From Pseudomonadota bacterium (GTDB lineage Bacteria; Pseudomonadota; Gammaproteobacteria; Acidiferrobacterales; UBA6901), in the NCBI GenBank assembly GCA_021819085.1, contig JAKASJ010000003.1, forward strand, positions 35,272 to 99,271: a stretch of 64,000 bases of DNA, written 5' to 3'. How positions within the stretch are numbered: position 1 is the first letter of the stretch; every line of letters starts with the position of its first letter. The translations under genes and the position numbers were made by a program. Of the stretch, positions 1-64,000 are shown one piece after another. The notes beneath the pieces are model-generated. The model was not told the origin of the DNA, did not search any database, and saw only the letters and a program-made list of their open reading frames with translations.

Positions 1-6
1 AGCAGT

Positions 7-60
7 AAAAAACCGGCAGCGCCGCGCTTGAGTTATCGACATCCGCAGCGGGGCTGCCGG
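7..60 (-). terminator. Rho-independent terminator
   Basis: Stem CCGGCAGC(G)CCGC ... GCGG(G)GCTGCCGG at 13-60. The A-run at 7-12 on the + strand gives a T6 immediately after the hairpin on the minus strand. Confidence 0.6.
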
Positions 61-207
61 TTTGGTGCTGATGAAGCAGGGTCATGGTTCGCCATGGACG
101 TCTCCACTTCCCGGTAGGTAATTCTCCGTTTGCGAACCGTCCGAAACAGACGGTGGTCGCCGCGAAAGATTGGGGCGACCACCCGGACCATCCTGCCGAC
201 CGCTCAG

Positions 208-288
208 CTACTTCTTCTTCTTGGCGGTCTTCTTCTTGGCGGCTTTCTTCGTGCCTTTCTTCTTCGCAGCTTTCTTCTTTGTTGCCAT
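208..288 (-). CDS. Lysine-rich 26-aa micro-protein MATKKKAAKKKGTKKAAKKKTAKKKK, function unknown
   Basis: Minus strand reads AAGGAG-taaatc-ATG(288) with a 6-nt spacer, then 26 sense codons and TAG at 210-208. It is below the size cut-off of the ORF track. Confidence 0.45.
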   Translation of the reverse strand: MATKKKAAKKKGTKKAAKKKTAKKKK

Positions 289-324
289 GATTTACTCCTT
301 CAGTTTGTGTGGTTAGGGGACTAA

Positions 325-349
325 CAAGAAAAACGGGACCTTCGGTCCC
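325..349 (-). terminator. Intrinsic terminator (second of a tandem pair)
   Basis: Hairpin GGGACC-ttcg-GGTCCC at 35..49 of this 300-block. On the minus strand it is followed by GTTTTTCTTG. Confidence 0.6.
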
Positions 350-365
350 TTCTGGTGCTGCTCTG

Positions 366-394
366 CAAAAAAGAAAAGACAGCCCATGGCTGTC
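366..394 (-). terminator. Intrinsic terminator (first of a tandem pair, bidirectional look)
   Basis: Hairpin GACAGCC-cat-GGCTGTC at 378-394. The minus strand continues TTTTCTTTTTTG and the + strand continues TTTCT. Confidence 0.65.
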
Positions 395-780
395 TTTCTA
401 CAACTTCCGTCAGCGGGAAACTCATGTCAAATGAGGAATTGCGCGGCGCCGACAACCATCGGATGCCGGAAGAAATTATTGCATTTGAACTTCGCAATCG
501 ATCCAATGTGTCCTGTAACCCCGTCTGTGTCACACCTGCGCATCGTTCGATCCGATCGCCTTGTCCTGCAGAGAACCGTCCACCATCTTCATACCACTTT
601 GCAGCGACTGATGGATGATACGATCCTTTAAGTTCAGGTGTAGCACGATTTCACCACACGTCAAGCTCTACTTTAATGAGCGTTTGCAAAAATTGCAAAC
701 ACTTTTTGCCAAAAAAATTTCTGGTGACGATGTCGATAAGCAATCAATCATCATGTGCATTGCCGATTGATGTGCGTGAA

Positions 781-1446
781 TCACCCGCACTTCGAGTCGC
801 CGCAGTTCAGACAAGTCATGCAACCATCCATCTTGATCACTGCCTTGGTCGAACATTTCACGCAAAGCTGAGCTTCTGCGGGAAAGTCTCCGTGGTCGCC
901 GGAGTCCGCATTGCCGCAGCGCGCTTGATGGGCAGCCCGCTTTTCAGCGATAAATTTCTGTCTTTCCACATCTGGCTCTTCGGCGCGGATCATGCCGATC
1001 ATCTTCATGTGGCATTCAATGGCGTCCCCGATCTCCGCAACCAGCGATGGGGTGTATTTGCCCTTCTTGAAGTATCCGCCGCGCGGGTCGAACACGCTAC
1101 GCAGCTCTTCGACCAGGAATGTTGCATCTCCGCCCTTGCGAAATACGGCGGAGATGATGCGGGTTAGTGCCACGATCCACTGAAAATGATCCATGCTCTT
1201 CGAGTTTATGAAGATCTCGAAAGGACGGCGCTTCTCATGCGGCGTGCCCGGGTTCAGGATAATGTCATTGATGGTCACGTAAAGTGCATGTTCGGTAAGG
1301 GGGGTTTTGATCTTGTAGGTATTCCCCACCAGTGTTTCAGGACGTTCCAGCTTCTCATGCATGTGCACAACGTTGGTCTCGCCAGCGCCTGCCTCGTCCT
1401 TTACAACCTCGTATCCGGTGATTTTCTTGTCAATCTTGGTAGCCAT
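781..1446 (-). CDS. nrdJb: Class II (adenosylcobalamin-dependent) ribonucleotide reductase, C-terminal polypeptide NrdJb
   Basis: Starts at ATG 1446 (MATKIDKKITGYEVV...). Shows RNR class II C-terminal similarity and ends in a Cys-rich tail, CVKCSTKAVIKMDGCMTCLNCGDSKCG. The upstream part of the 277-aa ORF overlaps nrdJa and is not coding. Confidence 0.9.
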   Translation of the reverse strand: MATKIDKKITGYEVVKDEAGAGETNVVHMHEKLERPETLVGNTYKIKTPLTEHALYVTINDIILNPGTPHEKRRPFEIFINSKSMDHFQWIVALTRIISAVFRKGGDATFLVEELRSVFDPRGGYFKKGKYTPSLVAEIGDAIECHMKMIGMIRAEEPDVERQKFIAEKRAAHQARCGNADSGDHGDFPAEAQLCVKCSTKAVIKMDGCMTCLNCGDSKCG

Positions 1447-1513
1447 GTCGAAATCTCCTTGGAAGCCGGGCAGTCCGGCCCCGAAACAAAGGGCCGGGCT
1501 TGCCGACCGGCGG

Positions 1514-4500
1514 TCAGAACTTCCCGTAATAGCCCTCCTTGAGGGCGTCATAGAGGTTCGCAGCCGTGTGAATCTCGCCGTCGTACTCGATCTCCTCGTT
1601 GCCCTTCGCTTCAATGACCTCTCCGCCTTCTAGCTGGAAGCGGTAGGTTGTTTTCTCCAGGTCTTTTTCCTTGACCAATACCCCCTGGAATGCCTGCGGA
1701 TTGAAGCGGAAGGTAGTGCATCCCTTGAGACCCTGCTCGTAGGCGTACATGTAGATGTCCTTGAACTCCTCATATGGAAAATCGGTAGGCACATTGGCGG
1801 TCTTGGAGATAGAAGAATCCACCCATTTCTGGGCTGCCGCCTGTACATCCACATGCTGCCGCGGAGAGATGTTGTCAGCGCTGACGAAGTAATCCGGCAG
1901 CCGTGTTTCCGGGTCCTGCGAGTTGGGGTCGGCTTTCGGGTTCACCAGGGTGCGGTAGGCCAGCAGTTCGTAGGAGTATACGTCGATTTTCTCCTTGGTT
2001 TTACGCCCCTCGCGGATGACGTTGCGGCTGTACTGATGGGCAAACGATGGCTCGATGCCGTTGCTGGCGTTATTGGCCAAGGACAGCGATATGGTCCCGG
2101 TCGGAGCGATGGACGTATGGTGGGTGAAACGCACGCCGGTTTCGGCGATGCGATCGGTCAGCGCTTTGCTGAACTTCTGCATGTAGCGGCTGTACTTCGC
2201 AAGAAGCACCTTTCCGGGCACCTTGTCACCGATCTTGTATCCGTCGCGTTTCATCTCCGGGCGCTTGTCCAGCATCTCCGCGGTGACGGCAAAGTCCTCG
2301 ATAAGAATGGGTGCTGGACCCTTTTCTTCCGCTAGGGCGATGCCGGTTTCCCAGCCGACTTCGGCCATTTCCCGAGCAACCCGCTCCGTGAATGCAAGTG
2401 ATTCGGGATCGCCATACGTCATCCTAAGCATCGTCATGGCTGAGCCCAGCCCCAGAAAACCCATACCATGACGGCGCTTGCGGGTAATTTCTTCGCGCTG
2501 TTTCGCCAGAGGCAGGCCGTTGATTTCCACGACGTTATCCAGCATGCGTGTGAAGATCATCACTACCCGGCGGTAGCGGTCCCAGTCGAAACGTGCCTCC
2601 GCGGTAAACGGGCTTTCGATGAACTTCGTAAGATTCACGGACCCCAGAAGGCATGAGCCGTAGGGCGGTAGTGGCTGCTCTCCGCAGGGGTTGGTCGCCC
2701 GGATATTTTCGCAGAACCAGTTGTTGTTCATCTCGTTGATCCGGTCAATCAGGATGAAGCCTGGTTCGGCATAATCGTAGGTCGACGCCATGATCAGGTC
2801 CCAGAGGCGGCGTGCAGGCAGGGTCTTATAGATCTTGCAGGCGACCTGCCCCAGATCGTTGGTAACATAGCCCTGGGTTGTCGGCCAGGGTCGCCAGACA
2901 ATGCGTGTCGTGGCCTGGTCGCACTCAAGCTGATTGGCCGGAAACGCAAGATCCCAGGTAGCGTCATCCTTGACCGCCTGCATGAACTCGTCGGTGATAA
3001 GACACGAAAGGTTGAACTGGCGAAGACGCCCGTCTTCGCGCTTGGCGCGGATGAAGGCTGCAACGTCCGGGTGCGAAATATCGAATGTGCCCATTTGCGC
3101 GCCACGGCGTCCGCCGGCAGAGGAGACCGTGAAGCACATGGCGTTGAAAATATCCATGAAAGACAGCGGACCGGAGGTATGGGCACCGGCTCCGTTCACA
3201 AACGCCCCTTTGGGGCGAAGGGTGGAAAACTCGTAGCCGATGCCGCAGTTGTGGATGACCATCAGTCCGTTTTCGCCCGCCAGATAGTTGTGGTGCTTTT
3301 CGACAGTGAAGTCGTAGAAGGTTTCAGCGATATTCAGGTTGCGGCGCACTGCCTCGACAGGGCGCAAGGTGCGGACAAAATCGATGAGCGGACGAAGCCT
3401 TGGGAAACGCGCACTCCAGCGATCAAGCCAGATGCGGCTTACTGTCCGCTTACGATGGTAACCATGGTAGAAACCGAGTGCTTGCCGCTCTTCATGGTTG
3501 AGCGGGCCGATTTCGGCGCTGAGTGCCTCCATAAGCTGGCTGGGCATGTGGTAGCGATCGTGTTGCCCTGCCTCCCGGCTGGAAAGTTCGCCGATTTGCC
3601 GCCGCTTGCCGCTGTGTGCCATGTATCCGGCTACCTTGGTAAGGAACGTTGAATCGATGATCCTCAGCATGGACCCGACGGTGTTGCAGCTGGCATGGGC
3701 TCGGCAATCCTGCTCGCGCGACTCACGGACGACGATCGCACCGTGCACTCCGAACAGGCCGAGCAATCCTTTGATCTGCTCGGCGAATTCCTGATTGTGC
3801 ATCGAAATGGTTACGCCGTGCCCGGGATTCACCGTCCCGTCGGCGTCGATCAGCCCTGCAAGAAACGGGAGGAAATACCTGTCCGGGTGAGCCGCCACCC
3901 AGGTGGGAACTCGAAGATCGACGCTTTCCCCCCCGATCGGCCCATCGATCAGTTCGGACATCCGGCTGGTCTCCAAGCCGGTGACCGTGAAATCCCAAAC
4001 GGGCGTGCCATGCTCTGTGGCGGTGGCTACGAACTGCGTCTTGAAGCCGCAGAAAGCATGGAAGAATGCGGCGCAGCGTTCGGCCACCTCACGCTCCGCG
4101 GCACGGACCCTGAAGACAATCCGGCGGCCAGCCGCATGGACCGCTTCGACCCATGTCGCATGATTATTCCCGCGTTCGAACCGTTTCCCATGGGCGCCGC
4201 CGTCTCCGAGACAGGTACCGGCGAACCAGGCACGCAGCGCCTGGTTCTCATCGGCCAGCCAGGCGAAGGTATGGTGAACCATGGCATCGCTCGCGCAGAC
4301 TTCATCGGCGCGCACGTAGATGAGCTGGTCGTCGCGGTAGACCAGAACCGGGTGCCTGATGGAGGTTTTCAGGGCTGTGCCACCAGAGCGAATTTCTATA
4401 TTTTCATTGCGCGGCACATGCGTCGTCATGTGGCGGTCAATGCGACGCATTTCGAAGGATCCCGTCTCGCGGTCGTAGCAGAGCATGCGTTCATGGCGCT

Positions 4501-4960
4501 CGGTGACCGCCCGTTCTGCCGTGACCACGCCGTACTCTGTTACCACCTTGGTCTCCGGCGCGACACAGCCCGCCTTCAGGGTCAGACCGGCTTCATGCAC
4601 GGCACTCAGAATCCCGTCCATCGAGTCGCACACAATACCGGAAACGGTGCAGTTGATGGTGCTGGTGGCGGGCTTGTGATCCAGGGCTCCGGCATTGGAC
4701 GTGATGCGACCGGCCGGGATCGCGCCATTTAGCAGCGCCCAAAGAAACTGGTCGAACCATTCCGTGCGTTTCTCCGGCGTATCCTCGACGTCAGCGAGCG
4801 CCCGCGCTATGCGGGTGAAGGTTCCAAGCGTATCCTGGTCGACAGGCTCGCCCGCCTTCGTTTTGAGCCGATACTTCTTGTCCCAAATGTCATAGGAAGC
4901 CGGCTGGAGGGGAATGTCGTAGGGGTCAGCCTGTTGAGCTTGTATTTTCGCCGCCTTCAT
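1514..4960 (-). CDS. nrdJa: Class II ribonucleotide reductase large polypeptide NrdJa, interrupted by an intein
   Basis: ATG at 4960 is preceded by GGAGG (4971-4975 on the + strand). Class II RNR motifs present: TINCTVSG, CGIGYEFSTLRPKG, SSAGGRRGAQMGT, NPCGEQPLPPYGSC. It stops 67 nt before nrdJb. Confidence 0.93.
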   Translation of the reverse strand: MKAAKIQAQQADPYDIPLQPASYDIWDKKYRLKTKAGEPVDQDTLGTFTRIARALADVEDTPEKRTEWFDQFLWALLNGAIPAGRITSNAGALDHKPATSTINCTVSGIVCDSMDGILSAVHEAGLTLKAGCVAPETKVVTEYGVVTAERAVTERHERMLCYDRETGSFEMRRIDRHMTTHVPRNENIEIRSGGTALKTSIRHPVLVYRDDQLIYVRADEVCASDAMVHHTFAWLADENQALRAWFAGTCLGDGGAHGKRFERGNNHATWVEAVHAAGRRIVFRVRAAEREVAERCAAFFHAFCGFKTQFVATATEHGTPVWDFTVTGLETSRMSELIDGPIGGESVDLRVPTWVAAHPDRYFLPFLAGLIDADGTVNPGHGVTISMHNQEFAEQIKGLLGLFGVHGAIVVRESREQDCRAHASCNTVGSMLRIIDSTFLTKVAGYMAHSGKRRQIGELSSREAGQHDRYHMPSQLMEALSAEIGPLNHEERQALGFYHGYHRKRTVSRIWLDRWSARFPRLRPLIDFVRTLRPVEAVRRNLNIAETFYDFTVEKHHNYLAGENGLMVIHNCGIGYEFSTLRPKGAFVNGAGAHTSGPLSFMDIFNAMCFTVSSAGGRRGAQMGTFDISHPDVAAFIRAKREDGRLRQFNLSCLITDEFMQAVKDDATWDLAFPANQLECDQATTRIVWRPWPTTQGYVTNDLGQVACKIYKTLPARRLWDLIMASTYDYAEPGFILIDRINEMNNNWFCENIRATNPCGEQPLPPYGSCLLGSVNLTKFIESPFTAEARFDWDRYRRVVMIFTRMLDNVVEINGLPLAKQREEITRKRRHGMGFLGLGSAMTMLRMTYGDPESLAFTERVAREMAEVGWETGIALAEEKGPAPILIEDFAVTAEMLDKRPEMKRDGYKIGDKVPGKVLLAKYSRYMQKFSKALTDRIAETGVRFTHHTSIAPTGTISLSLANNASNGIEPSFAHQYSRNVIREGRKTKEKIDVYSYELLAYRTLVNPKADPNSQDPETRLPDYFVSADNISPRQHVDVQAAAQKWVDSSISKTANVPTDFPYEEFKDIYMYAYEQGLKGCTTFRFNPQAFQGVLVKEKDLEKTTYRFQLEGGEVIEAKGNEEIEYDGEIHTAANLYDALKEGYYGKF
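3248..4567 (-). mobile_element. Intein (440 aa) with a LAGLIDADG homing-endonuclease domain inside nrdJa
   Basis: Junctions are LKAG|CVAPETKV and GLMVIHN|CGIGYEF (Cys1, terminal His-Asn, Cys+1). Internal motifs are FAGTCLGDGG and FLAGLIDADGTV. Excision restores the contiguous RNR motif. Confidence 0.85.
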
Positions 4961-5023
4961 TGGGTAGATACCTCCTTCACGCTTGCTGGCAGAAACACGC
5001 TTATTATTAGTGTCGAGCACACA

Positions 5024-5039
5024 ATACAATATATTGTGT
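5024..5039 (-). promoter_or_regulatory. NrdR box upstream of nrdJa
   Basis: ATACAATATATTGTGT matches the NrdR consensus acaCwAtATaTwGtgt at 15 of 16 positions. It sits just downstream of the putative -10. A degenerate second box, ACACgcttattattaGTGT, lies at 4995-5013. Confidence 0.6.
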
Positions 5040-5048
5040 TAGATCGCG

Positions 5049-5078
5049 AATGTAGACCCATCAGTTTGTGCATGTCAA
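5049..5078 (-). promoter_or_regulatory. Putative sigma70 promoter of nrdJab
   Basis: Minus strand has TTGACA (5078-5073), an 18-nt spacer and TACATT (5054-5049), about 90 nt upstream of the nrdJa ATG. Confidence 0.45.
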
Positions 5079-5193
5079 GAATTCTTATCCCCATATTCAT
5101 CAATGTTAGTCATCGCTATCGATTCCGGACCACATCCCGTTCGCCTCTATAAATGTTTGCGTCTATATATAAGAAGGACCAGGAATCAGGATA

Positions 5194-5226
5194 GGGGGTC
5201 TTGAGCCGCAACTGGATCTGACCCCC
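5194..5226 (-). terminator. GC hairpin downstream of polX (weak terminator)
   Basis: GGGGGTC ... GACCCCC stem 15-47 nt after the polX stop. No clear U-tract. Confidence 0.35.
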
Positions 5227-5240
5227 TTTGGGGGGCCGCC

Positions 5241-6965
5241 CTAATCCTGGCGTTTCAAAAGGGCGCGGAGCGCGTGCAGTTTCCGTGTATTCAGGATGTC
5301 GGTCTTTTCCAGCCAACCGCGCCGGGCCTGTCCCACACCGTAGACGAGGTTGTCGAAGTCACGCACCGAATGTGCATCTGAGTTGACCGCGACCAAAACT
5401 CCCTCTTCACGTGCCATCTGGCACTGGGTGTCGAGCAGGTCAAGCCGCTCAGGGTGGGCATTGAGCTCGAGAAAACAGCCGTGGCTAGGCGCTGTACTAA
5501 GAATCTTGAGCATGTCCACGTCGTAGGGTTCGCGGCTGCCAAGCAGGCGTCCGCTAGGGTGGGCGAGCACATTCAAATAGGGATTTTCCATAGCCTTTAC
5601 GATGCGGTCGGTCTGTCTTGCCCGTGACAGATGGAACTGGCCATGCACCGCACCGATGACGAGATCAAGTTGAGCAAGTACCGGATCCGGCAGATCGAGC
5701 GATCCGTCCTCCAGGATATCCACCTCGATGCCCTTCAGCAGAGTGATGCCCGGAAGTTCGGCGTTGAGCCCGTCAATCTCGTCGCATTGCCTGAGCAGAT
5801 GGGCTGCGTCGAGCCCACGGGCGACCGTGAGATGCCGCGAATGTTCGGTGATGGCGAGGTATTCAAGTCCCCAGGTCTTGGCTGCCACGGCCATCTCCCT
5901 GAGGGAGTTGCGTCCGTCTGTGGCGCTGGTGTGGGCGTGCAGGTCCCCTCTTAGGTCGCGGGCTTCCACCAGCATCGGCAGCTTGCCGCGGGACGCTGCC
6001 TCGATCTCGCCGCGATCTTCACGCAGCTCCGGCGGGATGAGCGGCAGTCCTACGCTCCGATATACCGATTCCTCTGTGTCTCCGGCGATCCGGGCAGCAC
6101 CTCTGAAAACTCCGTACTCGTTGATTTTCAGGCCCCGTTCCTGGCCTAGCCGGCGAATCGCTATGTTGTGTGCCTTGGATCCAGTGAAATAGTGCAGGGC
6201 GGCCCCGAAAGATTCCGGCGCGACAACGCGCAGGTCGACCTGGATGCCCGATTTGAGAACTACCGTCGACCGGGTCCTGCCTTTTGAAAGCACCTCGCGC
6301 ACCTCGTCATAGCTCGCGAAGCGGGCGATGACGGCCGCAGGATTGCCGGTGGTGACCAGGATGTCGAGGTCGCCCACTGTTTCCTTCATGCGCCGGAAAC
6401 TGCCTGTTACCACGACATTCTCGACCCCCGGGGTTTTGCGGAGGTAGCGTGTCAGGGCGCTGGCGTACTGAGCCGCCACCGCAAGCTTAAAACGTACTGC
6501 CGTGTCACGATGTGCGGCGATGGTTTCCAGAATTCGCTGCTCGGTCTTCGGACCGAATCCCGGAAGCTCACCGAGGCGCCGGTCCCGTGCCGCCCGGTCC
6601 AGCTGTTCGACAGTCTGGATGCCCAGGTCGTGCCACAGCGCACTGACGCGCTTGGGCCCGAGGCCGGGCAGACGCATCAGCTGGGTGACGGAGACCGGGA
6701 CCTGCTTGCGCAGCCTTTTGAGCACAGCACAGCTGCCGGTGTCCAGGATTTCCCGGATCTTGGCGGCAAGATCCCGGCCGATTCCCGGCAGTTCGGTGAG
6801 ATCCATTCCCTCATTCGCCAGTTCGCTGGTTTCCTTGCCGAGCTCTCCCACGACGCGTGCAGCATTTCGGTACGCGCGTATGCGAAACGGATTCTCTCCC
6901 TGGATCTCCAGGATGTCGGCGATCTCATTGAACACCGCAGCGATGTCGGCGTTATGCACAGGCAT
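5241..6965 (-). CDS. polX: Family X DNA polymerase with C-terminal PHP domain (PolX)
   Basis: 574 aa. The N-terminus, MPVHNADIAAVFNEIADILEIQGENPFRIRAYRNAARV, has HhH motifs. A Pol-beta-like core (GSFRRMKETVGDLDIL) is followed by a PHP domain (DLHAHTSATDG ... ITEHS). Confidence 0.9.
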   Translation of the reverse strand: MPVHNADIAAVFNEIADILEIQGENPFRIRAYRNAARVVGELGKETSELANEGMDLTELPGIGRDLAAKIREILDTGSCAVLKRLRKQVPVSVTQLMRLPGLGPKRVSALWHDLGIQTVEQLDRAARDRRLGELPGFGPKTEQRILETIAAHRDTAVRFKLAVAAQYASALTRYLRKTPGVENVVVTGSFRRMKETVGDLDILVTTGNPAAVIARFASYDEVREVLSKGRTRSTVVLKSGIQVDLRVVAPESFGAALHYFTGSKAHNIAIRRLGQERGLKINEYGVFRGAARIAGDTEESVYRSVGLPLIPPELREDRGEIEAASRGKLPMLVEARDLRGDLHAHTSATDGRNSLREMAVAAKTWGLEYLAITEHSRHLTVARGLDAAHLLRQCDEIDGLNAELPGITLLKGIEVDILEDGSLDLPDPVLAQLDLVIGAVHGQFHLSRARQTDRIVKAMENPYLNVLAHPSGRLLGSREPYDVDMLKILSTAPSHGCFLELNAHPERLDLLDTQCQMAREEGVLVAVNSDAHSVRDFDNLVYGVGQARRGWLEKTDILNTRKLHALRALLKRQD

Positions 6966-6989
6966 GGGATCCAGTGCTCCCCGGTTCAG

Positions 6990-8339
6990 TCAGATCGGAC
7001 GAGCGTCGAGCATGTACGCAAGTTCGCGCAGCGCCGAGGAGATCGTGACCGGGTATTGCCCACTTCCCGTGATCTTCTGAAGCTCGGGTGGCAAGCGTGC
7101 CAGTTCGGCAGCCGCGTGTTCACGCACAGCCTCCAGTGTCGCGGGTGGCGCAATGCGCCGACCGGCGCGCATGACCGGTTCCAGCAGCGTTATGCCTTCG
7201 CCGCCCTGGCCCTCCAGGCCTAGCACATCCCCTCGCATGATTCCTTCGCCGTCGAATCTGCGATGCACCTGCTTCGTTCCGGGCCAGGTCGCCTTGCCTT
7301 CCGAGCGCTTGCGCCGTGGTCGACTGGCATACTCCTGAAGCTTGTAGGCGCAATCGAGAAAAGGGGCGTCGGACGAGGTATCCATGCGGGTGCCGACACC
7401 GAAGCCATCAATTGGCGCCTCCTCCGCCAGCAGCCGGGCCAGGCTGAATTCGTCGAGGTTGCCACTGGCAAATATCGTTGTGTGCCGCAGACCGCCATCA
7501 TCCAGAATGCGACGGACCTTGCGTGCATGCGCTCCCAGATCGCCGCTGTCCAGACGTACGCCCTTGATGGTAATGCCTGCAGCCGCCAGACGTGGGGCGA
7601 GCTGTACCACCTTGGCTGCTGCGGCTTCGGTGTCATAGGTATCAATGAGCAGGACGACATTTTCGGGAAGTGAGCGTGCAAAGCGTTCGAATGCGTCGAT
7701 CTCAACCTCGTTTGCCTCGATGAACGAATGCGCCATGGTACCGAACAATGGAATGCCGAAGCGCGGCGCCGCAAGTACGGTCGCAGTCCCGGCGAAACCC
7801 GCCAGGTAACTTGCGCGCGCCGCAAGCAGACCGGCCTCGGCGCCATGCGCCCGGCGCAGCCCGAAATCCACCAGAAGCTTGCCAGGTGCCGCAAGCACGC
7901 AACGTATCGCCTTGGAGGCGATCATTGTCTGGAAATGCAGCAAGTTGATAACGCGGCTTTCGACAAGCTGTGCCTCGGGCAGTGGTGCTGTGACGCGCAG
8001 AATCGGCTCGTCCGCGAAAAACACCGTACCTTCGGCCATGGCATGAACGTCGCCGGTGAATCGCAGCTTGCCGAGATAGTCGACGAACTCCGGCCGGAAT
8101 GAGCCCTGGCGGCCTATCCAGTCCAGCTCCTGTGCTCCAAATTCCAGGTCCTCCAGGAACCCGATAACTTGCTCCAGACCGGCTGCAACGAGGAATCGGC
8201 GTTGCGCGGGGAGCGTACGCACGAAAAACTCGAACACCGCGGTATCCCGCATGTCGTGATCGAAATACGCCTGCAGCATGGTCAATTGGTAGAGATCTGT
8301 AACCAGAGGGGTCGATTCGATATCGCGAAGGTCCGTCAT
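6990..8339 (-). CDS. pncB: Nicotinate phosphoribosyltransferase
   Basis: Starts at ATG 8339 (MTDLRDIESTPLVTDLYQLTMLQAYF...) with an NAPRTase-family fold. ATGA overlap with the pncA stop. The 55-codon upstream extension of the ORF is rejected. Confidence 0.85.
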   Translation of the reverse strand: MTDLRDIESTPLVTDLYQLTMLQAYFDHDMRDTAVFEFFVRTLPAQRRFLVAAGLEQVIGFLEDLEFGAQELDWIGRQGSFRPEFVDYLGKLRFTGDVHAMAEGTVFFADEPILRVTAPLPEAQLVESRVINLLHFQTMIASKAIRCVLAAPGKLLVDFGLRRAHGAEAGLLAARASYLAGFAGTATVLAAPRFGIPLFGTMAHSFIEANEVEIDAFERFARSLPENVVLLIDTYDTEAAAAKVVQLAPRLAAAGITIKGVRLDSGDLGAHARKVRRILDDGGLRHTTIFASGNLDEFSLARLLAEEAPIDGFGVGTRMDTSSDAPFLDCAYKLQEYASRPRRKRSEGKATWPGTKQVHRRFDGEGIMRGDVLGLEGQGGEGITLLEPVMRAGRRIAPPATLEAVREHAAAELARLPPELQKITGSGQYPVTISSALRELAYMLDARPI

Positions 8340-8938
8340 GCATCGATCACTTCGCGTGTCACGGGCCAGGTGCCCCGCGCGCGCATCTGTGCAAGTGCTC
8401 TGGCCCCGTCGCCGTCCGAGACGTCGACGGCGCGCACGGCATCCTCGAGCAGAAAGGTCTCGAACCCCTTGGCCAGGTCGGCGTTGACGGTATTGAGGAC
8501 GCAATAGTCCGTGGCCAGTCCACCGACGAAAACCCGCCGCCCCGAAGCTGCATGCAGCTGTGCGTCAAGATCAGTGCCCGCGAAACCTGAATAGGCATCC
8601 TTTTCCACGGTCGTGTCCCTGGAAACCACCGGTACCGATGCAGGTAATCGCAGACCGGGTGCGAACGCTGCATCCACGGTACCTGCCACGCAACGGGATG
8701 GCCACGGCCCGCCCTGTTCGCGGAAGGAACAGTGGCGCAGCGGGTGCCAGTCGCGGGTAGCGAATACCGGAAGACTCCGAATCGAGAAGGCTGCAACATA
8801 ATGATTGAGCCCTTCGGTGATCTCATCGCCCCCCGGCACTGCCAGGCTGCCTCCGGGGAGAAAATCGTTCCGCACGTCCACGACTGTCAGCGCATCGCCG
8901 ATCCCGATCTTCATCAATGAAGACTTTTCGCCCGCCAT
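8336..8938 (-). CDS. pncA: Nicotinamidase / isochorismatase-family hydrolase
   Basis: Motifs ALTVVDVRNDFLPGGSLAV and the catalytic-Cys context GGLATDYCVLNT. Start is uncertain (ATG 8938, with alternatives at 8965 and 8914). Confidence 0.85.
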   Translation of the reverse strand: MAGEKSSLMKIGIGDALTVVDVRNDFLPGGSLAVPGGDEITEGLNHYVAAFSIRSLPVFATRDWHPLRHCSFREQGGPWPSRCVAGTVDAAFAPGLRLPASVPVVSRDTTVEKDAYSGFAGTDLDAQLHAASGRRVFVGGLATDYCVLNTVNADLAKGFETFLLEDAVRAVDVSDGDGARALAQMRARGTWPVTREVIDA

Positions 8939-8949
8939 GTTCCGGACCC

Positions 8950-10380
8950 TTATCCCTTGATGCATGCCACCGGAACGAGCTTAACTACCTTCCGCGCGAT
9001 GCCGGCGGCGTCCGCGGCATCCACGACCGCCGTGACGTCCTTGTAGGCTTCCGGGGCCTCCTCCGCCACGCCACGCGCAGACAAGCTGCGGATGATGATT
9101 CCTTGCCGTGCAAGGTCGTCGATCACTTGGCGTCCGCGCCACCGGCGGTTTGCCTGGTGGCGGCTCATGGCTCGGCCCGCCCCGTGGCAGGCCGAGCCAA
9201 AGGAAAGCGTCATGCCCTGAGCGGTTCCAGTCATGATGTACGAGGCCGTACCCATGCTCCCGCCGATAAGCACTGGCTGTCCGGCCGCACGCAGTGCCTC
9301 GGGAATCAGCGGGTTACCGGGCCCGAGGGCGCGGGTCGCCCCCTTGCGGTGGACGAACAGCCGGCGACCTATCCCATCGACTACGTGCTGCTCTTCCTTG
9401 CAGGTGTTATGGGAGACATCATACAAGACGCGCAGTCCGGCGCGCGGTAACACCGAGGCGAACGCCTCGCGCGTCAGGTGCGTGATGATCTGCCGGTTGG
9501 CAAGCGCGCAGTTGATTCCAGCGCGCATTGCGCCCAGGTATTCCTGTCCCAGCGGCGAGGATATCGGCGCGCAGGCAAGCTCACGGTCAGGCAGATCAAT
9601 GCCGTATTCGCGGGTCGCCACTGCCATTTTTTTCAGGAATTCGGTGCCGATCTGGTGGCCGAGGCCGCGTGAGCCGCAGTGAATGCTAACCACTATCTCA
9701 TTCTCGTGCAGGCCGAATACGGTGCTCGCCACGGAATCGTATACCTCGGCTACGCGCTGGACTTCCAGGTAGTGGTTGCCGGAGCCCAGCGTACCCATCT
9801 CATCACGCTGGCGCTTTTTGGCGTGGTCGGAAACGGCGTCCGGGACCGCACCGGGCATGCAGCCCTCCTCCTCAATGTACAAGAGGTCTTCGCTGATGCC
9901 ATAGCCTTGCGACACTGCCCAGCGCGCACCGCCGGCGAGCATGGCGTCCATTTCGTCGTGTTCCAGATGTACGCGCCCGGTACTGCCGAGCCCGGCGGGA
10001 ATCCTGAAAAAGAGCACATCCGCGAGATCATTTTTCAATCCTTCAATGTCCGCCAGATCGAGCCCCGTGTGCAGGGTGCGTACCCCACAAGATATATCGA
10101 AACCCACGCCACCGGCCGATACGACTCCACCCTCGTCCGGGTCGAAGGCGGCCACGCCGCCGATGGGAAAGCCGTAACCCCAGTGCGCGTCGGGCATGGC
10201 ATAAGACGCCTTCACAATGCCGGGCAGCATTGCGACATTGGTAACCTGGTCATACACCTTGTTGTCCATGTCGCTGATGAGCTGTCTGCTTGCGAATATC
10301 ACCGCCGGGACCCGCATGTTGCCCCGCGGAGCGATTTCCCACCGGCAGCCCTCGTGTTGGGTAAGCAATGAGAGGTCCAT
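8950..10380 (-). CDS. rtcB: RNA-splicing ligase RtcB (3'-phosphate/5'-hydroxyl RNA ligase)
   Basis: 476 aa with MPDAHWGYGFPIGGV, GGVGFDISCGV, GSGNHYLEVQ, HCGSRGLGHQ and ACHGAGR. SD GGTGA precedes ATG 10380. Confidence 0.95.
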   Translation of the reverse strand: MDLSLLTQHEGCRWEIAPRGNMRVPAVIFASRQLISDMDNKVYDQVTNVAMLPGIVKASYAMPDAHWGYGFPIGGVAAFDPDEGGVVSAGGVGFDISCGVRTLHTGLDLADIEGLKNDLADVLFFRIPAGLGSTGRVHLEHDEMDAMLAGGARWAVSQGYGISEDLLYIEEEGCMPGAVPDAVSDHAKKRQRDEMGTLGSGNHYLEVQRVAEVYDSVASTVFGLHENEIVVSIHCGSRGLGHQIGTEFLKKMAVATREYGIDLPDRELACAPISSPLGQEYLGAMRAGINCALANRQIITHLTREAFASVLPRAGLRVLYDVSHNTCKEEQHVVDGIGRRLFVHRKGATRALGPGNPLIPEALRAAGQPVLIGGSMGTASYIMTGTAQGMTLSFGSACHGAGRAMSRHQANRRWRGRQVIDDLARQGIIIRSLSARGVAEEAPEAYKDVTAVVDAADAAGIARKVVKLVPVACIKG

Positions 10381-10541
10381 GATCTCACCTGCGCTTGCCG
10401 GTACTGAGCGTTGAGCCCCCGGTTGTCGCCTGTCGAAGGTTCCAGGTCCGGCTGGGCTTCAGCCGGTTCCCGAATCGCCGGGTGGACCTGCAATCGCGCA
10501 GCCGGCCGGAAGGTCGCGCCGGTAGATTGGGAAAATCGCGG

Positions 10542-10976
10542 CTACACGTCCACGACGCATTGGGCCACCCATAGCCCGTCGGGGTTCAGTCCTACAGAAA
10601 GGCCGGTGTAAGTAGCGGCTTTGACTTCGACCGCCGGCTGATGGCGTTGGCGATCGATGTGCTCACCGAAAGCGGTGCCGTCAAGACGGTGATCGTCGAC
10701 ATGCACGTTAAATCGACTGAACAGCATGTGGCGCGTTGCCATTTCATACACCAGGGCGTTGAGCCAGTCCACGAGCAAAATCTCGTCGTCAGGCGCCTGG
10801 CAGGCGATAGCTACTGCCTCCCGCACAGCTACCTGCTTCGCGTTCGTGATGACCTGAGTCATGGCCAGCGCCGCCTGTTCGAAGGCTTCATTCTTCGAAC
10901 GCCCGATGCCCCGTATTCCGATGTCCGCTCCGTGCGGGAAATGTTCCCAACGGGCTTCCGTATGCCCTTGTTCCAT
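10542..10976 (-). CDS. Archease (RtcB activator family)
   Basis: 144 aa from ATG 10976. Contains [14 protein letters not shown] and ends in the archease-like C-terminus [11 protein letters not shown]. Located directly upstream of rtcB. Confidence 0.8.
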
Positions 10977-11358
10977 GGATCCATCTTGCGCCCGCAGGCG
11001 TAACCGATCAAGGCGGAAAGCGGCAATATCCGCGTCCGTATGCATATGGCGCAAAAACCACGAATCCGATCCCCGCCGCCGGCGGTCCCCGGCCAGCCGA
11101 CACCCTGCGGTTTTCCAGCAGGCGTGGAAAACGAAGCCTCTCGCCGGGCCGGCTGCCTGGAAGGGGAAGGGTTACAGTCGCATACAGGCCGGGCTGGCAA
11201 GGTTTGGACTCGTTCCGGCTCGATGCACGTATTCAGACGGAGAAAGGGACGGTCCGGAGGCAAAGGTGTTCCCTCGACTTCCGACAGAATCGGCCTGTCT
11301 TGGAAGTGCAGGGCTGTGCGGCAGGTGGCGCGGTCTCCTACTGTTGCGCGGGATACGT

Positions 11359-13491
11359 TCAGGTAGTGAGCCGACGATAGATTTCCGAGACTTTCAGCGG
11401 TAGCCTGCGCACGTCGTCGATAAGCGTCCAGTTCACGGCGCCATACATGTGCGGAAGGTAGTCTCTCGCCTCCGTGTCTATGGTGACGCAGAATGGGTGA
11501 ATCCCGTCACGCTTTGCCTCGATCAGTGCCTGACGCGTGTCCTCGATTCCGTAGTCGCCGCGATAGCCATCGTAGTCATCGGGTTTACCGTCCGACAGCG
11601 TGATCAGAAGCTTGGTGCGTGCCTCTACCTCGTTCAATAATCGGGTCAGGTGGCGGATGGTAACGCCCATGCGCGTGTAGTCTTCCGGCTTGATTCCCGC
11701 GATGCGTGCCCGTACGAGATCCGAATACGGTTCATCAAAGCGTTTGACGCGATAGAGTTCGCAGCGCTTCCGGGTGATGCCGGAAAATCCGTATATGGCA
11801 TAGCGGTCGCCCAGCACCTCGAGCGCCTCGCACAGCAGCACAAGTGCCTCACGTTCGGCGTCGTTGATCCACCCTTTGGTGGAACCGCTCATGTCGACCA
11901 TGAACATAACGGCGATATTGCGTTCCTGCTTGTGCAGTTTGGTGAGCACGCGCTCGCTCATCTCCATGCCGTGACGCATATCCGCATAGGCTTCGACCAA
12001 TGCGTCGAAATCGATATTGTCCCCGTTTTTCTGCCTCTTAAGGAGCTTTTCCTCGCCCCGGAGCGCTTCAAAGGACTTGCGCAAACTGGCGATGGGCGCG
12101 GCGTATTTCTGCCGGGTGCGGGCGACGAAGTCGTCGTCAAGCGGATGGACATCGATCTCCCGCAGAACGCACCAGTGCTTGCGATAATGTTGGCGCCGGT
12201 AGTCCCACTCGTTGTAGAGAAAGGCCCCTTCCTCGTGATAAGTCCCTTTCCAGACGTCATCGGGATTCTTTTCCTCGCCGTCACGCCGATAACTGCCATC
12301 TCCTGCCGCGACCAGGTAATCGTCGGGGATATCGCCGAGGTCCTGAACAATGGAGTCCATCATTGCCTTGACGTCCTGCGGCGGAGTCACAGGCTGACCG
12401 TCGATGGTGAGTTCATAGCGCCATTTTCCAGGTTGATCTGGGTCGGGTGTGCGCTCCACGCGGAACCGTTCGGTGTCATCTTTCGGGTCGCCTTCGAGTC
12501 CGGCGAGTTCCGTGCGCCGGCCCTTGTCATCGAGCAGGCGTGCCAGCGCGGCATGGAACTGATCCTTCTCGCGTGACAGGCGCTGGGCCATGACCTGTTC
12601 GGCGCGACCCGCCTGGAGTGTTCCCTGGTAACATATAGAAGGCGGCAGAACGTCGCCGTACAGGGCGTTCAGGGCGTCGATGGTCGTTTGAACCGAAGCT
12701 TGCGGTGCGCGTAGCGCGCACAACTGTTTCTGCCATGTATCGGGATAGGCGGTTTCATCGAGATCTTCCCGCAGCCGCTGCATGTCCCGATGCAGCCCCG
12801 GCAGATCGGCCGCAAGGCGCGCGTCCAGGCGCACGGTCTCGAGCGCATGAAAAATCTGCTTCGCTCTGTCCTGGTCTGGAAAGCCTGCGAACAGCCCGCA
12901 CAGATCTGACCGGAAGGTTCCATACCAGGTTTGTGCCCACAGATGAGCGGCCATCGCCTTGTACAGGCGAAAATTCTCATCCTTGTTAGGCATGCGGGCC
13001 AGGCTGGACGGAAGAAACAGGGTGCTGGTGTCGGTATAGACCTCTTCGCCCGGCTCGAGTTTGAGCGGTCGTCCGGACAATCCGCGCACAAAGATTTCCA
13101 GGATTCCCGATACATCGTCGAACGACATGCCGCTGACCCGGGTACGTACCCGTGCCGCATAGGCCTCTCCCTCGTGAAATACGGCGCTGGCCGGGTAAAG
13201 ACCCATTCTGTCATAAGTATCCATGGCCTGGATGATCCATGATTCGATGTCATCCGGGTCCATCAGGCGCAGACCCTCGGGCGCCTGTGCAGCAAACTGA
13301 TAGGCAAGCTCGGCGTTGGTCTTGGCGATGATCCCGATCCAACGCAGCACGAATTCCTGCTGGCTGCGGCTGAATTCCGCGAGCATTGCCGCCAGGCCCG
13401 TGGCGGTGCGACGTGATGACAACACCGGATCGAGATACTCGTCGAGTTTTTCCTCGAGCTCGATCGCGGAGAGCGGTGGGGACAGGGTCAT
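11359..13491 (-). CDS. VWA-domain activase partner of the CbbO/NorD family
   Basis: 710 aa with a C-terminal von Willebrand A domain and MIDAS motif (VMFMVDMSGSTKGW). Lies immediately downstream of the CbbQ/NorQ ATPase. Confidence 0.85.
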   Translation of the reverse strand: MTLSPPLSAIELEEKLDEYLDPVLSSRRTATGLAAMLAEFSRSQQEFVLRWIGIIAKTNAELAYQFAAQAPEGLRLMDPDDIESWIIQAMDTYDRMGLYPASAVFHEGEAYAARVRTRVSGMSFDDVSGILEIFVRGLSGRPLKLEPGEEVYTDTSTLFLPSSLARMPNKDENFRLYKAMAAHLWAQTWYGTFRSDLCGLFAGFPDQDRAKQIFHALETVRLDARLAADLPGLHRDMQRLREDLDETAYPDTWQKQLCALRAPQASVQTTIDALNALYGDVLPPSICYQGTLQAGRAEQVMAQRLSREKDQFHAALARLLDDKGRRTELAGLEGDPKDDTERFRVERTPDPDQPGKWRYELTIDGQPVTPPQDVKAMMDSIVQDLGDIPDDYLVAAGDGSYRRDGEEKNPDDVWKGTYHEEGAFLYNEWDYRRQHYRKHWCVLREIDVHPLDDDFVARTRQKYAAPIASLRKSFEALRGEEKLLKRQKNGDNIDFDALVEAYADMRHGMEMSERVLTKLHKQERNIAVMFMVDMSGSTKGWINDAEREALVLLCEALEVLGDRYAIYGFSGITRKRCELYRVKRFDEPYSDLVRARIAGIKPEDYTRMGVTIRHLTRLLNEVEARTKLLITLSDGKPDDYDGYRGDYGIEDTRQALIEAKRDGIHPFCVTIDTEARDYLPHMYGAVNWTLIDDVRRLPLKVSEIYRRLTT

Positions 13492-13532
13492 TTTGGCTGG
13501 GCGTGATGTCGGGGCTTTCTGGCCGACCCCGA

Positions 13533-14345
13533 TTAGAACAGCGATGCGCTCAGCTCGTTGATAGCCGCGAGCATCTCGGCGTCATCGGTGAGCGTCTCGG
13601 AAATTGCGCCGCGACAGGCGCGGCGCGGTTCGATTCCGGTTACCATCAGCTTGGCGGCATGCACCAGCAGACGGGTGCTGGCCCCTTCGTCCAGGCCATT
13701 GCCTTTGAGGTTGCGCGTCATGCCGGCGAACTTCACCAGCTTTTCCGCGATCTCCGGACCGATGCCGGATTCGTGCACGATGATGCGCTGCTCCAGGTCC
13801 GAGGTGGGGTAACCGAATTCTATTCCGATGAAGCGCTGGCGGGTGCTCTGTTTCAGATCCTTGAGGATGCTTTGGTATCCAGGGTTGTAGGAGATGGCGA
13901 GACAGAATTCCGGAGTTGCCTCAAGCAGTTCGCCGGTCTTTTCCACTGGCAGAATGCGACGATCATCCGCCAGTGGATGGATCACGACAGTGGTGTCCTT
14001 GCGTGCCTCGACGATTTCATCCAGATAGCAGATTGCGCCTATTCGGACAGCGCGTGCCAGCGGGCCATCTACCCACGCGGTTTCGGCCGCGGTGATGAGG
14101 TAGCGGCCGATCAGATCCGAAGCGGTAAGGTCGTCGTGGCAGGAAACCGTGACAAGCGGTCGGCTGAGGCGCCATGCCATATGCTCCATGAAGCGCGTTT
14201 TGCCACACCCCGTGGGACCCTTCAGCAACACCGGAATCTGGTTGCGATACGCCGCTTCGAACAAGGCAATTTCGTCGCCCTGCGGTTCATAGTAGGGTTC
14301 TTTCTTGACCAGGTATTCCTTGATGCTCACTGCGTGTGCGTCCAC
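13533..14345 (-). CDS. MoxR-type AAA+ ATPase of the CbbQ/NirQ/NorQ family
   Basis: 270 aa with KEPYYEPQGDEIALFEAAY, Walker A GPTGCGKT and Walker B ICYLDEIVEA. Confidence 0.9.
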   Translation of the reverse strand: MDAHAVSIKEYLVKKEPYYEPQGDEIALFEAAYRNQIPVLLKGPTGCGKTRFMEHMAWRLSRPLVTVSCHDDLTASDLIGRYLITAAETAWVDGPLARAVRIGAICYLDEIVEARKDTTVVIHPLADDRRILPVEKTGELLEATPEFCLAISYNPGYQSILKDLKQSTRQRFIGIEFGYPTSDLEQRIIVHESGIGPEIAEKLVKFAGMTRNLKGNGLDEGASTRLLVHAAKLMVTGIEPRRACRGAISETLTDDAEMLAAINELSASLF

Positions 14346-14690
14346 GATTTCCCCTAGAATTAGAGCAGGTATTGCGCCGCGTTTGCGAGGTATTCCAACA
14401 TTCGGCGTATTGCGCGTCGGAGCCAGTATGCCAAAAAACTGAGCGCATGAAAAAAACGATTGACGCCCCTCTGCCGCTTCTCGGAGAATAGTGCGATTTT
14501 GCCGCTGTGTCCGGCCAATGATTGATATAGTCAGTCTATCCGGGCATACAAAACTTGAATCCGATAATGGGCATCAGACGGTAGCGTCGAGCGGGACAGC
14601 ACAGTATGTTTAGCCTCCCAATTCAATGCTGGTTCTTTTCAGCGTCTTGCCCAGGTTCCCTGAAGATCCGAAGGTGATGGAGGTTAGTCA

Positions 14691-15977
14691 ATGTCCGGTG
14701 CAGTCGCGACAAACGAGACCATCCTGGTCGTAGGCGGGGGCATCAGCGGAATGACCGCCGCCCTCGAAGCCGCTGAATGCGGCAAGGACGTTGTGCTGGT
14801 GGAGAAAAATCCGTCGCTGGGCGGACGCGTCAGCCAGCTCTACAAGTACTTTCCGAAGCTGTGTCACCCGACCTGCGGTATGGAGATCAATCTCCGGCGC
14901 ATCAAGGCGAACAAGCATCTGCGCGTGCTGACCTTGGCCCAAGTCGAAAAAGTCGAGGGCCGTGCCGGCGACTACACCGTGACCATCCGGCTCAGTCCGC
15001 GCTATGTGAACGAAAACTGCACGGCCTGTGGCGCGTGTGCCGATGCGGTCAGCACCGAGATCGACAACCCCTTCAATTACAAACTCAACAAGATGAAGGC
15101 GGCGTATCTTCCTTTTGGTATGGCCTACCCGCAGCGCTATGTGATCGACTCCAGCATCATCGGCACGCCCGATGCGGAAAAGGCTAAGGCCGCATGCAGA
15201 TACGACGCCATTGATTTGGGCATGAAGGAGCAGACGATGACGCTCAAGGCCGGCGCCATCATATGGGCCACGGGCTGGCGGCCTTACGATGCCGCGAAGA
15301 TCCAGCCGTACGGCTACGACCGTTATGACAACGTCATTACCAGCGTCGAGTTCGAACGCATGATGGATCCCTTCGGACCAACATCCGGCAAGCTGCTGCG
15401 ACCGTCCGATGGCAAGGAAGCGAAGAATGTGGCTTTCATCCAGTGCGCCGGCTCGCGCGATCGCAATCATCTCAAGCACTGTTCGCGCATTTGCTGCATG
15501 GCTTCACTCAAACAGTCCACTTATGTGAACGAGCAGTTCGGCGATCAGGCACAGTCGACGATCTATTACATCGATATCCGTGCCATCGACCGCCTTGAGG
15601 ACTTCTACCAGAAGGTCCGGGCCAATCCGACGGTTAAGTTTGTCAAGTCGAAAGTGGCGAACATCACTGAAGACCGTGAGAGCAGCGACGTAATACTGCA
15701 CGGTGTGGATACCGAGGGATATCACCGTTACGACAACCGCCACGATCTGTGTGTTCTGGCGATCGGCATGGAGCCGAGCATCGACGCGCGCAGCATTCCC
15801 GGCGGTGTACATGCCGATGCGAGCGGTTTTCTCGAGGCCGATGCGGCTAACGGAGCCATTTTCGGAGCTGGCTGCGCCACCAATGCGCTGGACGTGAACC
15901 GCGCGGTTCAGAGTGCCACGGCTGCATCGCTGCGGGCCATTCAGGTGATCAATAAGGTATCGGGGGCGGAGGTTTAG
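14691..15977 (+). CDS. qmoA: QmoA, HdrA-like flavoprotein of the quinone-interacting/APS-reductase-associated complex
   Basis: 428 aa with the FAD fold ILVVGGGISGMTAALEAAE and HdrA-type motifs (AFIQCAGSRD..HCSRICC). GGAGG lies 8 nt before the ATG. Confidence 0.85.
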   Translation: MSGAVATNETILVVGGGISGMTAALEAAECGKDVVLVEKNPSLGGRVSQLYKYFPKLCHPTCGMEINLRRIKANKHLRVLTLAQVEKVEGRAGDYTVTIRLSPRYVNENCTACGACADAVSTEIDNPFNYKLNKMKAAYLPFGMAYPQRYVIDSSIIGTPDAEKAKAACRYDAIDLGMKEQTMTLKAGAIIWATGWRPYDAAKIQPYGYDRYDNVITSVEFERMMDPFGPTSGKLLRPSDGKEAKNVAFIQCAGSRDRNHLKHCSRICCMASLKQSTYVNEQFGDQAQSTIYYIDIRAIDRLEDFYQKVRANPTVKFVKSKVANITEDRESSDVILHGVDTEGYHRYDNRHDLCVLAIGMEPSIDARSIPGGVHADASGFLEADAANGAIFGAGCATNALDVNRAVQSATAASLRAIQVINKVSGAEV

Positions 15978-15979
15978 AC

Positions 15980-18205
15980 ATGGCAGACATCAAGATTGGT
16001 GCCTACGTGTGCAAGGGGTGCGGTTTGGGTGAACGCCTGAACACGGCACAGCTCATGACCGTGGCCCAGCGCGAGGGCAAGGCCCAGGTGGTACGCGAAC
16101 ATGAATTCCTGTGCAACAGCGCAGGGGTCTCCATGATCAAGCAGGACATCGAAAAGGAAGGGGTCAACCATGTGGTTATTGCCGCCTGCTCGCGGCGTGC
16201 CAAGACGGATGCCTTCGGATTCGACAACGTCGCGGTCTCCCGTGCCAACCTGCGCGAAGGCGTGATCTGGGTGCAACCCGATACTGATGAGGCAAAGGAG
16301 ATCACCCAGGAGATGGCGGCCGACTATGTTCGCATGGGCTGCGCCGAGGTCGCGAAGATGCAGATCCCGCAGATCAACCCAAGCCACGGTAACAACAAGC
16401 GCATTCTGATTGTGGGCGGCGGCATCAGCGGCATGACCTCGGCGATCGAGGCAGCCAAGGCTGGTTACGAGGTGTTGCTGGTCGAGAAGACCGGGGAACT
16501 CGGAGGCTGGGTGGCAAAGCTGTACCGGCGCATCCCGTCGCACGAACCCTACTCCGACCCGATGGAAACCGGCGTGCCGGCGCTGGTCAGGCAGATCGAG
16601 GCAGACAAGCGAATCACGGTGTACCTGAATTCCACGATCAGCCGCACGAGCGGCGCACCCGGTCAGTTCAGTGTCGACATCTCCAAGGAATCGGGTGGAA
16701 CTAGCACCGAAAACGTCGGCGCCGTCATCATGGCGAGCGGCTTCGAGCCTTATGATCTCAAGAAGCTGCCAGAGCTCGGCGGCGGAAAGAGTCCGGATGT
16801 CGTAGATCAGGCAGGACTCGAGCAGCTTGCACGTGCGGCCAATGGCGCGGCCATCAAGCGTCCGTCCGATGGAAAGGAAATAAAGAGCGTGGTGTTCGTG
16901 CAATGTGCCGGCCAGCGCGACGAAAGTGGCAAGCATCTGGCGTACTGTTCCGGCCATTGCTGCAATACCAGCATTAAGCAGGCCATGTACTTCAAGGATT
17001 CAAACCCGAACGTGGACACGGTCGTGGTCTATACGGATCTGCGTACGCCGGGAAATGGTGAGGACTTCTACCGCAGTGCCCAGCGCAAGGGTGTGATTTT
17101 CACCAAGGGCACAGTGAGCGAAGTCGTCCCGGGCGCCGAGCTGCAGGTGAAGTTCAAGGACCTCATCCTGAATGACGACGCTGTCGCCAAGGCCGATCTC
17201 GTCGTCCTTGCCACCGGCATGGTCGCTAACTCCGGGGTCGACATTGATACCGCCGGCGGAGCGCCCAACGTCGAAGGGAAGACGGAGGGTGGCGAGTCTA
17301 AGGTGGTATCGATTCTCAATCTGACCTACCGCCAGGGCAAGGATCTGCCCTTGCTCAAGCACGGTTTCAACGACTCGCATTTCATCTGTTTTCCGTATGA
17401 AACCCGTCGTACCGGAATCTATTCCTGCGGACCGGTGCGTCGCCCGATGGACGCCCAGCAGGCGATCGAAGATGCGACCGGCGCCGCGCTCAAAGCGATT
17501 CAGGCGGCGGAAAATGCGGCCCTTGGCCGTGCGGCCCATCCGCGCTCCGGCGATCTCAGCTTTCCCACGTTCCGGCGCGAGGGCTGCACCCAGTGCAAGC
17601 GCTGCACGGTGGAGTGTCCGTTCGGCGCAATCGACGAGGATGAACAGCGCTACCCGCAGTTCAACGAATCACGCTGTCGCCGCTGCGGTACCTGCATGGG
17701 AGCTTGCCCGGTGCGTGTCATTTCGTTCGAAAACTATTCTGTCGATACCGTGGGCTACCAGATCAAGTCGGTGGATATCCCAGACCAGTTTTCGGAGAAG
17801 CCGCGCATCCTGGTGCTGGCCTGCGAGAACGATGCGTATCCGGCGCTCGATATGGCTGCGATGAACAAGATCCAGTACAGCGCATTCGCGCGCATCGTTC
17901 CGGTCCGCTGTCTGGGTAGCGTCAACACCATCTGGATCAACGACGCATTGACCAGCGGCTATGACGGCGTCGTGCTTATGGGCTGCCAGAAAGGAGATAA
18001 CTATCAGTGCCACTTCGTGAAGGGCTCAGAAATGGCCTATTACCGCATGAGCAAGATCGATGACACCCTGAAGGGAATGTCACTCGAAGTCGAGCGCGTG
18101 CGGACCTGCGAGGTTGCGATTACCGATATTCAGCGGGCACCGAAGATCATCAATGAAATGGCTGAAACGATCCAGAAGATCGGCCTGAGCCCCATGAAGT
18201 TCTAG
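15980..18205 (+). CDS. qmoB: QmoB, HdrA-like flavo-FeS protein with a C-terminal MvhD-like domain
   Basis: 741 aa with ILIVGGGISGMTSAIEAAK, ferredoxin motifs (CTQCKRCTVECP, CRRCGTCMGACP) and an MvhD/FlpD-type tail (ILVLACENDAYP..VPVRCLGS). Starts 2 nt after the qmoA stop. Confidence 0.85.
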   Translation: MADIKIGAYVCKGCGLGERLNTAQLMTVAQREGKAQVVREHEFLCNSAGVSMIKQDIEKEGVNHVVIAACSRRAKTDAFGFDNVAVSRANLREGVIWVQPDTDEAKEITQEMAADYVRMGCAEVAKMQIPQINPSHGNNKRILIVGGGISGMTSAIEAAKAGYEVLLVEKTGELGGWVAKLYRRIPSHEPYSDPMETGVPALVRQIEADKRITVYLNSTISRTSGAPGQFSVDISKESGGTSTENVGAVIMASGFEPYDLKKLPELGGGKSPDVVDQAGLEQLARAANGAAIKRPSDGKEIKSVVFVQCAGQRDESGKHLAYCSGHCCNTSIKQAMYFKDSNPNVDTVVVYTDLRTPGNGEDFYRSAQRKGVIFTKGTVSEVVPGAELQVKFKDLILNDDAVAKADLVVLATGMVANSGVDIDTAGGAPNVEGKTEGGESKVVSILNLTYRQGKDLPLLKHGFNDSHFICFPYETRRTGIYSCGPVRRPMDAQQAIEDATGAALKAIQAAENAALGRAAHPRSGDLSFPTFRREGCTQCKRCTVECPFGAIDEDEQRYPQFNESRCRRCGTCMGACPVRVISFENYSVDTVGYQIKSVDIPDQFSEKPRILVLACENDAYPALDMAAMNKIQYSAFARIVPVRCLGSVNTIWINDALTSGYDGVVLMGCQKGDNYQCHFVKGSEMAYYRMSKIDDTLKGMSLEVERVRTCEVAITDIQRAPKIINEMAETIQKIGLSPMKF

Positions 18206-18214
18206 GAGCTGACC

Positions 18215-18838
18215 ATGAGCGAGCTTAACAAGGTGATGGTGGAGAAGTATCGCAACGACTTCCTCAGGGAGGTCGAGGCCAACGTGGAGGAAGGAAACTG
18301 GGTCAAGATGTGCATGCAGTGCGGTGTGTGCTCAGGCTCCTGTCCATTCGGGCCGTACTGGGAGCACCCACCCCAGGAGATTTTCATGATGGTCCGTGCC
18401 GGCAAGCGTGAGGAAGTGCTGACGAGTGAGTCCATGTGGATGTGTACCTCCTGCTACAACTGCATCGTCCGCTGTCCGCGCGAGCTTCCCATTACCCACA
18501 TCATGCACGGGCTGGCGAACTACGCCCACCGCCTCGGAATTGCGCCGAAGATGAATCCGACACGCCGCTTCGCCAAGCTGTTCTGGCAGAACATCGTCAA
18601 GGGCGGGCGAGTAAACGAGCTCAAGCTGTCGATCGGCCTTTATTTCATGGATGGGTTCTCGAATGGCGTGAAGAAGGGCCTCGAAATGTTGCCCGTTGGG
18701 CTCGGGTTGCTCAAGACCGGCCGGTTGAACCCCTTTGGCCTGTTGGGTGGCGGTAAGTGCAAGGGCGCCGGCGACATCCACAAGATGTTGAAGAAGGCCC
18801 AAGAGATTGAGAACCGGCGCAAGGGTTTTGCGTCGTAA
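18215..18838 (+). CDS. hdrC: HdrC-like 2x[4Fe-4S] ferredoxin subunit
   Basis: 207 aa with CMQCGVCSGSCP and CTSCYNCIVRCP. No predicted membrane or heme-b (HdrE-like) extension. Confidence 0.8.
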   Translation: MSELNKVMVEKYRNDFLREVEANVEEGNWVKMCMQCGVCSGSCPFGPYWEHPPQEIFMMVRAGKREEVLTSESMWMCTSCYNCIVRCPRELPITHIMHGLANYAHRLGIAPKMNPTRRFAKLFWQNIVKGGRVNELKLSIGLYFMDGFSNGVKKGLEMLPVGLGLLKTGRLNPFGLLGGGKCKGAGDIHKMLKKAQEIENRRKGFAS

Positions 18839-18848
18839 GGAGCGTATC

Positions 18849-19766
18849 ATGGCGAAAAAAGAATATTCCTTTTATCCCGGCTGCTCCTCGGAGCGCAAGT
18901 CTTCCGCATCCAATTACATGGTTTCTGTCGAATCCATGTGCAAGACGCTGGACATCAAGCTCAATGAGATCCCGGACTGGAACTGCTGCGGAGCGTCTAT
19001 CGGCTATGCCGAGGGCGGCGAACTCCCGCGCCACGCGATGAATGCACGCAACATCGCATTGTCGGAGAAACACAATCCAGGCCAGAATATCGTCGCCACC
19101 TGCGCCGCGTGCTGGCTCGGAGCGAAAGAGACCCATGAGCGTCTGTCTGCGTCCGAGCAGCTGCTGGCTGATACCAAGGAGGCACTGAAGGAAGCCGGAC
19201 TGGACATGGATTATAAGGGTGAGGTTGAGATACGCCACATGGTCGAAGTGCTGATCGAGGACTTTGGGTATGATCAGCTTGCCAAGCCGGTGGTCAAGCC
19301 GCTCGAAGGTATCAAAATAGCGGGTTATGTCGGATGTCAGACCAACCGCCCCTTCGGGGTCGCCGGTGAGTCGTTCGAGAATCCGAAGTATCTCGACAAG
19401 CTGACAGAGATCATGGGTGCCGAGCCGGTCGAGAAGTACGACCAGAAAGTCACCTGCTGTGGTGGGGCACTCGCGTTCAGCGAACCGGAGAAAAGCCAGG
19501 CGCAAATCAAGAAGATCATCGAATCGGCCTACGACTTCGGAGCAGAAATGATTGTGACTCCCTGCCCCGTGTGCCAGATGAACGTCGAGGTCTACCAGGA
19601 TCAGATCAACAAGAAATATGGCACCAAGTTCCATATTCCGGTGACCTATTACAGCCAGCTCATGGCAGTTGCCTATGGCAGCAGCGCCAAGGAAGCGGGG
19701 CTCGACGGTAACGTCATCCGTGCGACCAGGCTTGAGGAAATTGCCGCAAAACCGGCAAAAAAGTAG
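18849..19766 (+). CDS. hdrB: HdrB-like subunit with two CCG domains
   Basis: Starts at ATG 18849 after AAGGAG. Motifs YPGC...DWNCCGAS and GYVGCQ...VTCCGGA...TPCPVCQ. Confidence 0.8.
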   Translation: MAKKEYSFYPGCSSERKSSASNYMVSVESMCKTLDIKLNEIPDWNCCGASIGYAEGGELPRHAMNARNIALSEKHNPGQNIVATCAACWLGAKETHERLSASEQLLADTKEALKEAGLDMDYKGEVEIRHMVEVLIEDFGYDQLAKPVVKPLEGIKIAGYVGCQTNRPFGVAGESFENPKYLDKLTEIMGAEPVEKYDQKVTCCGGALAFSEPEKSQAQIKKIIESAYDFGAEMIVTPCPVCQMNVEVYQDQINKKYGTKFHIPVTYYSQLMAVAYGSSAKEAGLDGNVIRATRLEEIAAKPAKK

Positions 19767-20608
19767 CGTAGCAAGCTGCGCCTGGCGTCGTAATCCTGCG
19801 CAGCCAGCAGCGAATTGGTTCTAGGCAGGCGATCCACTTCCGTCGGCGGGTCGCTAAAGTAGCGATTTCAGGCGCCTAATCTGAATCTGGCCGTCTGCAC
19901 CTGTGTCCAGATGACGCCGGCGCTGGGGCTGCGAGGCTCCACGCCGCCCCGTGCAGGGAGGTCATTACCTGGAATGGAGAGGCTGGCACCACCGTCCCGG
20001 ACCTCGGTGGAGCTGTGGACGCCATTTTCACGGTGGCGACTTTCCGCCGGGCGTGCCACGCGGCATGGCCATGTCCAGGCCAAAAGGAAGATCCGGCTTC
20101 CCCACGCCCCGGGGCGGACGTCATAGACGTGTACCGCGTCTCGGTTGCCGGTCCCACCTCTCTATAAAAAATCCTTCTCACGAATTCGAGGAGCAGGAAT
20201 CCCGGCGAAGGTGCGCCGGAGGGCGGTCGCTTGCGTGGGTTCTCGGCTGGCCGGTCGGGGATTTGGTCGCAAACTACCGTTTTATGGATGAACATCTTCT
20301 GTCGGTACCCGACGAAGCGCATTGCTGCCGGCGCAATGCGGTGGGTACGCAAGCCGGTTCATTCATCGCACGCGGCTGGAAATCGTTGCAACCCGCAGGA
20401 TTATCGTTCCATGAAAGTAAGTACTTGCTTTCGACATGTCGCAAAGATGCGGAGCTTTTTAGCGTTGGCGTTCGCAAGGCTTAGTCGCGGATGTGGTTTG
20501 GTATTCGCTATTTTCCCAAGGACTGCCAGGTAAGGTTGACAAGAGGGCCGGTCCGGAGTAGGTCCTTTGCGTTGATTCCAGCATCCATCGTGGAACGAGG
20601 AGGGCGTC

Positions 20609-20830
20609 ATGCGGATTGAGACCACTGACCCGATCACGGGCAATACGATCAAGGATCCGGAGGGGCATCCCTTTGTTATCGAAGGTGCCGGCGACGGGGC
20701 ACTGAAGATCTATTTCGAATCGGAAGAAAGCCGGCGGGCATATCTCGATATCGAGGTCGAGCATCCGGGCGAGGATTTCAAGATAAATCTTGATAATCCC
20801 GTCGCTATGGGTGGCGACGCGCGCAAATAG
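20609..20830 (+). CDS. Small acidic hypothetical protein (73 aa)
   Basis: GAGGAGGG lies 6 nt before the ATG. Sequence is MRIETTDPITGNTIKDPEGHPFVIEGAGDGALKIYFESEESRRAYLDIEVEHPGEDFKINLDNPVAMGGDARK. No family recognised. Confidence 0.55.
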   Translation: MRIETTDPITGNTIKDPEGHPFVIEGAGDGALKIYFESEESRRAYLDIEVEHPGEDFKINLDNPVAMGGDARK

Positions 20831-20864
20831 CTCGCCTCTGCCGGACATGCGTCCAGCCAGATGA

Positions 20865-20888
20865 CCCTCCCGCCTCATGGCGGGAGGG
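20865..20888. terminator. 10-bp GC hairpin between convergent genes
   Basis: CCCTCCCGCC-tcat-GGCGGGAGGG, between the stop of the 73-aa ORF (20830) and the stop of tusA (20903). No U-tract on either strand. Confidence 0.45.
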
Positions 20889-20902
20889 AGGGACGGTCAT
20901 GA

Positions 20903-21133
20903 CTATTGGTGTCCCTTGGCGACCACGAAAGTATAGCGTTGCGCATCCTGGCGGCTTTCGATCAGGGTATTTCCGGTTTGATTGGCCCATGCCTGCACAT
21001 CTTTGATTGCGCCCGGATCGGTGGCGATCAATTCGATGCGATCACCGGTTTTCACGGAGCCGATTGCCTTCGAAAGCCGGAGTATCGGGAGCGGACAATT
21101 CAAACCGCTACAGTCAAGACTCGTAGTGTTCAT
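20903..21133 (-). CDS. tusA: TusA/SirA-family sulfur carrier protein
   Basis: 76 aa with LDCSGLNCPLPILRLSKAI, which contains the conserved CPxP cysteine motif. Confidence 0.85.
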   Translation of the reverse strand: MNTTSLDCSGLNCPLPILRLSKAIGSVKTGDRIELIATDPGAIKDVQAWANQTGNTLIESRQDAQRYTFVVAKGHQ

Positions 21134-21483
21134 GGCTTTTCTCCTTGCTGACTGTGTTGACGTTATGGAAGGCGAGTGATGCCGCCTTCACCTGGTTTCG
21201 CCGCCCACCGCGTGCCGATGGCGGTCGAGCAGCACCTGGTCCTTGATGTACGCATGACGATGCACCATCTGCCGGTGATCAGAAGGCTGCGCCAAATCCA
21301 TTCGGCGCAGCTGCCGAATATTCCGGTGGAGTACTCGCAGATAGGCGGCATCGCCGGTCTGCAGCCTGGCCGTTGTCCGCTGCTGGCGTGCAGTGATCGA
21401 AGCTGAATCGGCCAGCCAGAACATGCCGAACGGAAGCCGGTCTTGGGCTTGCCTCTCGCCAGTCCGCCTTGTCTGCTCTGGAC

Positions 21484-22122
21484 TCAATTCCGCTCTCCTC
21501 CGGATGCAGCGATACCGCGTAGAAAAGTTGCAACATGCACGGCTGCGGCAGTGCGAGGTGAGTCTAGGCGGTAGCGCTGGTCGCGCGCGACCGTACGCAT
21601 CACGCTCAGGCCCAGAAGTCCGGAAAAAAAATCGCGCGCATAGACTCCGGCGTCCCCTGGCTTGAATTTGCCCGAGCGCTGTCCTTCGGCGACCTCATAG
21701 GCGACGTAATCGATGATGCGCTGGAAATGTTCCTCGATCAGGCCCGCGGCGCCGTCGTCCTGCTCCAATGCCGCGTAGAGAATCAGACGCAGCCATGCCG
21801 GTTCGGTGTCCGTCTGTTCCAGCAACCAGGCCGAAAGACGCTGCAGAACGTCCTCAACATCGTATTCCGGTGTGTAGTACAGAAGCTGCTCGACTTCAGT
21901 GAAGTGTCTGCGTGCACACAGTTCGTCGAGAATTGCATCGTATAGGTCTCGCTTCGTGGGGAAATGTTGAAATACCAGGGCATCGCTCGTTCCTACGCGC
22001 TCGGCGATGTCCTTGACGCGTGTTGCGCGAAAGCCCTGTTGCGCGAAAAGCTCGATTGCCTTGTGCACAATCAGACTGCGACGCTCGACTGCGGAAAGTT
22101 TTTGACGCCTATGCTTAGTCAT
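21484..22122 (-). CDS. TetR/AcrR-family transcriptional regulator
   Basis: Starts at ATG 22122 (MTKHRRQKLSAVERRSLIVHKAIELFAQQGFRATRVKDIAERVGTSDALVFQHFPTKRDLY), a typical TetR HTH. Confidence 0.85.
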   Translation of the reverse strand: MTKHRRQKLSAVERRSLIVHKAIELFAQQGFRATRVKDIAERVGTSDALVFQHFPTKRDLYDAILDELCARRHFTEVEQLLYYTPEYDVEDVLQRLSAWLLEQTDTEPAWLRLILYAALEQDDGAAGLIEEHFQRIIDYVAYEVAEGQRSGKFKPGDAGVYARDFFSGLLGLSVMRTVARDQRYRLDSPRTAAAVHVATFLRGIAASGGERN

Positions 22123-22129
22123 AACTAAC

Positions 22130-22158
22130 TTTGTAACCACTAAGTAACTATTTGTCAA
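22130..22158 (-). promoter_or_regulatory. Putative sigma70 promoter giving a leaderless TetR mRNA
   Basis: Minus strand has TTGACA (22158-22153), a 17-nt spacer and TACAAA (22135-22130). Only 7 nt separate the -10 from ATG 22122, and there is no SD. Confidence 0.45.
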
Positions 22159-22669
22159 GGCCCGAGGGCGATGTCAAAGTGAACAGCGTCCCGATGAGCC
22201 AGGAAGTAGTCGGTTTTTCAACAGGATGGCTTTCTTCAGTATTTCCAGCCGACGCAATTACCCATATCTTCCCGTCATCGGGGGCCAAAGCCTATTCACG
22301 GCAATGGGATACGACGTGCAACGGGGCAGACTGATTCTTGGCAACGGGCGAAGCCTCCATGCAGCATGCCAGCGCCCATTTGAGGCAGGGGCGTACCGGC
22401 TTCTTCAGAAAGGCTGGCGGAACCTCCTGGCTGACTCTGATCACCCGGCAAGGCCCGCTCAGCGAGTCCTGCCGGGTTCCCCGGGCGACTTTCACCGCAC
22501 CGAGACTAAAAAATCGCACAATCCGGGATCAGTGCCTCGACAGGGCGGTAGTGTGCCTCGGTGCGCACAGGCGTCCTTTCCGGTAGCCCACGCTTCCGGC
22601 AGGCGTGGGCCGGAAGCAGAGGCTGCCCCGCAGGCCAGTCTGTGGCATACTATGAAACAAGTGGAACGT

Positions 22670-22687
22670 ACTTTGTAGCGTCAAAGT
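22670..22687. promoter_or_regulatory. 18-bp palindrome upstream of fnr
   Basis: ACTTTG-tagcgt-CAAAGT, 26 nt before the fnr ATG. Could be an operator or a small hairpin. It is not a canonical TTGAT-N4-ATCAA box. Confidence 0.25.
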
Positions 22688-22712
22688 CAGTAGTCCATGG
22701 TCCAGGCGGCCT

Positions 22713-23480
22713 ATGCAAAAAGACCCAGCGATACCGCAATTTGATCTCCCTAGACTCCGGATTGCCTGTCGGGAATGCACGCTCTTCCAGTTGTGTCTGC
22801 CTGTTGGTGTATCGGAAGCGGACCTCGATCTTCTCGAAAATATCATCAAGCGCCGCCGCCCGGTGCAACGCGGCGAATACCTTTTTCAGATGGGCGAACC
22901 GTTCGAATCCATCTTTGCAGTGCGGTCCGGTTCCGTAAAGACCTACACGTTAACCGAAGACGGACGCGAACAGGTCACGGGCTTCCATTTGCCGGGAGAA
23001 CTGGTCGGGCTCGACGCGATTGGTGGCGGCCGACATGCCTGTACCGCTAAGGCACTGGAAACGACAAGTGTGTGCGAGCTTCCTTACAATCAACTTGAAG
23101 AACTGTGGTCGCGGATTCCAAGCCTGCCGCGCCAGCTAGTGCGTATCATGAGCAAAGAGGTTCTGCACGATCAGACCCTCATGACGCTGCTCGGCAAGAA
23201 ATCCGCCGAAGAGCGCCTGGCCTCCTACCTGCTGAGTCTGTCAACCCGGCTGGGCCAGCGGGGATTTTCCTCGCACGAGTTCAATCTGAGCATGTCTCGG
23301 AACGATATCGGTAACTATCTGGGGCTGGCGGTGGAAACGGTGAGCCGCGTGTTCACACGCTTCCAGGACGAGAAGGTCCTCACCGTGCAGCGCCGGAACG
23401 TGCGGATCCACGACCTGACGGCGCTGAGACGCATCTCCAGCTACTCGAATATTCCGCGCGCCTGTCCGTCTGCGAACTGA
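22713..23480 (+). CDS. fnr: FNR-type (CRP/FNR family) oxygen-sensing transcriptional regulator
   Basis: 255 aa with the N-terminal Cys cluster C19-x2-C22-x5-C28 plus the central Cys (RHACTA), a cNMP-like domain and the HTH RNDIGNYLGLAVETVSRVF. Confidence 0.9.
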   Translation: MQKDPAIPQFDLPRLRIACRECTLFQLCLPVGVSEADLDLLENIIKRRRPVQRGEYLFQMGEPFESIFAVRSGSVKTYTLTEDGREQVTGFHLPGELVGLDAIGGGRHACTAKALETTSVCELPYNQLEELWSRIPSLPRQLVRIMSKEVLHDQTLMTLLGKKSAEERLASYLLSLSTRLGQRGFSSHEFNLSMSRNDIGNYLGLAVETVSRVFTRFQDEKVLTVQRRNVRIHDLTALRRISSYSNIPRACPSAN

Positions 23481-23695
23481 CCAGACTGCTTCTGCGGGCC
23501 GGGTACCCGGGCTTCGTGGGGCGGCAAAGGGTTTTCTGTATACTCTGCAGCCCGACTACCGGCAGCCGTATCAGGTACTTGAGCAACGCGCCAGTCGCCC
23601 CGTGAGTTCAGTCCAGGCCGGCCCGGCAGTACAGGCCTGCGGTCGGGCTGGGGCCGACGCCCCCCTCGGCGTGACCGCGCGCGTAGACCGGACCG

Positions 23696-24592
23696 CTACT
23701 TTCCGTGGGAATCCGGTGGCAATCCGGTTTCTGTCTCCCGGTGCCTTTCCAGCCGCTGTTGTTCAGAGAGCATGCGCCGGCGCTCGGCGCGTTTTTCCAG
23801 AGCATCTGGCCTGACGGGAATCGTGTTCTCCCCGAACAGTGCCTGCTTCAGAAAGCGGAATCCGAACTTCATCAGTTCGACTTCGTCGGCCATCAGGGCA
23901 TCCATCAGGTTCTGGCTAACGTCGTAGACCGTTCCGAAGCTCGGGCTGTTGAGGAACTCGCGAAAACTGTCGAGATCGTAGCTGCACATGAAAAACAGCT
24001 GGAAGCTGCGGTCGGAGGGCTTCCCGATCGTTGGTCCGCAGGAACGCTTTTTGAGGATGATCTGCCGCCAGTCACGGTTCATCTCATCGTACATATCGAC
24101 GCCCTGCTCAGTGCGATAGGTCCGTATGGTCTGTTGCCTGGGTTCGAGGTGTCCCAGGCAATGATCCTCTCTGACGACAAAGTAATGATCCTCATCGTTC
24201 GGAGAGTCCTTGGCACGCATAGACATCATGCCCAGAGCGTAATAGCGACAGGCGGTCGGACGGTCTCCGTAGACACTGCAACCTTCGTCGGTAACGAACT
24301 GGCATGCCGTAGTTTCATCGCGGGTTTTGAGTTTCAATCCAGGCATCCCGTGGCCGTCCATTTCAAACGGAACGGTGTATTGATGGAGAAACTCGAATGA
24401 TTTGAGACCCAGATGATTCTTCAGGCGCAGCACATCGTAGGGGGTAAGCGTGATGTCGATGCTCTGGCAGCACTTGTTGAAACAGGCGATGCCCTTGTGG
24501 CAGCTGAATTCGAACGTGTCGTCGAGTTCGAGCCTGACCGGGGTTACAGGGCTTTTGGGCAGAAGTTCGGAAAAATCGAATTTGTCTTGCAT
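23696..24592 (-). CDS. YkgJ-family (CxxCxxCC-type) cysteine-cluster protein, extended 298-aa form
   Basis: Motifs FSCHKGIACFNKCCQSIDITLTPYDV, ACQFVTDEGCSVYGDRPTACRYY. GAGG lies 9 nt before the ATG. Sits directly downstream of aprA, behind a terminator. Confidence 0.75.
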   Translation of the reverse strand: MQDKFDFSELLPKSPVTPVRLELDDTFEFSCHKGIACFNKCCQSIDITLTPYDVLRLKNHLGLKSFEFLHQYTVPFEMDGHGMPGLKLKTRDETTACQFVTDEGCSVYGDRPTACRYYALGMMSMRAKDSPNDEDHYFVVREDHCLGHLEPRQQTIRTYRTEQGVDMYDEMNRDWRQIILKKRSCGPTIGKPSDRSFQLFFMCSYDLDSFREFLNSPSFGTVYDVSQNLMDALMADEVELMKFGFRFLKQALFGENTIPVRPDALEKRAERRRMLSEQQRLERHRETETGLPPDSHGK

Positions 24593-24701
24593 GACGAAAC
24601 CTCAGTTGGGGCTCATTGGCCTGCGAACGGCTTGACTTCACACGCCGGTGGGCATGGCGCGCCCGGGGATGGAAAGGCAAAACGTCCAGCTTGACTCAGG
24701 G

Positions 24702-24734
24702 AAAAAAAGGGTCCGGGCATCGCTGCCCGGACCC
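24702..24734 (-). terminator. Strong rho-independent terminator of sat-aprBA
   Basis: GGGTCCGGGCA-tcgc-TGCCCGGACCC is followed on the minus strand by T7 (A-run 24702-24708). Lies 29 nt after the aprA stop. Confidence 0.8.
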
Positions 24735-24762
24735 CCTTGTGCTGCTTTGACTACCCGAAGTC

Positions 24763-26685
24763 TCAGTGACCAGCGGTAGGCTTCGATACGAGATCCACGT
24801 GCGGCTTCTTAAAGACCGTCCACTTCTTGGTCTTCCTGTCGTAGGTGGAGTTCACGAAGCACTTCCAGTTCTTCTCATCGATGAAGTTGTAGTCCATGCG
24901 ATAGTAGAACCCCGGATAGCGCGACTCCTCGCGGAACTGGATATGCTTCATGTGCGCTTCGGCGGTAAGAACACGGTGGTAGTTCTCCCATGCACGCAGC
25001 AGCTCATGCAAGTCCTTGGCGCGCATCTTGAGAGCATCTTCCTTCAGCATCTCAAGCTTGTCCTCGCACACGCTGAGCATCTTGGCGTTGGTCTGGTACC
25101 AGGTCGCCACACCGGCGCAATACTCGTCCATGATCTTCTGCAGACGGAACTGCAGCATCTTAGGCGTGATGTAATGCGGGTTGATGTCGATAGCGGTAGT
25201 GTAGTCCTTGTGCTGGAGGAAGGTGCGTACCGGGCGGTAGATGTCTTCTACAAGTTCATTGACCGGGGTATCGAGCTCCGGCTTCCAGCTCTTGTTGTCG
25301 AGCGCGAACTTGATCATGCCCTTGGCCGCGATACGACCCTCCGCGTGCGAGCCGGAGGAGAACTTGTGACCGGAGGCGCCTACGCCGTCGCCAGCGGTGA
25401 ACAGGCCCTTGACGGTCGTCATGGAGCGGTAGCCCCAGCTCCACTCCTTCGGTGCTCCCAGGTCTTCCGGTCCGGAAACCCAGATTCCACAGCATCCGGA
25501 GTGGGATCCCAGTAGGTACGGTTCGGTAGGCATGAGCTCCGAGGGCTTTTTCTCGGGTTCGATGTTTTCGCCCGCCCATACGCCAGCCTGGCCGATGCAC
25601 ATGTCGAGGAAATCTTCCCAGGCTTCGGCCTCGAGATGCTTGATCTCCTTCGGAGTCATGGTCTCGGCGAGCTTGGCAAGTGCGGTCGGGGTATCCATGT
25701 AAATCGGACCGCGACCTTCCTTCATCTCGTGCATCATCAGGTGGTTGCGCAGGCAGGATGCCGGCACTGCGGCCAATCCGTAGGGCGGATACTGCTTGAG
25801 CATCTCCTTGTTCTTGTCCATGTAGACTTCGCCGAAGGCGTTGACGGCCTTGGCTTTGAACAGCAGGAACCAGGCGCCCACCGGACCGTAGCCGTCCTTG
25901 AAACGGGCGGGTACGAAGCGATTTTCCATCATGGTAAGTTCCGCACCGGCTTCGGCGGCCATTGCATAGGTCGAGCCGGCGTTCCACACCGGGTACCAGG
26001 CGCGGCCCGTGCCTTCGCCCACGGAGCGCGGACGGAAGATGTTCACGGCGCCACCGGCGGCAAGCAGGCAGGCCTTGAACTTGTACACATACACCTTATG
26101 CTCGCGTACGGAGAATCCCACGGCTCCGGAGACGCGCTTTGGATCGTTCTTGTCGTTGACAAGCTTGACGATGAAAACACGTTCCTGGATGTTGTCCATC
26201 CCCAGGGCCTTCTTCGCGGCCTCGGCGACGATCACCTTATAGGACTCGCCATTGATCATGATCTGCCACTTGCCGGAGCGCACGGGCTTGCCACCGTCCT
26301 TGAGCGACTTGCCTTCGTCGCCGGGCTGTTTCCAGATCGGCAGGCCCCATTCCTCGAACAGGTGCACGGAGTCGTCGACATGGCGACCCACGTCGTACGC
26401 CAGATCGTCACGGGTGATGCCCATGAGGTCGTTGGCGACCATGCGTGCATAGTCGGCCGGGTCCTGGCCGCCCATGTAGGTATTGATCGCCGACAGACCC
26501 TGAGCCACTGCGCCGGAACGGTCCATGGCGGCCTTGTCGACCAGCTTGACCTTGAGGCCAGTGCCTTCAACCCAGCGCATCATTTCAAAGGCGCAGCCGC
26601 ACGCGGCCATGCCGCCGCCGATAATGAGGATATCAACTTCTTCCTCGACTACCTGCGGATTTCCAAAAGTTGCTTCTGTAGCCAT
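24763..26685 (-). CDS. aprA: Adenylylsulfate (APS) reductase alpha subunit
   Basis: Starts at ATG 26685 after AGGTGG (MATEATFGNPQVVEEEVDILIIGGGMAACG...). Full-length AprA similarity. The TTG at 26700 lies inside the SD and is rejected. Confidence 0.95.
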   Translation of the reverse strand: MATEATFGNPQVVEEEVDILIIGGGMAACGCAFEMMRWVEGTGLKVKLVDKAAMDRSGAVAQGLSAINTYMGGQDPADYARMVANDLMGITRDDLAYDVGRHVDDSVHLFEEWGLPIWKQPGDEGKSLKDGGKPVRSGKWQIMINGESYKVIVAEAAKKALGMDNIQERVFIVKLVNDKNDPKRVSGAVGFSVREHKVYVYKFKACLLAAGGAVNIFRPRSVGEGTGRAWYPVWNAGSTYAMAAEAGAELTMMENRFVPARFKDGYGPVGAWFLLFKAKAVNAFGEVYMDKNKEMLKQYPPYGLAAVPASCLRNHLMMHEMKEGRGPIYMDTPTALAKLAETMTPKEIKHLEAEAWEDFLDMCIGQAGVWAGENIEPEKKPSELMPTEPYLLGSHSGCCGIWVSGPEDLGAPKEWSWGYRSMTTVKGLFTAGDGVGASGHKFSSGSHAEGRIAAKGMIKFALDNKSWKPELDTPVNELVEDIYRPVRTFLQHKDYTTAIDINPHYITPKMLQFRLQKIMDEYCAGVATWYQTNAKMLSVCEDKLEMLKEDALKMRAKDLHELLRAWENYHRVLTAEAHMKHIQFREESRYPGFYYRMDYNFIDEKNWKCFVNSTYDRKTKKWTVFKKPHVDLVSKPTAGH

Positions 26686-26762
26686 ATTTCCACCTTCCAA
26701 TTTTTTCGTGTCCCGGCAGGGACAACTACGGTCCCTCTCGGCCGGTCACGGGTTGAAAAACA

Positions 26763-27230
26763 TTACTTCGCGAGCAGCAGCTGGCTGCGGTCACACTTGT
26801 ACGGAGCCCCTTCGGTGAACAGGACAGGACTGCCGACATCCTTGATTTCCGGCTTGGGCTTGTTCGCGTACGGGTTGATCGAACCCTCGGCAGTGGTGCG
26901 GATCGGGAACTTGAAACGCTTCATGTTGCCGTTGCGGAATTTGATCGTCCACATGATCGAATCCGTGCCGCGCAAAGGCTGCACCGAACCGCCAAGCGGG
27001 ACGACGTCGGCATAATGACGTGCCTCGATGGCGTTCTGCGGGCAGATCTTGACGCAGGAATAGCATTCCCAGCACTGCTCCGGCTCCTGGTTGAAAGCCT
27101 TCATGGCATGGCCGGTCATGGAACCGTCCTTGTCCAGCAGCATCAGGTCATGCGGGCAGATGTACATGCAAGCGGTCTTGTCCTGACCCTTGCAGCCATC
27201 ACACTTGTCGGTACGTACGAATGTTGGCAT
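26763..27230 (-). CDS. aprB: Adenylylsulfate reductase beta subunit
   Basis: 155 aa with MPTFVRTDKCDGCKGQDKTACMYICPHDLM and CWECYSCVKICPQNAI, plus the AprB C-terminal tail. Confidence 0.95.
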   Translation of the reverse strand: MPTFVRTDKCDGCKGQDKTACMYICPHDLMLLDKDGSMTGHAMKAFNQEPEQCWECYSCVKICPQNAIEARHYADVVPLGGSVQPLRGTDSIMWTIKFRNGNMKRFKFPIRTTAEGSINPYANKPKPEIKDVGSPVLFTEGAPYKCDRSQLLLAK

Positions 27231-27332
27231 GGTTACTCTCCATCTTAGGTTGAACTTAAAAAGTACTGACCTGTATCTTTTTCGGGTTCGCGCCTCACGG
27301 GCAGCCCGCCTTCCAGACTGGCAGGGTCCGGG

Positions 27333-28547
27333 CTACTTCGCCGAATGGCCGCTCAGTTTCACTTCTACGCGTTCGTGATCCTGGAGGCCTGCGTAGTATT
27401 TGCGCAGGATTTCCAGCACTTCGGGACGGCTGAACTCGGCCGGAACGGCCGCGCCTTCCGAAAGTGCCTTGCGCAGCTTGGTACCGGACAGCAGCAGGCG
27501 GTCACCAGCTTCGTGCGGGCAGGTGCGGGCGCTTGCCATGCCGCCGCACTTGAAGCACCAGAAGGTCCAGTCGATCTTCAGGGGTTTGGTCTGCAGCGCG
27601 TCCTTCGGGATCTCATCGAAGATCTTATGGGCGTCGAATGGCCCGTAGTAATCGCCAACGCCGGCGTGGTCGCGGCCGACTATCAGATGCGAGCAGCCGT
27701 AGTTCTGCCGGAACAGCGCATGCAGCAGCGCCTCACGCGGGCCGGCATAACGCATGTCGAGCGGATAGCCGGACTGCACCACCGTGTTTTTGACGAAGTA
27801 CTTGTCAATCAGCGTGGAAATGGCGTCGGAACGGACTTCCGCCGGGATGTCGCCGGGCTTGAGCTTGCCCAGCAGAGAATGGATCAGCACGCCGTCCAGG
27901 GTTTCCACGGCGATCTTGGCAAGGTATTCGTGGGAGCGGTGCATGGGGTTGCGTGTCTGGAACGCCGCAACGGTCGACCAGCCTTTTTCCTCAAACAGCT
28001 TGCGGGTCTGGGCGGGGGTCATGTAGTTGGAGTATTTCTTGGGGAACTCGCCCTCGGAAAGGACCTTGACCGGTCCTGCCAGGTTTACCTCGCCCTGCTC
28101 CATGACCATCTTGACGCCAGGGTGTTCTAGATCGGTAGTCTTGTACACCATCATGCATTCATGGGCTTTGTCGATGGTGTATTTTTCTGCGACCCGCATT
28201 GTGGCCATCGTTTCGCCCGTTTCCTTGTCGACGAGGGCGATTTCCGAGCCGGTCTTGATGCTGTCAGCCGTTACCTTGTCCGTAGACAGGGTAATCGGTA
28301 TCGGCCAGAACAGGCCGTTGGCCATCTTCATGCCGTCGCAGACGCCTTCCCAGTCGGCGCGGGTCATGAATCCATCGAGAGGAGTGAAGCCGCCGATGCC
28401 CATCATGATCAGGTCGCCGCTTTCGCGGGAGGAAATCTTCACTTTCGGCAAAGATTTCGCGTGCTCCAGTCCGGCCTTGAGTGCGGCACCCTCAAGCAGC
28501 AGGGGCTTGAGGGCATCGCTGCCGTGCGGTTTTACAAGTTTTGCCAT
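27333..28547 (-). CDS. sat: Sulfate adenylyltransferase (dissimilatory-type ATP sulfurylase)
   Basis: 404 aa with [11 protein letters not shown]..., [13 protein letters not shown] and GRDHAGVG. Confidence 0.95.
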
Positions 28548-29288
28548 CTATTTATTTCCTCGTTACGACGCCAGTTACACGGATGAACTCACCGCCGTCC
28601 CCGAAAACAGGGACAAATGCCCTCTGCCGGGATCTAACCGCACCCTGGCACAGAACCGAGACCGGAGGCGAAATAACAGGCGACTTTAAAGCCTTAGGGG
28701 GTGCAAAACTAATTAGTATTACTGCGGTCGTCCATAAGACTCATTTATTTATAGCCAGTATAAACTTAAGGCGACTTTTTTCTGCCGGGCACTCAGGTCG
28801 CCTGACCTCCAAGGCAAGGTCGGAACGTGGAGCAGTTTAGCGCACATTGCGCCCGTCTATACACACACAAAAAAAGTAATAATTATGGGTCGGCACAGAA
28901 CGTTACATGCTGAGGCGCCCAGCGCGGTGGCTGTCGCGATGATCCCTAAGGGCGGGGGACGGGGTGGCGCCCAAAATCGATCGTTCGGGGCCGGCCGAAA
29001 GGCCAACCTTGAGCAAGAAATTCGCTGACAGACCGTTCATGCACGAAGAGATCTCTTCTGCCAGAACGGCTCTGCAAGGTAGCGAAGGCGCGTGAATTCC
29101 CGGTATTGGCAAGGAAGTCCTTCGCCAACAGCCGGTGTCTGATCTGCACGAAGTCAGCAGCGCCTGAGGGCCGCGATCCTGCAGTGACTGCAGGCAGGAA
29201 GATCTGGCCCCCAGGTTTGACGGAGTACCGAAGATCGAATTGGCCACACAGCCTGTGCCGGGCGGCAAGTTTGGACGAACCCAACAGG

Positions 29289-29313
29289 CCCCTGCCCCGG
29301 ACCGGGGCAGGGG
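29289..29313 (-). terminator. GC hairpin after the DsrE-like gene
   Basis: CCCCTGCCC-cggaccg-GGGCAGGGG, 22 nt after the stop at 29335. Weak U-tract. Confidence 0.4.
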
Positions 29314-29334
29314 GTAAACGTTACATCGACGCGC

Positions 29335-29874
29335 TTATGGTGTCTCGGAGTTGGGATTGAAGATGGGCATATATCCTTCCCGCTCGTACTGCACGACAGA
29401 CAGGATTCCGGCGGGGATCGGCTTCATGAACGGATAGAGATCAGCGATCTTCACATGAAACAGTTCCATGGCGTTATGGCAAACAGTGAAGGTCTCGCCT
29501 TGCTTGTGCAGTGCCTTCAAGAGCGGGGCCCACGAGCTGTATTTCACGTTGAATTGATCGGCGACCTCGACAGCCTTGGAATAAAGCACGACGTGGATCT
29601 TGTAACGGTACCCTTTGGACTTCAGGTACCGGATCACCAAGGCGCTGTTGATAAGCGATTCCTTCAGCTGCGGCCCGGGCTGGCCGACAACAAACACGAT
29701 CTTAACCGGCTGGTGATGCTTGAAAAAACCGCCGTAAGAAAGTTTCGGGTTCTGCGGAATGTTGGGCACTCCCGGAAACGGGATCACCCCACCCGCGTAG
29801 GCTGCAGACCCGCAGGCCGCCGCCAGCATCACGCCACAAAGTACGCCTTTAACCAACTTGCCGATATTGTGCAT
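29335..29874 (-). CDS. Secreted DsrE/DsrF-like family protein
   Basis: Starts at ATG 29874 after AAGGAAA. Signal or lipoprotein-like N-terminus MHNIGKLVKGVLCGVMLAAACGSAAYA. DsrE-like core (IVFVV..VVLYSKAV..FTVCHNAM..IPAGILSVVQYEREGY). Confidence 0.7.
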   Translation of the reverse strand: MHNIGKLVKGVLCGVMLAAACGSAAYAGGVIPFPGVPNIPQNPKLSYGGFFKHHQPVKIVFVVGQPGPQLKESLINSALVIRYLKSKGYRYKIHVVLYSKAVEVADQFNVKYSSWAPLLKALHKQGETFTVCHNAMELFHVKIADLYPFMKPIPAGILSVVQYEREGYMPIFNPNSETP

Positions 29875-30219
29875 AGATTTTTCCTTGTAATATTGTATGG
29901 AACGACCACCATCCTGCCGTGAACTCACGCGCAAGGTCTCGTGCCAGCAGACAGCTGCCGGCGGTAGAGGGACTGGGTTTGGATACCGGTGTCTTCACCC
30001 AGAACCCGAAAAACAGCACATCCGCTTGAACAGTGCATCTTTAATACTTCCAAACCATCGGTTCAACGACCGATATCGGCGTCGAACCGAAATCTGCCAC
30101 CACGCTGCCCCGGGAGCAGATCACCCATCGCCGGAATTTCCTGGGGCTTCCGGCCGCCGTTTCCCGGCAGTCGCAGGCAGATGCTCCACGGCTGATTCTT
30201 GCCGCAGGCGTGCCGGTCC

Positions 30220-30849
30220 TTATCGTGCGCGCGCAACGCCTAAGAGCTGCCTCAGACCGGAGGCGGGCGCACCTTCCAGTAGTTCCGCCCTGCCTGCTTT
30301 GTTCCGGAATAACAGGGTGGGGACCATCATCATTTTGCTGCGCGCAAGCACGTCAGCGTTCGCCTTCAGATGCGCGATGGTAGCTGGCTCCGGATCAACG
30401 AGCGGACCTAAACCGCCATGCTTGCGGGTTCGATGGTATTGGGCTTCATTCGTGTAGAACGCTGTCCGCGGATTTGCTGCCTGCAGCATGGCCGCCGCCT
30501 TGCCCATGCTGGTCCGAGTCAGGATACCAACCGGGATCCAGCGCAGCTGCAACTGCCCCTGCTTGACCATGAGCCGGGTCGCCAGGAACAGCCTGTGGCA
30601 GTAAGGGCAGTTAGGATCGAAAAACACATAGACGATATTGTTCCCTCGGCCCTCGCCGATCCAGGTGGTATGGCTGGCGGCGGCGAGCATGCCGTTGATC
30701 ACCGTTTGGTCGGGACCCTCATTCAGCGGCAGCGAAAAGCTCGGGTTGCTCGCCAGCGCCTGTCCGATGCCAGCGATGCTGGCGAGAAGTATCAGGCCGG
30801 CAAACAGAAAGGCGCTGCCAGAAAAATTGCGCGTGAATTGAGGTCTCAT
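30220..30849 (-). CDS. Periplasmic thiol:disulfide interchange protein, DsbG/DsbC-like
   Basis: 209 aa with a signal peptide and the thioredoxin-fold active site FFDPNCPYCHRL. Confidence 0.8.
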   Translation of the reverse strand: MRPQFTRNFSGSAFLFAGLILLASIAGIGQALASNPSFSLPLNEGPDQTVINGMLAAASHTTWIGEGRGNNIVYVFFDPNCPYCHRLFLATRLMVKQGQLQLRWIPVGILTRTSMGKAAAMLQAANPRTAFYTNEAQYHRTRKHGGLGPLVDPEPATIAHLKANADVLARSKMMMVPTLLFRNKAGRAELLEGAPASGLRQLLGVARAR

Positions 30850-31490
30850 GACGTAAGCGAGCTATCCCGTTCGTGCTTGGTCGTGGCTGGGTCTCGGACT
30901 TGTAAGTGAGACGCCGACAGTGTTCGATTTAATCCATGGCAAGAAAGCGGCAGCGGTCTGCCGCGATGTGTCGATCGGAGCGCGGCGGTCTCGGCGGGGT
31001 TGTCCGGCAAGTACGGCTGTCTACGAGATATTGCGGGCGTTGCCGCCCCGCGGGCTATTGATCAAGGTCACAGGCAGGCTGCCTGTGCTGATTGGCTGGG
31101 TATGCCCGTCAGGGTCGGTCGGAATTACGATGATCGCGCAGTTTCTGTCGGCATTCCCGCAGCGGATTAATGGCGATGCGGTCGGTCCGTGACTTTGCAC
31201 GACTGCCATGTTGGCTGGTGTAATAGGTGGTATTTTGCATAAATAGCCAGAATGCGGGAGGATGGAAGCTCCCGGAACAGGGAAGTCTGAAAGAGAATCC
31301 CTGTCCAATGTGTAATCGGTCAATTTTCTTTCCGGCGGGTGGCTGTATGCAGATCAGGACGCAGAAAATGGGTGAGCGAATCGGTGACTGTTCGGGCACG
31401 TTCCGTCCATACTCCTTATTTTCCGGGGGCATCGGAGTGCAGCGAATCAGTCCTGCCGGCCAGGACAGACCTGCCGACTGGTGTTGACTT

Positions 31491-31724
31491 ATGGGCACCA
31501 TCCGCGTTCGTTATTTTGCAAGGATCCGCGAACAGCTCGGGAAAGGCCAGGAACTGATCGACTCAGAGGGGATCCGGTGTGCTGCCGATGTCTGGCGCCG
31601 TGTATCGGGTACTGCGACTTCGACCAAAATCTTGGTCGCGGTCAACCAGGAATATGCAGCGATGGATCACCCGGTGGTTACCGGCGATGAGGTGGCCTTC
31701 TTTCCTCCGGTGACGGGAGGCTGA
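31491..31724 (+). CDS. moaD: Molybdopterin synthase sulfur-carrier subunit
   Basis: 77 aa with a ubiquitin-like fold signature, ending ...EVAFFPPVTGG. Confidence 0.85.
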   Translation: MGTIRVRYFARIREQLGKGQELIDSEGIRCAADVWRRVSGTATSTKILVAVNQEYAAMDHPVVTGDEVAFFPPVTGG

Positions 31725-31726
31725 GG

Positions 31727-32152
31727 ATGGTTCGGGTCCAACCGCACCCCTTTGATCCATGGGTGGAAATTTCCGTCCATGAACGTCACCATCCGGAATG
31801 GTCCGGAAAATTCGGTGCGACCGCAGTTTTTGTTGGAAGTCTGAGGGACTTCAATCAGGGGCACCAGGTCGCCGAGATGACGCTCGAGCACTATGCCGGC
31901 ATGACCGAACGGCACCTTGAGAAGGTGCGCTGCGAAGCAATGAGCCGGTGGACTATCCTGGACCCTCTAATAATCCACCGATACGGGCGACTTACGCCCA
32001 CTGAACCTATTGTGCTGGTGGCGGTATGGTCCGCCCATCGCGATGCGGCGTTCCTGGCCTGCCGCTATATCATCGATGAACTCAAGACCCGTGCTCCTTT
32101 CTGGAAGCGTGAAGAAACAGACGCCGGGCGACGTTGGGTGGCCCCGGAATAG
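31727..32152 (+). CDS. moaE: Molybdopterin synthase catalytic subunit
   Basis: 141 aa with GATAVFVGSLRDFNQG..., HRYGRL and SAHRDAAF..ELKTRAPFWKRE. Starts 2 nt after moaD. Confidence 0.9.
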   Translation: MVRVQPHPFDPWVEISVHERHHPEWSGKFGATAVFVGSLRDFNQGHQVAEMTLEHYAGMTERHLEKVRCEAMSRWTILDPLIIHRYGRLTPTEPIVLVAVWSAHRDAAFLACRYIIDELKTRAPFWKREETDAGRRWVAPE

Positions 32153-32175
32153 CACTGGGCGAATCTGCGTTTGCC

Positions 32176-32841
32176 TCAGGGTGCCGCCACGGCCGTGGCG
32201 GACGTCAGGCTCGGAGCTGCCTTGAGCTTGCGGTAACGCACCAGATCGGCGGCAGCCTGCTGGCGGACCGACACAATTTCCTGCTGTTCTTTCTTGATGT
32301 TTTCGTTGTGCGTGGCGATCTGTGCCTCGGTGTTGGCGATAACCCGGGCTGTGTCAGCGGCCTCAGGCTTGTTGGTCGATTTCTCCGCGGTTTCCTGCGC
32401 CCGCAGCCGCGGAAGGGTCGCCTGCAGCGACTTGAGGGTGTCCTTTTCGCCTTCGATCAGACTCTTGATGTCAGCGATCTTGCGGTTACGCACGTAGGTG
32501 ATGTCGCTCGCGCTGGCATACATCGACAGCAGAATGCGATCCCTTCGCGCCCGGGACCTGGCCTGCTGCTGCGCTTTCGCGGACTTTGCGAGCGCGGCGG
32601 TGCGTTCCTTGAGTTGCGCTGCCGTCAGTGGTGCCGCCAGCTCCTTGGTTCTCACCCCGGAGTCGGTGATCTCGATCACCTTGGAGTTCGCACACGCTCG
32701 ACCGGCGTTGTCGCCGTAATGCCACTCACCATTGGCATCACGGCATTTTTTGATGACGAAGGTGGGGCCGGCGAAACCGGGTTTCAGCCCCATTGCTATC
32801 GACAGGAAACAAACCGCAGCTATGGTATGTTTGAATCTCAT
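32176..32841 (-). CDS. Secreted DUF4124-like protein with a coiled-coil tail
   Basis: Signal peptide MRFKHTIAAVCFLSIAMG, the motif CRDANGEWHYGDN, then a long Ala/Gln/Lys-rich helical region. Start is ATG 32841 or GTG 32853. Confidence 0.6.
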   Translation of the reverse strand: MRFKHTIAAVCFLSIAMGLKPGFAGPTFVIKKCRDANGEWHYGDNAGRACANSKVIEITDSGVRTKELAAPLTAAQLKERTAALAKSAKAQQQARSRARRDRILLSMYASASDITYVRNRKIADIKSLIEGEKDTLKSLQATLPRLRAQETAEKSTNKPEAADTARVIANTEAQIATHNENIKKEQQEIVSVRQQAAADLVRYRKLKAAPSLTSATAVAAP

Positions 32842-32980
32842 GAACAGGATCACTCGCTCGGTAGCCCGCTACTCAAGACTAGGGCCGCTGCCCGAAAAGT
32901 CAACCGCTGCAGCCTTCCATCTGTCGGCCGCGTCGTGGCAGCCGCCGTCCGGGGGTGCCGGCAGACCGGCAGTCAGCTGA

Positions 32981-33736
32981 ATGGGCGCATGGCCCCAGCA
33001 GGTACTGCTGTTCCTTGTAGCGCTGGCCGCGAACAGTTTTGCCGCGTTTGCCGGAGGCGGCGCTGGCCTACTGCAGTTTCCGGCGCTGATATTCCTGGGA
33101 CTGCCGTTTGCCGTCGCGCTCGCTACCCACAAAGTAGCGACCGTGGCGCTGGGCATCGGCGCGACACTGCGCCACCTGCGCGAGCGTTCCCTCGAACGAC
33201 GCTTCTCGCTGTTTATTCTGGCTTGCGGCATGCCCGGGGTCGCATTGGGTGCCATTGCGATCCTGAACGTTCCGGCGGGTGCCGCCGAAACGCTGCTGGG
33301 TGTGTTGACCATTGGCCTGGGAGCCTATTCGCTGTTCAATCGGCGCCTCGGACAGGCATATGCCCCGCGTAATCGCCACATTCGCGGCTATGTTGCCGGT
33401 GGTGTCGGTTTGTTCGTAATCGGACTTTTGAACGGTTCACTCACATCCGGCACGGGACTTTTCTGCACGTTGTGGCTGATCCGATGGTTCGGGCTGGACT
33501 ACCGAAGGGCCGTTGCCTACACGCTGGTTCTGGTCGGCGTATTCTGGAATGGAACCGGTGCCTTTACCCTGGGTGTGCTCGGGCAGGTGCGCTGGTCCTG
33601 GGTGCCGGCGTTGCTCGCCGGGTCGCTGCTGGGTGGCTATCTTGGTGCGCATTGGTCGATCGTCAGGGGCAACCGCTGGATCAAGCATGCCTTTGAAGCG
33701 ATCACGATTGTGGTCGGCATCAAGCTGTTGACGTAA
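32981..33736 (+). CDS. TauE/SafE-family (sulfite exporter-like) membrane protein
   Basis: 251 aa with multiple TM helices. Contains SFAAFAGGGAGLLQFPALIFLGLP, typical of DUF81/TauE. Confidence 0.85.
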   Translation: MGAWPQQVLLFLVALAANSFAAFAGGGAGLLQFPALIFLGLPFAVALATHKVATVALGIGATLRHLRERSLERRFSLFILACGMPGVALGAIAILNVPAGAAETLLGVLTIGLGAYSLFNRRLGQAYAPRNRHIRGYVAGGVGLFVIGLLNGSLTSGTGLFCTLWLIRWFGLDYRRAVAYTLVLVGVFWNGTGAFTLGVLGQVRWSWVPALLAGSLLGGYLGAHWSIVRGNRWIKHAFEAITIVVGIKLLT

Positions 33737-33840
33737 ACCTGCGGGGCAGGTGCGGCATGCGTTGCGTTCATGGCGCTTTCCTCTTACTCTTTGCCTCTTT
33801 GCGCGGTTCCCGCTGCGCCCGGTCAGAGTGAGGGACTTCA

Positions 33841-34257
33841 ATGCTTGGTTGGCTATTTCGCTGGCGACGGCGTAGACGCACGCTTGATCGTGCCGGAGCG
33901 TTCCACAATGTTCTGGGCGTCGGCGCGGTATTCCGTGGCGGCCTGACGGGTTCTGAAAACAGCATCGTCTACGGTACCGTGGAGGGAGACGGCGAGATCC
34001 AGGGCAGCCTGGTGCTGGCGCCAGGGTCGCGCTGGAAGGGCGTGGTCACGGCGACGCATGTGCTCGTTGCCGGACGCGTTGACGGAGACGTGGTCGCGCA
34101 CGAAAAGCTGGAGCTTACGCCCAGCGCGCATGTTGTCGGCAATCTGACGAGTCGCAGGATTGCCATCGCCGAGGGCGCTGTCTGTGAAGGCATGGTTCAT
34201 GCGTTGCAGGATGCTGCGACCACACATTTCAGTGAGCGCCGCAATGCGACCGGATGA
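33841..34257 (+). CDS. Bactofilin-family polymer-forming protein
   Basis: 138 aa with a repetitive beta-helix pattern (G.V.GD..V.G.V..). The N-terminus is basic. Confidence 0.75.
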   Translation: MLGWLFRWRRRRRTLDRAGAFHNVLGVGAVFRGGLTGSENSIVYGTVEGDGEIQGSLVLAPGSRWKGVVTATHVLVAGRVDGDVVAHEKLELTPSAHVVGNLTSRRIAIAEGAVCEGMVHALQDAATTHFSERRNATG

Positions 34258-34341
34258 TGTGTCGGTGAAAGGAGGTGCTGCCCGCGAGGTTTTGTCGCAC
34301 GTGTCCGGACGGACAGTGTGGCGGGCTCGCGTCAGCCGGGT

Positions 34342-34986
34342 TCACGCCCCGTAGCGTGCGCGGTAGGCGCGGATTGCCTCCAAGTGCTGGCGCTGCTCCG
34401 GGTGCGAGGCGAGATAGTGCACCAGCGTATCGAGTGTGACGATGCTTGCGATCCGTAGACCGTAACGGGTCTCCGCTTCCGCCACGGCCGAGGCGGTTCC
34501 GGACCCGCGTTCCTGCCGGTCGAGCGCTATGACCGCTCCGGCAGCGGAAGCGCCGGCACCCCGGATGATTTCCACCGACTCCCCGATGGAAAGGCCGGCA
34601 GAAATGACGTCATCGATGATTAACACCCGCCCCTGCAACGGCGACCCCACGATCATCCCGCCTTCGGCGTGGTCTTTCGCCTCCTTGCGGTTGAAGGAGT
34701 AAGGAACGTCGCGCCCATGGTGATCGGCGAGTGCGATAGTGACCGAGGCTGCCAGCGGAATGCCTTTGTAGGCAGGTCCGTAGACCATGTCGAATTGCAA
34801 TCCTGAATCCAGGATTGCCTGTGCATAGAAGCGGCCGAGCTGCGCAAGCCGGCCACCTGTATTGAACAGGCCGGTATTGAAAAAATAGGGGCTGGAGCGT
34901 CCGGATTTGAGCTTGAACTCGCCGAAGCGAAGGGCGCCCGCGCTGACGGCAAAGTCGAGGAATTCATTCTGGTAGCTGCGCATCAT
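34342..34986 (-). CDS. pyrE: Orotate phosphoribosyltransferase
   Basis: Motifs FGEFKLKSGRSSPYFFN and the PRPP loop VLIIDDVISAG. Confidence 0.93.
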   Translation of the reverse strand: MMRSYQNEFLDFAVSAGALRFGEFKLKSGRSSPYFFNTGLFNTGGRLAQLGRFYAQAILDSGLQFDMVYGPAYKGIPLAASVTIALADHHGRDVPYSFNRKEAKDHAEGGMIVGSPLQGRVLIIDDVISAGLSIGESVEIIRGAGASAAGAVIALDRQERGSGTASAVAEAETRYGLRIASIVTLDTLVHYLASHPEQRQHLEAIRAYRARYGA

Positions 34987-35418
34987 TGTGAGCCCCAACG
35001 CCGCCGGTATCTTGGCGTACGATTATAGCGGCATGCCGGGCTGATGCGTAAGCGCCGGTGGTATGCCCCACCGGGCAGTGTGGCCACCCTGCTGTATGGG
35101 TGGCCGCCGCGGTGCCCAGCGGGTGTTACCGTACAACGAGGCAGGAGACGCTCCGGATTCGACTGGAATGCGCGCTGCCTCTAGACTGCCGCAGGACGTT
35201 CAGGCATGACGGTAGCACCGCACGACTGGATGCTGCATCTTGGCATCTTTTAATATCGCCCCGGGCAGTGCCGACCGCAGGATGCCGGGCGTTGTGCGTA
35301 ATGGCCCGCCAGATGGGCCGGGCATCGGCCGATGCCACCCAAAGGTACATACGGCGTAGACTACGGGCGCCAGAAATTTTTGTATCCCGTTCCGGACAAT
35401 GAGTTGCGGCAGATAGCG

Positions 35419-36192
35419 ATGAGAATCGTCACTCTCAATGTAAACGGCATCCGTTCTGCAGCGTCCAAAGGATTTTTTGCTTGGCTCGCGCGTCAGAAGG
35501 CGGACGCTGTTTGCATTCAGGAAATCAAGATCCAGGAGGAACAGCTCACGCCCCAGATGCGCTCGCCCGGCAACTACCGCGGTTTCTTCAGTTTTGCTCA
35601 GACGAAAGGCTACTCCGGGGTGGGACTTTACAGCAAGAAGCCGCCGGACTGTGTCCACTACGGGTTCGGTTCCGGCGAGCACGACGGAGAAGGACGCTAT
35701 CTGCAGGCGGATTTTGGTCCGCTCAGTATCGTTTCGCTGTACCTGCCATCGGGCTCCGCTGGCCCTCATAGGCAGGAATCCAAGTACCGATTCATGGAGC
35801 GGTTCCTGCCGCATCTGAAAAAATTGCGGGCTGACGGTCGCGAGTACATTCTGTGCGGGGACTGGAACATCGCGCACAAGGAAATAGACCTGAAGAACTG
35901 GCGCAGCAACCGGAAGAACTCCGGGTTCCTGCCTGATGAACGGGCCTGGCTTTCAACGGTGTTCGACGAGCTTGCGTGGGTGGACGTCTTCCGCACGCTC
36001 AATCCTAAGCCGGACCAGTATACCTGGTGGTCCAACCGTGGCCAGGCGTGGGCCAAAAACGTCGGTTGGCGCATCGACTACCAGATTGCTACGCCGGGAA
36101 TTTCGGCAAAGGCGACGAAGGAGCGCATATACAAGGAAAAGCGCTTTTCCGATCACGCTCCGTTGATCATCGACTATGACCAGAAGCTGTGA
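35419..36192 (+). CDS. xthA: Exodeoxyribonuclease III
   Basis: Starts at ATG 35419 (MRIVTLNVNGIRSA...CIQEIK) and ends ...RFSDHAPLIIDYD. Confidence 0.93.
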   Translation: MRIVTLNVNGIRSAASKGFFAWLARQKADAVCIQEIKIQEEQLTPQMRSPGNYRGFFSFAQTKGYSGVGLYSKKPPDCVHYGFGSGEHDGEGRYLQADFGPLSIVSLYLPSGSAGPHRQESKYRFMERFLPHLKKLRADGREYILCGDWNIAHKEIDLKNWRSNRKNSGFLPDERAWLSTVFDELAWVDVFRTLNPKPDQYTWWSNRGQAWAKNVGWRIDYQIATPGISAKATKERIYKEKRFSDHAPLIIDYDQKL

Positions 36193-36280
36193 CAAGCTTT
36201 AGGCGTTGGCCCCTGCATGCGTGCGCGATTTCCGGAAAGACGGGTTTTGGCGCGCGTTGCAAGAACCTGAAGGTATCCCG

Positions 36281-36559
36281 ATGACCCGCGTGAAAATATA
36301 CAGTACCGGTATTTGCCCCTTCTGCCAGAAAGCCAAGGGACTGCTCGAAAAATGGAGTATCCCCTTCACTGAGGTGCGTATCGATCTCGACCGGGCAGCC
36401 ATGCGGGAATATTCCCAAGTTACCAATGGCGCACGCACCGTTCCGCAGATCGTAATTGATGGCCGTTGTATTGGCGGTTTCACGGAATTGACGGAACTGC
36501 ATATGGAGGGCGCGCTCGATGCGCTCATGGAGCAGGCGCGGGACGGTGCTTCGCGCTGA
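36281..36559 (+). CDS. grxC: Glutaredoxin 3
   Basis: Starts at ATG 36281 (MTRVKIYSTGICPFCQKAKGLL...TVPQIVIDGRCIGGF). Confidence 0.9.
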   Translation: MTRVKIYSTGICPFCQKAKGLLEKWSIPFTEVRIDLDRAAMREYSQVTNGARTVPQIVIDGRCIGGFTELTELHMEGALDALMEQARDGASR

Positions 36560-36607
36560 CGCCGAGGGCGTCAGCCTCCCGGGTGCGATGCATGGCTCGC
36601 GGGGTGA

Positions 36608-38227
36608 TCAGTTCGGAGTTCCACGGGATGCGGCTCCTTGCTTTTTCCCGGCATGTGCACGTGCCACCGAGATAGCTGCCACGACGAGCCCGGAAAGGAC
36701 CGAGAAGATCGTTACCGCGAAAAGCCCGATCCAGCTTCCGACGCTCCGGGGGCGGAACAGGGCGGCCAACGGAGCGGCGAGGTTGAATCCGCCGGCCGGA
36801 GTTCGGTGCATCGCCCCCAGGGCCTGGATCGTCGCAAACGAAAGCGCTGCCAGAACGAAGGCTGCCAGACCGCTACCGAGGCCGCGTGCTACGAGTTCCC
36901 TGGAGCCCAGGGCGCGCGCCCGCGCGGTTGCCAGCAAGTCGATGTGCGGTTCGCGTGCGCCCAGAGGCGAAAAGCGCTGCAGCATGACCAGCCCCGGTAT
37001 TCCGACTGCCATCGTGAACAGGAAGAAATCCCGCCACCCGATCGCTGCTACCATTACCCCGGTCACGGGCCCGGCAAAAATGCGCGGCAGCGCGAAGATG
37101 CTTGAGAACAGCGCATACTGCGTTGCTGAAAATTCCTTTTGCGTCATGCGCAGCAACAGCACGCTGAATGCACCTGTACCCATGCCGGTGGCGAGGCTTT
37201 CGAAACCTATCGAACCGTACATGACCCAGCGGTTGATGCCGATTATGGCGATTAGCACATAGCCGAAATTCGACAGCAGCTGTAGTACGCCGAACGTCCA
37301 CAATGCATTGCCAAGACCCATCGCTGTGGTCAGGGCTCCTCCCAGGAAGGTTCCTGCCAGGGTCGCGGCCAAGCCGATCGTGGCAGTTGCCACGCCGACG
37401 TCGAGATCATTGAACCCCACATGCACCAGGAACGGCCGCACCAGTGCGCCGGCGAGATTGTCGGCCAGCTTGTAGAGGATCAGGAAGGCCAGCAGTTCCA
37501 GCGCCTGCTGCTTTGCCAGAAACCCGACCAGTGGCTCCCACACCGCGGCCCGCAGCGACTGCGGTGCGTGGATTCTGTCGGTACCGTTACTTGGTGAAAA
37601 CCACGTTACGACCATCATCGGCAAATAAAGTGCCGCGATGACCCAGAACATGACCGGCCAGGACCAAAGTCCAGCCAGGGTAATGGTAAGTCCGCCGGCG
37701 ACGAACATGGCCGCACGATAGATTGCGATGCGCGCACCTACTGCAATCCCCTGCTCTTCGGGGCGCAGGATCTCGACCGCATAGGCGTCGATCGCAATAT
37801 CCTGGCTAGCCGACGCGAAGGCGATGGCAAGCGTCAGGACGCCCGTGATCCAGATTGCGTCGGGGCGCGCAGCGACGCCGCCGAGCAGCAGGGTGGTGAG
37901 CAGCAGCAAGACCTGCCACAGAAGGGTCCAGCCTAGTTTGCGACTGAGTCTGGGGATGGGCAGTGTGTAGCGGTCGATCAGGGGCGACCACAGGAACTTG
38001 AAGCTCCACGGTGCCTGGGCGAGGGTGAAGAGCCCGATGACCCTGATGTCCACGCCTTCGCGGGCAAGCCAGGTGGGAATGGCGATCCAGACCAGACCGA
38101 GCGGCAGACCCGAGGCGAAAGACAGCAGGCTCACCGCGACCGTGCGTCGGCTGCGTGTCGCCAGCCACAGTGCTTGCCAGGTACGAGGCCGGTCAGACAT
38201 GGCCGTTGCTGGGTTCCGGCCAGTCAT
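36608..38227 (-). CDS. ampG: AmpG-family muropeptide MFS permease
   Basis: 539 aa with SFASGLPLGLVWIAIPTWL and WSFKFLWSPLIDRY, and many TM helices. Alternative start at ATG 38200. Confidence 0.85.
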   Translation of the reverse strand: MTGRNPATAMSDRPRTWQALWLATRSRRTVAVSLLSFASGLPLGLVWIAIPTWLAREGVDIRVIGLFTLAQAPWSFKFLWSPLIDRYTLPIPRLSRKLGWTLLWQVLLLLTTLLLGGVAARPDAIWITGVLTLAIAFASASQDIAIDAYAVEILRPEEQGIAVGARIAIYRAAMFVAGGLTITLAGLWSWPVMFWVIAALYLPMMVVTWFSPSNGTDRIHAPQSLRAAVWEPLVGFLAKQQALELLAFLILYKLADNLAGALVRPFLVHVGFNDLDVGVATATIGLAATLAGTFLGGALTTAMGLGNALWTFGVLQLLSNFGYVLIAIIGINRWVMYGSIGFESLATGMGTGAFSVLLLRMTQKEFSATQYALFSSIFALPRIFAGPVTGVMVAAIGWRDFFLFTMAVGIPGLVMLQRFSPLGAREPHIDLLATARARALGSRELVARGLGSGLAAFVLAALSFATIQALGAMHRTPAGGFNLAAPLAALFRPRSVGSWIGLFAVTIFSVLSGLVVAAISVARAHAGKKQGAASRGTPN

Positions 38228-38891
38228 CAGCGGCGCGACTGCCGGCGGCTCCGCACCGTGGATCCTCGTGCGTCATATGTATCAGCAGGATGGGCAGGAC
38301 GTCTTGTACCATTCGAATCCGGTCAAGTAAATGCGGCCAGGGTGGACCCGTTACGCTAGCGACGGAGTTCGACCGGCATGCCATGAAGCACGATGGTGCG
38401 GATCACTGAGCTTTTGAATTGGATCGGTGCCGTCCCCCACGCGATGGACGCCGGTGTTCTGTCCGCGACGTCCGCGCCAATGACCTCGGCACAGGAATGG
38501 CGCCGATTCTCTGGTCGTCCGGGGCCGGGATTTTCCGGGTGCCGGTGCTCGATACGCCGCACGTCTACCAAATTGAACCAGAATTCCTTCGTTACCATCT
38601 TGCCGCCGGGATCCCGGTCAGCGCCGGTTCCCGGGCCTGACGTGCACAAGGGAATCCGGTATCTGAATGATCGGCCTGTGGCCATTCCGGCCCAATCCAG
38701 TCCATTCCGGGTGCACCCCCCTAGCCAGTTTGCAAAATGTGCTGGCATGACCTTTGCTTATGTTCATGGGGAAGGATTGCATGAATTTGATGGCATCAAG
38801 CCAGTGGAGGTCTTCGATGAGATTTCCGCGTGTTATAAAGTATGTAGTCACTTACTATCATAAAATCGTAGCCTGGGCAAAGGCTGGCAAG

Positions 38892-39590
38892 ATGGCACTT
38901 TGTCTTGGGTTAATTGCGCTGGCCCTCTCGGTCGCCCCTGTCTGCGCTGCCGATGCACCTCTTGGAGGCGCAACCATCCGTTTGCCGATATTCAGTCACG
39001 ATTCCGGGTATGGGGAGCGTCTGTATCGGCAGGGGTTGATGCAGTTCAATCAAGGTCATCACGACCAGGCAGCGCAATTGTGGCGATTGCTGGCAGAAGA
39101 TGGAAATCGTGATGCCCAGTTCGCGCTTGGCGAACTGTACGCAAGCGGCGATGTTCAGGCGGGCATAGACCGAAACCTGGCCAAGGCCGCCAAATGGTAC
39201 CGGCGCGCAGCGAAACAGGGGCATGTCAGCGCACAGTATAATCTTGGGGTATTTTATGCCAGCGGCGTCGGTGTACCGCACGACTTGCGCGAAGCGGCAC
39301 GCTGGTGGCGGCTTGCCGCACTTCAGGGCCATATCCAGGCGCAATTCAACCTCGGCCTGCTGTATGCCCAGGGGACGGGCGTCGAGCCGAACCCGGCTGA
39401 GGCGGTCCGGTGGTGGGGCATGGCCGCAGAACATGGTTACGCGCCCGCCCAATTCAATCTGGGGCTCATGTACATCATGGGAGAAGGCGTGAAAGAAAGC
39501 CGCAGCCAGGCACTGCGCCTCTGGCAGTTGTCTGCCAGACAGGGCTTCGGCCAGGCCATTCATGCCCTGAAAGTCCTGAAACCGCGTTGA
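38892..39590 (+). CDS. Secreted Sel1-repeat (TPR-like) protein
   Basis: Signal peptide MALCLGLIALALSVAPVCAADA, followed by 5-6 Sel1 repeats (AQFNLGLLYAQGTGV..A..WW..AA.QG). Confidence 0.8.
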   Translation: MALCLGLIALALSVAPVCAADAPLGGATIRLPIFSHDSGYGERLYRQGLMQFNQGHHDQAAQLWRLLAEDGNRDAQFALGELYASGDVQAGIDRNLAKAAKWYRRAAKQGHVSAQYNLGVFYASGVGVPHDLREAARWWRLAALQGHIQAQFNLGLLYAQGTGVEPNPAEAVRWWGMAAEHGYAPAQFNLGLMYIMGEGVKESRSQALRLWQLSARQGFGQAIHALKVLKPR

Positions 39591-39844
39591 TAATGCCTTG
39601 ATGAATTCTAGATACTGGCAAAAAAATCATTAAAACACAAGTCTTTACATAGTCCATTCCGGGTATCAGCCCCACCCCTCGAGACCGTTGCGCGAAGGCA
39701 GCGTTCGCTGCACCTTTTTCCATGTTGCGGTCCAGCGCAGTTCGCAGCAAAATGGATCGCGCTACACGAGGCGCAAGTTTAGGATGCCTTGCGCGAGCGC
39801 CATAAATCTTTCCACTTGGAAAACTTAAAAGAGAGGAGAAGGAC

Positions 39845-40903
39845 ATGACAATAAAATCTATCACACGAAGCGGCGTAGTGCTCGGTCTTGCACTCGCCAT
39901 CATGGGGTGGTGTGCGAACGCCTTGGCGTCGCAGAAGTACGGGGTCTTTGAGCGCATCCTTGATGCCTCGGGAAGCTTTGCCCAGACCAATCAGGCGCTG
40001 GAGAAGAGTATCGCGGCATCGCACCTGGTGCTGCATGCGACGGACAACATCGCGGTACCCCACAACATCCAGCAGGCGCGGGTTTATATCCTGACCTCGC
40101 CGGCCTACGAAAACGCTGCCAAGGACATGCCACCCAATACGATTTCCGCCCAGATTTTGCGGATTGCTGTCTACACCTATGGCCCCGGCAAGAAGACCCA
40201 GATCGACATGGCCAATCCTGTTGCTTTGGCGATGGTGTATTACGCCAAGTCGAAGGAGTATCCGCAGATGATCGCGGCGGCGAAAGCGGTGTCCCAGGAG
40301 ATCAAGGACGTGGTGGCCAAGGTGCCGGGAACGCCGGTTTCGGTCCAGCTCGCTCCGCGGCGTTCTGAAAGCGACCTCAACAGCTTCGACGGTGACGGCC
40401 CGGCCAAGATGATGGCCGGTTGGGACAACTGGCGCGAGAGCCAGGATACCGTCTTCAAGGCCAAACCGGAAAATTTCGCGGCTACTGTTGCCAAGGTTTC
40501 CGCCGCGTTGCGCGCCAGTTCCAAGGGTGCGGATAATGCGGATAATTCGTCCGCGTGGCACGTTGTGGCAGAGATTCCCGTTGGGCCCAACGCCGTTTGG
40601 TTCGGCATCGATAATGCCTATACCCAGAACAAGTGCATCCGGATCAACTCGCAGTTCCGCAGCCGCGGCAAAACCAAGGATGCACCCTTCCCTGGCGTAG
40701 ACCATGCGCCGGCACTGCCGCTTGAGGTCTTGGTGATCAACAATGGGGACCACGTACAGGTGGCGCAGTACGGCGAGATGTGGCGCATGCAGCTGTACTT
40801 CTGGGATTCCGGATACCTGGCATTTGCAACAAACACGCTGATACCCAGCACCATCTATGGATCGATCAAGCACGCACTGACTGCGACCGTCGCGAGCAAT
40901 TAA
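39845..40903 (+). CDS. Secreted hypothetical protein (352 aa)
   Basis: GAGGAGAAGG lies 3 nt before the ATG, and the signal peptide ends ANALA|SQ. The N-terminal third vaguely resembles DUF302. No confident family. Confidence 0.6.
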   Translation: MTIKSITRSGVVLGLALAIMGWCANALASQKYGVFERILDASGSFAQTNQALEKSIAASHLVLHATDNIAVPHNIQQARVYILTSPAYENAAKDMPPNTISAQILRIAVYTYGPGKKTQIDMANPVALAMVYYAKSKEYPQMIAAAKAVSQEIKDVVAKVPGTPVSVQLAPRRSESDLNSFDGDGPAKMMAGWDNWRESQDTVFKAKPENFAATVAKVSAALRASSKGADNADNSSAWHVVAEIPVGPNAVWFGIDNAYTQNKCIRINSQFRSRGKTKDAPFPGVDHAPALPLEVLVINNGDHVQVAQYGEMWRMQLYFWDSGYLAFATNTLIPSTIYGSIKHALTATVASN

Positions 40904-40913
40904 CGCGAACTGA

Positions 40914-42920
40914 TCAGGGTACGGTGATACGCGGGCCGGAGATCTGCTCCGGCCCTTTTTTTTGGCTGTCGGGCATGCTGCCTTCCATGCCGGGGATTGC
41001 CGGGTCGATCTTCCCGAGCATTGTCTGGGTTATGCACTGCTGCTTTTGCAAGGCCTCGCGTGCGGCCTCCAGCTCGGCGATTCGTTCGCCGAGATTTTCG
41101 AGATTGTCACGGATCCTGTTGAGGTTCTGAAGACGCTGTTCCATCTGCATCCTGTGTTCTCGGATGCGTGTCATCAGTGGTGTCATGATGGCCTTGCCCC
41201 AGGCTTTTGCGCCCCCGTTGCATTGCTCATAGATGCCCCGTGCACGACTGACAAGCGTGATGAAGAATTTCTTGATTACGAAGTGCTGTTCGGTCATCAG
41301 CATGGCAGGGCTGCTGCGGAACGCTTCGGCTTCGTCCTGAAGCCTTTGCAGCTCGCTGCGGTATGCCAGAAGCGAGAATCCGACTGGCTTCAGCCGTGTA
41401 ATGCCCTGGTCAGCATCCAGCTTTCTGTATATTGCATCCACCAGGCCTCTGATCTGATGAACCTGCTTGTTGACCTTTTCCATCGATTCGGCAGTGCCAC
41501 GAAAGAAGCCAGCCATTCCGACCTTGATGCCATGCGTTGTCCAGCTGTCTTGCATTTCGCGGCGTGTGCGGGCGATAAGCCGGTCAAAGTTCTCCATGCT
41601 GAGGTATTCCAGCAGAATACGGATCTGGTCTGACAGGACGGCACGCACCGACTGGAAGTTTTCAAATTTGCTGTCGTATGCCTCTTTCTCGGTCTTCAGG
41701 CGCGTCACCAGCAGCTGGATGACGTCGCGACTCTTTCCGCCGAGGCTCCTGAGCTCGCCTAGCTGGCTGTCGGTGTCGGCCAGGCGTGCGGCAATGAGCG
41801 CTTCGGTGTTGCGGACCATGTCGCCGATCTCGCGCGCAACCTTTTCGCGCAGGTAGGTTTCCCTGGAAGGAACGAGATCCTCGGCGAGGCTGGTCTCCAG
41901 TGCCAGCAGGCCGCTTCGCTCAACCAGGGCATGGTCGGCCTTGATCTTGGCGAGCAGGCCTTTTTGTGCTGATACCGGAAACACCCGGCTTCTGCTGATG
42001 CCCAGGGCGCGGGCGGTCTCCACCGCCTGGCGCGATATGGTGTCCGCAACCGCATCCTCGCCGCGCAACTCGTCCCACAGGATGTCAATCTTGTTGAGCA
42101 GCGCAAAACATCCGTTTTTGTCTGCTCCTCTGACAGCACGCACATGGTTGTTCCACAGGGCCAGGTCCGATTTTGTGACGCCGGCGTCCGCCGCCACGAC
42201 GAACATTACCGCCTGTGCATTCGGCAGCATGCTGAGGGTCAGTTCCGGTTCATTTCCCATCGAGTTGAGCCCGGGTGTGTCAAGGATGACCAGGCCCTGC
42301 CTGAGCAGCGGGTGCGGATAATTCACGATGGCATGGCGCCATACCGGAATCTCCACCTTTCCGCCGGTACCTACATGTGCCGACTTGCTATCGTCCTGGG
42401 GACGGCAGAAGCCCAGTTCACGCGCTTCGGAAAGGCTCACGGCCTTGGTTTTCATGATTTCCCGGAATGTCTCAGCCATTTTTCGCGGGGAATCGAGATC
42501 CAGGGGTAGTGTCGTCCACTGGATTGGCGTGCGCTTCAATTCGGCAATGGTAAGCGCGGAACCGCGCGTTTCTATGGGTAGAAGCCTGAGGCAAGAAGGC
42601 ATGCGCTCGTCATACAGGAGTTCCGTCGGGCACATGGTTGTGCGACCAGCATCCGACGGAAGCAGCTGGCGCTTGCTGTCCGCGAAAAATATGGCATTGA
42701 TGAGTGCGGTTTTGCCCCGCGAAAGCTCTGCCACCATTGCCACTGTGAGTTTGTCCGACTTGAGGCTGTCAATTAGCTCATAAATCCGCAAGTCGTCCTC
42801 GCCGCTGCCCAGCCCCTGCTGCTCCGCCCAGTTCTGATATTCACCGATGGAGGCGATCAGATCGTCGCGCCACTTTCGGTAGTGTGAAAGGTGTCGGGAA
42901 AGGGTATTGGTCACAGCCAT
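40914..42920 (-). CDS. Bacterial dynamin-like GTPase
   Basis: Starts at ATG 42920 after GGAGGAG. G1 motif AELSRGKTALINAIF, then DTPGLNS, followed by long helical stalk regions. The 104-codon upstream ORF extension is rejected. Confidence 0.8.
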   Translation of the reverse strand: MAVTNTLSRHLSHYRKWRDDLIASIGEYQNWAEQQGLGSGEDDLRIYELIDSLKSDKLTVAMVAELSRGKTALINAIFFADSKRQLLPSDAGRTTMCPTELLYDERMPSCLRLLPIETRGSALTIAELKRTPIQWTTLPLDLDSPRKMAETFREIMKTKAVSLSEARELGFCRPQDDSKSAHVGTGGKVEIPVWRHAIVNYPHPLLRQGLVILDTPGLNSMGNEPELTLSMLPNAQAVMFVVAADAGVTKSDLALWNNHVRAVRGADKNGCFALLNKIDILWDELRGEDAVADTISRQAVETARALGISRSRVFPVSAQKGLLAKIKADHALVERSGLLALETSLAEDLVPSRETYLREKVAREIGDMVRNTEALIAARLADTDSQLGELRSLGGKSRDVIQLLVTRLKTEKEAYDSKFENFQSVRAVLSDQIRILLEYLSMENFDRLIARTRREMQDSWTTHGIKVGMAGFFRGTAESMEKVNKQVHQIRGLVDAIYRKLDADQGITRLKPVGFSLLAYRSELQRLQDEAEAFRSSPAMLMTEQHFVIKKFFITLVSRARGIYEQCNGGAKAWGKAIMTPLMTRIREHRMQMEQRLQNLNRIRDNLENLGERIAELEAAREALQKQQCITQTMLGKIDPAIPGMEGSMPDSQKKGPEQISGPRITVP

Positions 42921-43068
42921 GAAATGAACTGTCTCCTCCCGATCCGGCTGCTCCGCAGCATGGATTGGCGGATTGCCTCGAAGCATCCTTCTGCCACCGT
43001 CCAGATTTGCGCGCGCCGCAGCCTGCATGCCGCTGCTGCCCGGTGGAGCTGGGTAGCGGTTCGGGCCT

Positions 43069-43377
43069 TCACTTCGCGCAGACGTGGCCGAGTTCCGGTG
43101 GCAGCCGCGCCGGCGACAGAATGCGGGCAAGTTTGATTTTGGCGCTATGCCCCCGCACCAGCATGACACGGCTTTTGGCCACTCCGAAACATTCGGCCAG
43201 AAAGGCAATGAGCTGCGCATTCGCGAGGCCATCGACCGGTGCGGCCTTGATGCGCACCTTCACGCAGTCGCCCTGGGCTCCGAGCATCTCGTTGTGACGC
43301 GCGCGCGGCTGGACCCGCAATCTCAAGAGCAGGTCCGGCCCATCCCAGGTTGCCGCCACGGCTAGGCGTTCAGCCAT
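43069..43377 (-). CDS. yggU: YggU (DUF167/UPF0235) protein
   Basis: 102 aa with LRVQPRARHNEM..VKVRIKAAPVDGLANAQLIAFLAECFGVAKSRVMLVRGHSAKIK. Confidence 0.8.
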   Translation of the reverse strand: MAERLAVAATWDGPDLLLRLRVQPRARHNEMLGAQGDCVKVRIKAAPVDGLANAQLIAFLAECFGVAKSRVMLVRGHSAKIKLARILSPARLPPELGHVCAK

Positions 43378-43964
43378 GCAGATGCCGACCCGAAAGCCAA
43401 TTGCACAATGCTCAGGGCCAGATGATCAACAAACATTACCGCAAGCTCGAGCAGAATGAGTACCACGACCGGAGACAGATCGAGTCCGCCGATGGGCGGG
43501 ATGATGCGCCGTGCCGGACGCAGCAGCGGTTCCGTCAGGCTTATAAGCAAGTGCATGACAGGACTGCGCGGGTAGGGTGCGACCCAGCTGAGAATTGCCC
43601 GGGCCAGTATCGTGAACAGAAAAACGTAGAGCGTGAGATCCGCAATCTGGGACAGCGACAGCACCGCAAGCATCAATGCCGTGACCCGGTAGCCGCGCAG
43701 CAGGGCGATGAGATACTGTTCGATGGCCGCGAGCGCAACCAGCAGCACGACCGATGCCCAGTCGATGCCCCACAAGCCCGGAATCAGCCGCCGCAGCGGG
43801 AGCAGCGGCGGATTTGTGACCGCAACCAGGAACTGCGCCAGTGGATTGTAGAAGTCGGCGCGCACTCTTTGCAGTAGAAACCTCACCAATACGGCAAGGA
43901 TGTACATTCCGAAGAGGGTATTTACGATCAGCATACCCGCTTGTGAAAAAAAACCATCCATCAT
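43362..43964 (-). CDS. yggT: YggT-family membrane protein
   Basis: 200 aa with duplicated YGGT motifs (RFLLQRVRADFYNPLAQFLVAVTNP). ATGA overlap with the proC stop. Confidence 0.85.
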   Translation of the reverse strand: MMDGFFSQAGMLIVNTLFGMYILAVLVRFLLQRVRADFYNPLAQFLVAVTNPPLLPLRRLIPGLWGIDWASVVLLVALAAIEQYLIALLRGYRVTALMLAVLSLSQIADLTLYVFLFTILARAILSWVAPYPRSPVMHLLISLTEPLLRPARRIIPPIGGLDLSPVVVLILLELAVMFVDHLALSIVQLAFGSASAWLNA

Positions 43965-44788
43965 TGCTTTCCCAGGATCTCGGCCAGTTCGCGCGCCCGC
44001 TCGACTGCGGCAGTCACGGCATCATTGAACAGGCGTCCAATATGCCCTTCCTCCAGGACCTGAACCGCGCGCTCAGTGGTGCCACCCGGCGAAGTGACAC
44101 GGCGACGCAATTGGACCGGCTCTTCACCTCCCTCAAGCGCCATCTTGGCGGCGCCATAGGCAGTTTCAAGGGTCAGAAGCCGTGCGGTTGCCGGGTCAAG
44201 CCCGTGCTTCAGCGCCGCCCGCTCAAGCTCTTCCATCACAAGGAAAAAATACGCCGGTCCGCTGCCGGAAACGGCCGTAACGACATCCATCAGGCTTTCG
44301 GCCTCAAGCCACACGGTCACCCCGACCGCACGCAGGATTGATTCGGCCTCATCGCGCTGCGACTGGGTTGCAAATTCGTTGGCAAAAAGACCGGCGGCAC
44401 CCGAGCCGATGAGCGCCGCGGTATTGGGCATCACCCGTACAATCGCCAGCCCCCCACCGAGCCAGCGCTGAAGATCGTCAACCCGTACCCCCGCGGCTAT
44501 GGAAACGACAAGGGGTCTGGTCTTCTGCACGCGGGCCGCGATTCCGGCTGCGATGCCTCTGAGCAGCTGTGGCTTGATTGCCAGAACGATTACATCCGCG
44601 CGGGTGGCGACTTCGTCATTGTTCTCGTAGGAGACAAGGCCCAGCGTCTCAGTTACCGCCTTCCGCTGCTGCAGGTCCGGATCCGACAGAATCAGGTCCT
44701 GTTTCCGCCAGCCGTTGGCAACCAGCCCGCCCGCAAGGCTGCGGGCCATGTTGCCGGCACCGATAAATCCGATTACATGATGGTTCAT
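43961..44788 (-). CDS. proC: Pyrroline-5-carboxylate reductase
   Basis: Starts at ATG 44788 (MNHHVIGFIGAGNMARSLAGGL...). C-terminus has SPGGTTERAV. Confidence 0.93.
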   Translation of the reverse strand: MNHHVIGFIGAGNMARSLAGGLVANGWRKQDLILSDPDLQQRKAVTETLGLVSYENNDEVATRADVIVLAIKPQLLRGIAAGIAARVQKTRPLVVSIAAGVRVDDLQRWLGGGLAIVRVMPNTAALIGSGAAGLFANEFATQSQRDEAESILRAVGVTVWLEAESLMDVVTAVSGSGPAYFFLVMEELERAALKHGLDPATARLLTLETAYGAAKMALEGGEEPVQLRRRVTSPGGTTERAVQVLEEGHIGRLFNDAVTAAVERARELAEILGKQ

Positions 44789-45082
44789 CGCTATCCGAAA
44801 CGTCGCCTCCCCCCGCTTTCCCAGTGTAGAACGACATGAGGGCCGAGCGAAAGCCCATAATTCGATGTTTGTGCAGCGTAGTCGCCACGCCGCTCCGGAT
44901 GGAACCCGGCATAACCCGGCCGGTCCCGGGGGGCCACTGGCCGAACAGATTTCGGTCGCAGGGGTGCCCACAGACCGATAGGCGGACAGCATGGGGCTGC
45001 GGGCAGCCTTGTTTGTGGGCCGGTGCCCGTTATACTAAAAAAGACTCCACTTTCCGAATACTCCGCCGACAGGAGATGATGC

Positions 45083-46165
45083 ATGGACATCGCCGAATTA
45101 CTGGCGTTTGCCTACAAACAGAACGCCTCGGATCTGCATTTATCCGCAGGCCTGCCGCCCCTCATACGCATTGATGGCGACGTCAAGCGCATAAACGTGG
45201 ACCCGCTGGACGATCGCACCGTCCACAACATGATCTACGATATCATGACGGACAAGCAGCAGAAGGATTACGAGGAATTCCTGGAAACCGATTTCTCGTT
45301 CGACCTGCCCAACATCTCGCGATTCCGTGTCAATGCGTTCAATCAGCAACGTGGTCCGGGCGCCGTATTTCGTACCATTCCGTCGAAAGTTTTGACGCTG
45401 GAGCAGCTGGGGGCTCCTCCCAGCTTCAAGGAGATTTGCGACCAGCCGCGTGGCATCGTTCTGGTGACCGGCCCGACGGGATCCGGAAAATCCACGACGC
45501 TGGCGGCGATGATCAACTACATCAACGACAGCCGCCATGAGCACATCCTCACCATCGAGGATCCGATCGAGTTCGTGCACACAAGCAAGAACTGTCTGAT
45601 CAACCAGCGCGAGGTCGGGCGCGATACCCTTGGTTTCAACAATGCGTTGCGGTCGGCGCTGCGCGAGGACCCGGATGTGGTTCTGGTCGGGGAACTTCGC
45701 GACCTCGAAACCATACGCCTTGCCCTGACAGCCGCCGAGACCGGGCATCTGGTATTCGGCACACTGCATACCAGTTCGGCCGCCAAGACTGTGGACCGAA
45801 TCGTCGACGTCTTTCCGGCAGCGGAAAAAGACATGGTTCGGGCCATGCTCTCCGAGAGTCTGCGCGCGGTTATAGCGCAAAGCCTGCTGAAGAAGCTGAG
45901 CGGTGGGCGCATTGCGGCTCACGAGATAATGATCGGCACGCCAGCGATCCGTAATCTGATCCGGGAAAACAAGATCGCGCAGATGTATTCGGCTATGCAG
46001 ACCAGTCAGGCGCTGGGTATGCAGACGCTGGATCAGTGCCTCATGGAAATGGTTCGCAACCGCATGGTGAGTCTCGAAGAAGCCCGTTCGTACGCGGCGA
46101 ACAAGGACAATTTCGGGGGCGCCTCGGCAGGCGGAAACAGTGCAGTCACCGGAGGTAAACGATAG
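45083..46165 (+). CDS. pilT: Type IV pilus retraction ATPase PilT
   Basis: 360 aa with MDIAELLAFAYKQNASDLHLSAG, Walker A GPTGSGKSTT and AHEIMIGTPAIRNLIRE. Confidence 0.95.
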   Translation: MDIAELLAFAYKQNASDLHLSAGLPPLIRIDGDVKRINVDPLDDRTVHNMIYDIMTDKQQKDYEEFLETDFSFDLPNISRFRVNAFNQQRGPGAVFRTIPSKVLTLEQLGAPPSFKEICDQPRGIVLVTGPTGSGKSTTLAAMINYINDSRHEHILTIEDPIEFVHTSKNCLINQREVGRDTLGFNNALRSALREDPDVVLVGELRDLETIRLALTAAETGHLVFGTLHTSSAAKTVDRIVDVFPAAEKDMVRAMLSESLRAVIAQSLLKKLSGGRIAAHEIMIGTPAIRNLIRENKIAQMYSAMQTSQALGMQTLDQCLMEMVRNRMVSLEEARSYAANKDNFGGASAGGNSAVTGGKR

Positions 46166-47278
46166 ATGATCTTCAGCGACCTCCTGAAACTCATGGTCCA
46201 CAAGAAGGCATCGGACCTGTTCATAACCGCTGGCGTCCCCCCGTCGCTGAAGATCGACGGAAAAGTCACCCCTGTTACGAAACAGGCATTGACTCCGGAG
46301 CAGGCGCGCGCCTTCACCTATGGGGTCATGACCGAAGAGCAGCGTCGCCAGTTCGAGTCGACCAGCGAATGTAACTTTTCGATCAACCCGAAGGAAATCG
46401 GACGCTTTCGCGTCAACGTGTTCTTGCAGCAGAGTTGCGTCGGCATGGTGCTGCGGACCATCGAGAGTAAGATACCCCGCTTCGACGAGCTAAACCTGCC
46501 AAAGGTGCTCGCCGACATCGCACTCACCAAGCGTGGGCTGGTGATCTTCGTGGGTGCGACAGGGTCCGGAAAAACCACGTCGCTCGCGGCCATGATCGGC
46601 TATCGCAATGAATACAGCTACGGCCACATCATAACCATTGAGGATCCGATCGAGTTCGTGCATGAGCCCCGCAATTGCATCATTACGCAGCGCGAGGTGG
46701 GTGTAGATACCGAATCGTTCGACGCGGCACTCAAGAACACCCTGCGTCAGGCGCCCGACGTGATACTGATCGGTGAGATCCGCTCGCGCGAGACCATGGA
46801 CTACGCCATAGTTTTTGCCGAGACCGGACACCTTTGCCTGGCGACGCTGCATGCCAACAGCGCGAACCAGGCGCTCGATCGTATCATCAACTTCTTCCCC
46901 GAAGACCGGCGTAACCAGCTTCTGATGGACCTGTCGCTAAATCTCAAGGCGGTAGTCTCGCAGCGACTCATCCCCATGAAGGTGGGGAAAGGACGCGTTC
47001 CGGCAGTTGAGGTCATGATCAATTCGCCACTTATTTCGGACCTGATGCTGAAGGGCGAGATCCATGGCATCAAGGAGCTTATGGCGCGGTCGACCGAAAC
47101 CGGGATGCAGACTTTCGATCAGTCGCTGTTTAATCTTTACGAAAGCGGTCTTATCACCTATGACGACGCCCTCCGCAACGCCGACTCGGTCAACGATCTG
47201 CGGCTGCGCATAAAGCTCGAGGGCAAGGACGCCAAGGGTCAGGAGTTGGGCGACTCCATGCGCAATGTGACCTACTGA
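46166..47278 (+). CDS. pilU: PilT-paralog ATPase PilU
   Basis: 370 aa with ASDLFITAGVPPSLKIDG and Walker A GATGSGKTTS. Starts immediately after the pilT stop. Confidence 0.93.
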   Translation: MIFSDLLKLMVHKKASDLFITAGVPPSLKIDGKVTPVTKQALTPEQARAFTYGVMTEEQRRQFESTSECNFSINPKEIGRFRVNVFLQQSCVGMVLRTIESKIPRFDELNLPKVLADIALTKRGLVIFVGATGSGKTTSLAAMIGYRNEYSYGHIITIEDPIEFVHEPRNCIITQREVGVDTESFDAALKNTLRQAPDVILIGEIRSRETMDYAIVFAETGHLCLATLHANSANQALDRIINFFPEDRRNQLLMDLSLNLKAVVSQRLIPMKVGKGRVPAVEVMINSPLISDLMLKGEIHGIKELMARSTETGMQTFDQSLFNLYESGLITYDDALRNADSVNDLRLRIKLEGKDAKGQELGDSMRNVTY

Positions 47279-47469
47279 ACGCCGGGGACGCGGCACGTGT
47301 GCGTCAGCGCGCCGGAGTGGTTGCCGGCCTGTTTCTGGGGTGGCAGAGGGGTTGTTGGGGAAGCCATCCGGCACGGCACCGCTGGCTGCGGACGGTAGCC
47401 GCTGACAGATCAGGGCGCTAAAACCGGAACCTGCCCTTCCGGATCAGATTGCGGTACCGGAACCGGCCG

Positions 47470-48750
47470 TCATCGGCCTTCAAAAACGAGCCTGCCGCCG
47501 ACCATGGTATGGGTCACCGCGCCGCGGAAATCCCAGCCCAGAAAGGGGCTGTTGTGCCCGCGGCTCGTGAACCGGTCGAGCGACTGGACCCATCTGGCCT
47601 CCGGGTCCAGAATGCACAGGTCCGCCGTGGCACCAATTCCGAGATGGCCCGAGTCAATGCCCAGAATCTGGGCAGGTTTGCTTGTGAGCAGGGCAATCGC
47701 CTCGACAAGATTCAGCAGTCCCTGATCCACCAGCCTGAGGGTGAGCGGCAGCAGCGTCTCCAGGCCGGAAATGCCGGGTTCCGACTCGGCAAAAGGTGCC
47801 AGCTTGGCATCCGGCTCATGCGGCTGATGATCCGAGCAGATAGCCGATATGGTTCCGTTCTTCAATGCCTGCCTCAGCCCGTCCCGGTCACGGCTTGCGC
47901 GCAGCGGCGGAAGCACATGGCACTGTGTATTGAAGAATCCGATGTCATGTTCCGTCAGATGGAGGTGGTGGGCGGTTACGTCAGCGCTGACTGCCAAACC
48001 CTGTTCCTGGGCCGCCGCGACCATCGTAACCGCACGGGCGCTGGACAGCTGGCAGAAGTGGGCACGCACTCCGGTCTGTTCGACCAGAGCCAGGTCGCGT
48101 GCCACCCCAGCAGTTTCTGCCGCCTCGGGTATCCCGGGCAGGCCCAGACGCGTGCTCACCTCTCCTTCATGCATGCAACCGCCGTTGCGCAACCACGGAT
48201 CCTCCGGATGGAGGAACACCGTCAGGTCGAAGCTGGCGGCATACTCCATGGCACGTCGCATGACGAGGGTATCCGTGACCGGCTCGAGTGCGTTGCTGAA
48301 GCCGACGCATCCGGCTTCATCGAGCGCCGCCATGTCCGTGAGAAGCCTGCCCTGCAACCCCTGCGTGAGGGCGCCGAGCGGATGCACGAATGCAAGGCCG
48401 AAACGCCAGGCACGCTGCTGGATCATCTGGGCCATGGCCGGAGTATCGATTACCGGATAGGTATCGGGTGGGCAGCACAGGGTAGTGATGCCGGCGCACA
48501 CCGCAGCGCGTGTCTCGCTTTCCATCGTAGCCTTGTACTCAAGGCCCGGCTCCCGCAGGCGTGCGCGCAAATCGATGAGGCCCGGAAATACCAGCTTGCC
48601 GCTGGCGTCCAGGGTTTGCTCGGCCCGGAATCCGGCGGGCGCGGTACCAATGCCTATGATAAAGCCCTTTTCGTCGATAAAAAGATCATGCTGCCCATCG
48701 ACGTTGTTGGCAGGGTCGATGACATGCCCGCCTGTGATTGCGATTTTCAT
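47470..48750 (-). CDS. Dihydroorotase-like, non-catalytic ATCase subunit (PyrC')
   Basis: 426 aa. The metal-binding DxHxH is replaced by [13 protein letters not shown] (Arg at both His positions). ATGA overlap with pyrB. Confidence 0.85.
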
Positions 48751-49742
48751 TCCGCGCGCCTCGCTTCCGAGGGTGCTGGTCCGGCCGCGGACCCTCCCAT
48801 GATGATGGCCATGATTGCCATGCGCACTGCGATGCCGTTCGTTACCTGGGGAAGAATGACCGATTGAGGGCCGTCTGCGACGGCGGAGTCAATCTCCAGT
48901 CCCCGGTTCATCGGTCCCGGATGCATGACGATTGCATCCGGTTTGGCATATGCAAGTTTTTCCTCTGTGAGGCCGAACAGGTTGAAATATTCCTGCTCGC
49001 TCGGGATCAGGGCGCCATTCATCCGTTCGCGCTGAAGCCGGAGCATGATGATGACGTCAGCGCCATCCAGGCCGGTCTTCATGTCAGTGAACACCCGCAC
49101 GCCCAGTCTTTCGATCGCGGTCGGCAACAGCGTCATGGGAGCCACCACCCGCACTTCCGCGGCGCCAAGCGTGGTGAGGGCGTGAATCTGGGAACGCGCC
49201 ACACGCGAGTGCAGGATGTCGCCCACGATCGCAACCCGCAGGTTTTCAAATGGCCCCTTGTAGCGCCGGATGGTAAACATGTCGAGCAGGCCCTGGGTCG
49301 GATGGGCATGGCGACCATCTCCGGCGTTGATGATGTGCACGTGCGCGGGAACGTGTTGGGCAATCAGGTGTGCGGCCCCAGATTCCCGGTGCCGCACCAC
49401 GAAAAGATCAGTATGCATCGCCTCCAGATTGCGCACCGTATCGAGCAGGGTTTCCCCTTTGGTGGCGGACGAGGCAGCAGGATTGAGGTTGATTACGTCA
49501 GCCGACAGGCGCTTGCCGGCTATTTCGAAGGTCGTGCGTGTTCGCGTACTGGACTCGAAGAAAAGATTTACCACGGTCTTGCCGCGCAGCAGCGGCAGCT
49601 TCTTGATCTCACGCTCGCCAACCGAGATGAACGATTCGGCGGTATTGAGTATCTCGAGTATTGTCTGTCGCGGCAGTCCTTCAATAGTAAGCAGATGGCG
49701 CAGGCGGCCCTGGCCGTCGAATTGCAGGTCACAGCGCGTCAA
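48747..49742 (-). CDS. pyrB: Aspartate carbamoyltransferase catalytic chain
   Basis: Motifs [13 protein letters not shown] and [11 protein letters not shown] start in a TTGA overlap with the pyrR stop. Confidence 0.95.
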
Positions 49743-50245
49743 TCGGCCACCTGCTGAAGCGTAAGCGCCAGGGGATCGGGACCGACGAGCTTGATATGTT
49801 CGCCCTTTTCGAGCTTAAGCGTGTGTCCAATTACCTGGGCCGCGATCGGCAGCTCGCGTCCGTCGCGGCATATCAGCACCGCCAGGCTCACCGACGCAGG
49901 GCGACCATAGTCGAAAATTTCGTTCAATGCCGCGCGTACAGTCCGCCCGGTGTGTAAAACATCGTCCACCAGTATTACGTGGCGGTCCTCCAGATTTACC
50001 GGCAAATTCGAGGTTTTGACCTGTGGATTGACGCCCACCCGCGTGAAGTCATCCCGATAGAAGGAAATGTCCAGGGTTCCGAGCATCTCGGTCAGCTCCA
50101 GGGCCCGGTGCAGACGGGTCGCAACCCAGACGCCGCCGGTATGGACTCCGATCATGATGGGATTGAGCGCAAGCAGAGGCTTCAGCTCATCCACCATGTA
50201 CGCCAGCGTAGCCTCGATATCAATCGTTTGAAGCATGTCTTGCAT
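49739..50245 (-). CDS. pyrR: PyrR bifunctional regulator / uracil phosphoribosyltransferase
   Basis: Motifs [31 protein letters not shown]. Start is uncertain (ATG 50257, 50245 or 50236) and overlaps the ruvX 3' end. Confidence 0.85.
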
Positions 50246-50663
50246 CTCTCTGTTCATCGAGAAACGCCTGCAGAATCGTCTGTGCCGCCAGTCTGTCAAG
50301 CTTCGATTTGTGTCGCTTCGCGGGCACACCAGCTTCCACAAGGGTGTTTTTTGCCGCCACCGAGGTGAGCCGTTCGTCGACCAAATGCACCGGCAGATTG
50401 TATCGGGCCCGCAACCGATTACCAAACTTCTTCGCAGCGCGCGTCATGTCGTTCTCGCTGTCGTCCATGTTCAGCGGCAGCCCAACCACCAGGGCACATG
50501 GCCGCCACTCGTCGATCAAGCGCGTAATGTGGTCCCAGTCCGGCAATTCGTTGCGCGCAGTAACGGTATCCAGGGCCTGGGCGAGGCGCGATGCAGACCG
50601 GCCGACCGCCACGCCAATATGTTTCTTGCCGAAATCGAAGCCGAGGTAGGTGTCGACCCTCAA
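50220..50663 (-). CDS. ruvX: Putative pre-16S rRNA nuclease / Holliday-junction resolvase-like YqgF
   Basis: 147 aa with YLGFDFGKKHIGVAVG and VVGLPLNMD. TTGA overlap with the yqgE stop. Confidence 0.9.
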   Translation of the reverse strand: MRVDTYLGFDFGKKHIGVAVGRSASRLAQALDTVTARNELPDWDHITRLIDEWRPCALVVGLPLNMDDSENDMTRAAKKFGNRLRARYNLPVHLVDERLTSVAAKNTLVEAGVPAKRHKSKLDRLAAQTILQAFLDEQRDARHASND

Positions 50664-51214
50664 GCGTGTCCCGCTTCTTCGGACAGGGCCGCAAGGTCTA
50701 TGCCCAGCAGGTTTGCTGCAGCGCCCCAGCGCTGTTCTGCGGGCATTTCGAAAAGAATCGACCGGTCGGCAGGTCCGCTGAGCCAGGCATTTTCCGCGAT
50801 TTCGCGCTCCAGCTGGCCTGGTGCCCAGCCGGCGTAGCCGAGGGCGAGAAATGAACGTTGCGGCCCGCGGTTCTGGGCAATGGCCACGAGTATGTCGCGC
50901 GAAGTTGACACCCCCAGCGTGTCGGACACGGGAAGGGTGGATTCCCAGTTTCCGAGTGGCTCGTGGACGACGAAACCACGACTGCCCTGCACAGGCCCGC
51001 CTAGATGTACGGGAAGATCCAGCGAAGCCACCTCGGTGCCCTCGATGTCCAGCTGCTGGAGGATCTCGCGCAGCCGCAGATCGGTGGGACGGTTAATGAT
51101 CAGGCCCATGGCCCCTTCACTGGAATGTTCACAGATTAACGTAACCGTGCGCGAGAAATTCGGATCCGCGAGGTTCGGCATCGCGATCAGGAAATGATTT
51201 GTCAAGCAGGCCAT
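50660..51214 (-). CDS. YqgE/AlgH-family protein
   Basis: Contains LTNHFLIAMPNLADPNFSRTVTLICEHSSEGAMGLIINRP. Start is ATG 51214, with alternatives at 51223 and 51229. Confidence 0.85.
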   Translation of the reverse strand: MACLTNHFLIAMPNLADPNFSRTVTLICEHSSEGAMGLIINRPTDLRLREILQQLDIEGTEVASLDLPVHLGGPVQGSRGFVVHEPLGNWESTLPVSDTLGVSTSRDILVAIAQNRGPQRSFLALGYAGWAPGQLEREIAENAWLSGPADRSILFEMPAEQRWGAAANLLGIDLAALSEEAGHA

Positions 51215-51277
51215 TTCGCCCATGGGCATAGTATCGGGCAGGGTGCGGCACCGGCGCAAGTCGCACGCGGGACGGGA

Positions 51278-52261
51278 TTAGGGTCTGGCGCTTGTTACGG
51301 TTGCGTCGGAAAACTTCCAGGTGCGGATAATATGCAAAATATCGGTGTCGGCCCGGATATTGGGCGGCAGCGGGGCGAATGGCGCTGCCAGGCCGACGAT
51401 CCGGATCGCGGCATCATCCAGCACCTTGTGTCCCGAACTGCGCAGCACTCTGACCCGGTAAACGCTGCCGTTGGCCCGGATTGCAACGTCCAGCACCAGG
51501 TCTCCCGAAATATGGCGATGTAGCGCCTGCGCCGGGTAGTTCAGATTGCCGACGCGCTCGACCTTTGCGACCCACGCATCCATATAGGCCGCATATTTGT
51601 ATTTTAGTGTGCGTGCATCGATGTACTTCTGGCGCGGAAGTTTTTCGTATTGCTGCCAGGAACGGCTGATTTCCGCGCTCAGGTGGGCACGTTCGCGTTC
51701 GAGCTTCGCGAGCTGTGAAAGGCCTGGGGAAGCATGACTGGTCCGTCTTTGCCGCCGTGACGGTCGCGGTCGTGGGCTGGTTAAGGCAAACCCGGCTGCG
51801 TCATCGGTTAGGAGCGCGGCGAGCCTGCTCACGCTTCGCACCGGGGTTTGGGCGCTGGCGTGGGCGACCGGAATGCGGTTGTTCCTGTCGCTCAGCTCCA
51901 TAGCGGGCAGCGGTGTGTGGGCGATGTCCGGCCGCCTGCTATTGCCGCCGCCGTCCTGGTTTGCCTGCGCCAGAAAATCGGGGTGGTCAGGCGCATGATC
52001 GCTGCGGGTCTGGACCAAGGTGATTTCAAGGGTGTCGAGACCCGGCATACGGACCTTTGCCGCAGAGAAGGTAATGCCAAGAATGACAACCATGTGCACC
52101 AGAATCGATACGAAAATGGCGAGTCCGAAGCGGTCGGAGTCGGAAAAGCCGGAGGCAGCCTGCACTGCGTCATCGAAGGGGTCGCCGGCAACCGGATCCG
52201 GAACACGTGCGGAGGCCACTGATTCCATTTCAGCCGCAGCGCGCATGGTGCGAGACAGCAT
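51278..52261 (-). CDS. TonB-family energy transducer (TonB C-terminal domain protein)
   Basis: One N-terminal TM helix (FGLAIFVSILVHMVVILGITF). TonB_C-like end: YPAQALHRHISGDLVLDVAIRANGSVYRVRVLRSSGHKVLDDAAIRIV. Start is uncertain (52261, 52246 or 52228). Confidence 0.7.
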   Translation of the reverse strand: MLSRTMRAAAEMESVASARVPDPVAGDPFDDAVQAASGFSDSDRFGLAIFVSILVHMVVILGITFSAAKVRMPGLDTLEITLVQTRSDHAPDHPDFLAQANQDGGGNSRRPDIAHTPLPAMELSDRNNRIPVAHASAQTPVRSVSRLAALLTDDAAGFALTSPRPRPSRRQRRTSHASPGLSQLAKLERERAHLSAEISRSWQQYEKLPRQKYIDARTLKYKYAAYMDAWVAKVERVGNLNYPAQALHRHISGDLVLDVAIRANGSVYRVRVLRSSGHKVLDDAAIRIVGLAAPFAPLPPNIRADTDILHIIRTWKFSDATVTSARP

Positions 52262-53177
52262 CTAGCAGTTGCGCGCTGATATTCAGCCCGTAGATGGCGT
52301 CCAGCTCGCGTATGCACGTGGGGCTGGTAACGTTGATCTCGGTCAGGTAATTCCCGATAACGTCCAGTCCGGCGAACAGGATTCCCTTTGCGCTAAGCAC
52401 GGGTCCTACCTGTTCGCAGATCCAGCGATCACGTCCGCTCAACGCGCGCCCCTCCGGGCGCGCGCCTGCGGCGAGATTCCCGCGGCTCTCGCCCTCGAGC
52501 GGTATCCGGGCAAGCGCATAGGGGACGGGCTCGCCGTTGATCATCAGTATGCGTTTGTCTCCCTCGCGGATTTCTGGAATGTAGCGCTGTGCCATCGTCA
52601 TGCGCGATCCCAGCGCGGTGAGGGTTTCGATGACCACGCTGACATTGGGATCGTCGCAGCGCAGGCGGAATACGGATGCTCCGCCCATCTGGTCGAGGGG
52701 TTTCAGCACGATATCTTCCTGCTCACGCAGGAAGGCTCGCAGATCCACCGCATTGCGTGTTACTAGGGTCGGCGGCGTGCACTGTGGAAACCATGCCGTG
52801 AACAGCTTCTCGTTGGCGTCACGCAGGCTCTGCGGTTTGTTTACCACCAGCACCCCGTGCGATTCAGCCAGCTCGAGCAGGTACGTGCTGTAGATATATT
52901 CCATGTTGAACGGCGGATCCTTGCGCATCAGGATGACGTCGAACTCATCCAGCGGCCGTATCTGCTTCGCGTCGCATTGGTACCACGGAGTGTGGTCACG
53001 GTGCAGCACGATGCGCCGGCTGTGTCCCAGCGCGCGGCCGTCGCGCAGAAAGAGGTCGGCCTGTTCGAGGTATGCGATCTCCCAGCCGCGAGCCTGCGCT
53101 TCGAGCATCATGGCGTAGGTGCTGTCTTTCTTGATGTTGATGGATTCAACCGCGTCCATCACGATTCCCAGTCTCAT
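52230..53177 (-). CDS. gshB: Glutathione synthetase
   Basis: 315 aa with MRLGIVMDAVESINIKKDSTYAMMLEAQARGWE and an ATP-grasp C-terminal half. Confidence 0.95.
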   Translation of the reverse strand: MRLGIVMDAVESINIKKDSTYAMMLEAQARGWEIAYLEQADLFLRDGRALGHSRRIVLHRDHTPWYQCDAKQIRPLDEFDVILMRKDPPFNMEYIYSTYLLELAESHGVLVVNKPQSLRDANEKLFTAWFPQCTPPTLVTRNAVDLRAFLREQEDIVLKPLDQMGGASVFRLRCDDPNVSVVIETLTALGSRMTMAQRYIPEIREGDKRILMINGEPVPYALARIPLEGESRGNLAAGARPEGRALSGRDRWICEQVGPVLSAKGILFAGLDVIGNYLTEINVTSPTCIRELDAIYGLNISAQLLDAVSHHARCG

Positions 53178-53224
53178 GCTTGAACTCCGTGCGCGTTACA
53201 TGTCAGCGTGGGAATGGTGCGCGA

Positions 53225-54529
53225 TCAGCCGCCAAGCGACACCTCGTGCAGTTCGCGCGCGGCGGCGAGAAGCGCCAGGCGCGCGATGACGCCATAGGCA
53301 TAAAACCGGTTTGGCTGCGCATCCGGCGCACGGCTATGATCGGGATGGGTGCACGAGTCCTCGAATGCGAGCGCCTCAAAGCTCATTCCGGGCATATTCA
53401 GGTTTTCATCGCGCCCGCGGCCGGGATGCACCCGGTAGAAACCGCCGACGACGTAACGGTCGATCATGTAGACCACAGGTTCGGCGGTTGCCTGCCTCTC
53501 GCCCCAGGTTTCGAAGGTGTAGACGCCCTCTTGGACAATGACATCATTGACCAGATGGCCTTCCTTGCCGCGCGCCATTTTAGTGCGCTGTTTGCGGTTG
53601 AGTTCGCGCAACTGGTCGATGCTGTGCACCGTCATGATGTTCATTCCATAGGTACCGGCGTCGGCCTTCACGATGACGAACGGTTGCTGGTCGATTCCAT
53701 ATTCGTGGTATTTCTGGGTGACCTGCTCAAGCACCGCGGCTACGTTGGTCACCAGACACTCTTCTCCCAGGCGCTGCTGGAAGTCGATCTGCCCGCAATT
53801 CCGGAATATCGGGTCAACCAGCCAAGGGTCAATGGCGACAAGCCGGGCAAATTCCCCGGCCACGCGCCGGTAATGGGTGAAATGGCTTGATTTCAGGCGG
53901 TTGGACCACCCCAGTGCGAGCGGCGGAACCACAGCCTGATCCAGGTTCTCCAGGATCGCTGGCCGCCCACCGGACATATCGTTGTTGAGCAGGACGAAGC
54001 AGGGGCTAAAGTCGCCGACGCGCAGTTGATTGTCTTCGCGCACCAGCGGTTCAAGAACAACGCTGCTTCCGGAGGGGAGCGTTATTGGCAGCGGTTCCTT
54101 TAGATCAGCAATTAGGGAACCAACGCGTACCTGGATTCCGGCCATTTCCAGGATTTTCTTCAAGGCGGCGAGGCTCTCGAGATAGAACAGGTTGCGGGTG
54201 TGGCTCTCGGGCACGAGCAAAATGCGGCGGGCCTTGGGGCAATAGTGTTCCATTGCGGATTGTGTCGCCTGGACACAAAGGGGCAAAAATGCGGGATTCA
54301 GGTTGTTGAATCCCGCCGGAAACAGATTGGTGTCGACCGGGGCGAGCTTGAAGCCTGCATTGCGCAGGTCGACCGAGGCATAAAACGGGGCCTTCGTTTC
54401 CTGCCATTGCCCGCGCAGCCACTGCTCGATGTCGCCCTGATGGCTGAGCAGGTGTTCCTCCAGCTGCTGAAGCGGACCAGTCAGGGCGGTGGTCAGATGG
54501 GGCACGGCATGCAGGTGTTCAATGGCCAT
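53225..54529 (-). CDS. gshA: Glutamate--cysteine ligase (proteobacterial non-E. coli type)
   Basis: Starts at ATG 54529 (MAIEHLH...FYASVDLRNAGFKLAPVDTNLFPAGFNN...). Adjacent to gshB. The 49-codon upstream ORF extension is rejected. Confidence 0.8.
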   Translation of the reverse strand: MAIEHLHAVPHLTTALTGPLQQLEEHLLSHQGDIEQWLRGQWQETKAPFYASVDLRNAGFKLAPVDTNLFPAGFNNLNPAFLPLCVQATQSAMEHYCPKARRILLVPESHTRNLFYLESLAALKKILEMAGIQVRVGSLIADLKEPLPITLPSGSSVVLEPLVREDNQLRVGDFSPCFVLLNNDMSGGRPAILENLDQAVVPPLALGWSNRLKSSHFTHYRRVAGEFARLVAIDPWLVDPIFRNCGQIDFQQRLGEECLVTNVAAVLEQVTQKYHEYGIDQQPFVIVKADAGTYGMNIMTVHSIDQLRELNRKQRTKMARGKEGHLVNDVIVQEGVYTFETWGERQATAEPVVYMIDRYVVGGFYRVHPGRGRDENLNMPGMSFEALAFEDSCTHPDHSRAPDAQPNRFYAYGVIARLALLAAARELHEVSLGG

Positions 54530-54702
54530 GATGGTCAGTTCCCGGTTGATTCTGGCCGATGGTAGCGCATCTGGTGCGGCGGTAAAAACAAACCCTGCAG
54601 GACACCCTTTTTGGCATGTTTCATGCTTCAATTTTCTTGCAGCACCGGCCGGGGTGGCTCGTAGCCCAACCCGCATGCAACGGGCCCCGGCATCTTAATG
54701 AC

Positions 54703-54717
54703 ATGGACTCCCCCTGC
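54703..54717. repeat. Left inverted repeat of the IS
   Basis: ATGGACTCCCCCTGC is the exact reverse complement of 56089-56103. Confidence 0.8.
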
Positions 54718-54772
54718 CCTTACGGCATCGGATGTGCCAGATTGAAGACTGTGTAGTTCGTTCAATCACAGA

Positions 54773-54784
54773 GCAGGGGGAGTC
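54773..54784. repeat. Internal third copy of the IS repeat core, overlapping the transposase RBS
   Basis: GCAGGGGGAGTC is complementary to 54706-54717 and ends 3 nt before ATG 54788. The GGAG within it is the only SD candidate. Confidence 0.7.
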
Positions 54785-54787
54785 GCC

Positions 54788-55822
54788 ATGAAGATTACAC
54801 GAGTCGGACTGGATATTGCCAAGCAGATTTTTGAGGTGCACGGCGTGAACGAGCACGGGGTCGCCAGGCTGCATAAGACCTTGCCGCGAGCGAAGGTGCT
54901 GGAGTACTTCGCGCAGCTGCCGCCGTGTCTCGTTGGCATGGAGGCCTGCGGCGGGGCGCATTACTGGGCCCGCGAGCTGGCTGCACTCGGGCACACCGTG
55001 CGGCTCATGGCGGCCCAGTTTGTGATCCCGTACCGCAAGCGCGGCAAGAACGACGCGAACGACGCGGAAGCCATCTGCGAGGCCGTGGGCAGGCCGAACA
55101 TGCACTTCGTGGCCGCAAAGAGCCCTGAGCAGCAGGCCATGCTCATGGTCCACCGGGCCCGGACGCTCGTCGTGGCCAACCGCACCGCCCAGGTGAACCA
55201 GATCCGCGGGCTCTTGAGCGAATTCGGCCTGGTCGTGCCTACGGGGGTGGCGAGCCTGCGGCGGCAGTTGCCGCGGATTCTCGAGGACGCCGAAAACGGC
55301 CTGCCGGATCTGGCGCGCGAGGTCCTCTCCGGCCTCCGGGAACAGCTTCGCGAGCTCGATCGGCATGTGGCGCGCTACGATCTGAAGATCCGCACACTGG
55401 CGCAGGAGAGCGAGCCAGCGCGCCGGCTCATGCAGATCGCGGCGATCGGGCCGCAGACCGCCACGGCGATCGTGGCGAGCATGGGGGATCCGGGCGTCTT
55501 CCAGAGCGGACGCAATTATGCCGCCTCTCTGGGTCTCACTCCACGGCAGCATTCAAGCGGCGGCAAGGCGCGGCTGGGCGCGATCACCAAACAGGGCGAT
55601 CGGTATGTGCGCACGCTGCTCGTGCACGGGGCGCGCGCCTACCTGCGGGTCGTCGACAAGAAGACCGACGCCAAGAGCGCCTGGGTGCGGCGCCTGAAGG
55701 AGCGGCGACACGTGAATGTCGCCGCCGTGGCGCTGGCGGCAAAGCATGCCCGCATTGCCTGGGCACTCTTGGCCAAGGGCAGGGAGTATCGGCCGGTGCA
55801 ACCCGAGGATAGGGCGGCCTGA
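54788..55822 (+). CDS. IS110-family transposase
   Basis: 344 aa with MKITRVGLDIAKQIFEVHGV, VGMEACGGAHYWAREL, GKNDANDAEAICEA and a C-terminal Transposase_20-like part (AAIGPQTATAIVASMGD..FQSGRNYAASLGLTPRQHSSGGK). Confidence 0.93.
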   Translation: MKITRVGLDIAKQIFEVHGVNEHGVARLHKTLPRAKVLEYFAQLPPCLVGMEACGGAHYWARELAALGHTVRLMAAQFVIPYRKRGKNDANDAEAICEAVGRPNMHFVAAKSPEQQAMLMVHRARTLVVANRTAQVNQIRGLLSEFGLVVPTGVASLRRQLPRILEDAENGLPDLAREVLSGLREQLRELDRHVARYDLKIRTLAQESEPARRLMQIAAIGPQTATAIVASMGDPGVFQSGRNYAASLGLTPRQHSSGGKARLGAITKQGDRYVRTLLVHGARAYLRVVDKKTDAKSAWVRRLKERRHVNVAAVALAAKHARIAWALLAKGREYRPVQPEDRAA

Positions 55823-56088
55823 CGCAGGCCGAGGTCCGCGGGAAATCGTTCACAGGCCGTAGCAGAGAGGAGGTACTTACCACCAGGATTGCGAGAGCGA
55901 GGACGTTGATGGAAACAGGTCAGACCAGCGCAGGAAGAGCCTGATAAACTGAACGGTGGCCAACACCGGCAACTTAGTGAGGCTCCTGCGAGCGAATGTC
56001 ATCAGGGCCCGCACCGACGGGTGCATCAGAGGCCGGATATATTTGAGCAGTCCAACCCTGATTCCAAAGACCGAGACGATCTTGCAAT

Positions 56089-56103
56089 GCAGGGGGAGTC
56101 CAT
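56089..56103. repeat. Right inverted repeat of the IS
   Basis: GCAGGGGGAGTCCAT. Confidence 0.8.
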
Positions 56104-56386
56104 ATATCAGTTAAGCCGCAAGGCGCATGCTGAGCCCGCTGCGGCAGACTCTGTATAGCATCCCGGGGCTTATTGGGGCGGCCGGGGGCCATAGGATCCC
56201 GGAAGACTCCGGCCGGGACGTTATCGTGCCTTATGCGCGATGGATTTTGACAATCTTTTGTGCTACTAAATCATTATCCTACAAAAAAAACCAGAGAAAA
56301 CACCTTTAAAAACGGGCAGGAGCGGCAGCTGCCATCTAGAATACGAAGTTGATACGCACAGATAAAGGTCAGGGCGGAGTAGGATC

Positions 56387-56752
56387 TTGAACATTAAGGT
56401 GATGATCATAGACGACAGCAACACCATACGTCGTACCGCCGAGGCGTTGCTGAAAAAGGCTGGCTATGAGGTGTATACCGCGTCGGATGGCTTTGAGGCG
56501 ATGTCAATGATTACCGATCACCGGCCCGACATCATTTTTGTCGACATCATGATGCCGCGGCTGGACGGGTATCAGACCTGTCAGCTGATCAAGAACAACA
56601 AGAAATTCAAGGACACGCCGGTCATCATGCTATCGAGCCGTGACGGACTTTTCGATCGTGCGCGCGGGCGGATAGCGGGTTCGCAGGAGCACATCAACAA
56701 GCCGTTCACGCAGGAAGAGCTTATTGAGGTGATCAACAAGTACGTTCACTAG
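56387..56752 (+). CDS. pilG: PilG, CheY-like response regulator of the Pil-Chp system
   Basis: TTG start 8 nt after GGAG. Sequence MNIKVMIIDDSNTIRRTAEALLKKAGYEV...DIMMPRLDGYQTC..INKPF. Confidence 0.9.
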   Translation: MNIKVMIIDDSNTIRRTAEALLKKAGYEVYTASDGFEAMSMITDHRPDIIFVDIMMPRLDGYQTCQLIKNNKKFKDTPVIMLSSRDGLFDRARGRIAGSQEHINKPFTQEELIEVINKYVH

Positions 56753-56803
56753 CAGGCCGGCGGGAATCTGGGAAACGACATACGCGAAAGAGGTAACTGG
56801 GAA

Positions 56804-57166
56804 ATGGCGATTAAGAAAGTTCTGGTGGTGGATGATTCGCCTACTGAGGTGCATCTGTTGCGCCAAATGCTGTCGAAAAACGGTTTTGCGGTCTCCTCCG
56901 CATCAAGCGGAGAGGAAGCGATAGTCAAGGCCAGGGCCGAGAAACCGGATTTGATTCTGATGGATGTTGTCATGCCCGGCATGAGCGGATTCGAGACCAC
57001 GCGCAGCATTACCAGGGATCCGCAAACCACTGGTATTCCAGTGATCATCTGTACGACCAAGGGTCAGGAAACTGACAAGGCGTGGGGATTGCGTCAGGGG
57101 GCAAAGGACTACATTGTCAAACCAGTCACCGAGGCGGTGCTGATGGAAAAGATCAAGGCGCTTTAA
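56804..57166 (+). CDS. pilH: PilH, CheY-like response regulator
   Basis: 120 aa with KVLVVDDSPTEVHLL...LILMDVVMPGMSGFE..DYIVKPV. Confidence 0.9.
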   Translation: MAIKKVLVVDDSPTEVHLLRQMLSKNGFAVSSASSGEEAIVKARAEKPDLILMDVVMPGMSGFETTRSITRDPQTTGIPVIICTTKGQETDKAWGLRQGAKDYIVKPVTEAVLMEKIKAL

Positions 57167-57709
57167 ATGGCATCACCCATCCAAGATCCGCTGAGCCTGC
57201 TGCACAAGATGCAGCTCGCGAGCCGCATGAGTGCACCAGGTCTGCCGGAACAGGCGCAGACCGTGGAGCTGTGGTCGGGTCTTGGTTTCAGGGTGGCCGA
57301 GATGACGCTAGTTACACCGCTCGATCAGGTGTCGGAAGTGCTGCCTTGTCCGGCCATCACGCTGGTGCCTGGTACGTGCCGGTGGGTGAAGGGCATTGCC
57401 AATGTCCGCGGCAACCTGTTTACGGTCGTCGATCTGCCCGAGTATTTCGGCAAGGATCCGGTGGTGATGGGGGAGCGTGCCAGGTTGCTGATCATGAACG
57501 TTGCAAATCTCAATACTGCGCTGCTCGTTAACGAGGTGCTCGGGTTGAGGCATTTCGACGAGGAGCAGGAGCGCCACGACGTTTCCGGCCTGGATGATCC
57601 GGTGCTTGCGCATGTGCGTGGAGCATTTCTGCGGGATGGCACACTTTGGGGCGTATTCGATATGCATTCGCTTGCCGGGAGCGAAACCTTCAATAATGTG
57701 GCGGCCTAG
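57167..57709 (+). CDS. pilI: PilI, CheW-like coupling protein
   Basis: 180 aa with a CheW domain (VKGIANVRGNLFTVVDLPEYFG). Starts at the base after the pilH stop. Confidence 0.85.
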   Translation: MASPIQDPLSLLHKMQLASRMSAPGLPEQAQTVELWSGLGFRVAEMTLVTPLDQVSEVLPCPAITLVPGTCRWVKGIANVRGNLFTVVDLPEYFGKDPVVMGERARLLIMNVANLNTALLVNEVLGLRHFDEEQERHDVSGLDDPVLAHVRGAFLRDGTLWGVFDMHSLAGSETFNNVAA

Positions 57710-57866
57710 CCGGCAGGTGAGGGACTGCGGCCGGTGTCAGGCTGCCGCAGACAGGGTATAGAGGAAAGCGGTGCGCGGCCGGAACTGCGTCGCATCGAAT
57801 TGGGGCGGGATTTGACATGGCGGAATTCAACTGTACGGGAGTCTCTGTCGAGATGAGGTGCATAGT

Positions 57867-59999
57867 ATGGCTATCGTGAAATTGCCCAAAGTAGGCAGGG
57901 CCAATGCCGGGCAGGTCGACCAGGGCAACGCCGGAGGGCCGCAAGGCCAGGATGCCCCGGATGTAGGCGAGGAGTACATCGAGGTTCAGTCCGGGGGACG
58001 TTCGGGCGCAGGGGTCAGGGATTTTGGCAGACTGGTCACTGGCCTGCCGTTTCTTCTGATCGGCATGGTGCTGTCATTCATCGCCGTGGCTTGGCTGTTC
58101 GCATCCAGCGCTCAGGAGGCGGACCGCGACTCCAAGTATGTCGCCCAATCCAGCGAGCTGCTCATGCTATCGCAACGCATCGCAAAAGATGCACGCGAGT
58201 CTGTGTACGGCCAGGAAGATGCGTTCCCGACGCTCAAGTCGTCACGTGATACGTTTGCGAACATCATCAACAACCTGACCAAGGGCAATTCGAAGCTCGG
58301 TATACCTCCTAGCCCGCCGCAGGTGGCGCCAGCTTTGAGAGCACTCACGGTGAAGTGGGCCAAAACACGCAGAAATGTCGACCAGATTCTCAGCCAGGAG
58401 GACGCGGTGCTGACTCTGCGCGATCACGTTGTCGGAATCAACCAGGCGGTCCCGATGCTTCTGGCGCTCACCGACGAGGTGGCGTCCCAGGCAATCAAGG
58501 ACCACGTCAAGGACAGAGTGGTCTACCTTGCAACGCGGCAGGGGATGCTGAGCGAACGTATTGCCAAGGACGTGAATCTGTTTGCCCAGGGCGGGTCCGA
58601 AGCGGCTGTCGCCGCTGCACAATTCGGGAGAGACACCAAGCTGTTTCGCGATACCGAAGCAAAACTGCACACGGAGCTTCCGGCCAACGTGGATACCAAG
58701 CTGCAGGAAGTGGATGGTGTCTACCAGGCGCTCAACGCACACGTCACCGGCATTCTCGGCATTGCCGCCGAACTGTTTGTTTCGCAACGCGCGAGCCAGG
58801 AAGTGTTCGAGCAGAGCGATCCGCTCCTAAATTCGGCCAAGGAACTGGTTGCCAGCTATACGGCCTTGTCCCAGGAGCGCAAGGCTAGCAGGATCCTGAG
58901 CTATGTCATGGCCGGCGTATCGTTCCTGTTCCTGCTGCTGGTGGGCCGCAAGCTTGTCAACGATCAGCGCGATCGTGCACGGGTGAGCTCCGAACAGAAC
59001 CGTACTACCCAGGACGCCATTCTCAAGCTGCTTGACGAGATGGGCAATCTGGCTGACGGTGACCTGACGATCCAGCCGGAGGTCACCGAGCAGATCACCG
59101 GAGCGATCGCCGACTCCATCAATTTCGCGGTCAAGGAGATGCGCAGCCTGGTCATGCGCATCAAGGCGGCCGCACAGCAGGTGGCGGTGGCGAGCGAGCG
59201 CAGCCGCCAGACCGCAAACGAACTTACGCAGGCGGCAACGCGCCAGGCGGCCCAGATCGCCGAAACGACGGAACGCGTGAAATCGATGGCGAAGTCGATG
59301 CAGGAAATGTCGCTCAGCGCCGAGAAGTCGGCGGAGGTGGCGCAGGGTTCGGTGAATACCGCCAAACGCGGTGCCGAGGCCGTGCAAAACACCATCCACG
59401 GTATGGACGAAATGCGCGAGCAGATCCAGGAAACAGCAAAGCGCATCAAGCGCCTCGGCGAGTCCTCGCAGCAGATCGGCGAAATCGTGGAGCTGATCAA
59501 TGACATCGCCGAGCAAACGAACATCCTGTCGCTTAATGCTGCGATTCAGGCAGCGATGGCCGGGGAGGCCGGACGCGGTTTCGCGGTGGTCGCTGACGAA
59601 GTGCAACGGCTTGCGGAGCGCTCTGGAGAGGCGACCAAGCAGATCGCCGATCTCGTGAAGACCATTCAGGCTGACACGAACGAAGCTGTTGCGTCCATGG
59701 AACAGGCGACTAAGGGGGTGGTCGAGGGTACGCGTCTGGCGGACGCCGCAGGGCAGGCGCTTAGCGAGATCGAGTCCGTGTCGGAGCAGCTCTCGGGACT
59801 GATTGTCGGTATTTCACGCGTCGCTTACCAACAGTCCGAGACAGCCACTGCCGTGTCCCAGAACATGGGCCAGATTCAGGAAGCCACTACGCTTACCTCA
59901 ACGGGCACGCGTCAGACGGCAGAATCCATCGGTAAACTGTCGGACCTGGCGCGTGAGTTGCAGGCCTCGGTGGCCGGCTTCAAGCTGCCGGCCGCGTGA
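57867..59999 (+). CDS. pilJ: PilJ, methyl-accepting chemotaxis protein
   Basis: ATG 57867 lies 6 nt after GAGGTG. Two TM segments, a HAMP domain and the MCP signalling domain ([40 protein letters not shown]). Confidence 0.9.
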
Positions 60000-60077
60000 G
60001 GAGTGCAACCGCGAATGCGTCGCCGGCTGTATGCCAACCCCGGGGACCGCAGCGTTTGAGCATGACTTTCTGATCCT

Positions 60078-63000
60078 ATGAGCAGAATCGACCCGGGTAC
60101 TCTCGGTTGGGTCAAGACCGAAATTGACGAAACCCTGAAGCAGGCTCGGCTTGCCTTGGAGACTTTCGCCGAGAATACCTCGGACGCCACAAGCCTTCGG
60201 TTCTGCAACACCTATCTGCACCAGGTTGTCGGCACCCTGCAGATGGTGGAACTCGATGGCGCGGCTATGCTGGCGCGCGAGAATGAGGCTCTGGCTCAGT
60301 CGATCCTCGACGGCAAGGTCGAGGCAAGCGCATCGATTTTCGAGGTTCTCGTGCGCGGAGTCCTTTCCTTGCCGGATTACCTCGCCAGGGTCCAGCACGA
60401 CCAGCCGGATGTGCCACTGCGCCTTCTGCCGATGATCAACGAGCTGCGTACGGCTCGTGGCGAAGGGCCGCTTGCCGAGCTCGATCTGTTTTCTCCAGAC
60501 ATGACAGTACGCCCGCCGGCGCAGCCCGGCGAACGCGTACGGGCAAGCGAGGAGGATTTTCGCGCGTATGCGCGAGCGCAACGGGCCGCGTTTCAAGCGT
60601 CAATGCTTAGCTGGCTGCGGGGGAGCGACGCCGGGACACATCTCTCAAAAATGTCCGAAGTCCTGGAAAGTCTCTGGCACAAAGCCCATCTTGGTTTTAT
60701 CGAACAATTGTTCTGGGTCGCCGGGGGATTTGCAGAGGCGCTTGGTTCGGGTGCCCTGGACATCACGAACGATCGTAAAAAACTTTTCGGCCGACTCGAC
60801 CAGCAGCTTAGGAAGCTCATAGACGGTACCGACAAGACACTGCAGCGCGCCAGCGCGGAAGCGCTCACCAAAGCCATGCTGTTCGAACTTGGCGCTGCGA
60901 AGTCAAATGAAGGCCGCACGGCCGAAATTAAGCGCGCTTTCGATCTTGATGTGCTGTTCGGCGCAACCGCAGGCGCGTCTACTCCATCGTCCGAACTTTA
61001 TGACCTGCCGACGCCCGAGGCACTGCAGGCCATTTCCGAAGCGATCGGCAAAGAGATACAGTCAGCCCAGGAAATGCTGTCAGCGTATTTCGATTCCGGG
61101 GAGGGAAAGGCAAACTCGCTCGGCCCGCTGATAGAGCTGTTGCAGCGGATGTCCGGTACGCTCGGTATGCTAGGTGTCGGGGTTCTCAGGGTTCTGGTCG
61201 ACGAACTGACAAAAGCAGCGCGGGCGCTCGATGCCGGCCGGATCAAACGCTCCGAAGCGACGGCAATGCCAATGGCAGGAGCGCTGTTGCTCGTCGAAAG
61301 CAGTGCCCGTGACTTCCACAGGCTCGGACCGGTATGGACGGAACATGTGGAGGAGGCGATCAGCCGCCTGCGCAATCTGCACACGCCCGGGCAGGAGCTG
61401 CCGGTCGACGGGATCGAGATTTCAGATGCGGGCCTGACTGATGCCGAGTTCAGGCAGCTCCTGCATGTCGTCTCTGGCGAGATACGCGTTAACCTCGGCA
61501 AAGTCGAGGAGATGCTCGAGACCTTCGCGGCAACGCCGGAGCGTCTGGAATTGCTGCATCCAGTTCCGCAGCACCTCAGCCAGATCCAGGGAGCTTTGCA
61601 GATTCTCGGTCAGGATCGAGCTGCCCAGTTGACCGCAGCCGCCGGCCAATATGTCCAGGAGATGCACGCTGGCGCAGTGGCAGAAAATGCCATGCTGGAT
61701 GCGCTGGCCGTAGCGGTCGGCACGATCGGCGCCTACGTTGAAGGACTGGAACGTGGGCGTCCGAATCTTGAAGCGTTGCTGGACGTGGCGTGGCGCGACC
61801 TCGATGCGGCACGAACAGGCAAACGGTTGCAGGCGGGGAGCGCCGGAACACTGGTTGCGGAGGTGGAGAAAGCCCTTGGATCTTGGCTCGCGGATCCGGC
61901 GGAACCCAGGGTCCGGGCCGTCTTGCAGGATAACCTGCGTCAGATTGCCCATATGGCTGGGCGTCGTTCGCAAGACAGAATTGAGCGTCTGTGCACTGAG
62001 ATGGACAGCCTGCTTGGAATCGTCGGCGCAGATCCGGGGCGGTTTTCCGCCGAGATCAGAAAGACGCTCGAGCAGTCGGCACAAATGCTTTCCGGCCTCG
62101 TGCGCCAGCACCTGGGGGCCGATTCCAAGACCGAATCCGAGTCCGGAACGGGAGCCCGCACAGGCCAGAGAGATATTGCGCCCGAACACTCCGGACAGGT
62201 ACCTGTGCAGGTACCGGCACCTGGGCGGTCCACGCCGCAATTGCCTCCTGGCCTGGAAGATCTGGACGAAGAGATTATGCAAATCTTCGTCGAGGATGCG
62301 CGCGAAATCATTCAGGTGATCGACAGAACGCTGCCTGAGTGGCGTGCCAACCCGGACAACCGGGACGTGCTGCTGGAGCTGCGCCGTGCCTTCCATACGC
62401 TCAAGGGCAGCGGTCGCATGGTCGGCGCATCGGTGATCGCGGAGCTCGCATGGGCCGTGGAGAATATGCTCAACCGGGTCCGCGAAGACAAGATCCGGCA
62501 TTCGGATCAGATTTTCGAGCTTCTGTTCGAGGTTCAGAAAACGCTACCGGTCATGGTGGCGCATCTTGAAGGCGGGCCCGCGCCGCAAGCCGATATCGAT
62601 TCCCTGCGTAATCGCGCGGATGCGCTGGCAAGCAACAGTGTCGCTGGCGTGACGGTTACCGCCCCTCCGGCGCCGTTGGCTGGAATCGAGGTCACCGAGG
62701 AGCCGGAGGAGATTTCGCCACCGGTAGCCGTGACTCAGGGGGCCGCTGATGCCGGAGCCCGTGTGGTGCTCGACCCGGTGCTCGTCCAGATTTTCGCCAC
62801 AGAGACCCGCGGCCATCTGGCGACAATTGTGGGCGTTGTCGACGCATCACGCACGTCCGCTTCGGTCATGGTTTCAGAGCCGCTGCTGCGAGCGGCACAC
62901 ACGCTTTCAGGCAGCGCGCGCGCGGTAGGTCTGCGATTCATGTCCGACTGCTGCGCAGAACTGGAAAAGCTGCTGAAGGCATACGAAAACCACCAGCATC

Positions 63001-64000
63001 CGTTAAGTGCCACGACGCTCGGGTTGTTGACGGAATCGGCAGGCGTTGTTTCGGCGCTCGTCGAAGCCCTGAACAACGGTGCGCCTGCGGATGCACTGCA
63101 GCAACGGTTCATCGATCTGACGCGCGCCATCAGTGCGGAAATCCAGCACCTTGCTTCACTTGACGCTGCTGCGCATGAAAGCAGTGCACCGGCGCATTAT
63201 GTGCCCGCAGCAGAGCATGCCGAACCGAAGACTTCGGACCTAGGCAAGGCCGAAACGCCCGGGAAATCCGCTGAATCCATGCCGCCGGTGGCTGAGGAGG
63301 AAGCAGTCGTGGAGCAGACCGATCCGGAGCTGCTCGAGATCTTCCTTGAAGAAGCGGCCGACATCCTGTCTGCCATTGGGGATGCGTTGACGCGCTGGCG
63401 CCAGGACCGTGGCAATGCCGCTGCCGTGCAGGATCTTAAACGTTCGCTGCATACGTTGAAGGGCGGGGCGCGCATGGCAGGGGCCATGACCATGGGTACG
63501 CTGAGTCACAATACTGAAAGTCTGCTCACGGAAGTCGAAGACCGGCGTATTGAGTCAGGGACGGATCTTCTTGACCTCCTGGACGAAGTCCACGATGCAT
63601 TGATTACGATGGTCGATCAGATGCAGAGCCGTCGACCCGTTTCCGGCGTTGCCCAGCTGACAGCCAAAATCATGGCGATGCTCAAGGGTGAAGCTGTGGT
63701 ACGGCCGCAGCAGACAATTGCGGCTCCGCCGCCTGCGATCATCGAAGCGGGGCCGGTGCCCGGACGTGCAGATGACGAGCTGACCATGATCTCCGCGGGG
63801 GTCGCAGGGGCACAGTCTGTCGTGGAACCGGAGCCGGAGCGGCTATCGGTAGCGGAGCAGGTCGTGGCACCGAAGCCGTTAATGATACCGGAACCGCTTG
63901 TAGTGCCGCAGCCGGAACCGGAGGCGGAACCGGAATTCGAAGCACCAGAAGAACTTGTGGCGGAGCCGGCGATGGCCTCGGCCGATGCAATGGCCGTTTC
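60078..64000 (+). CDS. chpA: ChpA, multi-Hpt CheA-type histidine kinase (5' part; continues beyond the window)
   Basis: Starts at ATG 60078 (MSRIDPGTLGWVKTEIDETLKQARLALE). The frame is open to base 64000. Hpt motifs RRAFHTLKGSGRMVGA (about 62390) and KRSLHTLKGGARMAGA (about 63440), with Pro/Glu/Ala-rich linkers near 63700-64000. Confidence 0.9.
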   Translation, partial: MSRIDPGTLGWVKTEIDETLKQARLALETFAENTSDATSLRFCNTYLHQVVGTLQMVELDGAAMLARENEALAQSILDGKVEASASIFEVLVRGVLSLPDYLARVQHDQPDVPLRLLPMINELRTARGEGPLAELDLFSPDMTVRPPAQPGERVRASEEDFRAYARAQRAAFQASMLSWLRGSDAGTHLSKMSEVLESLWHKAHLGFIEQLFWVAGGFAEALGSGALDITNDRKKLFGRLDQQLRKLIDGTDKTLQRASAEALTKAMLFELGAAKSNEGRTAEIKRAFDLDVLFGATAGASTPSSELYDLPTPEALQAISEAIGKEIQSAQEMLSAYFDSGEGKANSLGPLIELLQRMSGTLGMLGVGVLRVLVDELTKAARALDAGRIKRSEATAMPMAGALLLVESSARDFHRLGPVWTEHVEEAISRLRNLHTPGQELPVDGIEISDAGLTDAEFRQLLHVVSGEIRVNLGKVEEMLETFAATPERLELLHPVPQHLSQIQGALQILGQDRAAQLTAAAGQYVQEMHAGAVAENAMLDALAVAVGTIGAYVEGLERGRPNLEALLDVAWRDLDAARTGKRLQAGSAGTLVAEVEKALGSWLADPAEPRVRAVLQDNLRQIAHMAGRRSQDRIERLCTEMDSLLGIVGADPGRFSAEIRKTLEQSAQMLSGLVRQHLGADSKTESESGTGARTGQRDIAPEHSGQVPVQVPAPGRSTPQLPPGLEDLDEEIMQIFVEDAREIIQVIDRTLPEWRANPDNRDVLLELRRAFHTLKGSGRMVGASVIAELAWAVENMLNRVREDKIRHSDQIFELLFEVQKTLPVMVAHLEGGPAPQADIDSLRNRADALASNSVAGVTVTAPPAPLAGIEVTEEPEEISPPVAVTQGAADAGARVVLDPVLVQIFATETRGHLATIVGVVDASRTSASVMVSEPLLRAAHTLSGSARAVGLRFMSDCCAELEKLLKAYENHQHPLSATTLGLLTESAGVVSALVEALNNGAPADALQQRFIDLTRAISAEIQHLASLDAAAHESSAPAHYVPAAEHAEPKTSDLGKAETPGKSAESMPPVAEEEAVVEQTDPELLEIFLEEAADILSAIGDALTRWRQDRGNAAAVQDLKRSLHTLKGGARMAGAMTMGTLSHNTESLLTEVEDRRIESGTDLLDLLDEVHDALITMVDQMQSRRPVSGVAQLTAKIMAMLKGEAVVRPQQTIAAPPPAIIEAGPVPGRADDELTMISAGVAGAQSVVEPEPERLSVAEQVVAPKPLMIPEPLVVPQPEPEAEPEFEAPEELVAEPAMASADAMAV

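Follow-up and report, generated by a model that had tools for sequence, protein, structure and literature searches.

The window analysed here is a 64 kb stretch of DNA (64 000 nt) from a metagenome-assembled genome of Acidiferrobacterales, an uncultured sulfur-oxidizing bacterium. It carries five tightly packed genes on the minus strand: in the 5' to 3' direction, archease, rtcB, pncA, pncB and polX. Archease and rtcB are separated by 161 nt, rtcB ends with TAA and is followed after 11 nt by the ATG of pncA, the stop codon of pncA and the start codon of pncB share the sequence ATGA (8339-8336; a 4 nt overlap), and pncB ends with TGA, with the ATG of polX 24 nt further on. The gene identities, coordinates and strand given in the initial annotation were borne out by the open reading frames and by Pfam and NCBIfam profiles, and its junctions by the sequence. 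The cluster lies in a core chromosomal region with core metabolic genes on its flanks and a flat base composition. Upstream of archease and co-directional with it are cbbQ (13533-14345, minus strand; AAA_5 and CbbQ_C domains) and a cbbO-like VWA gene (11359-13491, minus strand; a weak VWA_2 match). No gene with a toxin, immunity, sensing or defence role was found near the cluster, PADLOC gave zero hits at the locus and DUF72 is absent from the 64 kb. The classical partners RtcA and RtcR are, as had been reported, missing from the whole window (tblastn with the E. coli proteins as queries gave only a trivial AAA similarity to CbbQ), as is a sigma-54 consensus upstream of archease or rtcB, where two-mismatch matches occur at the frequency expected from shuffled sequences.

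Archease, the RtcB activator (10542-10976, minus strand; 144 residues), matches PF01951 with 135 bits and NCBIfam NF001617 with 126.8 bits (cutoff 126). Alignment with the related loci L007, L008 and L171 supports the ATG at 10976 as its start; longer archease gene calls in other assemblies were rejected because they stem from a 1 nt indel. The rtcB gene (8950-10380, minus strand) encodes a 476-residue 3'-phosphate/5'-OH ligase of the archaeal/human type (PF01139, 563 bits), which can be aligned over its full length with T. thermophilus TTHA1785 and P. horikoshii RtcB and keeps the motifs SCGVR, GSGNH, GSRGLGHQ, HNT and CHGAGR. Its identity to E. coli RtcB is low (28%). The sequence has no distinguishing feature and is of the ordinary archease-dependent type (dN/dS of 0.09-0.11). 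The 161 nt spacer (10381-10541, minus strand) is G+C-rich, as described previously, but its 'nested hairpins' fold no better than shuffles (z = -0.92), as expected by chance for G+C-rich sequence, and were rejected as a special structure. The hairpin given as an example lies at 10448-10466, one base from the earlier coordinates. The spacer has no match in Rfam and is poorly conserved: substitutions in L007 break pairs of this hairpin, and the corresponding spacers in relatives measure 16-58 nt.

The pncA-like gene (8336-8938, minus strand) encodes a 200-residue protein of the isochorismatase family (PF00857, 104 bits), which among PDB entries is matched best by P. horikoshii PncA (1ILW). The score against the PncA equivalog profile is below threshold (114 bits versus a cutoff of 174). 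Arginine replaces the catalytic Lys94 (Arg107), the metal ligand His71 (Arg82) and a conserved Gln (Arg23), and the K, H and Q at these three sites are kept in all relatives. The equivalent substitutions K96R and H71R in M. tuberculosis PncA are pyrazinamide-resistance mutations (PMC8693711, PMC9056903). The dN/dS of pncA (0.42 and 0.26) is two to four times that of neighbouring genes and, judged from these sequence comparisons, the gene is under relaxed constraint in the window genome. The catalytic activity of PncA as a nicotinamidase is probably impaired, and in this genome the route from nicotinamide to NaMN is probably interrupted; with the catalytic residues lost, PncB-dependent salvage of nicotinate is the only part likely to operate, which weakens the nicotinamide recycling proposed initially. 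The pncB gene (6990-8339, minus strand; 449 residues) encodes a nicotinate phosphoribosyltransferase (NCBIfam equivalog NF006696, 638 bits, cutoff 503; three NAPRTase Pfam domains) and is under strong purifying selection (dN/dS of 0.11-0.12). The initial annotation had also connected PolX to NAD through subsequent sealing by LigA. In the pyridine-nucleotide cycle LigA releases NMN, not nicotinamide, so that PncA would recycle the LigA product only indirectly, and this connection loses weight.

The last gene, polX (5241-6965, minus strand), encodes a canonical bacterial family-X DNA polymerase of 574 residues with a C-terminal PHP domain (NCBIfam equivalog NF006375, 546 bits, cutoff 426). The alignment with T. 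thermophilus PolX (3AU2) spans the whole protein, the GDLDILV and VDLRVV motifs with the catalytic Asp residues and the PHP His/Asp motifs are kept, and dN/dS is 0.13-0.17. The hairpin noted after polX (5179-5240, minus strand) is present, but it is weak (-32.4 kcal/mol, z = -1.58; matched by 16 of 200 shuffles), has no U-tract and was not called by the terminator scan. It is conserved only in L007 and is missing from L008 and L171, and is thus a weak, non-canonical 3' end. Beyond it lies nrdJ (1514-5078, minus strand), an intein-containing B12-dependent ribonucleotide reductase (TIGR02504, 544 bits; intein and LAGLIDADG domains) with a promoter-like site of its own, TTGACA-18-TACATT, at 5078-5049. 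The promoter region of about 110 nt is nearly invariant in the window, L007, L008 and L171 and includes an NrdR-box-like palindrome, ACACAATATATTGTAT, at 5039-5024.

Immediately upstream of archease, a conserved element TTGATC-N17-CAAGAT (10983-11011, minus strand) ends 6 nt before the ATG. It is kept in the window, L007, L171, L008 and L087, and L088 has a related version; the remainder of the intergenic sequence between cbbO and archease is of variable length (88 to about 660 nt). The element is a weak match to the sigma-70 consensus and was not called by the promoter scan; we consider it a candidate promoter or operator of the cluster. Promoter- and terminator-like matches in the region are fewer than in shuffles, with none inside the five-gene unit save one terminator-like match in the middle of rtcB, and pncAB sits behind rtcB with no space for a promoter of its own. 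The short junctions (11, -4 and 24 nt), the scarcity of internal sites, the conserved element 5' of archease and the separate promoter of nrdJ together suggest that the five genes probably form one transcription unit led by archease, in agreement with the tight packing and co-transcription described at the outset.

The initial annotation had held that adjacency confined to this strain would speak against a functional grouping. The survey of neighbourhoods found otherwise: three related species (L007, L008 and L171) have the five genes in the identical order, and in other Gamma- and Betaproteobacteria the blocks archease-rtcB, polX and pncA-pncB are found again in some ten arrangements, often accompanied by DUF72 and nrdJ. 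These include arch-rtcB-polX-pncA (L010), arch-rtcB-DUF72-polX-x-pncB-nrdJ (L154), pncB-polX-arch-rtcB (L125), arch-rtcB-DUF72-pncA-pncB-nrdJ (L009 and L012), arch-rtcB-pncA-pncB (L019 and L023), rtcB-(DUF72)-polX-nrdJ (L117, L119, L106, L114 and L089), polX-arch-rtcB (L124), pncB-polX-nrdJ (L162) and polX convergent with pncB-pncA (L131, L136 and L142). The usual downstream neighbour is nrdJ (L012, L087-L089, L106, L114, L117, L154 and L162). Archease lies directly upstream of rtcB on the same strand in 34 of the 50 rtcB loci examined. In counts of metagenome loci, which are not phylogenetically independent, rtcB or pncB lies within 5 kb of polX in ten of 29 PolX-anchored loci with adequate flanks, and a partner gene is present at five of 23 rtcB loci with an RtcB identity of at least 64% versus none of the 27 loci with a more distant RtcB. 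Only some of the Proteobacteria have the association, which cultured Thiobacillus thioparus lacks; most PolX loci of the same family are flanked by different genes (CYTH-CHAD, RimK-like, Usp and alpha/beta-hydrolase). As the same genes come together, differently ordered, in related bacteria, the grouping is probably not due to chance.

We favour, with moderate confidence, the interpretation that this is a co-regulated nucleic-acid maintenance cluster. It would be one form of a recurrent but plastic neighbourhood in sulfur- and iron-oxidizing Gamma- and Betaproteobacteria, in which the archease-RtcB pair stands beside PolX, PncA-PncB, often DUF72, and the B12-dependent NrdJ, and the co-regulated enzymes would maintain broken nucleic acids in a repairable state. 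RtcB, together with archease, would seal or cap 3'-phosphate (2',3'-cyclic phosphate)/5'-OH ends, PolX would fill gaps while its PHP domain cleaned blocked 3' ends, PncB (and PncA where intact) would feed NAD synthesis and the adjoining NrdJ would provide dNTPs. Such a scheme is consistent with the guanylylation and joining of DNA 3'-phosphate ends by RtcB and the extension of the resulting cap by the X-family polymerase Pol beta (PMC4381079), and with the 3'-phosphatase, 3'-phosphodiesterase and AP-endonuclease activities of the PolX PHP domain (PMC6616362).

The grouping could instead be inherited synteny without functional coupling, in which pieces of an ancestral row of archease-rtcB, pncAB, polX and nrdJ were neutrally kept or lost and the tight spacing is mere compaction of co-directional housekeeping genes. 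We think this unlikely, though it deserves serious consideration. The main RtcB clade fits differential loss from a single ancestral rtcB-to-nrdJ order: the anchors arch-rtcB and nrdJ-TSCPD are constant and the genes between them vary, with pncA-pncB-polX deleted and nothing in their place in L087 (RtcB identity of 80%), only pncAB pseudogene remnants in L088 and unrelated inserts in L089 and L154. The lack of partners at all 27 distant rtcB loci and the relaxed constraint on pncA point the same way. The permuted orders, however, with polX on either side of arch-rtcB and pncAB on either strand, speak against this reading. Adjacency to polX occurs in several PolX subclades (in neighbour-joining trees without support values) and next to an RtcB/archease lineage that is divergent (38% identity for archease; L134, L138 and L140), a second pncB lineage (about 50% identity) takes part in the association in L125 and L162, and in L041 an independent PolX-like gene with HhH domains only lies 6 nt upstream of rtcB. 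The association also outlasts a change of flanks: cbbQO, an internal control, is found beside archease-rtcB only in close relatives (RtcB identity of at least 74%; L007, L008, L087, L089 and L171) and is gone from more distant loci in which pncAB or polX remains, and so decays sooner. The pncAB-polX part is dispensable. The cluster is no obligate multi-protein machine, with parts freely lost in relatives and catalytic residues lost from the window PncA, and the combined module put forward in the initial annotation is correspondingly weakened.

A narrower alternative is that RtcB and archease seal or cap 3'-phosphate/5'-OH breaks in DNA or ribonucleotide-bearing DNA, cooperating with PolX and, in relatives, the endonuclease-IV-like DUF72, in parallel to PolX-LigD and PolX-ATP-ligase pairings. 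The gaps in rtcB-DUF72-polX are 3-7 nt in L117 and L119, the trio is also together in L154, and PolX or its HhH module abuts rtcB directly in many loci. Action of RtcB on DNA 3'-phosphate ends, whose cap Pol beta extends (PMC4381079, PMC4499129), the PHP 3'-phosphatase activity (PMC6616362), the prediction of DUF72 as an endonuclease-IV-like DNA enzyme (PMC3828134) and the PolX-ligase pairings of other classes (PMC9226535) are all compatible with this role. This evidence is, however, gene context or in vitro work on other organisms, the established substrates of RtcB are RNAs, the window RtcB is of the ordinary type and the window has no DUF72, and we regard the proposal as doubtful. A dedicated recovery module that is induced by ribotoxin, NADase or ADP-ribosylation attack and combines RNA repair with NAD refilling from nicotinamide, as first suggested, is very improbable: elsewhere, ribotoxin damage elicits a response from RtcB systems (PMC9304027, PMC7790460), NADases and ADP-ribosyltransferases produce nicotinamide and the five genes are co-located, but the core-chromosome setting without defence genes, PADLOC matches, RtcR/CARF sensor or sigma-54 site offers no specific support, the window PncA lacks the catalytic Lys and one metal ligand, and pncAB is lost or pseudogenized in close relatives.

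The proposed maintenance cluster resembles several known systems in part. Archease directly upstream of an archaeal/human-type RtcB is the arrangement of the archease-RtcB 'tRNA splicing/RNA repair' operon (Desai et al., 2014, PMC3973293; 2015, PMC4604427), which the window and a set of related Proteobacteria extend with pncA-pncB and polX (and DUF72 in relatives). No co-mention of RtcB with pncA, pncB or nicotinamidase was found in the literature searched, in which this extension is undescribed. The Rtc system of E. coli and Salmonella (rtcBA with RtcR, sigma-54 dependent; PMC7790460, PMC5175333) shares an RtcB-family ligase and the presumed repair of 2',3'-cyclic phosphate/5'-OH RNA ends; the window differs in having archease and a distant RtcB (28% identical) and in lacking RtcA, the RtcR/CARF regulator and the sigma-54 promoter. 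As in other pncA-pncB pairs for nicotinamide/nicotinate salvage (the Preiss-Handler entry), the two genes are adjacent and translationally coupled and PncB is a bona fide equivalog, whereas here the pair is embedded behind rtcB and its PncA has Arg at the catalytic Lys and the metal-binding His. Finally, the PolX-LigD pairs of Alphaproteobacteria and the PolX-ATP-dependent DNA ligase pairs of Methanomicrobia (Prostova et al., 2022, PMC9226535, which names neither RtcB nor archease in its text or in the five supplementary files searched) likewise place a canonical PolX beside a strand-joining enzyme in a class-specific neighbourhood; in the window that partner is instead RtcB, with its 3'-phosphate/5'-OH chemistry, GTP dependence and RNA as the established substrate.

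The five minus-strand open reading frames between 5241 and 10976 lie exactly at the coordinates that the initial annotation gave, and profile searches uphold their identities as archease (10542-10976), rtcB (8950-10380), pncA (8336-8938), pncB (6990-8339) and polX (5241-6965). The junctions are also as claimed: archease and rtcB are 161 nt apart, rtcB and pncA 11 nt and pncB and polX 24 nt, and pncA and pncB overlap at ATGA (-4). RtcB matches PF01139 over residues 45-476 (563 bits against a cut-off of 27) and can be aligned end to end with the solved RtcBs 2EPG (T. thermophilus TTHA1785) and 1UC2 (P. horikoshii). All of the active-site motifs are kept in the alignment with TTHA1785 (the Cys of xSCGVR, the His residues of GSGNH, GSRGLGHQ and CHGAGR, and HNT), where the metal-ligand and nucleophilic-His roles are taken from the published P. 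horikoshii structures. The identity to E. coli RtcB is only 28%, which argues that the window protein is of the archaeal/human type that works with archease. The archease gene itself (PF01951, 135 bits) adjoins rtcB on its upstream side and on the same strand, as in an archease-RtcB operon. In further assemblies of this species (L001, L002 and L005; L numbers denote homologous loci in other genomes or metagenomes, anchored on RtcB or PolX) archease is called with 240 or 167 residues because of a 1 nt G indel at about 11160-11165 in the cbbO-archease intergenic region (CCAGGC in the window versus CCAGGGC in these loci). In L008, from a related species, the added upstream stretch shows no conservation as coding sequence.

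PolX scores 546 bits with NF006375 (cut-off 426, residues 5-573), and its residues 4-571 align end to end with T. thermophilus PolX (3AU2). The catalytic Asp motifs are GDLDILV and VDLRVV (GDLDFLV and VDLRVV in TthPolX), and the PHP motifs GDLHAHT, ITEHS, EVDI, AVHG, LAHP and NSDAH are kept. With the catalytic aspartates and PHP metal ligands intact, the protein is a canonical PolX and not a 'noncanonical' one in the sense of PMC9226535. In L001 (GCA_054636975.1) polX (13416-15146) is split into calls of 470 and 102 residues; the gene is otherwise 99% identical and the split is a frameshift or an assembly error.

PncA has the isochorismatase-like fold (PF00857, 104 bits) and its best match in the PDB is P. 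horikoshii PncA (1ILW, E = 6e-47); the score with the equivalog model NF008623 is 114 bits, below the cut-off of 174. The catalytic triad is incomplete: Asp21 and Cys146 are kept and Arg107 replaces a Lys (D10, C133 and K94 in P. horikoshii) that is retained in 1ILW and in 12 of the 12 relatives covering the position. The metal site is also incomplete, with Asp63 and His65 kept and Arg82 as the third ligand (D52, H54 and H71 in P. horikoshii); the surrounding sequence is WPSRCV in the window versus WPxHCV, and the His is kept in relatives. Together with Arg23, which replaces a conserved Gln, these substitutions fall at positions that are otherwise invariant among P. horikoshii PncA and 12 relatives. 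The minus-strand codons are AGG for Arg107 (8618-8620), CGT for Arg82 (8693-8695) and CGG for Arg23 (8870-8872), and each can be explained by one A-to-G difference at the second codon position. The window PncA is identical in seven assemblies of the species, and the sister species at L007 and L171 keep the Lys, His and Gln. The dN/dS of pncA is 0.42 against L007 and 0.26 against L008, compared with 0.08-0.17 for rtcB, pncB, polX and cbbQO and 0.12-0.24 for archease. Substitutions equivalent to two of these, K96R and H71R, are pyrazinamide-resistance mutations of M. tuberculosis PncA (PMC8693711, PMC9056903), and the step from nicotinamide to nicotinate therefore probably does not work in this genome. 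The proposed recycling of nicotinamide to NaMN has thus probably lost its first step here, as PncA is without the catalytic Lys and a metal-ligand His.

PncB scores 638 bits with NF006696 (cut-off 503), matches the N-terminal, catalytic and C-terminal NAPRTase domains (PF17767, PF04095 and PF17956) and is still under strong constraint (dN/dS of 0.11-0.12). A link from NAD salvage to repair through the NAD-dependent ligase LigA had also been suggested. LigA uses NAD and releases NMN, which must first undergo glycohydrolysis to reach PncA (the classical pyridine nucleotide cycle), so that NAD salvage fits only loosely.

We infer that the five genes are co-transcribed from a start directly upstream of archease. 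A TTGATC-N17-CAAGAT element, the 3' end of which lies 6 nt before the archease ATG, is conserved in the window, L007, L171, L008 and L087 and is a candidate promoter or operator; the remainder of the cbbO-archease intergenic region varies in length from 88 to about 660 nt. A consensus scan called no internal promoter and a single terminator-like match, inside rtcB, which is within chance expectation; scans of this kind carry little weight in a genome rich in G+C. The nested hairpins proposed for the archease-rtcB spacer do not stand, as its 161 nt fold no better than shuffled sequences (z = -0.92) and the spacer is only 16-58 nt in relatives. The hairpin cited as an example does exist, but its true position is 10448-10466 and it is broken by substitutions in L007. 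A structured RNA in the spacer is rejected on the z-score, the lack of compensatory changes and the unconserved length. The hairpin described after polX is present, but it is weak (z = -1.58), has no U-tract and was not called as a terminator; it is missing from L008 and L171, and no intrinsic terminator was called after polX. An Rfam scan of the whole window at gathering thresholds gave no match; the window gave no tRNA hit, and no riboswitch or sRNA was found in or near the cluster. A site scan found no LexA (SOS) box near it.

The nrdJ gene immediately downstream has a promoter region on the minus strand (5018-5078), in which TTGACA-18-TACATT is followed by an NrdR-box-like palindrome, ACACAATATATTGTAT (5039-5024). 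This region is nearly invariant across the window, L007, L008 and L171, which argues that nrdJ is a separate transcription unit; the gene probably starts with ATG 4960 rather than with TTG 5029. As called (1514-5029), nrdJ encodes a B12-dependent ribonucleotide reductase split by an intein that contains a LAGLIDADG homing-endonuclease domain, and the nrdJ genes in L088, L089 and L106 are intein-less (708 residues).

The initial annotation had itself asked whether the adjacency is unique to this strain. Two sets of loci were compared: 80 species-representative genome loci anchored on RtcB and scored by tblastn, and 80 metagenome loci anchored on PolX (PolX identity of 61-73%). Neighbours were scored by targeted tblastn and all-ORF clustering; a greedy choice of non-overlapping ORFs was dropped because shadow ORFs in G+C-rich DNA displace pncA, archease and cbbQ. 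L007 (RtcB identity of 96%), L008 (85%) and L171 have all five genes in the order of the window, with cbbQO upstream and nrdJ downstream. At about 70% RtcB identity the RtcB-anchored loci hold partial or permuted versions: archease-rtcB-DUF72-pncA-pncB-nrdJ (L009 and L012), archease-rtcB-polX-pncA (L010), archease-rtcB-polX (L011), archease-rtcB-pncA-pncB (L019 and L023) and pncB divergent from rtcB (L015). Among loci whose two flanks each span at least 2.5 kb, polX, pncA, pncB or DUF72 lies within 5 kb in five of the 23 with an RtcB identity of at least 64% and in none of the 27 more distant ones (Thermodesulfobacteria, archaea, Nitrospirota and others).

Among the 80 PolX-anchored loci rtcB is adjacent in 11 and pncAB in about 10; for the 29 with adequate flanks the numbers are five for rtcB, five for pncB and ten for either. 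The arrangements comprise rtcB-DUF72-polX-nrdJ with gaps of 3-7 nt (L117 and L119), archease-rtcB-DUF72-polX-x-pncB-nrdJ (L154), pncB-polX-archease-rtcB (L125), polX-archease-rtcB (L124), pncB-polX-nrdJ (L162) and polX convergent with pncB-pncA (L131, L136, L142 and L144). In neighbour-joining trees these cases are spread over several PolX subclades, and the adjacency is also seen beside a divergent RtcB/archease lineage (L134, L138 and L140; archease 38% identical), the Nitrosomonas relatives of which are without polX. In several relatives a DUF72 gene (PF01904) separates rtcB from polX or from pncA (L117 759-1493, L119 3043-3777, L154 5932-6669, L009 9991-10770 and L012 11483-12217), with gaps down to 3-7 nt. 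In L041 rtcB is preceded, at a distance of 6 nt, by the gene of a 332-residue protein (8997-9995) that shares with PolX only the N-terminal HhH domains (HHH_8 and HHH_5), and archease is downstream on the opposite strand.

If the arrangement were only inherited synteny, the locus would be an ordinary RtcB-archease operon with housekeeping passengers. The cbbQO adjacency, presumably unrelated, serves as an internal control: it disappears below an RtcB identity of about 74%, and the pncAB/polX adjacency extends further. Genes that stay together in permuted orders while their flanks change usually point to selection for clustering, and from this pattern it follows that the adjacency is not confined to one strain. 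The genomic association looks real.

The cluster is also plastic. L087 (80% RtcB identity, same flanks) passes directly from rtcB to nrdJ, with no pncA-pncB-polX. Downstream of rtcB in L088 (75% RtcB identity), positions 9436-10341 hold a 3'-truncated pncA (residues 14-160) and, after it, an internal piece of pncB (residues 153-250 only); both are evidently pseudogene remnants, merged by the gene caller into a 301-residue ORF. L089, L106 and L114 keep polX and not pncAB. Cultured Thiobacillus thioparus has a PolX of the same family but no adjacent rtcB or pncAB, and most PolX loci of this family neighbour CYTH-CHAD, a RimK-like ligase, an alpha/beta-hydrolase, Usp, an HPF-CSD fusion and a LonC-like protease. 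A LonC/LonB-like AAA protease (AAA_32, Lon_C), the HPF-cold-shock-domain fusion and Usp recur near rtcB and/or polX (L013, L027, L032, L054, L069, L101, L102, L124, L166, L169 and L172), which may reflect a broader neighbourhood of stress or dormancy genes. Neither these three nor DUF72 is found in the window.

The five genes would form a co-regulated maintenance set and not a multi-protein machine. The link with NAD salvage and nrdJ points to 'maintenance' genes that are regulated together in slow-growing chemolithotrophs; most of the carriers are uncultured. The functional thread with the firmest anchor in the literature would be that of 'dirty' ends, as RtcB joins 2',3'-cyclic phosphate or 3'-phosphate to 5'-OH ends. 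We know of no cellular pathway to which the capping or joining of DNA 3'-phosphate ends by RtcB has been tied. In vitro, RtcB guanylylates DNA 3'-phosphate ends and the cap is extended by polymerases, Pol beta of the X family among them (PMC4381079, PMC4499129). Bacterial PolX carries in its PHP domain the activities of a 3'-phosphatase, a 3'-phosphodiesterase, an AP-endonuclease and a 3'-5' exonuclease (PMC6616362), and DUF72 is computationally predicted to be endonuclease-IV-like (PMC3828134). It is conceivable, if rather improbable, that archease-RtcB (with DUF72 in relatives) is the strand-joining partner of PolX in the DNA repair of 3'-phosphate/5'-OH breaks, including those with a 2',3'-cyclic phosphate at embedded ribonucleotides. 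Were this so, the DNA activities that RtcB shows in vitro would have a role in the cell, with NAD and dNTPs supplied through the adjacent pncB and nrdJ. The recurrent link between archease-RtcB and PolX, which fills gaps and cleans 3' ends, is a testable hint that both act on the same lesions, and in relatives it takes in the uncharacterized EndoIV-like DUF72. It would extend a pattern in which PolX is paired with a class-specific ligase (LigD in Alphaproteobacteria and an ATP-dependent ligase in Methanomicrobia; PMC9226535).

A response to ribotoxin, NADase or ADP-ribosylation stress, as first proposed, has no evidence pointing to it: the window gave no defence-model hits, PADLOC has no match to any of the five cluster proteins (for CbbQ there is only generic AAA similarity), and the flanks, with hdr-like genes, cbbQO, nrdJ, aprA, sat and gshAB, are not a defence island. 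The window is core chromosome of flat composition that also carries pilT/U, pyrB and tonB, and an identical RtcB occurs in several metagenome assemblies and two MAGs; SRR33086904, SRR33270663, SRR36271364 and ERZ27237461 are the sources of assemblies in which the whole locus is identical. The cbbQ gene and the cbbO-like VWA gene (11359-14345) are co-directional with the cluster upstream of archease, divergent from the hdr-like genes and with no RuBisCO gene beside them. Sulfur-oxidation genes are present (aprA-like, 24763-26700; sat, 27333-28547), and a 772-residue ORF on the minus strand (40914-43232) has a dynamin-family GTPase domain.

No paper naming RtcB with pncA, pncB or nicotinamidase was found in the literature searched, though Burroughs & Aravind (2016), on RNA repair systems, may list such neighbourhoods; RtcB, archease and NAPRTase are absent from the main text and the text-form supplement of the PolX neighbourhood study (PMC9226535). 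The absence of the classical Rtc partners is borne out. With E. coli queries, tblastn over the 64 kb window gave nothing better than E = 2.2 for RtcA, and for RtcR it picked up only CbbQ, through its AAA region (E = 1e-4). No RTC Pfam domain lies within 10 kb on either side in L001 or L002. No site resembling TGGCAC-N5-TTGC is found upstream of archease or rtcB, the number of matches being that expected by chance. Without RtcA, RtcR (CARF-AAA-HTH) and a sigma-54 promoter, the locus is not a member of the RtcR-regulated rtcBA system; its core is instead the same as the known archease-RtcB operon (PMC3973293).

Follow-up and report, generated by a model that had tools for sequence, protein, structure and literature searches.

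A qmoAB-hdrCB gene cluster close to sat-aprBA: probable redox partner of a lineage-II APS reductase

In sulfur oxidisers without QmoC, the energy yield of the APS pathway, as compared with that of SoeABC, depends on which acceptor takes the electrons of APS reductase. The question of this acceptor is raised by a 64-kb stretch of DNA (the window), in which genes for two HdrA-like flavoproteins, an HdrC-like protein and an HdrB-like protein lie 5 kb from an APS reductase operon. An earlier note, made from the letters of this DNA, had described the four proteins as a soluble module that replaces the membrane anchors QmoC and AprM. Here we conclude, with a probability of roughly 75%, that the cluster encodes the QmoAB-HdrCB complex (HdrAACB) of Dsr/Apr-type sulfur-oxidising proteobacteria and that this complex is the cytoplasmic redox partner of the nearby lineage-II AprBA. 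The final destination of the electrons is a more tentative matter, and is treated separately below.

The four genes are co-oriented on the + strand at positions 14691-19766 in the order qmoA-qmoB-hdrC-hdrB, and the ORF coordinates bear out the tight linkage that the earlier note had reported, with intergenic gaps of 2, 9 and 10 nt. The genes are real and intact. Their arrangement is not due to chance, since the order recurs in all of 80 related loci and the exact proteins are present in GenBank, from an Acidiferrobacterales MAG whose assembly includes MHB8257362-65 / MHB8406620-23. These loci, the best 80 genome loci (top match 81% identity), come from Gamma- and Betaproteobacteria, exhibit 65-88% identity, and keep the order of two HdrA-like genes (the second with the MvhD part), hdrC and hdrB; among them are Thiobacillus, Sulfuricella, Gallionellaceae, Thioploca and sponge symbionts, and the cluster of Thiobacillus thioparus DSM 505 is locus L055. 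A protein search returned homologues from sulfur oxidisers throughout, with at least 120 matches listed, all at 77% identity or more.

Pfam and NCBIfam matches confirmed the protein assignments: qmoA and qmoB encode HdrA-like flavoproteins, of which QmoB ends in an MvhD part, and the other two genes encode an HdrC-like protein and an HdrB-like one with a pair of CCG domains. The Cys ligands of the cofactor clusters are all invariant among orthologues. QmoA (14691..15977, + strand, 428 aa) is an HdrA-like FAD/Fe-S flavoprotein with an HdrA core, which matches positions 136-562 of 777 of the NCBIfam HdrA2 model (E 5.5e-107) at a score well under the equivalog cut-off. It has a single GxGxxG motif and ten Cys that are invariant across 75 orthologues, and its homologues carry the JGI name QmoA. 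QmoB (15980..18205, + strand, 741 aa) also matches HdrA (E 1.9e-111). It further has a 4-Cys domain at the N-terminus, a ferredoxin domain (2x[4Fe-4S]) with two Fer4 motifs at residues 536-582, and a C-terminal FlpD/MvhD domain at residues 610-735 (Pfam E 1.1e-37), with 21 Cys invariant across 81 orthologues. Its nearest solved relatives are methanogen HdrA and MvhD. In both QmoA and QmoB a second dinucleotide-binding or NAD(P)-binding motif was searched for and found to be absent.

The HdrC-like protein (18215..18838, + strand, 207 aa) is a 4Fe-4S dicluster protein with the motifs CMQCGVCSGSCP and CTSCYNCIVRCP, and it matches the HdrC model TIGR03290 with an E-value of 1.6e-24. Its eight Cys are invariant among orthologues. 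Solved methanogen HdrC aligns to residues 21-142 only, and the sole match of the tail (residues 106-207) is the C-terminus of MFR SdhB (E 8.4e-8). For the HdrB-like protein (18849..19766, + strand, 305 aa) we took the ATG at 18849 as the start codon, preceded by an AGGAG ribosome-binding site, where the mechanical ORF begins at TTG 18807. The two CCG domains (Pfam E 3.9e-18) contain NCCGAS and TCCGGA, 72 orthologues keep every one of the ten Cys that make up the two CxnCCGxmCxxC motifs, and the nearest solved relatives are methanogen HdrB proteins. The best NCBIfam match is the MFR SdhE model with 179.5 bits, by a small margin over the HdrB model TIGR03288 with 162 bits; both scores are under their own cut-offs, and 81 of 81 diverse representatives of the family match both models, so that these labels are uninformative for placing the protein nearer SdhE or nearer HdrB.

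No transmembrane segment was found in any of the four proteins, in line with the earlier reading that they contain neither a haem-b nor a membrane domain: all 19-residue Kyte-Doolittle windows stayed at or below 1.6, with a maximum of 1.41 overall and of 0.85 in the HdrC-like protein.

The APS reductase operon lies on the opposite strand, convergent with the cluster and 5 kb away from it. Its first gene is sat (27333..28547, - strand), encoding a dissimilatory ATP sulfurylase (Pfam E 3.2e-89; NCBIfam sulfate adenylyltransferase 535.7 bits, over cut-off), followed by aprB (26763..27230, - strand; TIGR02060 201 bits, over cut-off) and aprA (24763..26685, - strand, start taken at ATG 26685; TIGR02061 946.8 bits, over cut-off). 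AprA matches D. gigas AprA (3gyx) with an E-value of 1e-265, and AprB is likewise close to its D. gigas counterpart. AprB belongs to lineage II, the Qmo type: its sequence contains the C13-KGQDK loop together with a 6-aa insertion that other proteobacterial lineage-II AprB share. The 'KGxD/EK' loop of lineage-II AprB has been proposed as the docking site for Qmo (PMC2211403).

An aprM gene would not fit into the 102 nt that separate sat from aprB, and the earlier note had stated correctly that none precedes aprBA. No aprM was found elsewhere in the 64-kb window either, no qmoC candidate was found there, and of the ORFs in the window only TauE, an MFS transporter and YGGT have several transmembrane segments. 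To say from 64 kb that the module replaces AprM is nevertheless an overstatement, for the cultured relatives from the same order, Sulfuricaulis limicola and Sulfurifustis variabilis, have aprM with a second, lineage-I aprBA in addition.

Directly 3' of aprA lies a gene for a YkgJ-family CxxCxxCC protein (23696..24592, - strand; Pfam PF03692 E 1.2e-9), which is probably the fourth gene of the sat-aprBA unit. A ykgJ gene also follows aprA in L057, L062, L074, L080, L082 and L084/L085, and is found nearby in Sulfurifustis variabilis; our literature search for YkgJ together with apr found no paper. A second conserved neighbour is an orphan cbbQ/cbbO-like pair, placed head-to-head with qmoA in the window and in about 25 of the 80 related loci. 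For cbbQ/cbbO and qmo the literature search yielded three papers in which the terms for both occur, one of which treats them separately, and no paper that describes a link. To that extent, both neighbours are previously unreported.

Between the cluster and the apr operon are tusA, tetR and crp. The tusA gene (20903-21133, - strand; Pfam E 5.3e-22) is convergent with the cluster and co-oriented with the TetR gene. The intervening spacer (19767-20902, 1.1 kb) has no match to an Rfam family at E <= 0.1 and no repeats within the window, and is without conservation in related loci except for one 73-aa ORF. Two terminator-like sites were seen in it on the + strand (20439-20452 and 20487-20508); over 14200-21300, promoter-like and terminator-like sites were not commoner than in shuffled sequence. 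Genes for DsbG-like and DsrE-like proteins also occur in the window.

That the cluster serves AprBA agrees with the published view, and we infer the physical and electron-transfer coupling mostly from co-occurrence in the literature, where aprBA-II is paired with hdrAACB and aprM with aprBA-I, and where the clades of the AprA phylogeny separate by Qmo, QmoAB-HdrBC or AprM content. QmoA and QmoB are, moreover, orthologous to subunits shown to bind AprAB, an interaction of QmoABC via QmoA that has been shown only for Desulfovibrio. Gene proximity bears on the matter in two ways. In the window, and also in L057, L062, L074 and L080, which belong to different classes, no more than 10 kb separates the cluster from sat-aprBA-ykgJ, whereas in 76 of the 80 related loci no aprA occurs over that distance. 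In Sulfurifustis variabilis, AprB is of the lineage-II type and linked to sat, but hdrAACB is reportedly absent, and the pairing is thus not obligatory.

If the cluster is the partner of AprBA, electron flow may be sketched as follows. AprBA would convert sulfite and AMP to APS, and the two electrons released would pass from the AprB clusters to QmoA and QmoB, and then via the [4Fe-4S] clusters of QmoB and HdrC to the HdrB-like subunit, where the two non-cubane clusters would receive them. Sat would convert APS and PPi to ATP and sulfate.

As the final acceptor we tentatively prefer the quinone pool, which the HdrC/HdrB pair may reach by attaching peripherally (monotopically) to the membrane; this is a guess, although a better one than any of its competitors. 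It parallels the homologous module, SdhB tail plus SdhE, of type-E succinate:quinone and methylmenaquinol:fumarate reductases. The parallel is suggestive only, given the small gap between the SdhE and HdrB scores and the matching of both models by all family representatives, and even in SdhE the CCG cluster is no more than a putative site of quinone reduction. Some published work assumes that QmoAB-HdrCB of sulfur oxidisers cannot couple to the membrane. The earlier note reasoned from the lack of a quinone-reactive subunit to a thiol partner. This conclusion does not follow, as in type-E SQR/MFR, GlpC and GlcF the presumed anchor on the quinone side is a CCG protein that likewise has no transmembrane helix. 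With an HdrC tail and an HdrB subunit that resemble the non-transmembrane quinone-side module of type-E SQR/MFR, to infer thiol linkage from solubility is unsafe. The potential of the APS/sulfite couple is -60 mV. Electron transfer from this potential to ubiquinone is downhill, while disulfides typically lie at more negative values. The lack of a second dinucleotide-binding motif in QmoA and QmoB also favours quinone.

A soluble disulfide is less likely as acceptor than the quinone pool, and we regard it as unlikely that the complex is truly soluble and uses its HdrB-type site to reduce a disulfide or persulfide carrier (DsrC, TusA or a glutathione-like compound) with electrons from sulfite. 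The lack of transmembrane helices fits such a role, as do the nearest solved structures, which are heterodisulfide reductases. The two non-cubane-cluster motifs with which methanogen HdrB reduces disulfides are kept here with all ten Cys invariant; the same ten-Cys motif is, however, also kept in the quinone-linked SdhE. The window does encode TusA, DsbG-like and DsrE-like proteins, and the earlier note correctly placed tusA 1.1 kb downstream of hdrB, but its argument from TusA is weakened by the opposite strand of the gene and by the rarity of TusA-like genes near the cluster, with one inside 10 kb in just 4-5 of the 80 related loci. The DsrE-like protein is periplasmic, judging by the lipoprotein-type signal of its ORF, and neither DsrC nor any ORF with a DsrC-type C-terminus was found in the window. 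Nor did any thiol-type partner protein appear among the conserved neighbours in the 80 related loci, where small unknown proteins also occur. Ordinary disulfides have potentials of about -140 to -270 mV, and their reduction by electrons at -60 mV would be uphill; furthermore, we know of no pool of oxidised disulfide in the oxidative Dsr pathway that needs reduction.

Somewhat more doubtful is flavin-based bifurcation, with a low-potential arm to ferredoxin, or to NAD(P)+ via a partner, and a high-potential arm through HdrCB. If true, CO2 fixation could draw its reductant from this reaction, and reverse electron flow would not be needed. The electron-confurcating link that the earlier note had raised as a possibility belongs here, and it is not new, as bifurcation or confurcation has already been proposed for Qmo in the literature. 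The whole HdrA/MvhD/HdrC/HdrB architecture is preserved with invariant ligands, including the ferredoxin domain of QmoB and the MvhD [2Fe-2S] site, and the cbbQ/cbbO-like pair beside the cluster also speaks for it, but this adjacency may be plain inherited synteny. Against bifurcation stand the missing NAD(P)-binding motif in QmoA and QmoB, and the conserved neighbours of the cluster in related loci, among which there is no gene for ferredoxin, Rnf or Nfn. With a donor at -60 mV and a ubiquinone arm, reduction of NAD+ or ferredoxin is not exergonic under standard conditions.

A more elaborate version is a long shot. The complex would be an electron-bifurcating sulfite/APS oxidoreductase that sends one electron to quinone via a monotopic, SdhE-like HdrCB and the other to ferredoxin via the ferredoxin and MvhD domains of QmoB, with the Fe-S protein YkgJ and the Rubisco-less CbbQ/NorQ-CbbO/NorD pair as dedicated accessory factors; autotrophs would then gain low-potential reductant without reverse electron transport.

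It is very improbable, finally, that the cluster is no partner of Apr at all and encodes an Hdr-like oxidoreductase of its own, found in the same sulfur oxidisers as aprBA without serving it: the usual distance from aprA, the S. variabilis case and the commonest neighbours (cbbQ/cbbO-like genes in gamma lineages, metallophosphoesterase and pyrophosphatase in beta lineages) would suit it, but it is opposed by the proximity to sat-aprBA in the window and in four loci of different lineages, by the AprA clades and the QmoA/QmoB orthology given above, by a gene order unlike that of sHdr (hdrC1B1A-hyp-hdrC2B2), and by QmoB being much nearer to methanogen HdrA (E 8e-58) than to 6tjr_A (E 5.5e-33), a 349-aa flavoprotein chain that we take to be sHdrA of Hyphomicrobium denitrificans.

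Among known systems, QmoABC of sulfate reducers and Chlorobi, such as Desulfovibrio, Archaeoglobus and Chlorobaculum tepidum, has the same QmoA/QmoB architecture, including the MvhD-like tail, and an electron link to AprBA. In contrast to the present cluster it contains QmoC, in which an HdrC-like domain is joined to a dihaem cytochrome b of the HdrE type. Only the Fe-S half of QmoC has a counterpart here, in that the HdrC-like protein scores 51 bits against the qmoC model NF038018 (cut-off 300) and matches positions 4-93 of 360 only; instead, the cluster encodes an HdrB-like CCG protein as a separate subunit. AprM of lineage-I APS reductase (Allochromatium vinosum type) is likewise a proposed taker of electrons from AprBA in sulfur oxidisers, but it is an integral membrane protein encoded directly 5' of aprBA, and the 64-kb window contains no such gene.

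The closest solved structures for all four proteins are those of methanogen HdrABC-MvhAGD (5ODC, 7BKB, 8RVU), and the motifs for FAD, [4Fe-4S], the MvhD [2Fe-2S] and the two non-cubane clusters match. However, HdrA is here split into two proteins with MvhD fused to the second, there is no hydrogenase or formate dehydrogenase partner, and CoM-S-S-CoB is absent from these bacteria. Membership in the methanogen-type HdrABC was rejected on scores below the equivalog cut-offs (HdrA 359 and 374 versus 1100, HdrC 86.5 versus 160, HdrB 162 versus 345 bits). The sHdr type was also rejected, as the cluster reads A-A-C-B and has one C and one B only.

The SdhB-SdhE pair of type-E SQR/MFR similarly combines a non-transmembrane CCG '10-cysteine' protein with a dicluster Fe-S subunit, but its flavoprotein partner is SdhA rather than an HdrA-like protein. 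With SdhE at 179.5 versus 500 bits, SdhB at 62.6 versus 600 bits and an sdhA gene missing from the cluster, the resemblance may guide thinking on the mechanism but does not make the cluster a member of this type.

Soluble Hdr-type subunits in place of QmoC are also found in the QmoAB-HdrBC or QmoAB-HdrD of Desulfotomaculum and related Gram-positive sulfate reducers, which work in the reductive direction and whose AprA falls in a different clade from that of sulfur oxidisers with QmoAB-HdrBC (Neukirchen 2023). The earlier note had rightly traced the layout to these bacteria, but it is also published for proteobacterial sulfur oxidisers, and the layout and the question of electron destination have both been in the literature since 2007. 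As QmoAB-HdrBC or HdrAACB it has been described for Thiobacillus denitrificans, Thiolapillus brandeum Hiromi 1 and Sulfuricaulis limicola (SCL_2523-2520), and it appears in surveys and classifiers. Thousands of genomes, and cultured strains that are in part tractable, already carry the same cluster in annotated form, and the window thus gives no new handle on the acceptor. It is this sulfur-oxidiser complex that the present cluster matches: the same four genes in the same order, no QmoC, no membrane subunit, and pairing with lineage-II aprBA and sat, often at a distance from apr. Nothing substantial sets the two apart, except that here the apr operon is just 5 kb off and convergent.

Four linked genes on the plus strand, separated by gaps of 2, 9 and 10 nt, form the qmoA-qmoB-hdrC-hdrB cluster; their linkage, spacing and domain content, as read by the earlier note, were borne out by the open reading frames and by the Pfam and NCBIfam assignments. 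The first gene, qmoA (14691-15977), encodes an HdrA-type FAD protein (HdrA2 model, E = 5.5e-107, model positions 136-562 of 777). The product of qmoB (15980-18205) is HdrA-like (E = 1.9e-111), and carries two 4Fe-4S motifs (residues 536-582) followed by an FlpD/MvhD domain (610-735, E = 1.1e-37). The third protein (18215-18838) is a 4Fe-4S dicluster protein of the HdrC type (TIGR03290, E = 1.6e-24) with the motifs CMQCGVCSGSCP and CTSCYNCIVRCP. The HdrB-like fourth (18849-19766) has two CCG domains (E = 3.9e-18; motifs NCCGAS and TCCGGA); its start was set at an ATG preceded by an AGGAG site, the mechanical reading frame beginning at TTG 18807. No 19-residue Kyte-Doolittle window exceeded 1.6 in any of the four proteins (maximum 1.41), in agreement with the earlier statement that they lack a membrane domain. 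The cofactor-ligand cysteines are all invariant across 72-81 orthologues: ten in QmoA; 21 in QmoB (those of a four-Cys N-terminal domain and of the HdrA-type CxxxCC set, plus eight within the ferredoxin domain and four within the MvhD domain); eight in the HdrC-like protein; and ten in the HdrB-like protein, in two CxnCCGxmCxxC motifs. The four-gene feature is genuine and intact, and plainly functional.

A QmoB scan covering one genome per species yielded over 588 relatives; loci were examined for the best 80 (65-81% identity). The hosts of these 80 include Acidiferrobacterales, Sulfurifustaceae, Thiohalobacter, Thiobacillus (T. thioparus DSM 505 among them), Sulfuricella, Sulfurimicrobium, Gallionellaceae, Sideroxydans, Rhodocyclales, Thioploca, Marithrix and sponge symbionts. 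The gene order was preserved in all 80, the few absent genes falling at contig ends. In a library clustered at 50% identity, the HdrB clade of sulfur oxidisers is reduced to one full-length representative (62% identity), and the next relatives beyond it reach at most 44%. The cluster proteins are a tight, abundant and purified family and no peculiarity of one genome. Identical proteins are deposited in GenBank from an Acidiferrobacterales MAG (MHB8257362-65 and MHB8406620-23) as HdrA-family, 'hydrogenase iron-sulfur subunit', 4Fe-4S dicluster and HdrB-family proteins, and JGI names the homologues QmoA and QmoC.

The APS reductase genes lie in a sat-aprB-aprA operon on the minus strand (28547-24763; best aprA start ATG 26685). 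No aprM is found between sat and aprB, which are only 102 nt apart, and on this point the earlier observation stands. AprB (26763-27230, minus strand) aligns with Desulfovibrio gigas AprB (E = 6e-60) and carries C13-KGQDK, an instance of the K G X D/E K/R loop that Meyer and Kuever found in sulfate reducers and lineage-II sulfur oxidisers and proposed as a docking site for 'QmoABC/QmoAB(-HdrBC)' (PMC2211403). Relative to both solved AprB structures, from D. gigas and A. fulgidus, it has a six-residue insertion at residues 35-41 (DGSMTGH), of a type common to all six proteobacterial lineage-II AprB proteins extracted, Sulfurifustis variabilis included, and corresponding to the extra loop reported for Thiobacillus denitrificans AprB (PMC2211403). 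Physical linkage between cluster and apr genes is loose: aprA lies within 10 kb of the cluster in only four of the 80 loci, from different classes, the apr genes being convergent with hdrB, like in the window, in three (L057, L074 and L080) and upstream on the same strand in one (L062).

With a probability of about 0.75, we favour the standard reading that the cluster serves lineage-II AprBA as redox partner, working in the oxidative direction. Homology to Desulfovibrio QmoABC and the published co-distribution suggest both that the complex contacts AprBA and that electrons flow in this direction. AprBA would convert sulfite and AMP to APS, the electrons would reach QmoA and QmoB from AprB and then run along the [4Fe-4S] clusters of QmoB and HdrC as far as the non-cubane pair in HdrB, and Sat would form ATP from APS and PPi.

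As for the acceptor, the earlier note had argued from the lack of a quinone-reactive subunit. The absence of transmembrane helices is insufficient for this: SdhE-type CCG proteins also lack them, yet are thought to be monotopic anchors holding a quinone site, and a similar view is taken of the CCG subunits of GlpC and glycolate oxidase, although what the SdhE cluster does is unsettled in the literature. Among NCBIfam models, the HdrB-like protein scores highest with SdhE, named 'membrane anchor' of 8-methylmenaquinol:fumarate reductase (MFR; 179.5 bits, full length), against 162 bits for the HdrB model; both scores are under the cut-offs and both models are matched by 81 of 81 diverse family representatives, so the discrimination is soft. 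Solved methanogen HdrC covers only residues 21-142 of the HdrC-like protein, and the C-terminal 102 residues of the latter, taken alone, match only the C-terminus of MFR SdhB (E = 8.4e-8). The tail of the HdrC-like protein and the HdrB-like protein thus resemble the SdhB/SdhE module of MFR. By textbook potentials, electron transfer from the APS/sulfite couple (-60 mV) should be downhill to ubiquinone and uphill to ordinary disulfides. Because of this resemblance and the downhill transfer, we tentatively prefer the quinone pool, reached through peripheral membrane association of HdrCB, as the acceptor, though at less than even odds.

A thiol or disulfide carrier appears unlikely. The tusA gene is present 1.1 kb beyond hdrB, as had been noted in its favour, but it lies on the minus strand (20903-21133), antisense to and convergent with the cluster and downstream of a TetR gene, and is rarely nearby elsewhere: a TusA-like gene occurs within 10 kb in four to five of the 80 loci, the tusA-tetR arrangement being retained only in the closest relative (L003). 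The TusA-cluster link is weak. The conserved neighbours in the 80 loci, a cbbQ/cbbO-like pair in gamma lineages and a metallophosphoesterase, a pyrophosphatase and small unknown proteins in beta lineages, include no thiol-type protein, and no DsrC was found in the 64-kb window. Other sulfur-related genes upstream of sat encode a DsrE-like protein whose signal peptide is of the lipoprotein type (29335-29874) and a DsbG-like thiol:disulfide interchange protein (30220-30849), both on the minus strand. Bifurcation to ferredoxin or NAD(P), although permitted by the cluster architecture, seems improbable, with one dinucleotide-binding motif each in QmoA and QmoB and unfavourable energetics under standard conditions with ubiquinone as high-potential arm.

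The cluster had also been proposed to replace AprM, a claim that a 64-kb stretch is too short to carry. The only multi-transmembrane reading frames in the 64-kb window are TauE, an MFS transporter and YGGT, and an aprM elsewhere in the MAG is quite possible. Sulfuricaulis limicola combines aprM-aprAB (lineage I) with sat-aprAB and hdrAACB (Umezawa et al. 2016). S. variabilis has both kinds of apr locus and aprM, with hdrAACB reportedly absent, although the AprB linked to sat shows a loop and insertion identical in kind to those of the window. The TauE/SafE sulfite exporter gene lies upstream of sat (32981-33736, plus strand); in S. variabilis (L081) and L085, TauE and an unannotated reading frame of ~220 aa likewise precede sat.

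Directly downstream of aprA is a gene for a 298-aa YkgJ-family CxxCxxCC protein (PF03692; 23696-24592, minus strand). This position is kept in lineage-II sulfur oxidisers, the order sat-aprB-aprA-ykgJ recurring in gamma- and betaproteobacterial loci; ykgJ was also noted in L057, L062, L074, L080, L081, L082, L084 and L085, lying in S. variabilis (L081) 4.6 kb from aprA and annotated '50S rRNA methyltransferase'. Homologues at E <= 1e-10 number 2238, and every one of the 120 listed shares 60% identity or more with the query. No pairing of YkgJ with apr appeared in the literature searched. Head-to-head with qmoA, across 345 nt, are genes for a CbbQ/NorQ-type AAA+ ATPase (13533-14345, minus strand; 372 bits against A. 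ferrooxidans CbbQ, 342 bits against NorQ) and its CbbO/NorD-type VWA partner (11359-13491, minus strand), which matches NorD. About 25 of the 80 loci share this arrangement, and in a Burkholderiales MAG (L082) the pair (8756-11699) comes straight after sat-aprBA-ykgJ. Neither the 64-kb window nor any of the 85 loci yielded a Rubisco large-subunit motif; the orphan pair might represent a Rubisco activase that has moved, or else a chaperone associated with Apr/Qmo. Both ykgJ and this pair are by-products perhaps worth separate study.

Among beta loci (such as L016 and L019), the gene immediately upstream of the cluster on the same strand encodes a 183-aa Metallophos_2 phosphoesterase in 28, an inorganic pyrophosphatase-like gene (recognised by eye) lies farther upstream in 13, and a Cys-free 119-aa unknown protein is encoded after hdrB in 17; none of these is in the window. 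The 1.1-kb spacer between hdrB and tusA (19767-20902) has no Rfam match, and no coding or conservation was detectable in its first ~830 bp. It holds a 73-aa reading frame (20609-20830, plus strand; no Pfam match, 63% conserved in locus L002) and two plus-strand terminator-like hairpins (20439-20452 and 20487-20508), although shuffled sequence yields such sites at least as often as the scanned region does. Just past cbbO, RtcB RNA ligase (8950-10380) and its activator archease (10542-11054), both on the minus strand, are unrelated to the cluster finding. The ribonucleotide reductase large subunit (1514-5029, minus strand, 1171 aa) is interrupted by an intein that bears a LAGLIDADG homing-endonuclease domain (Pfam Intein_splicing, LAGLIDADG_3).

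The system is already described and the MAG already annotated, and the acceptor question, a recognised one in the literature, is not advanced by the window; electron bifurcation or confurcation by Qmo/Hdr and reduction of ferredoxin or NAD+ are also ideas already in print. The layout had been presented as known from Gram-positive sulfate reducers, a confinement that is wrong because of earlier reports in proteobacterial sulfur oxidisers. Meyer and Kuever (2007/2008) listed QmoAB(-HdrBC) for T. denitrificans, and Nunoura et al. (2014) described 'qmoAB-hdrBC' in Thiolapillus brandeum, apart from aprAB and with neither AprM nor QmoC, stating the same situation for T. denitrificans. Watanabe et al. 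(2019) surveyed 'HdrAACB/QmoABHdrCB' over 82 sulfur oxidisers, DiSCo (2021) and Neukirchen et al. gave QmoAB-HdrBC sulfur oxidisers an AprA clade of their own, and a 2024 survey treats 'aprM/aprBA-I or aprBA-II/hdrAACB' as standard pathway modules. Sulfuricaulis limicola, in which Umezawa et al. (2016) identified hdrAACB as SCL_2523-2520, belongs to the same order as the MAG of the window.
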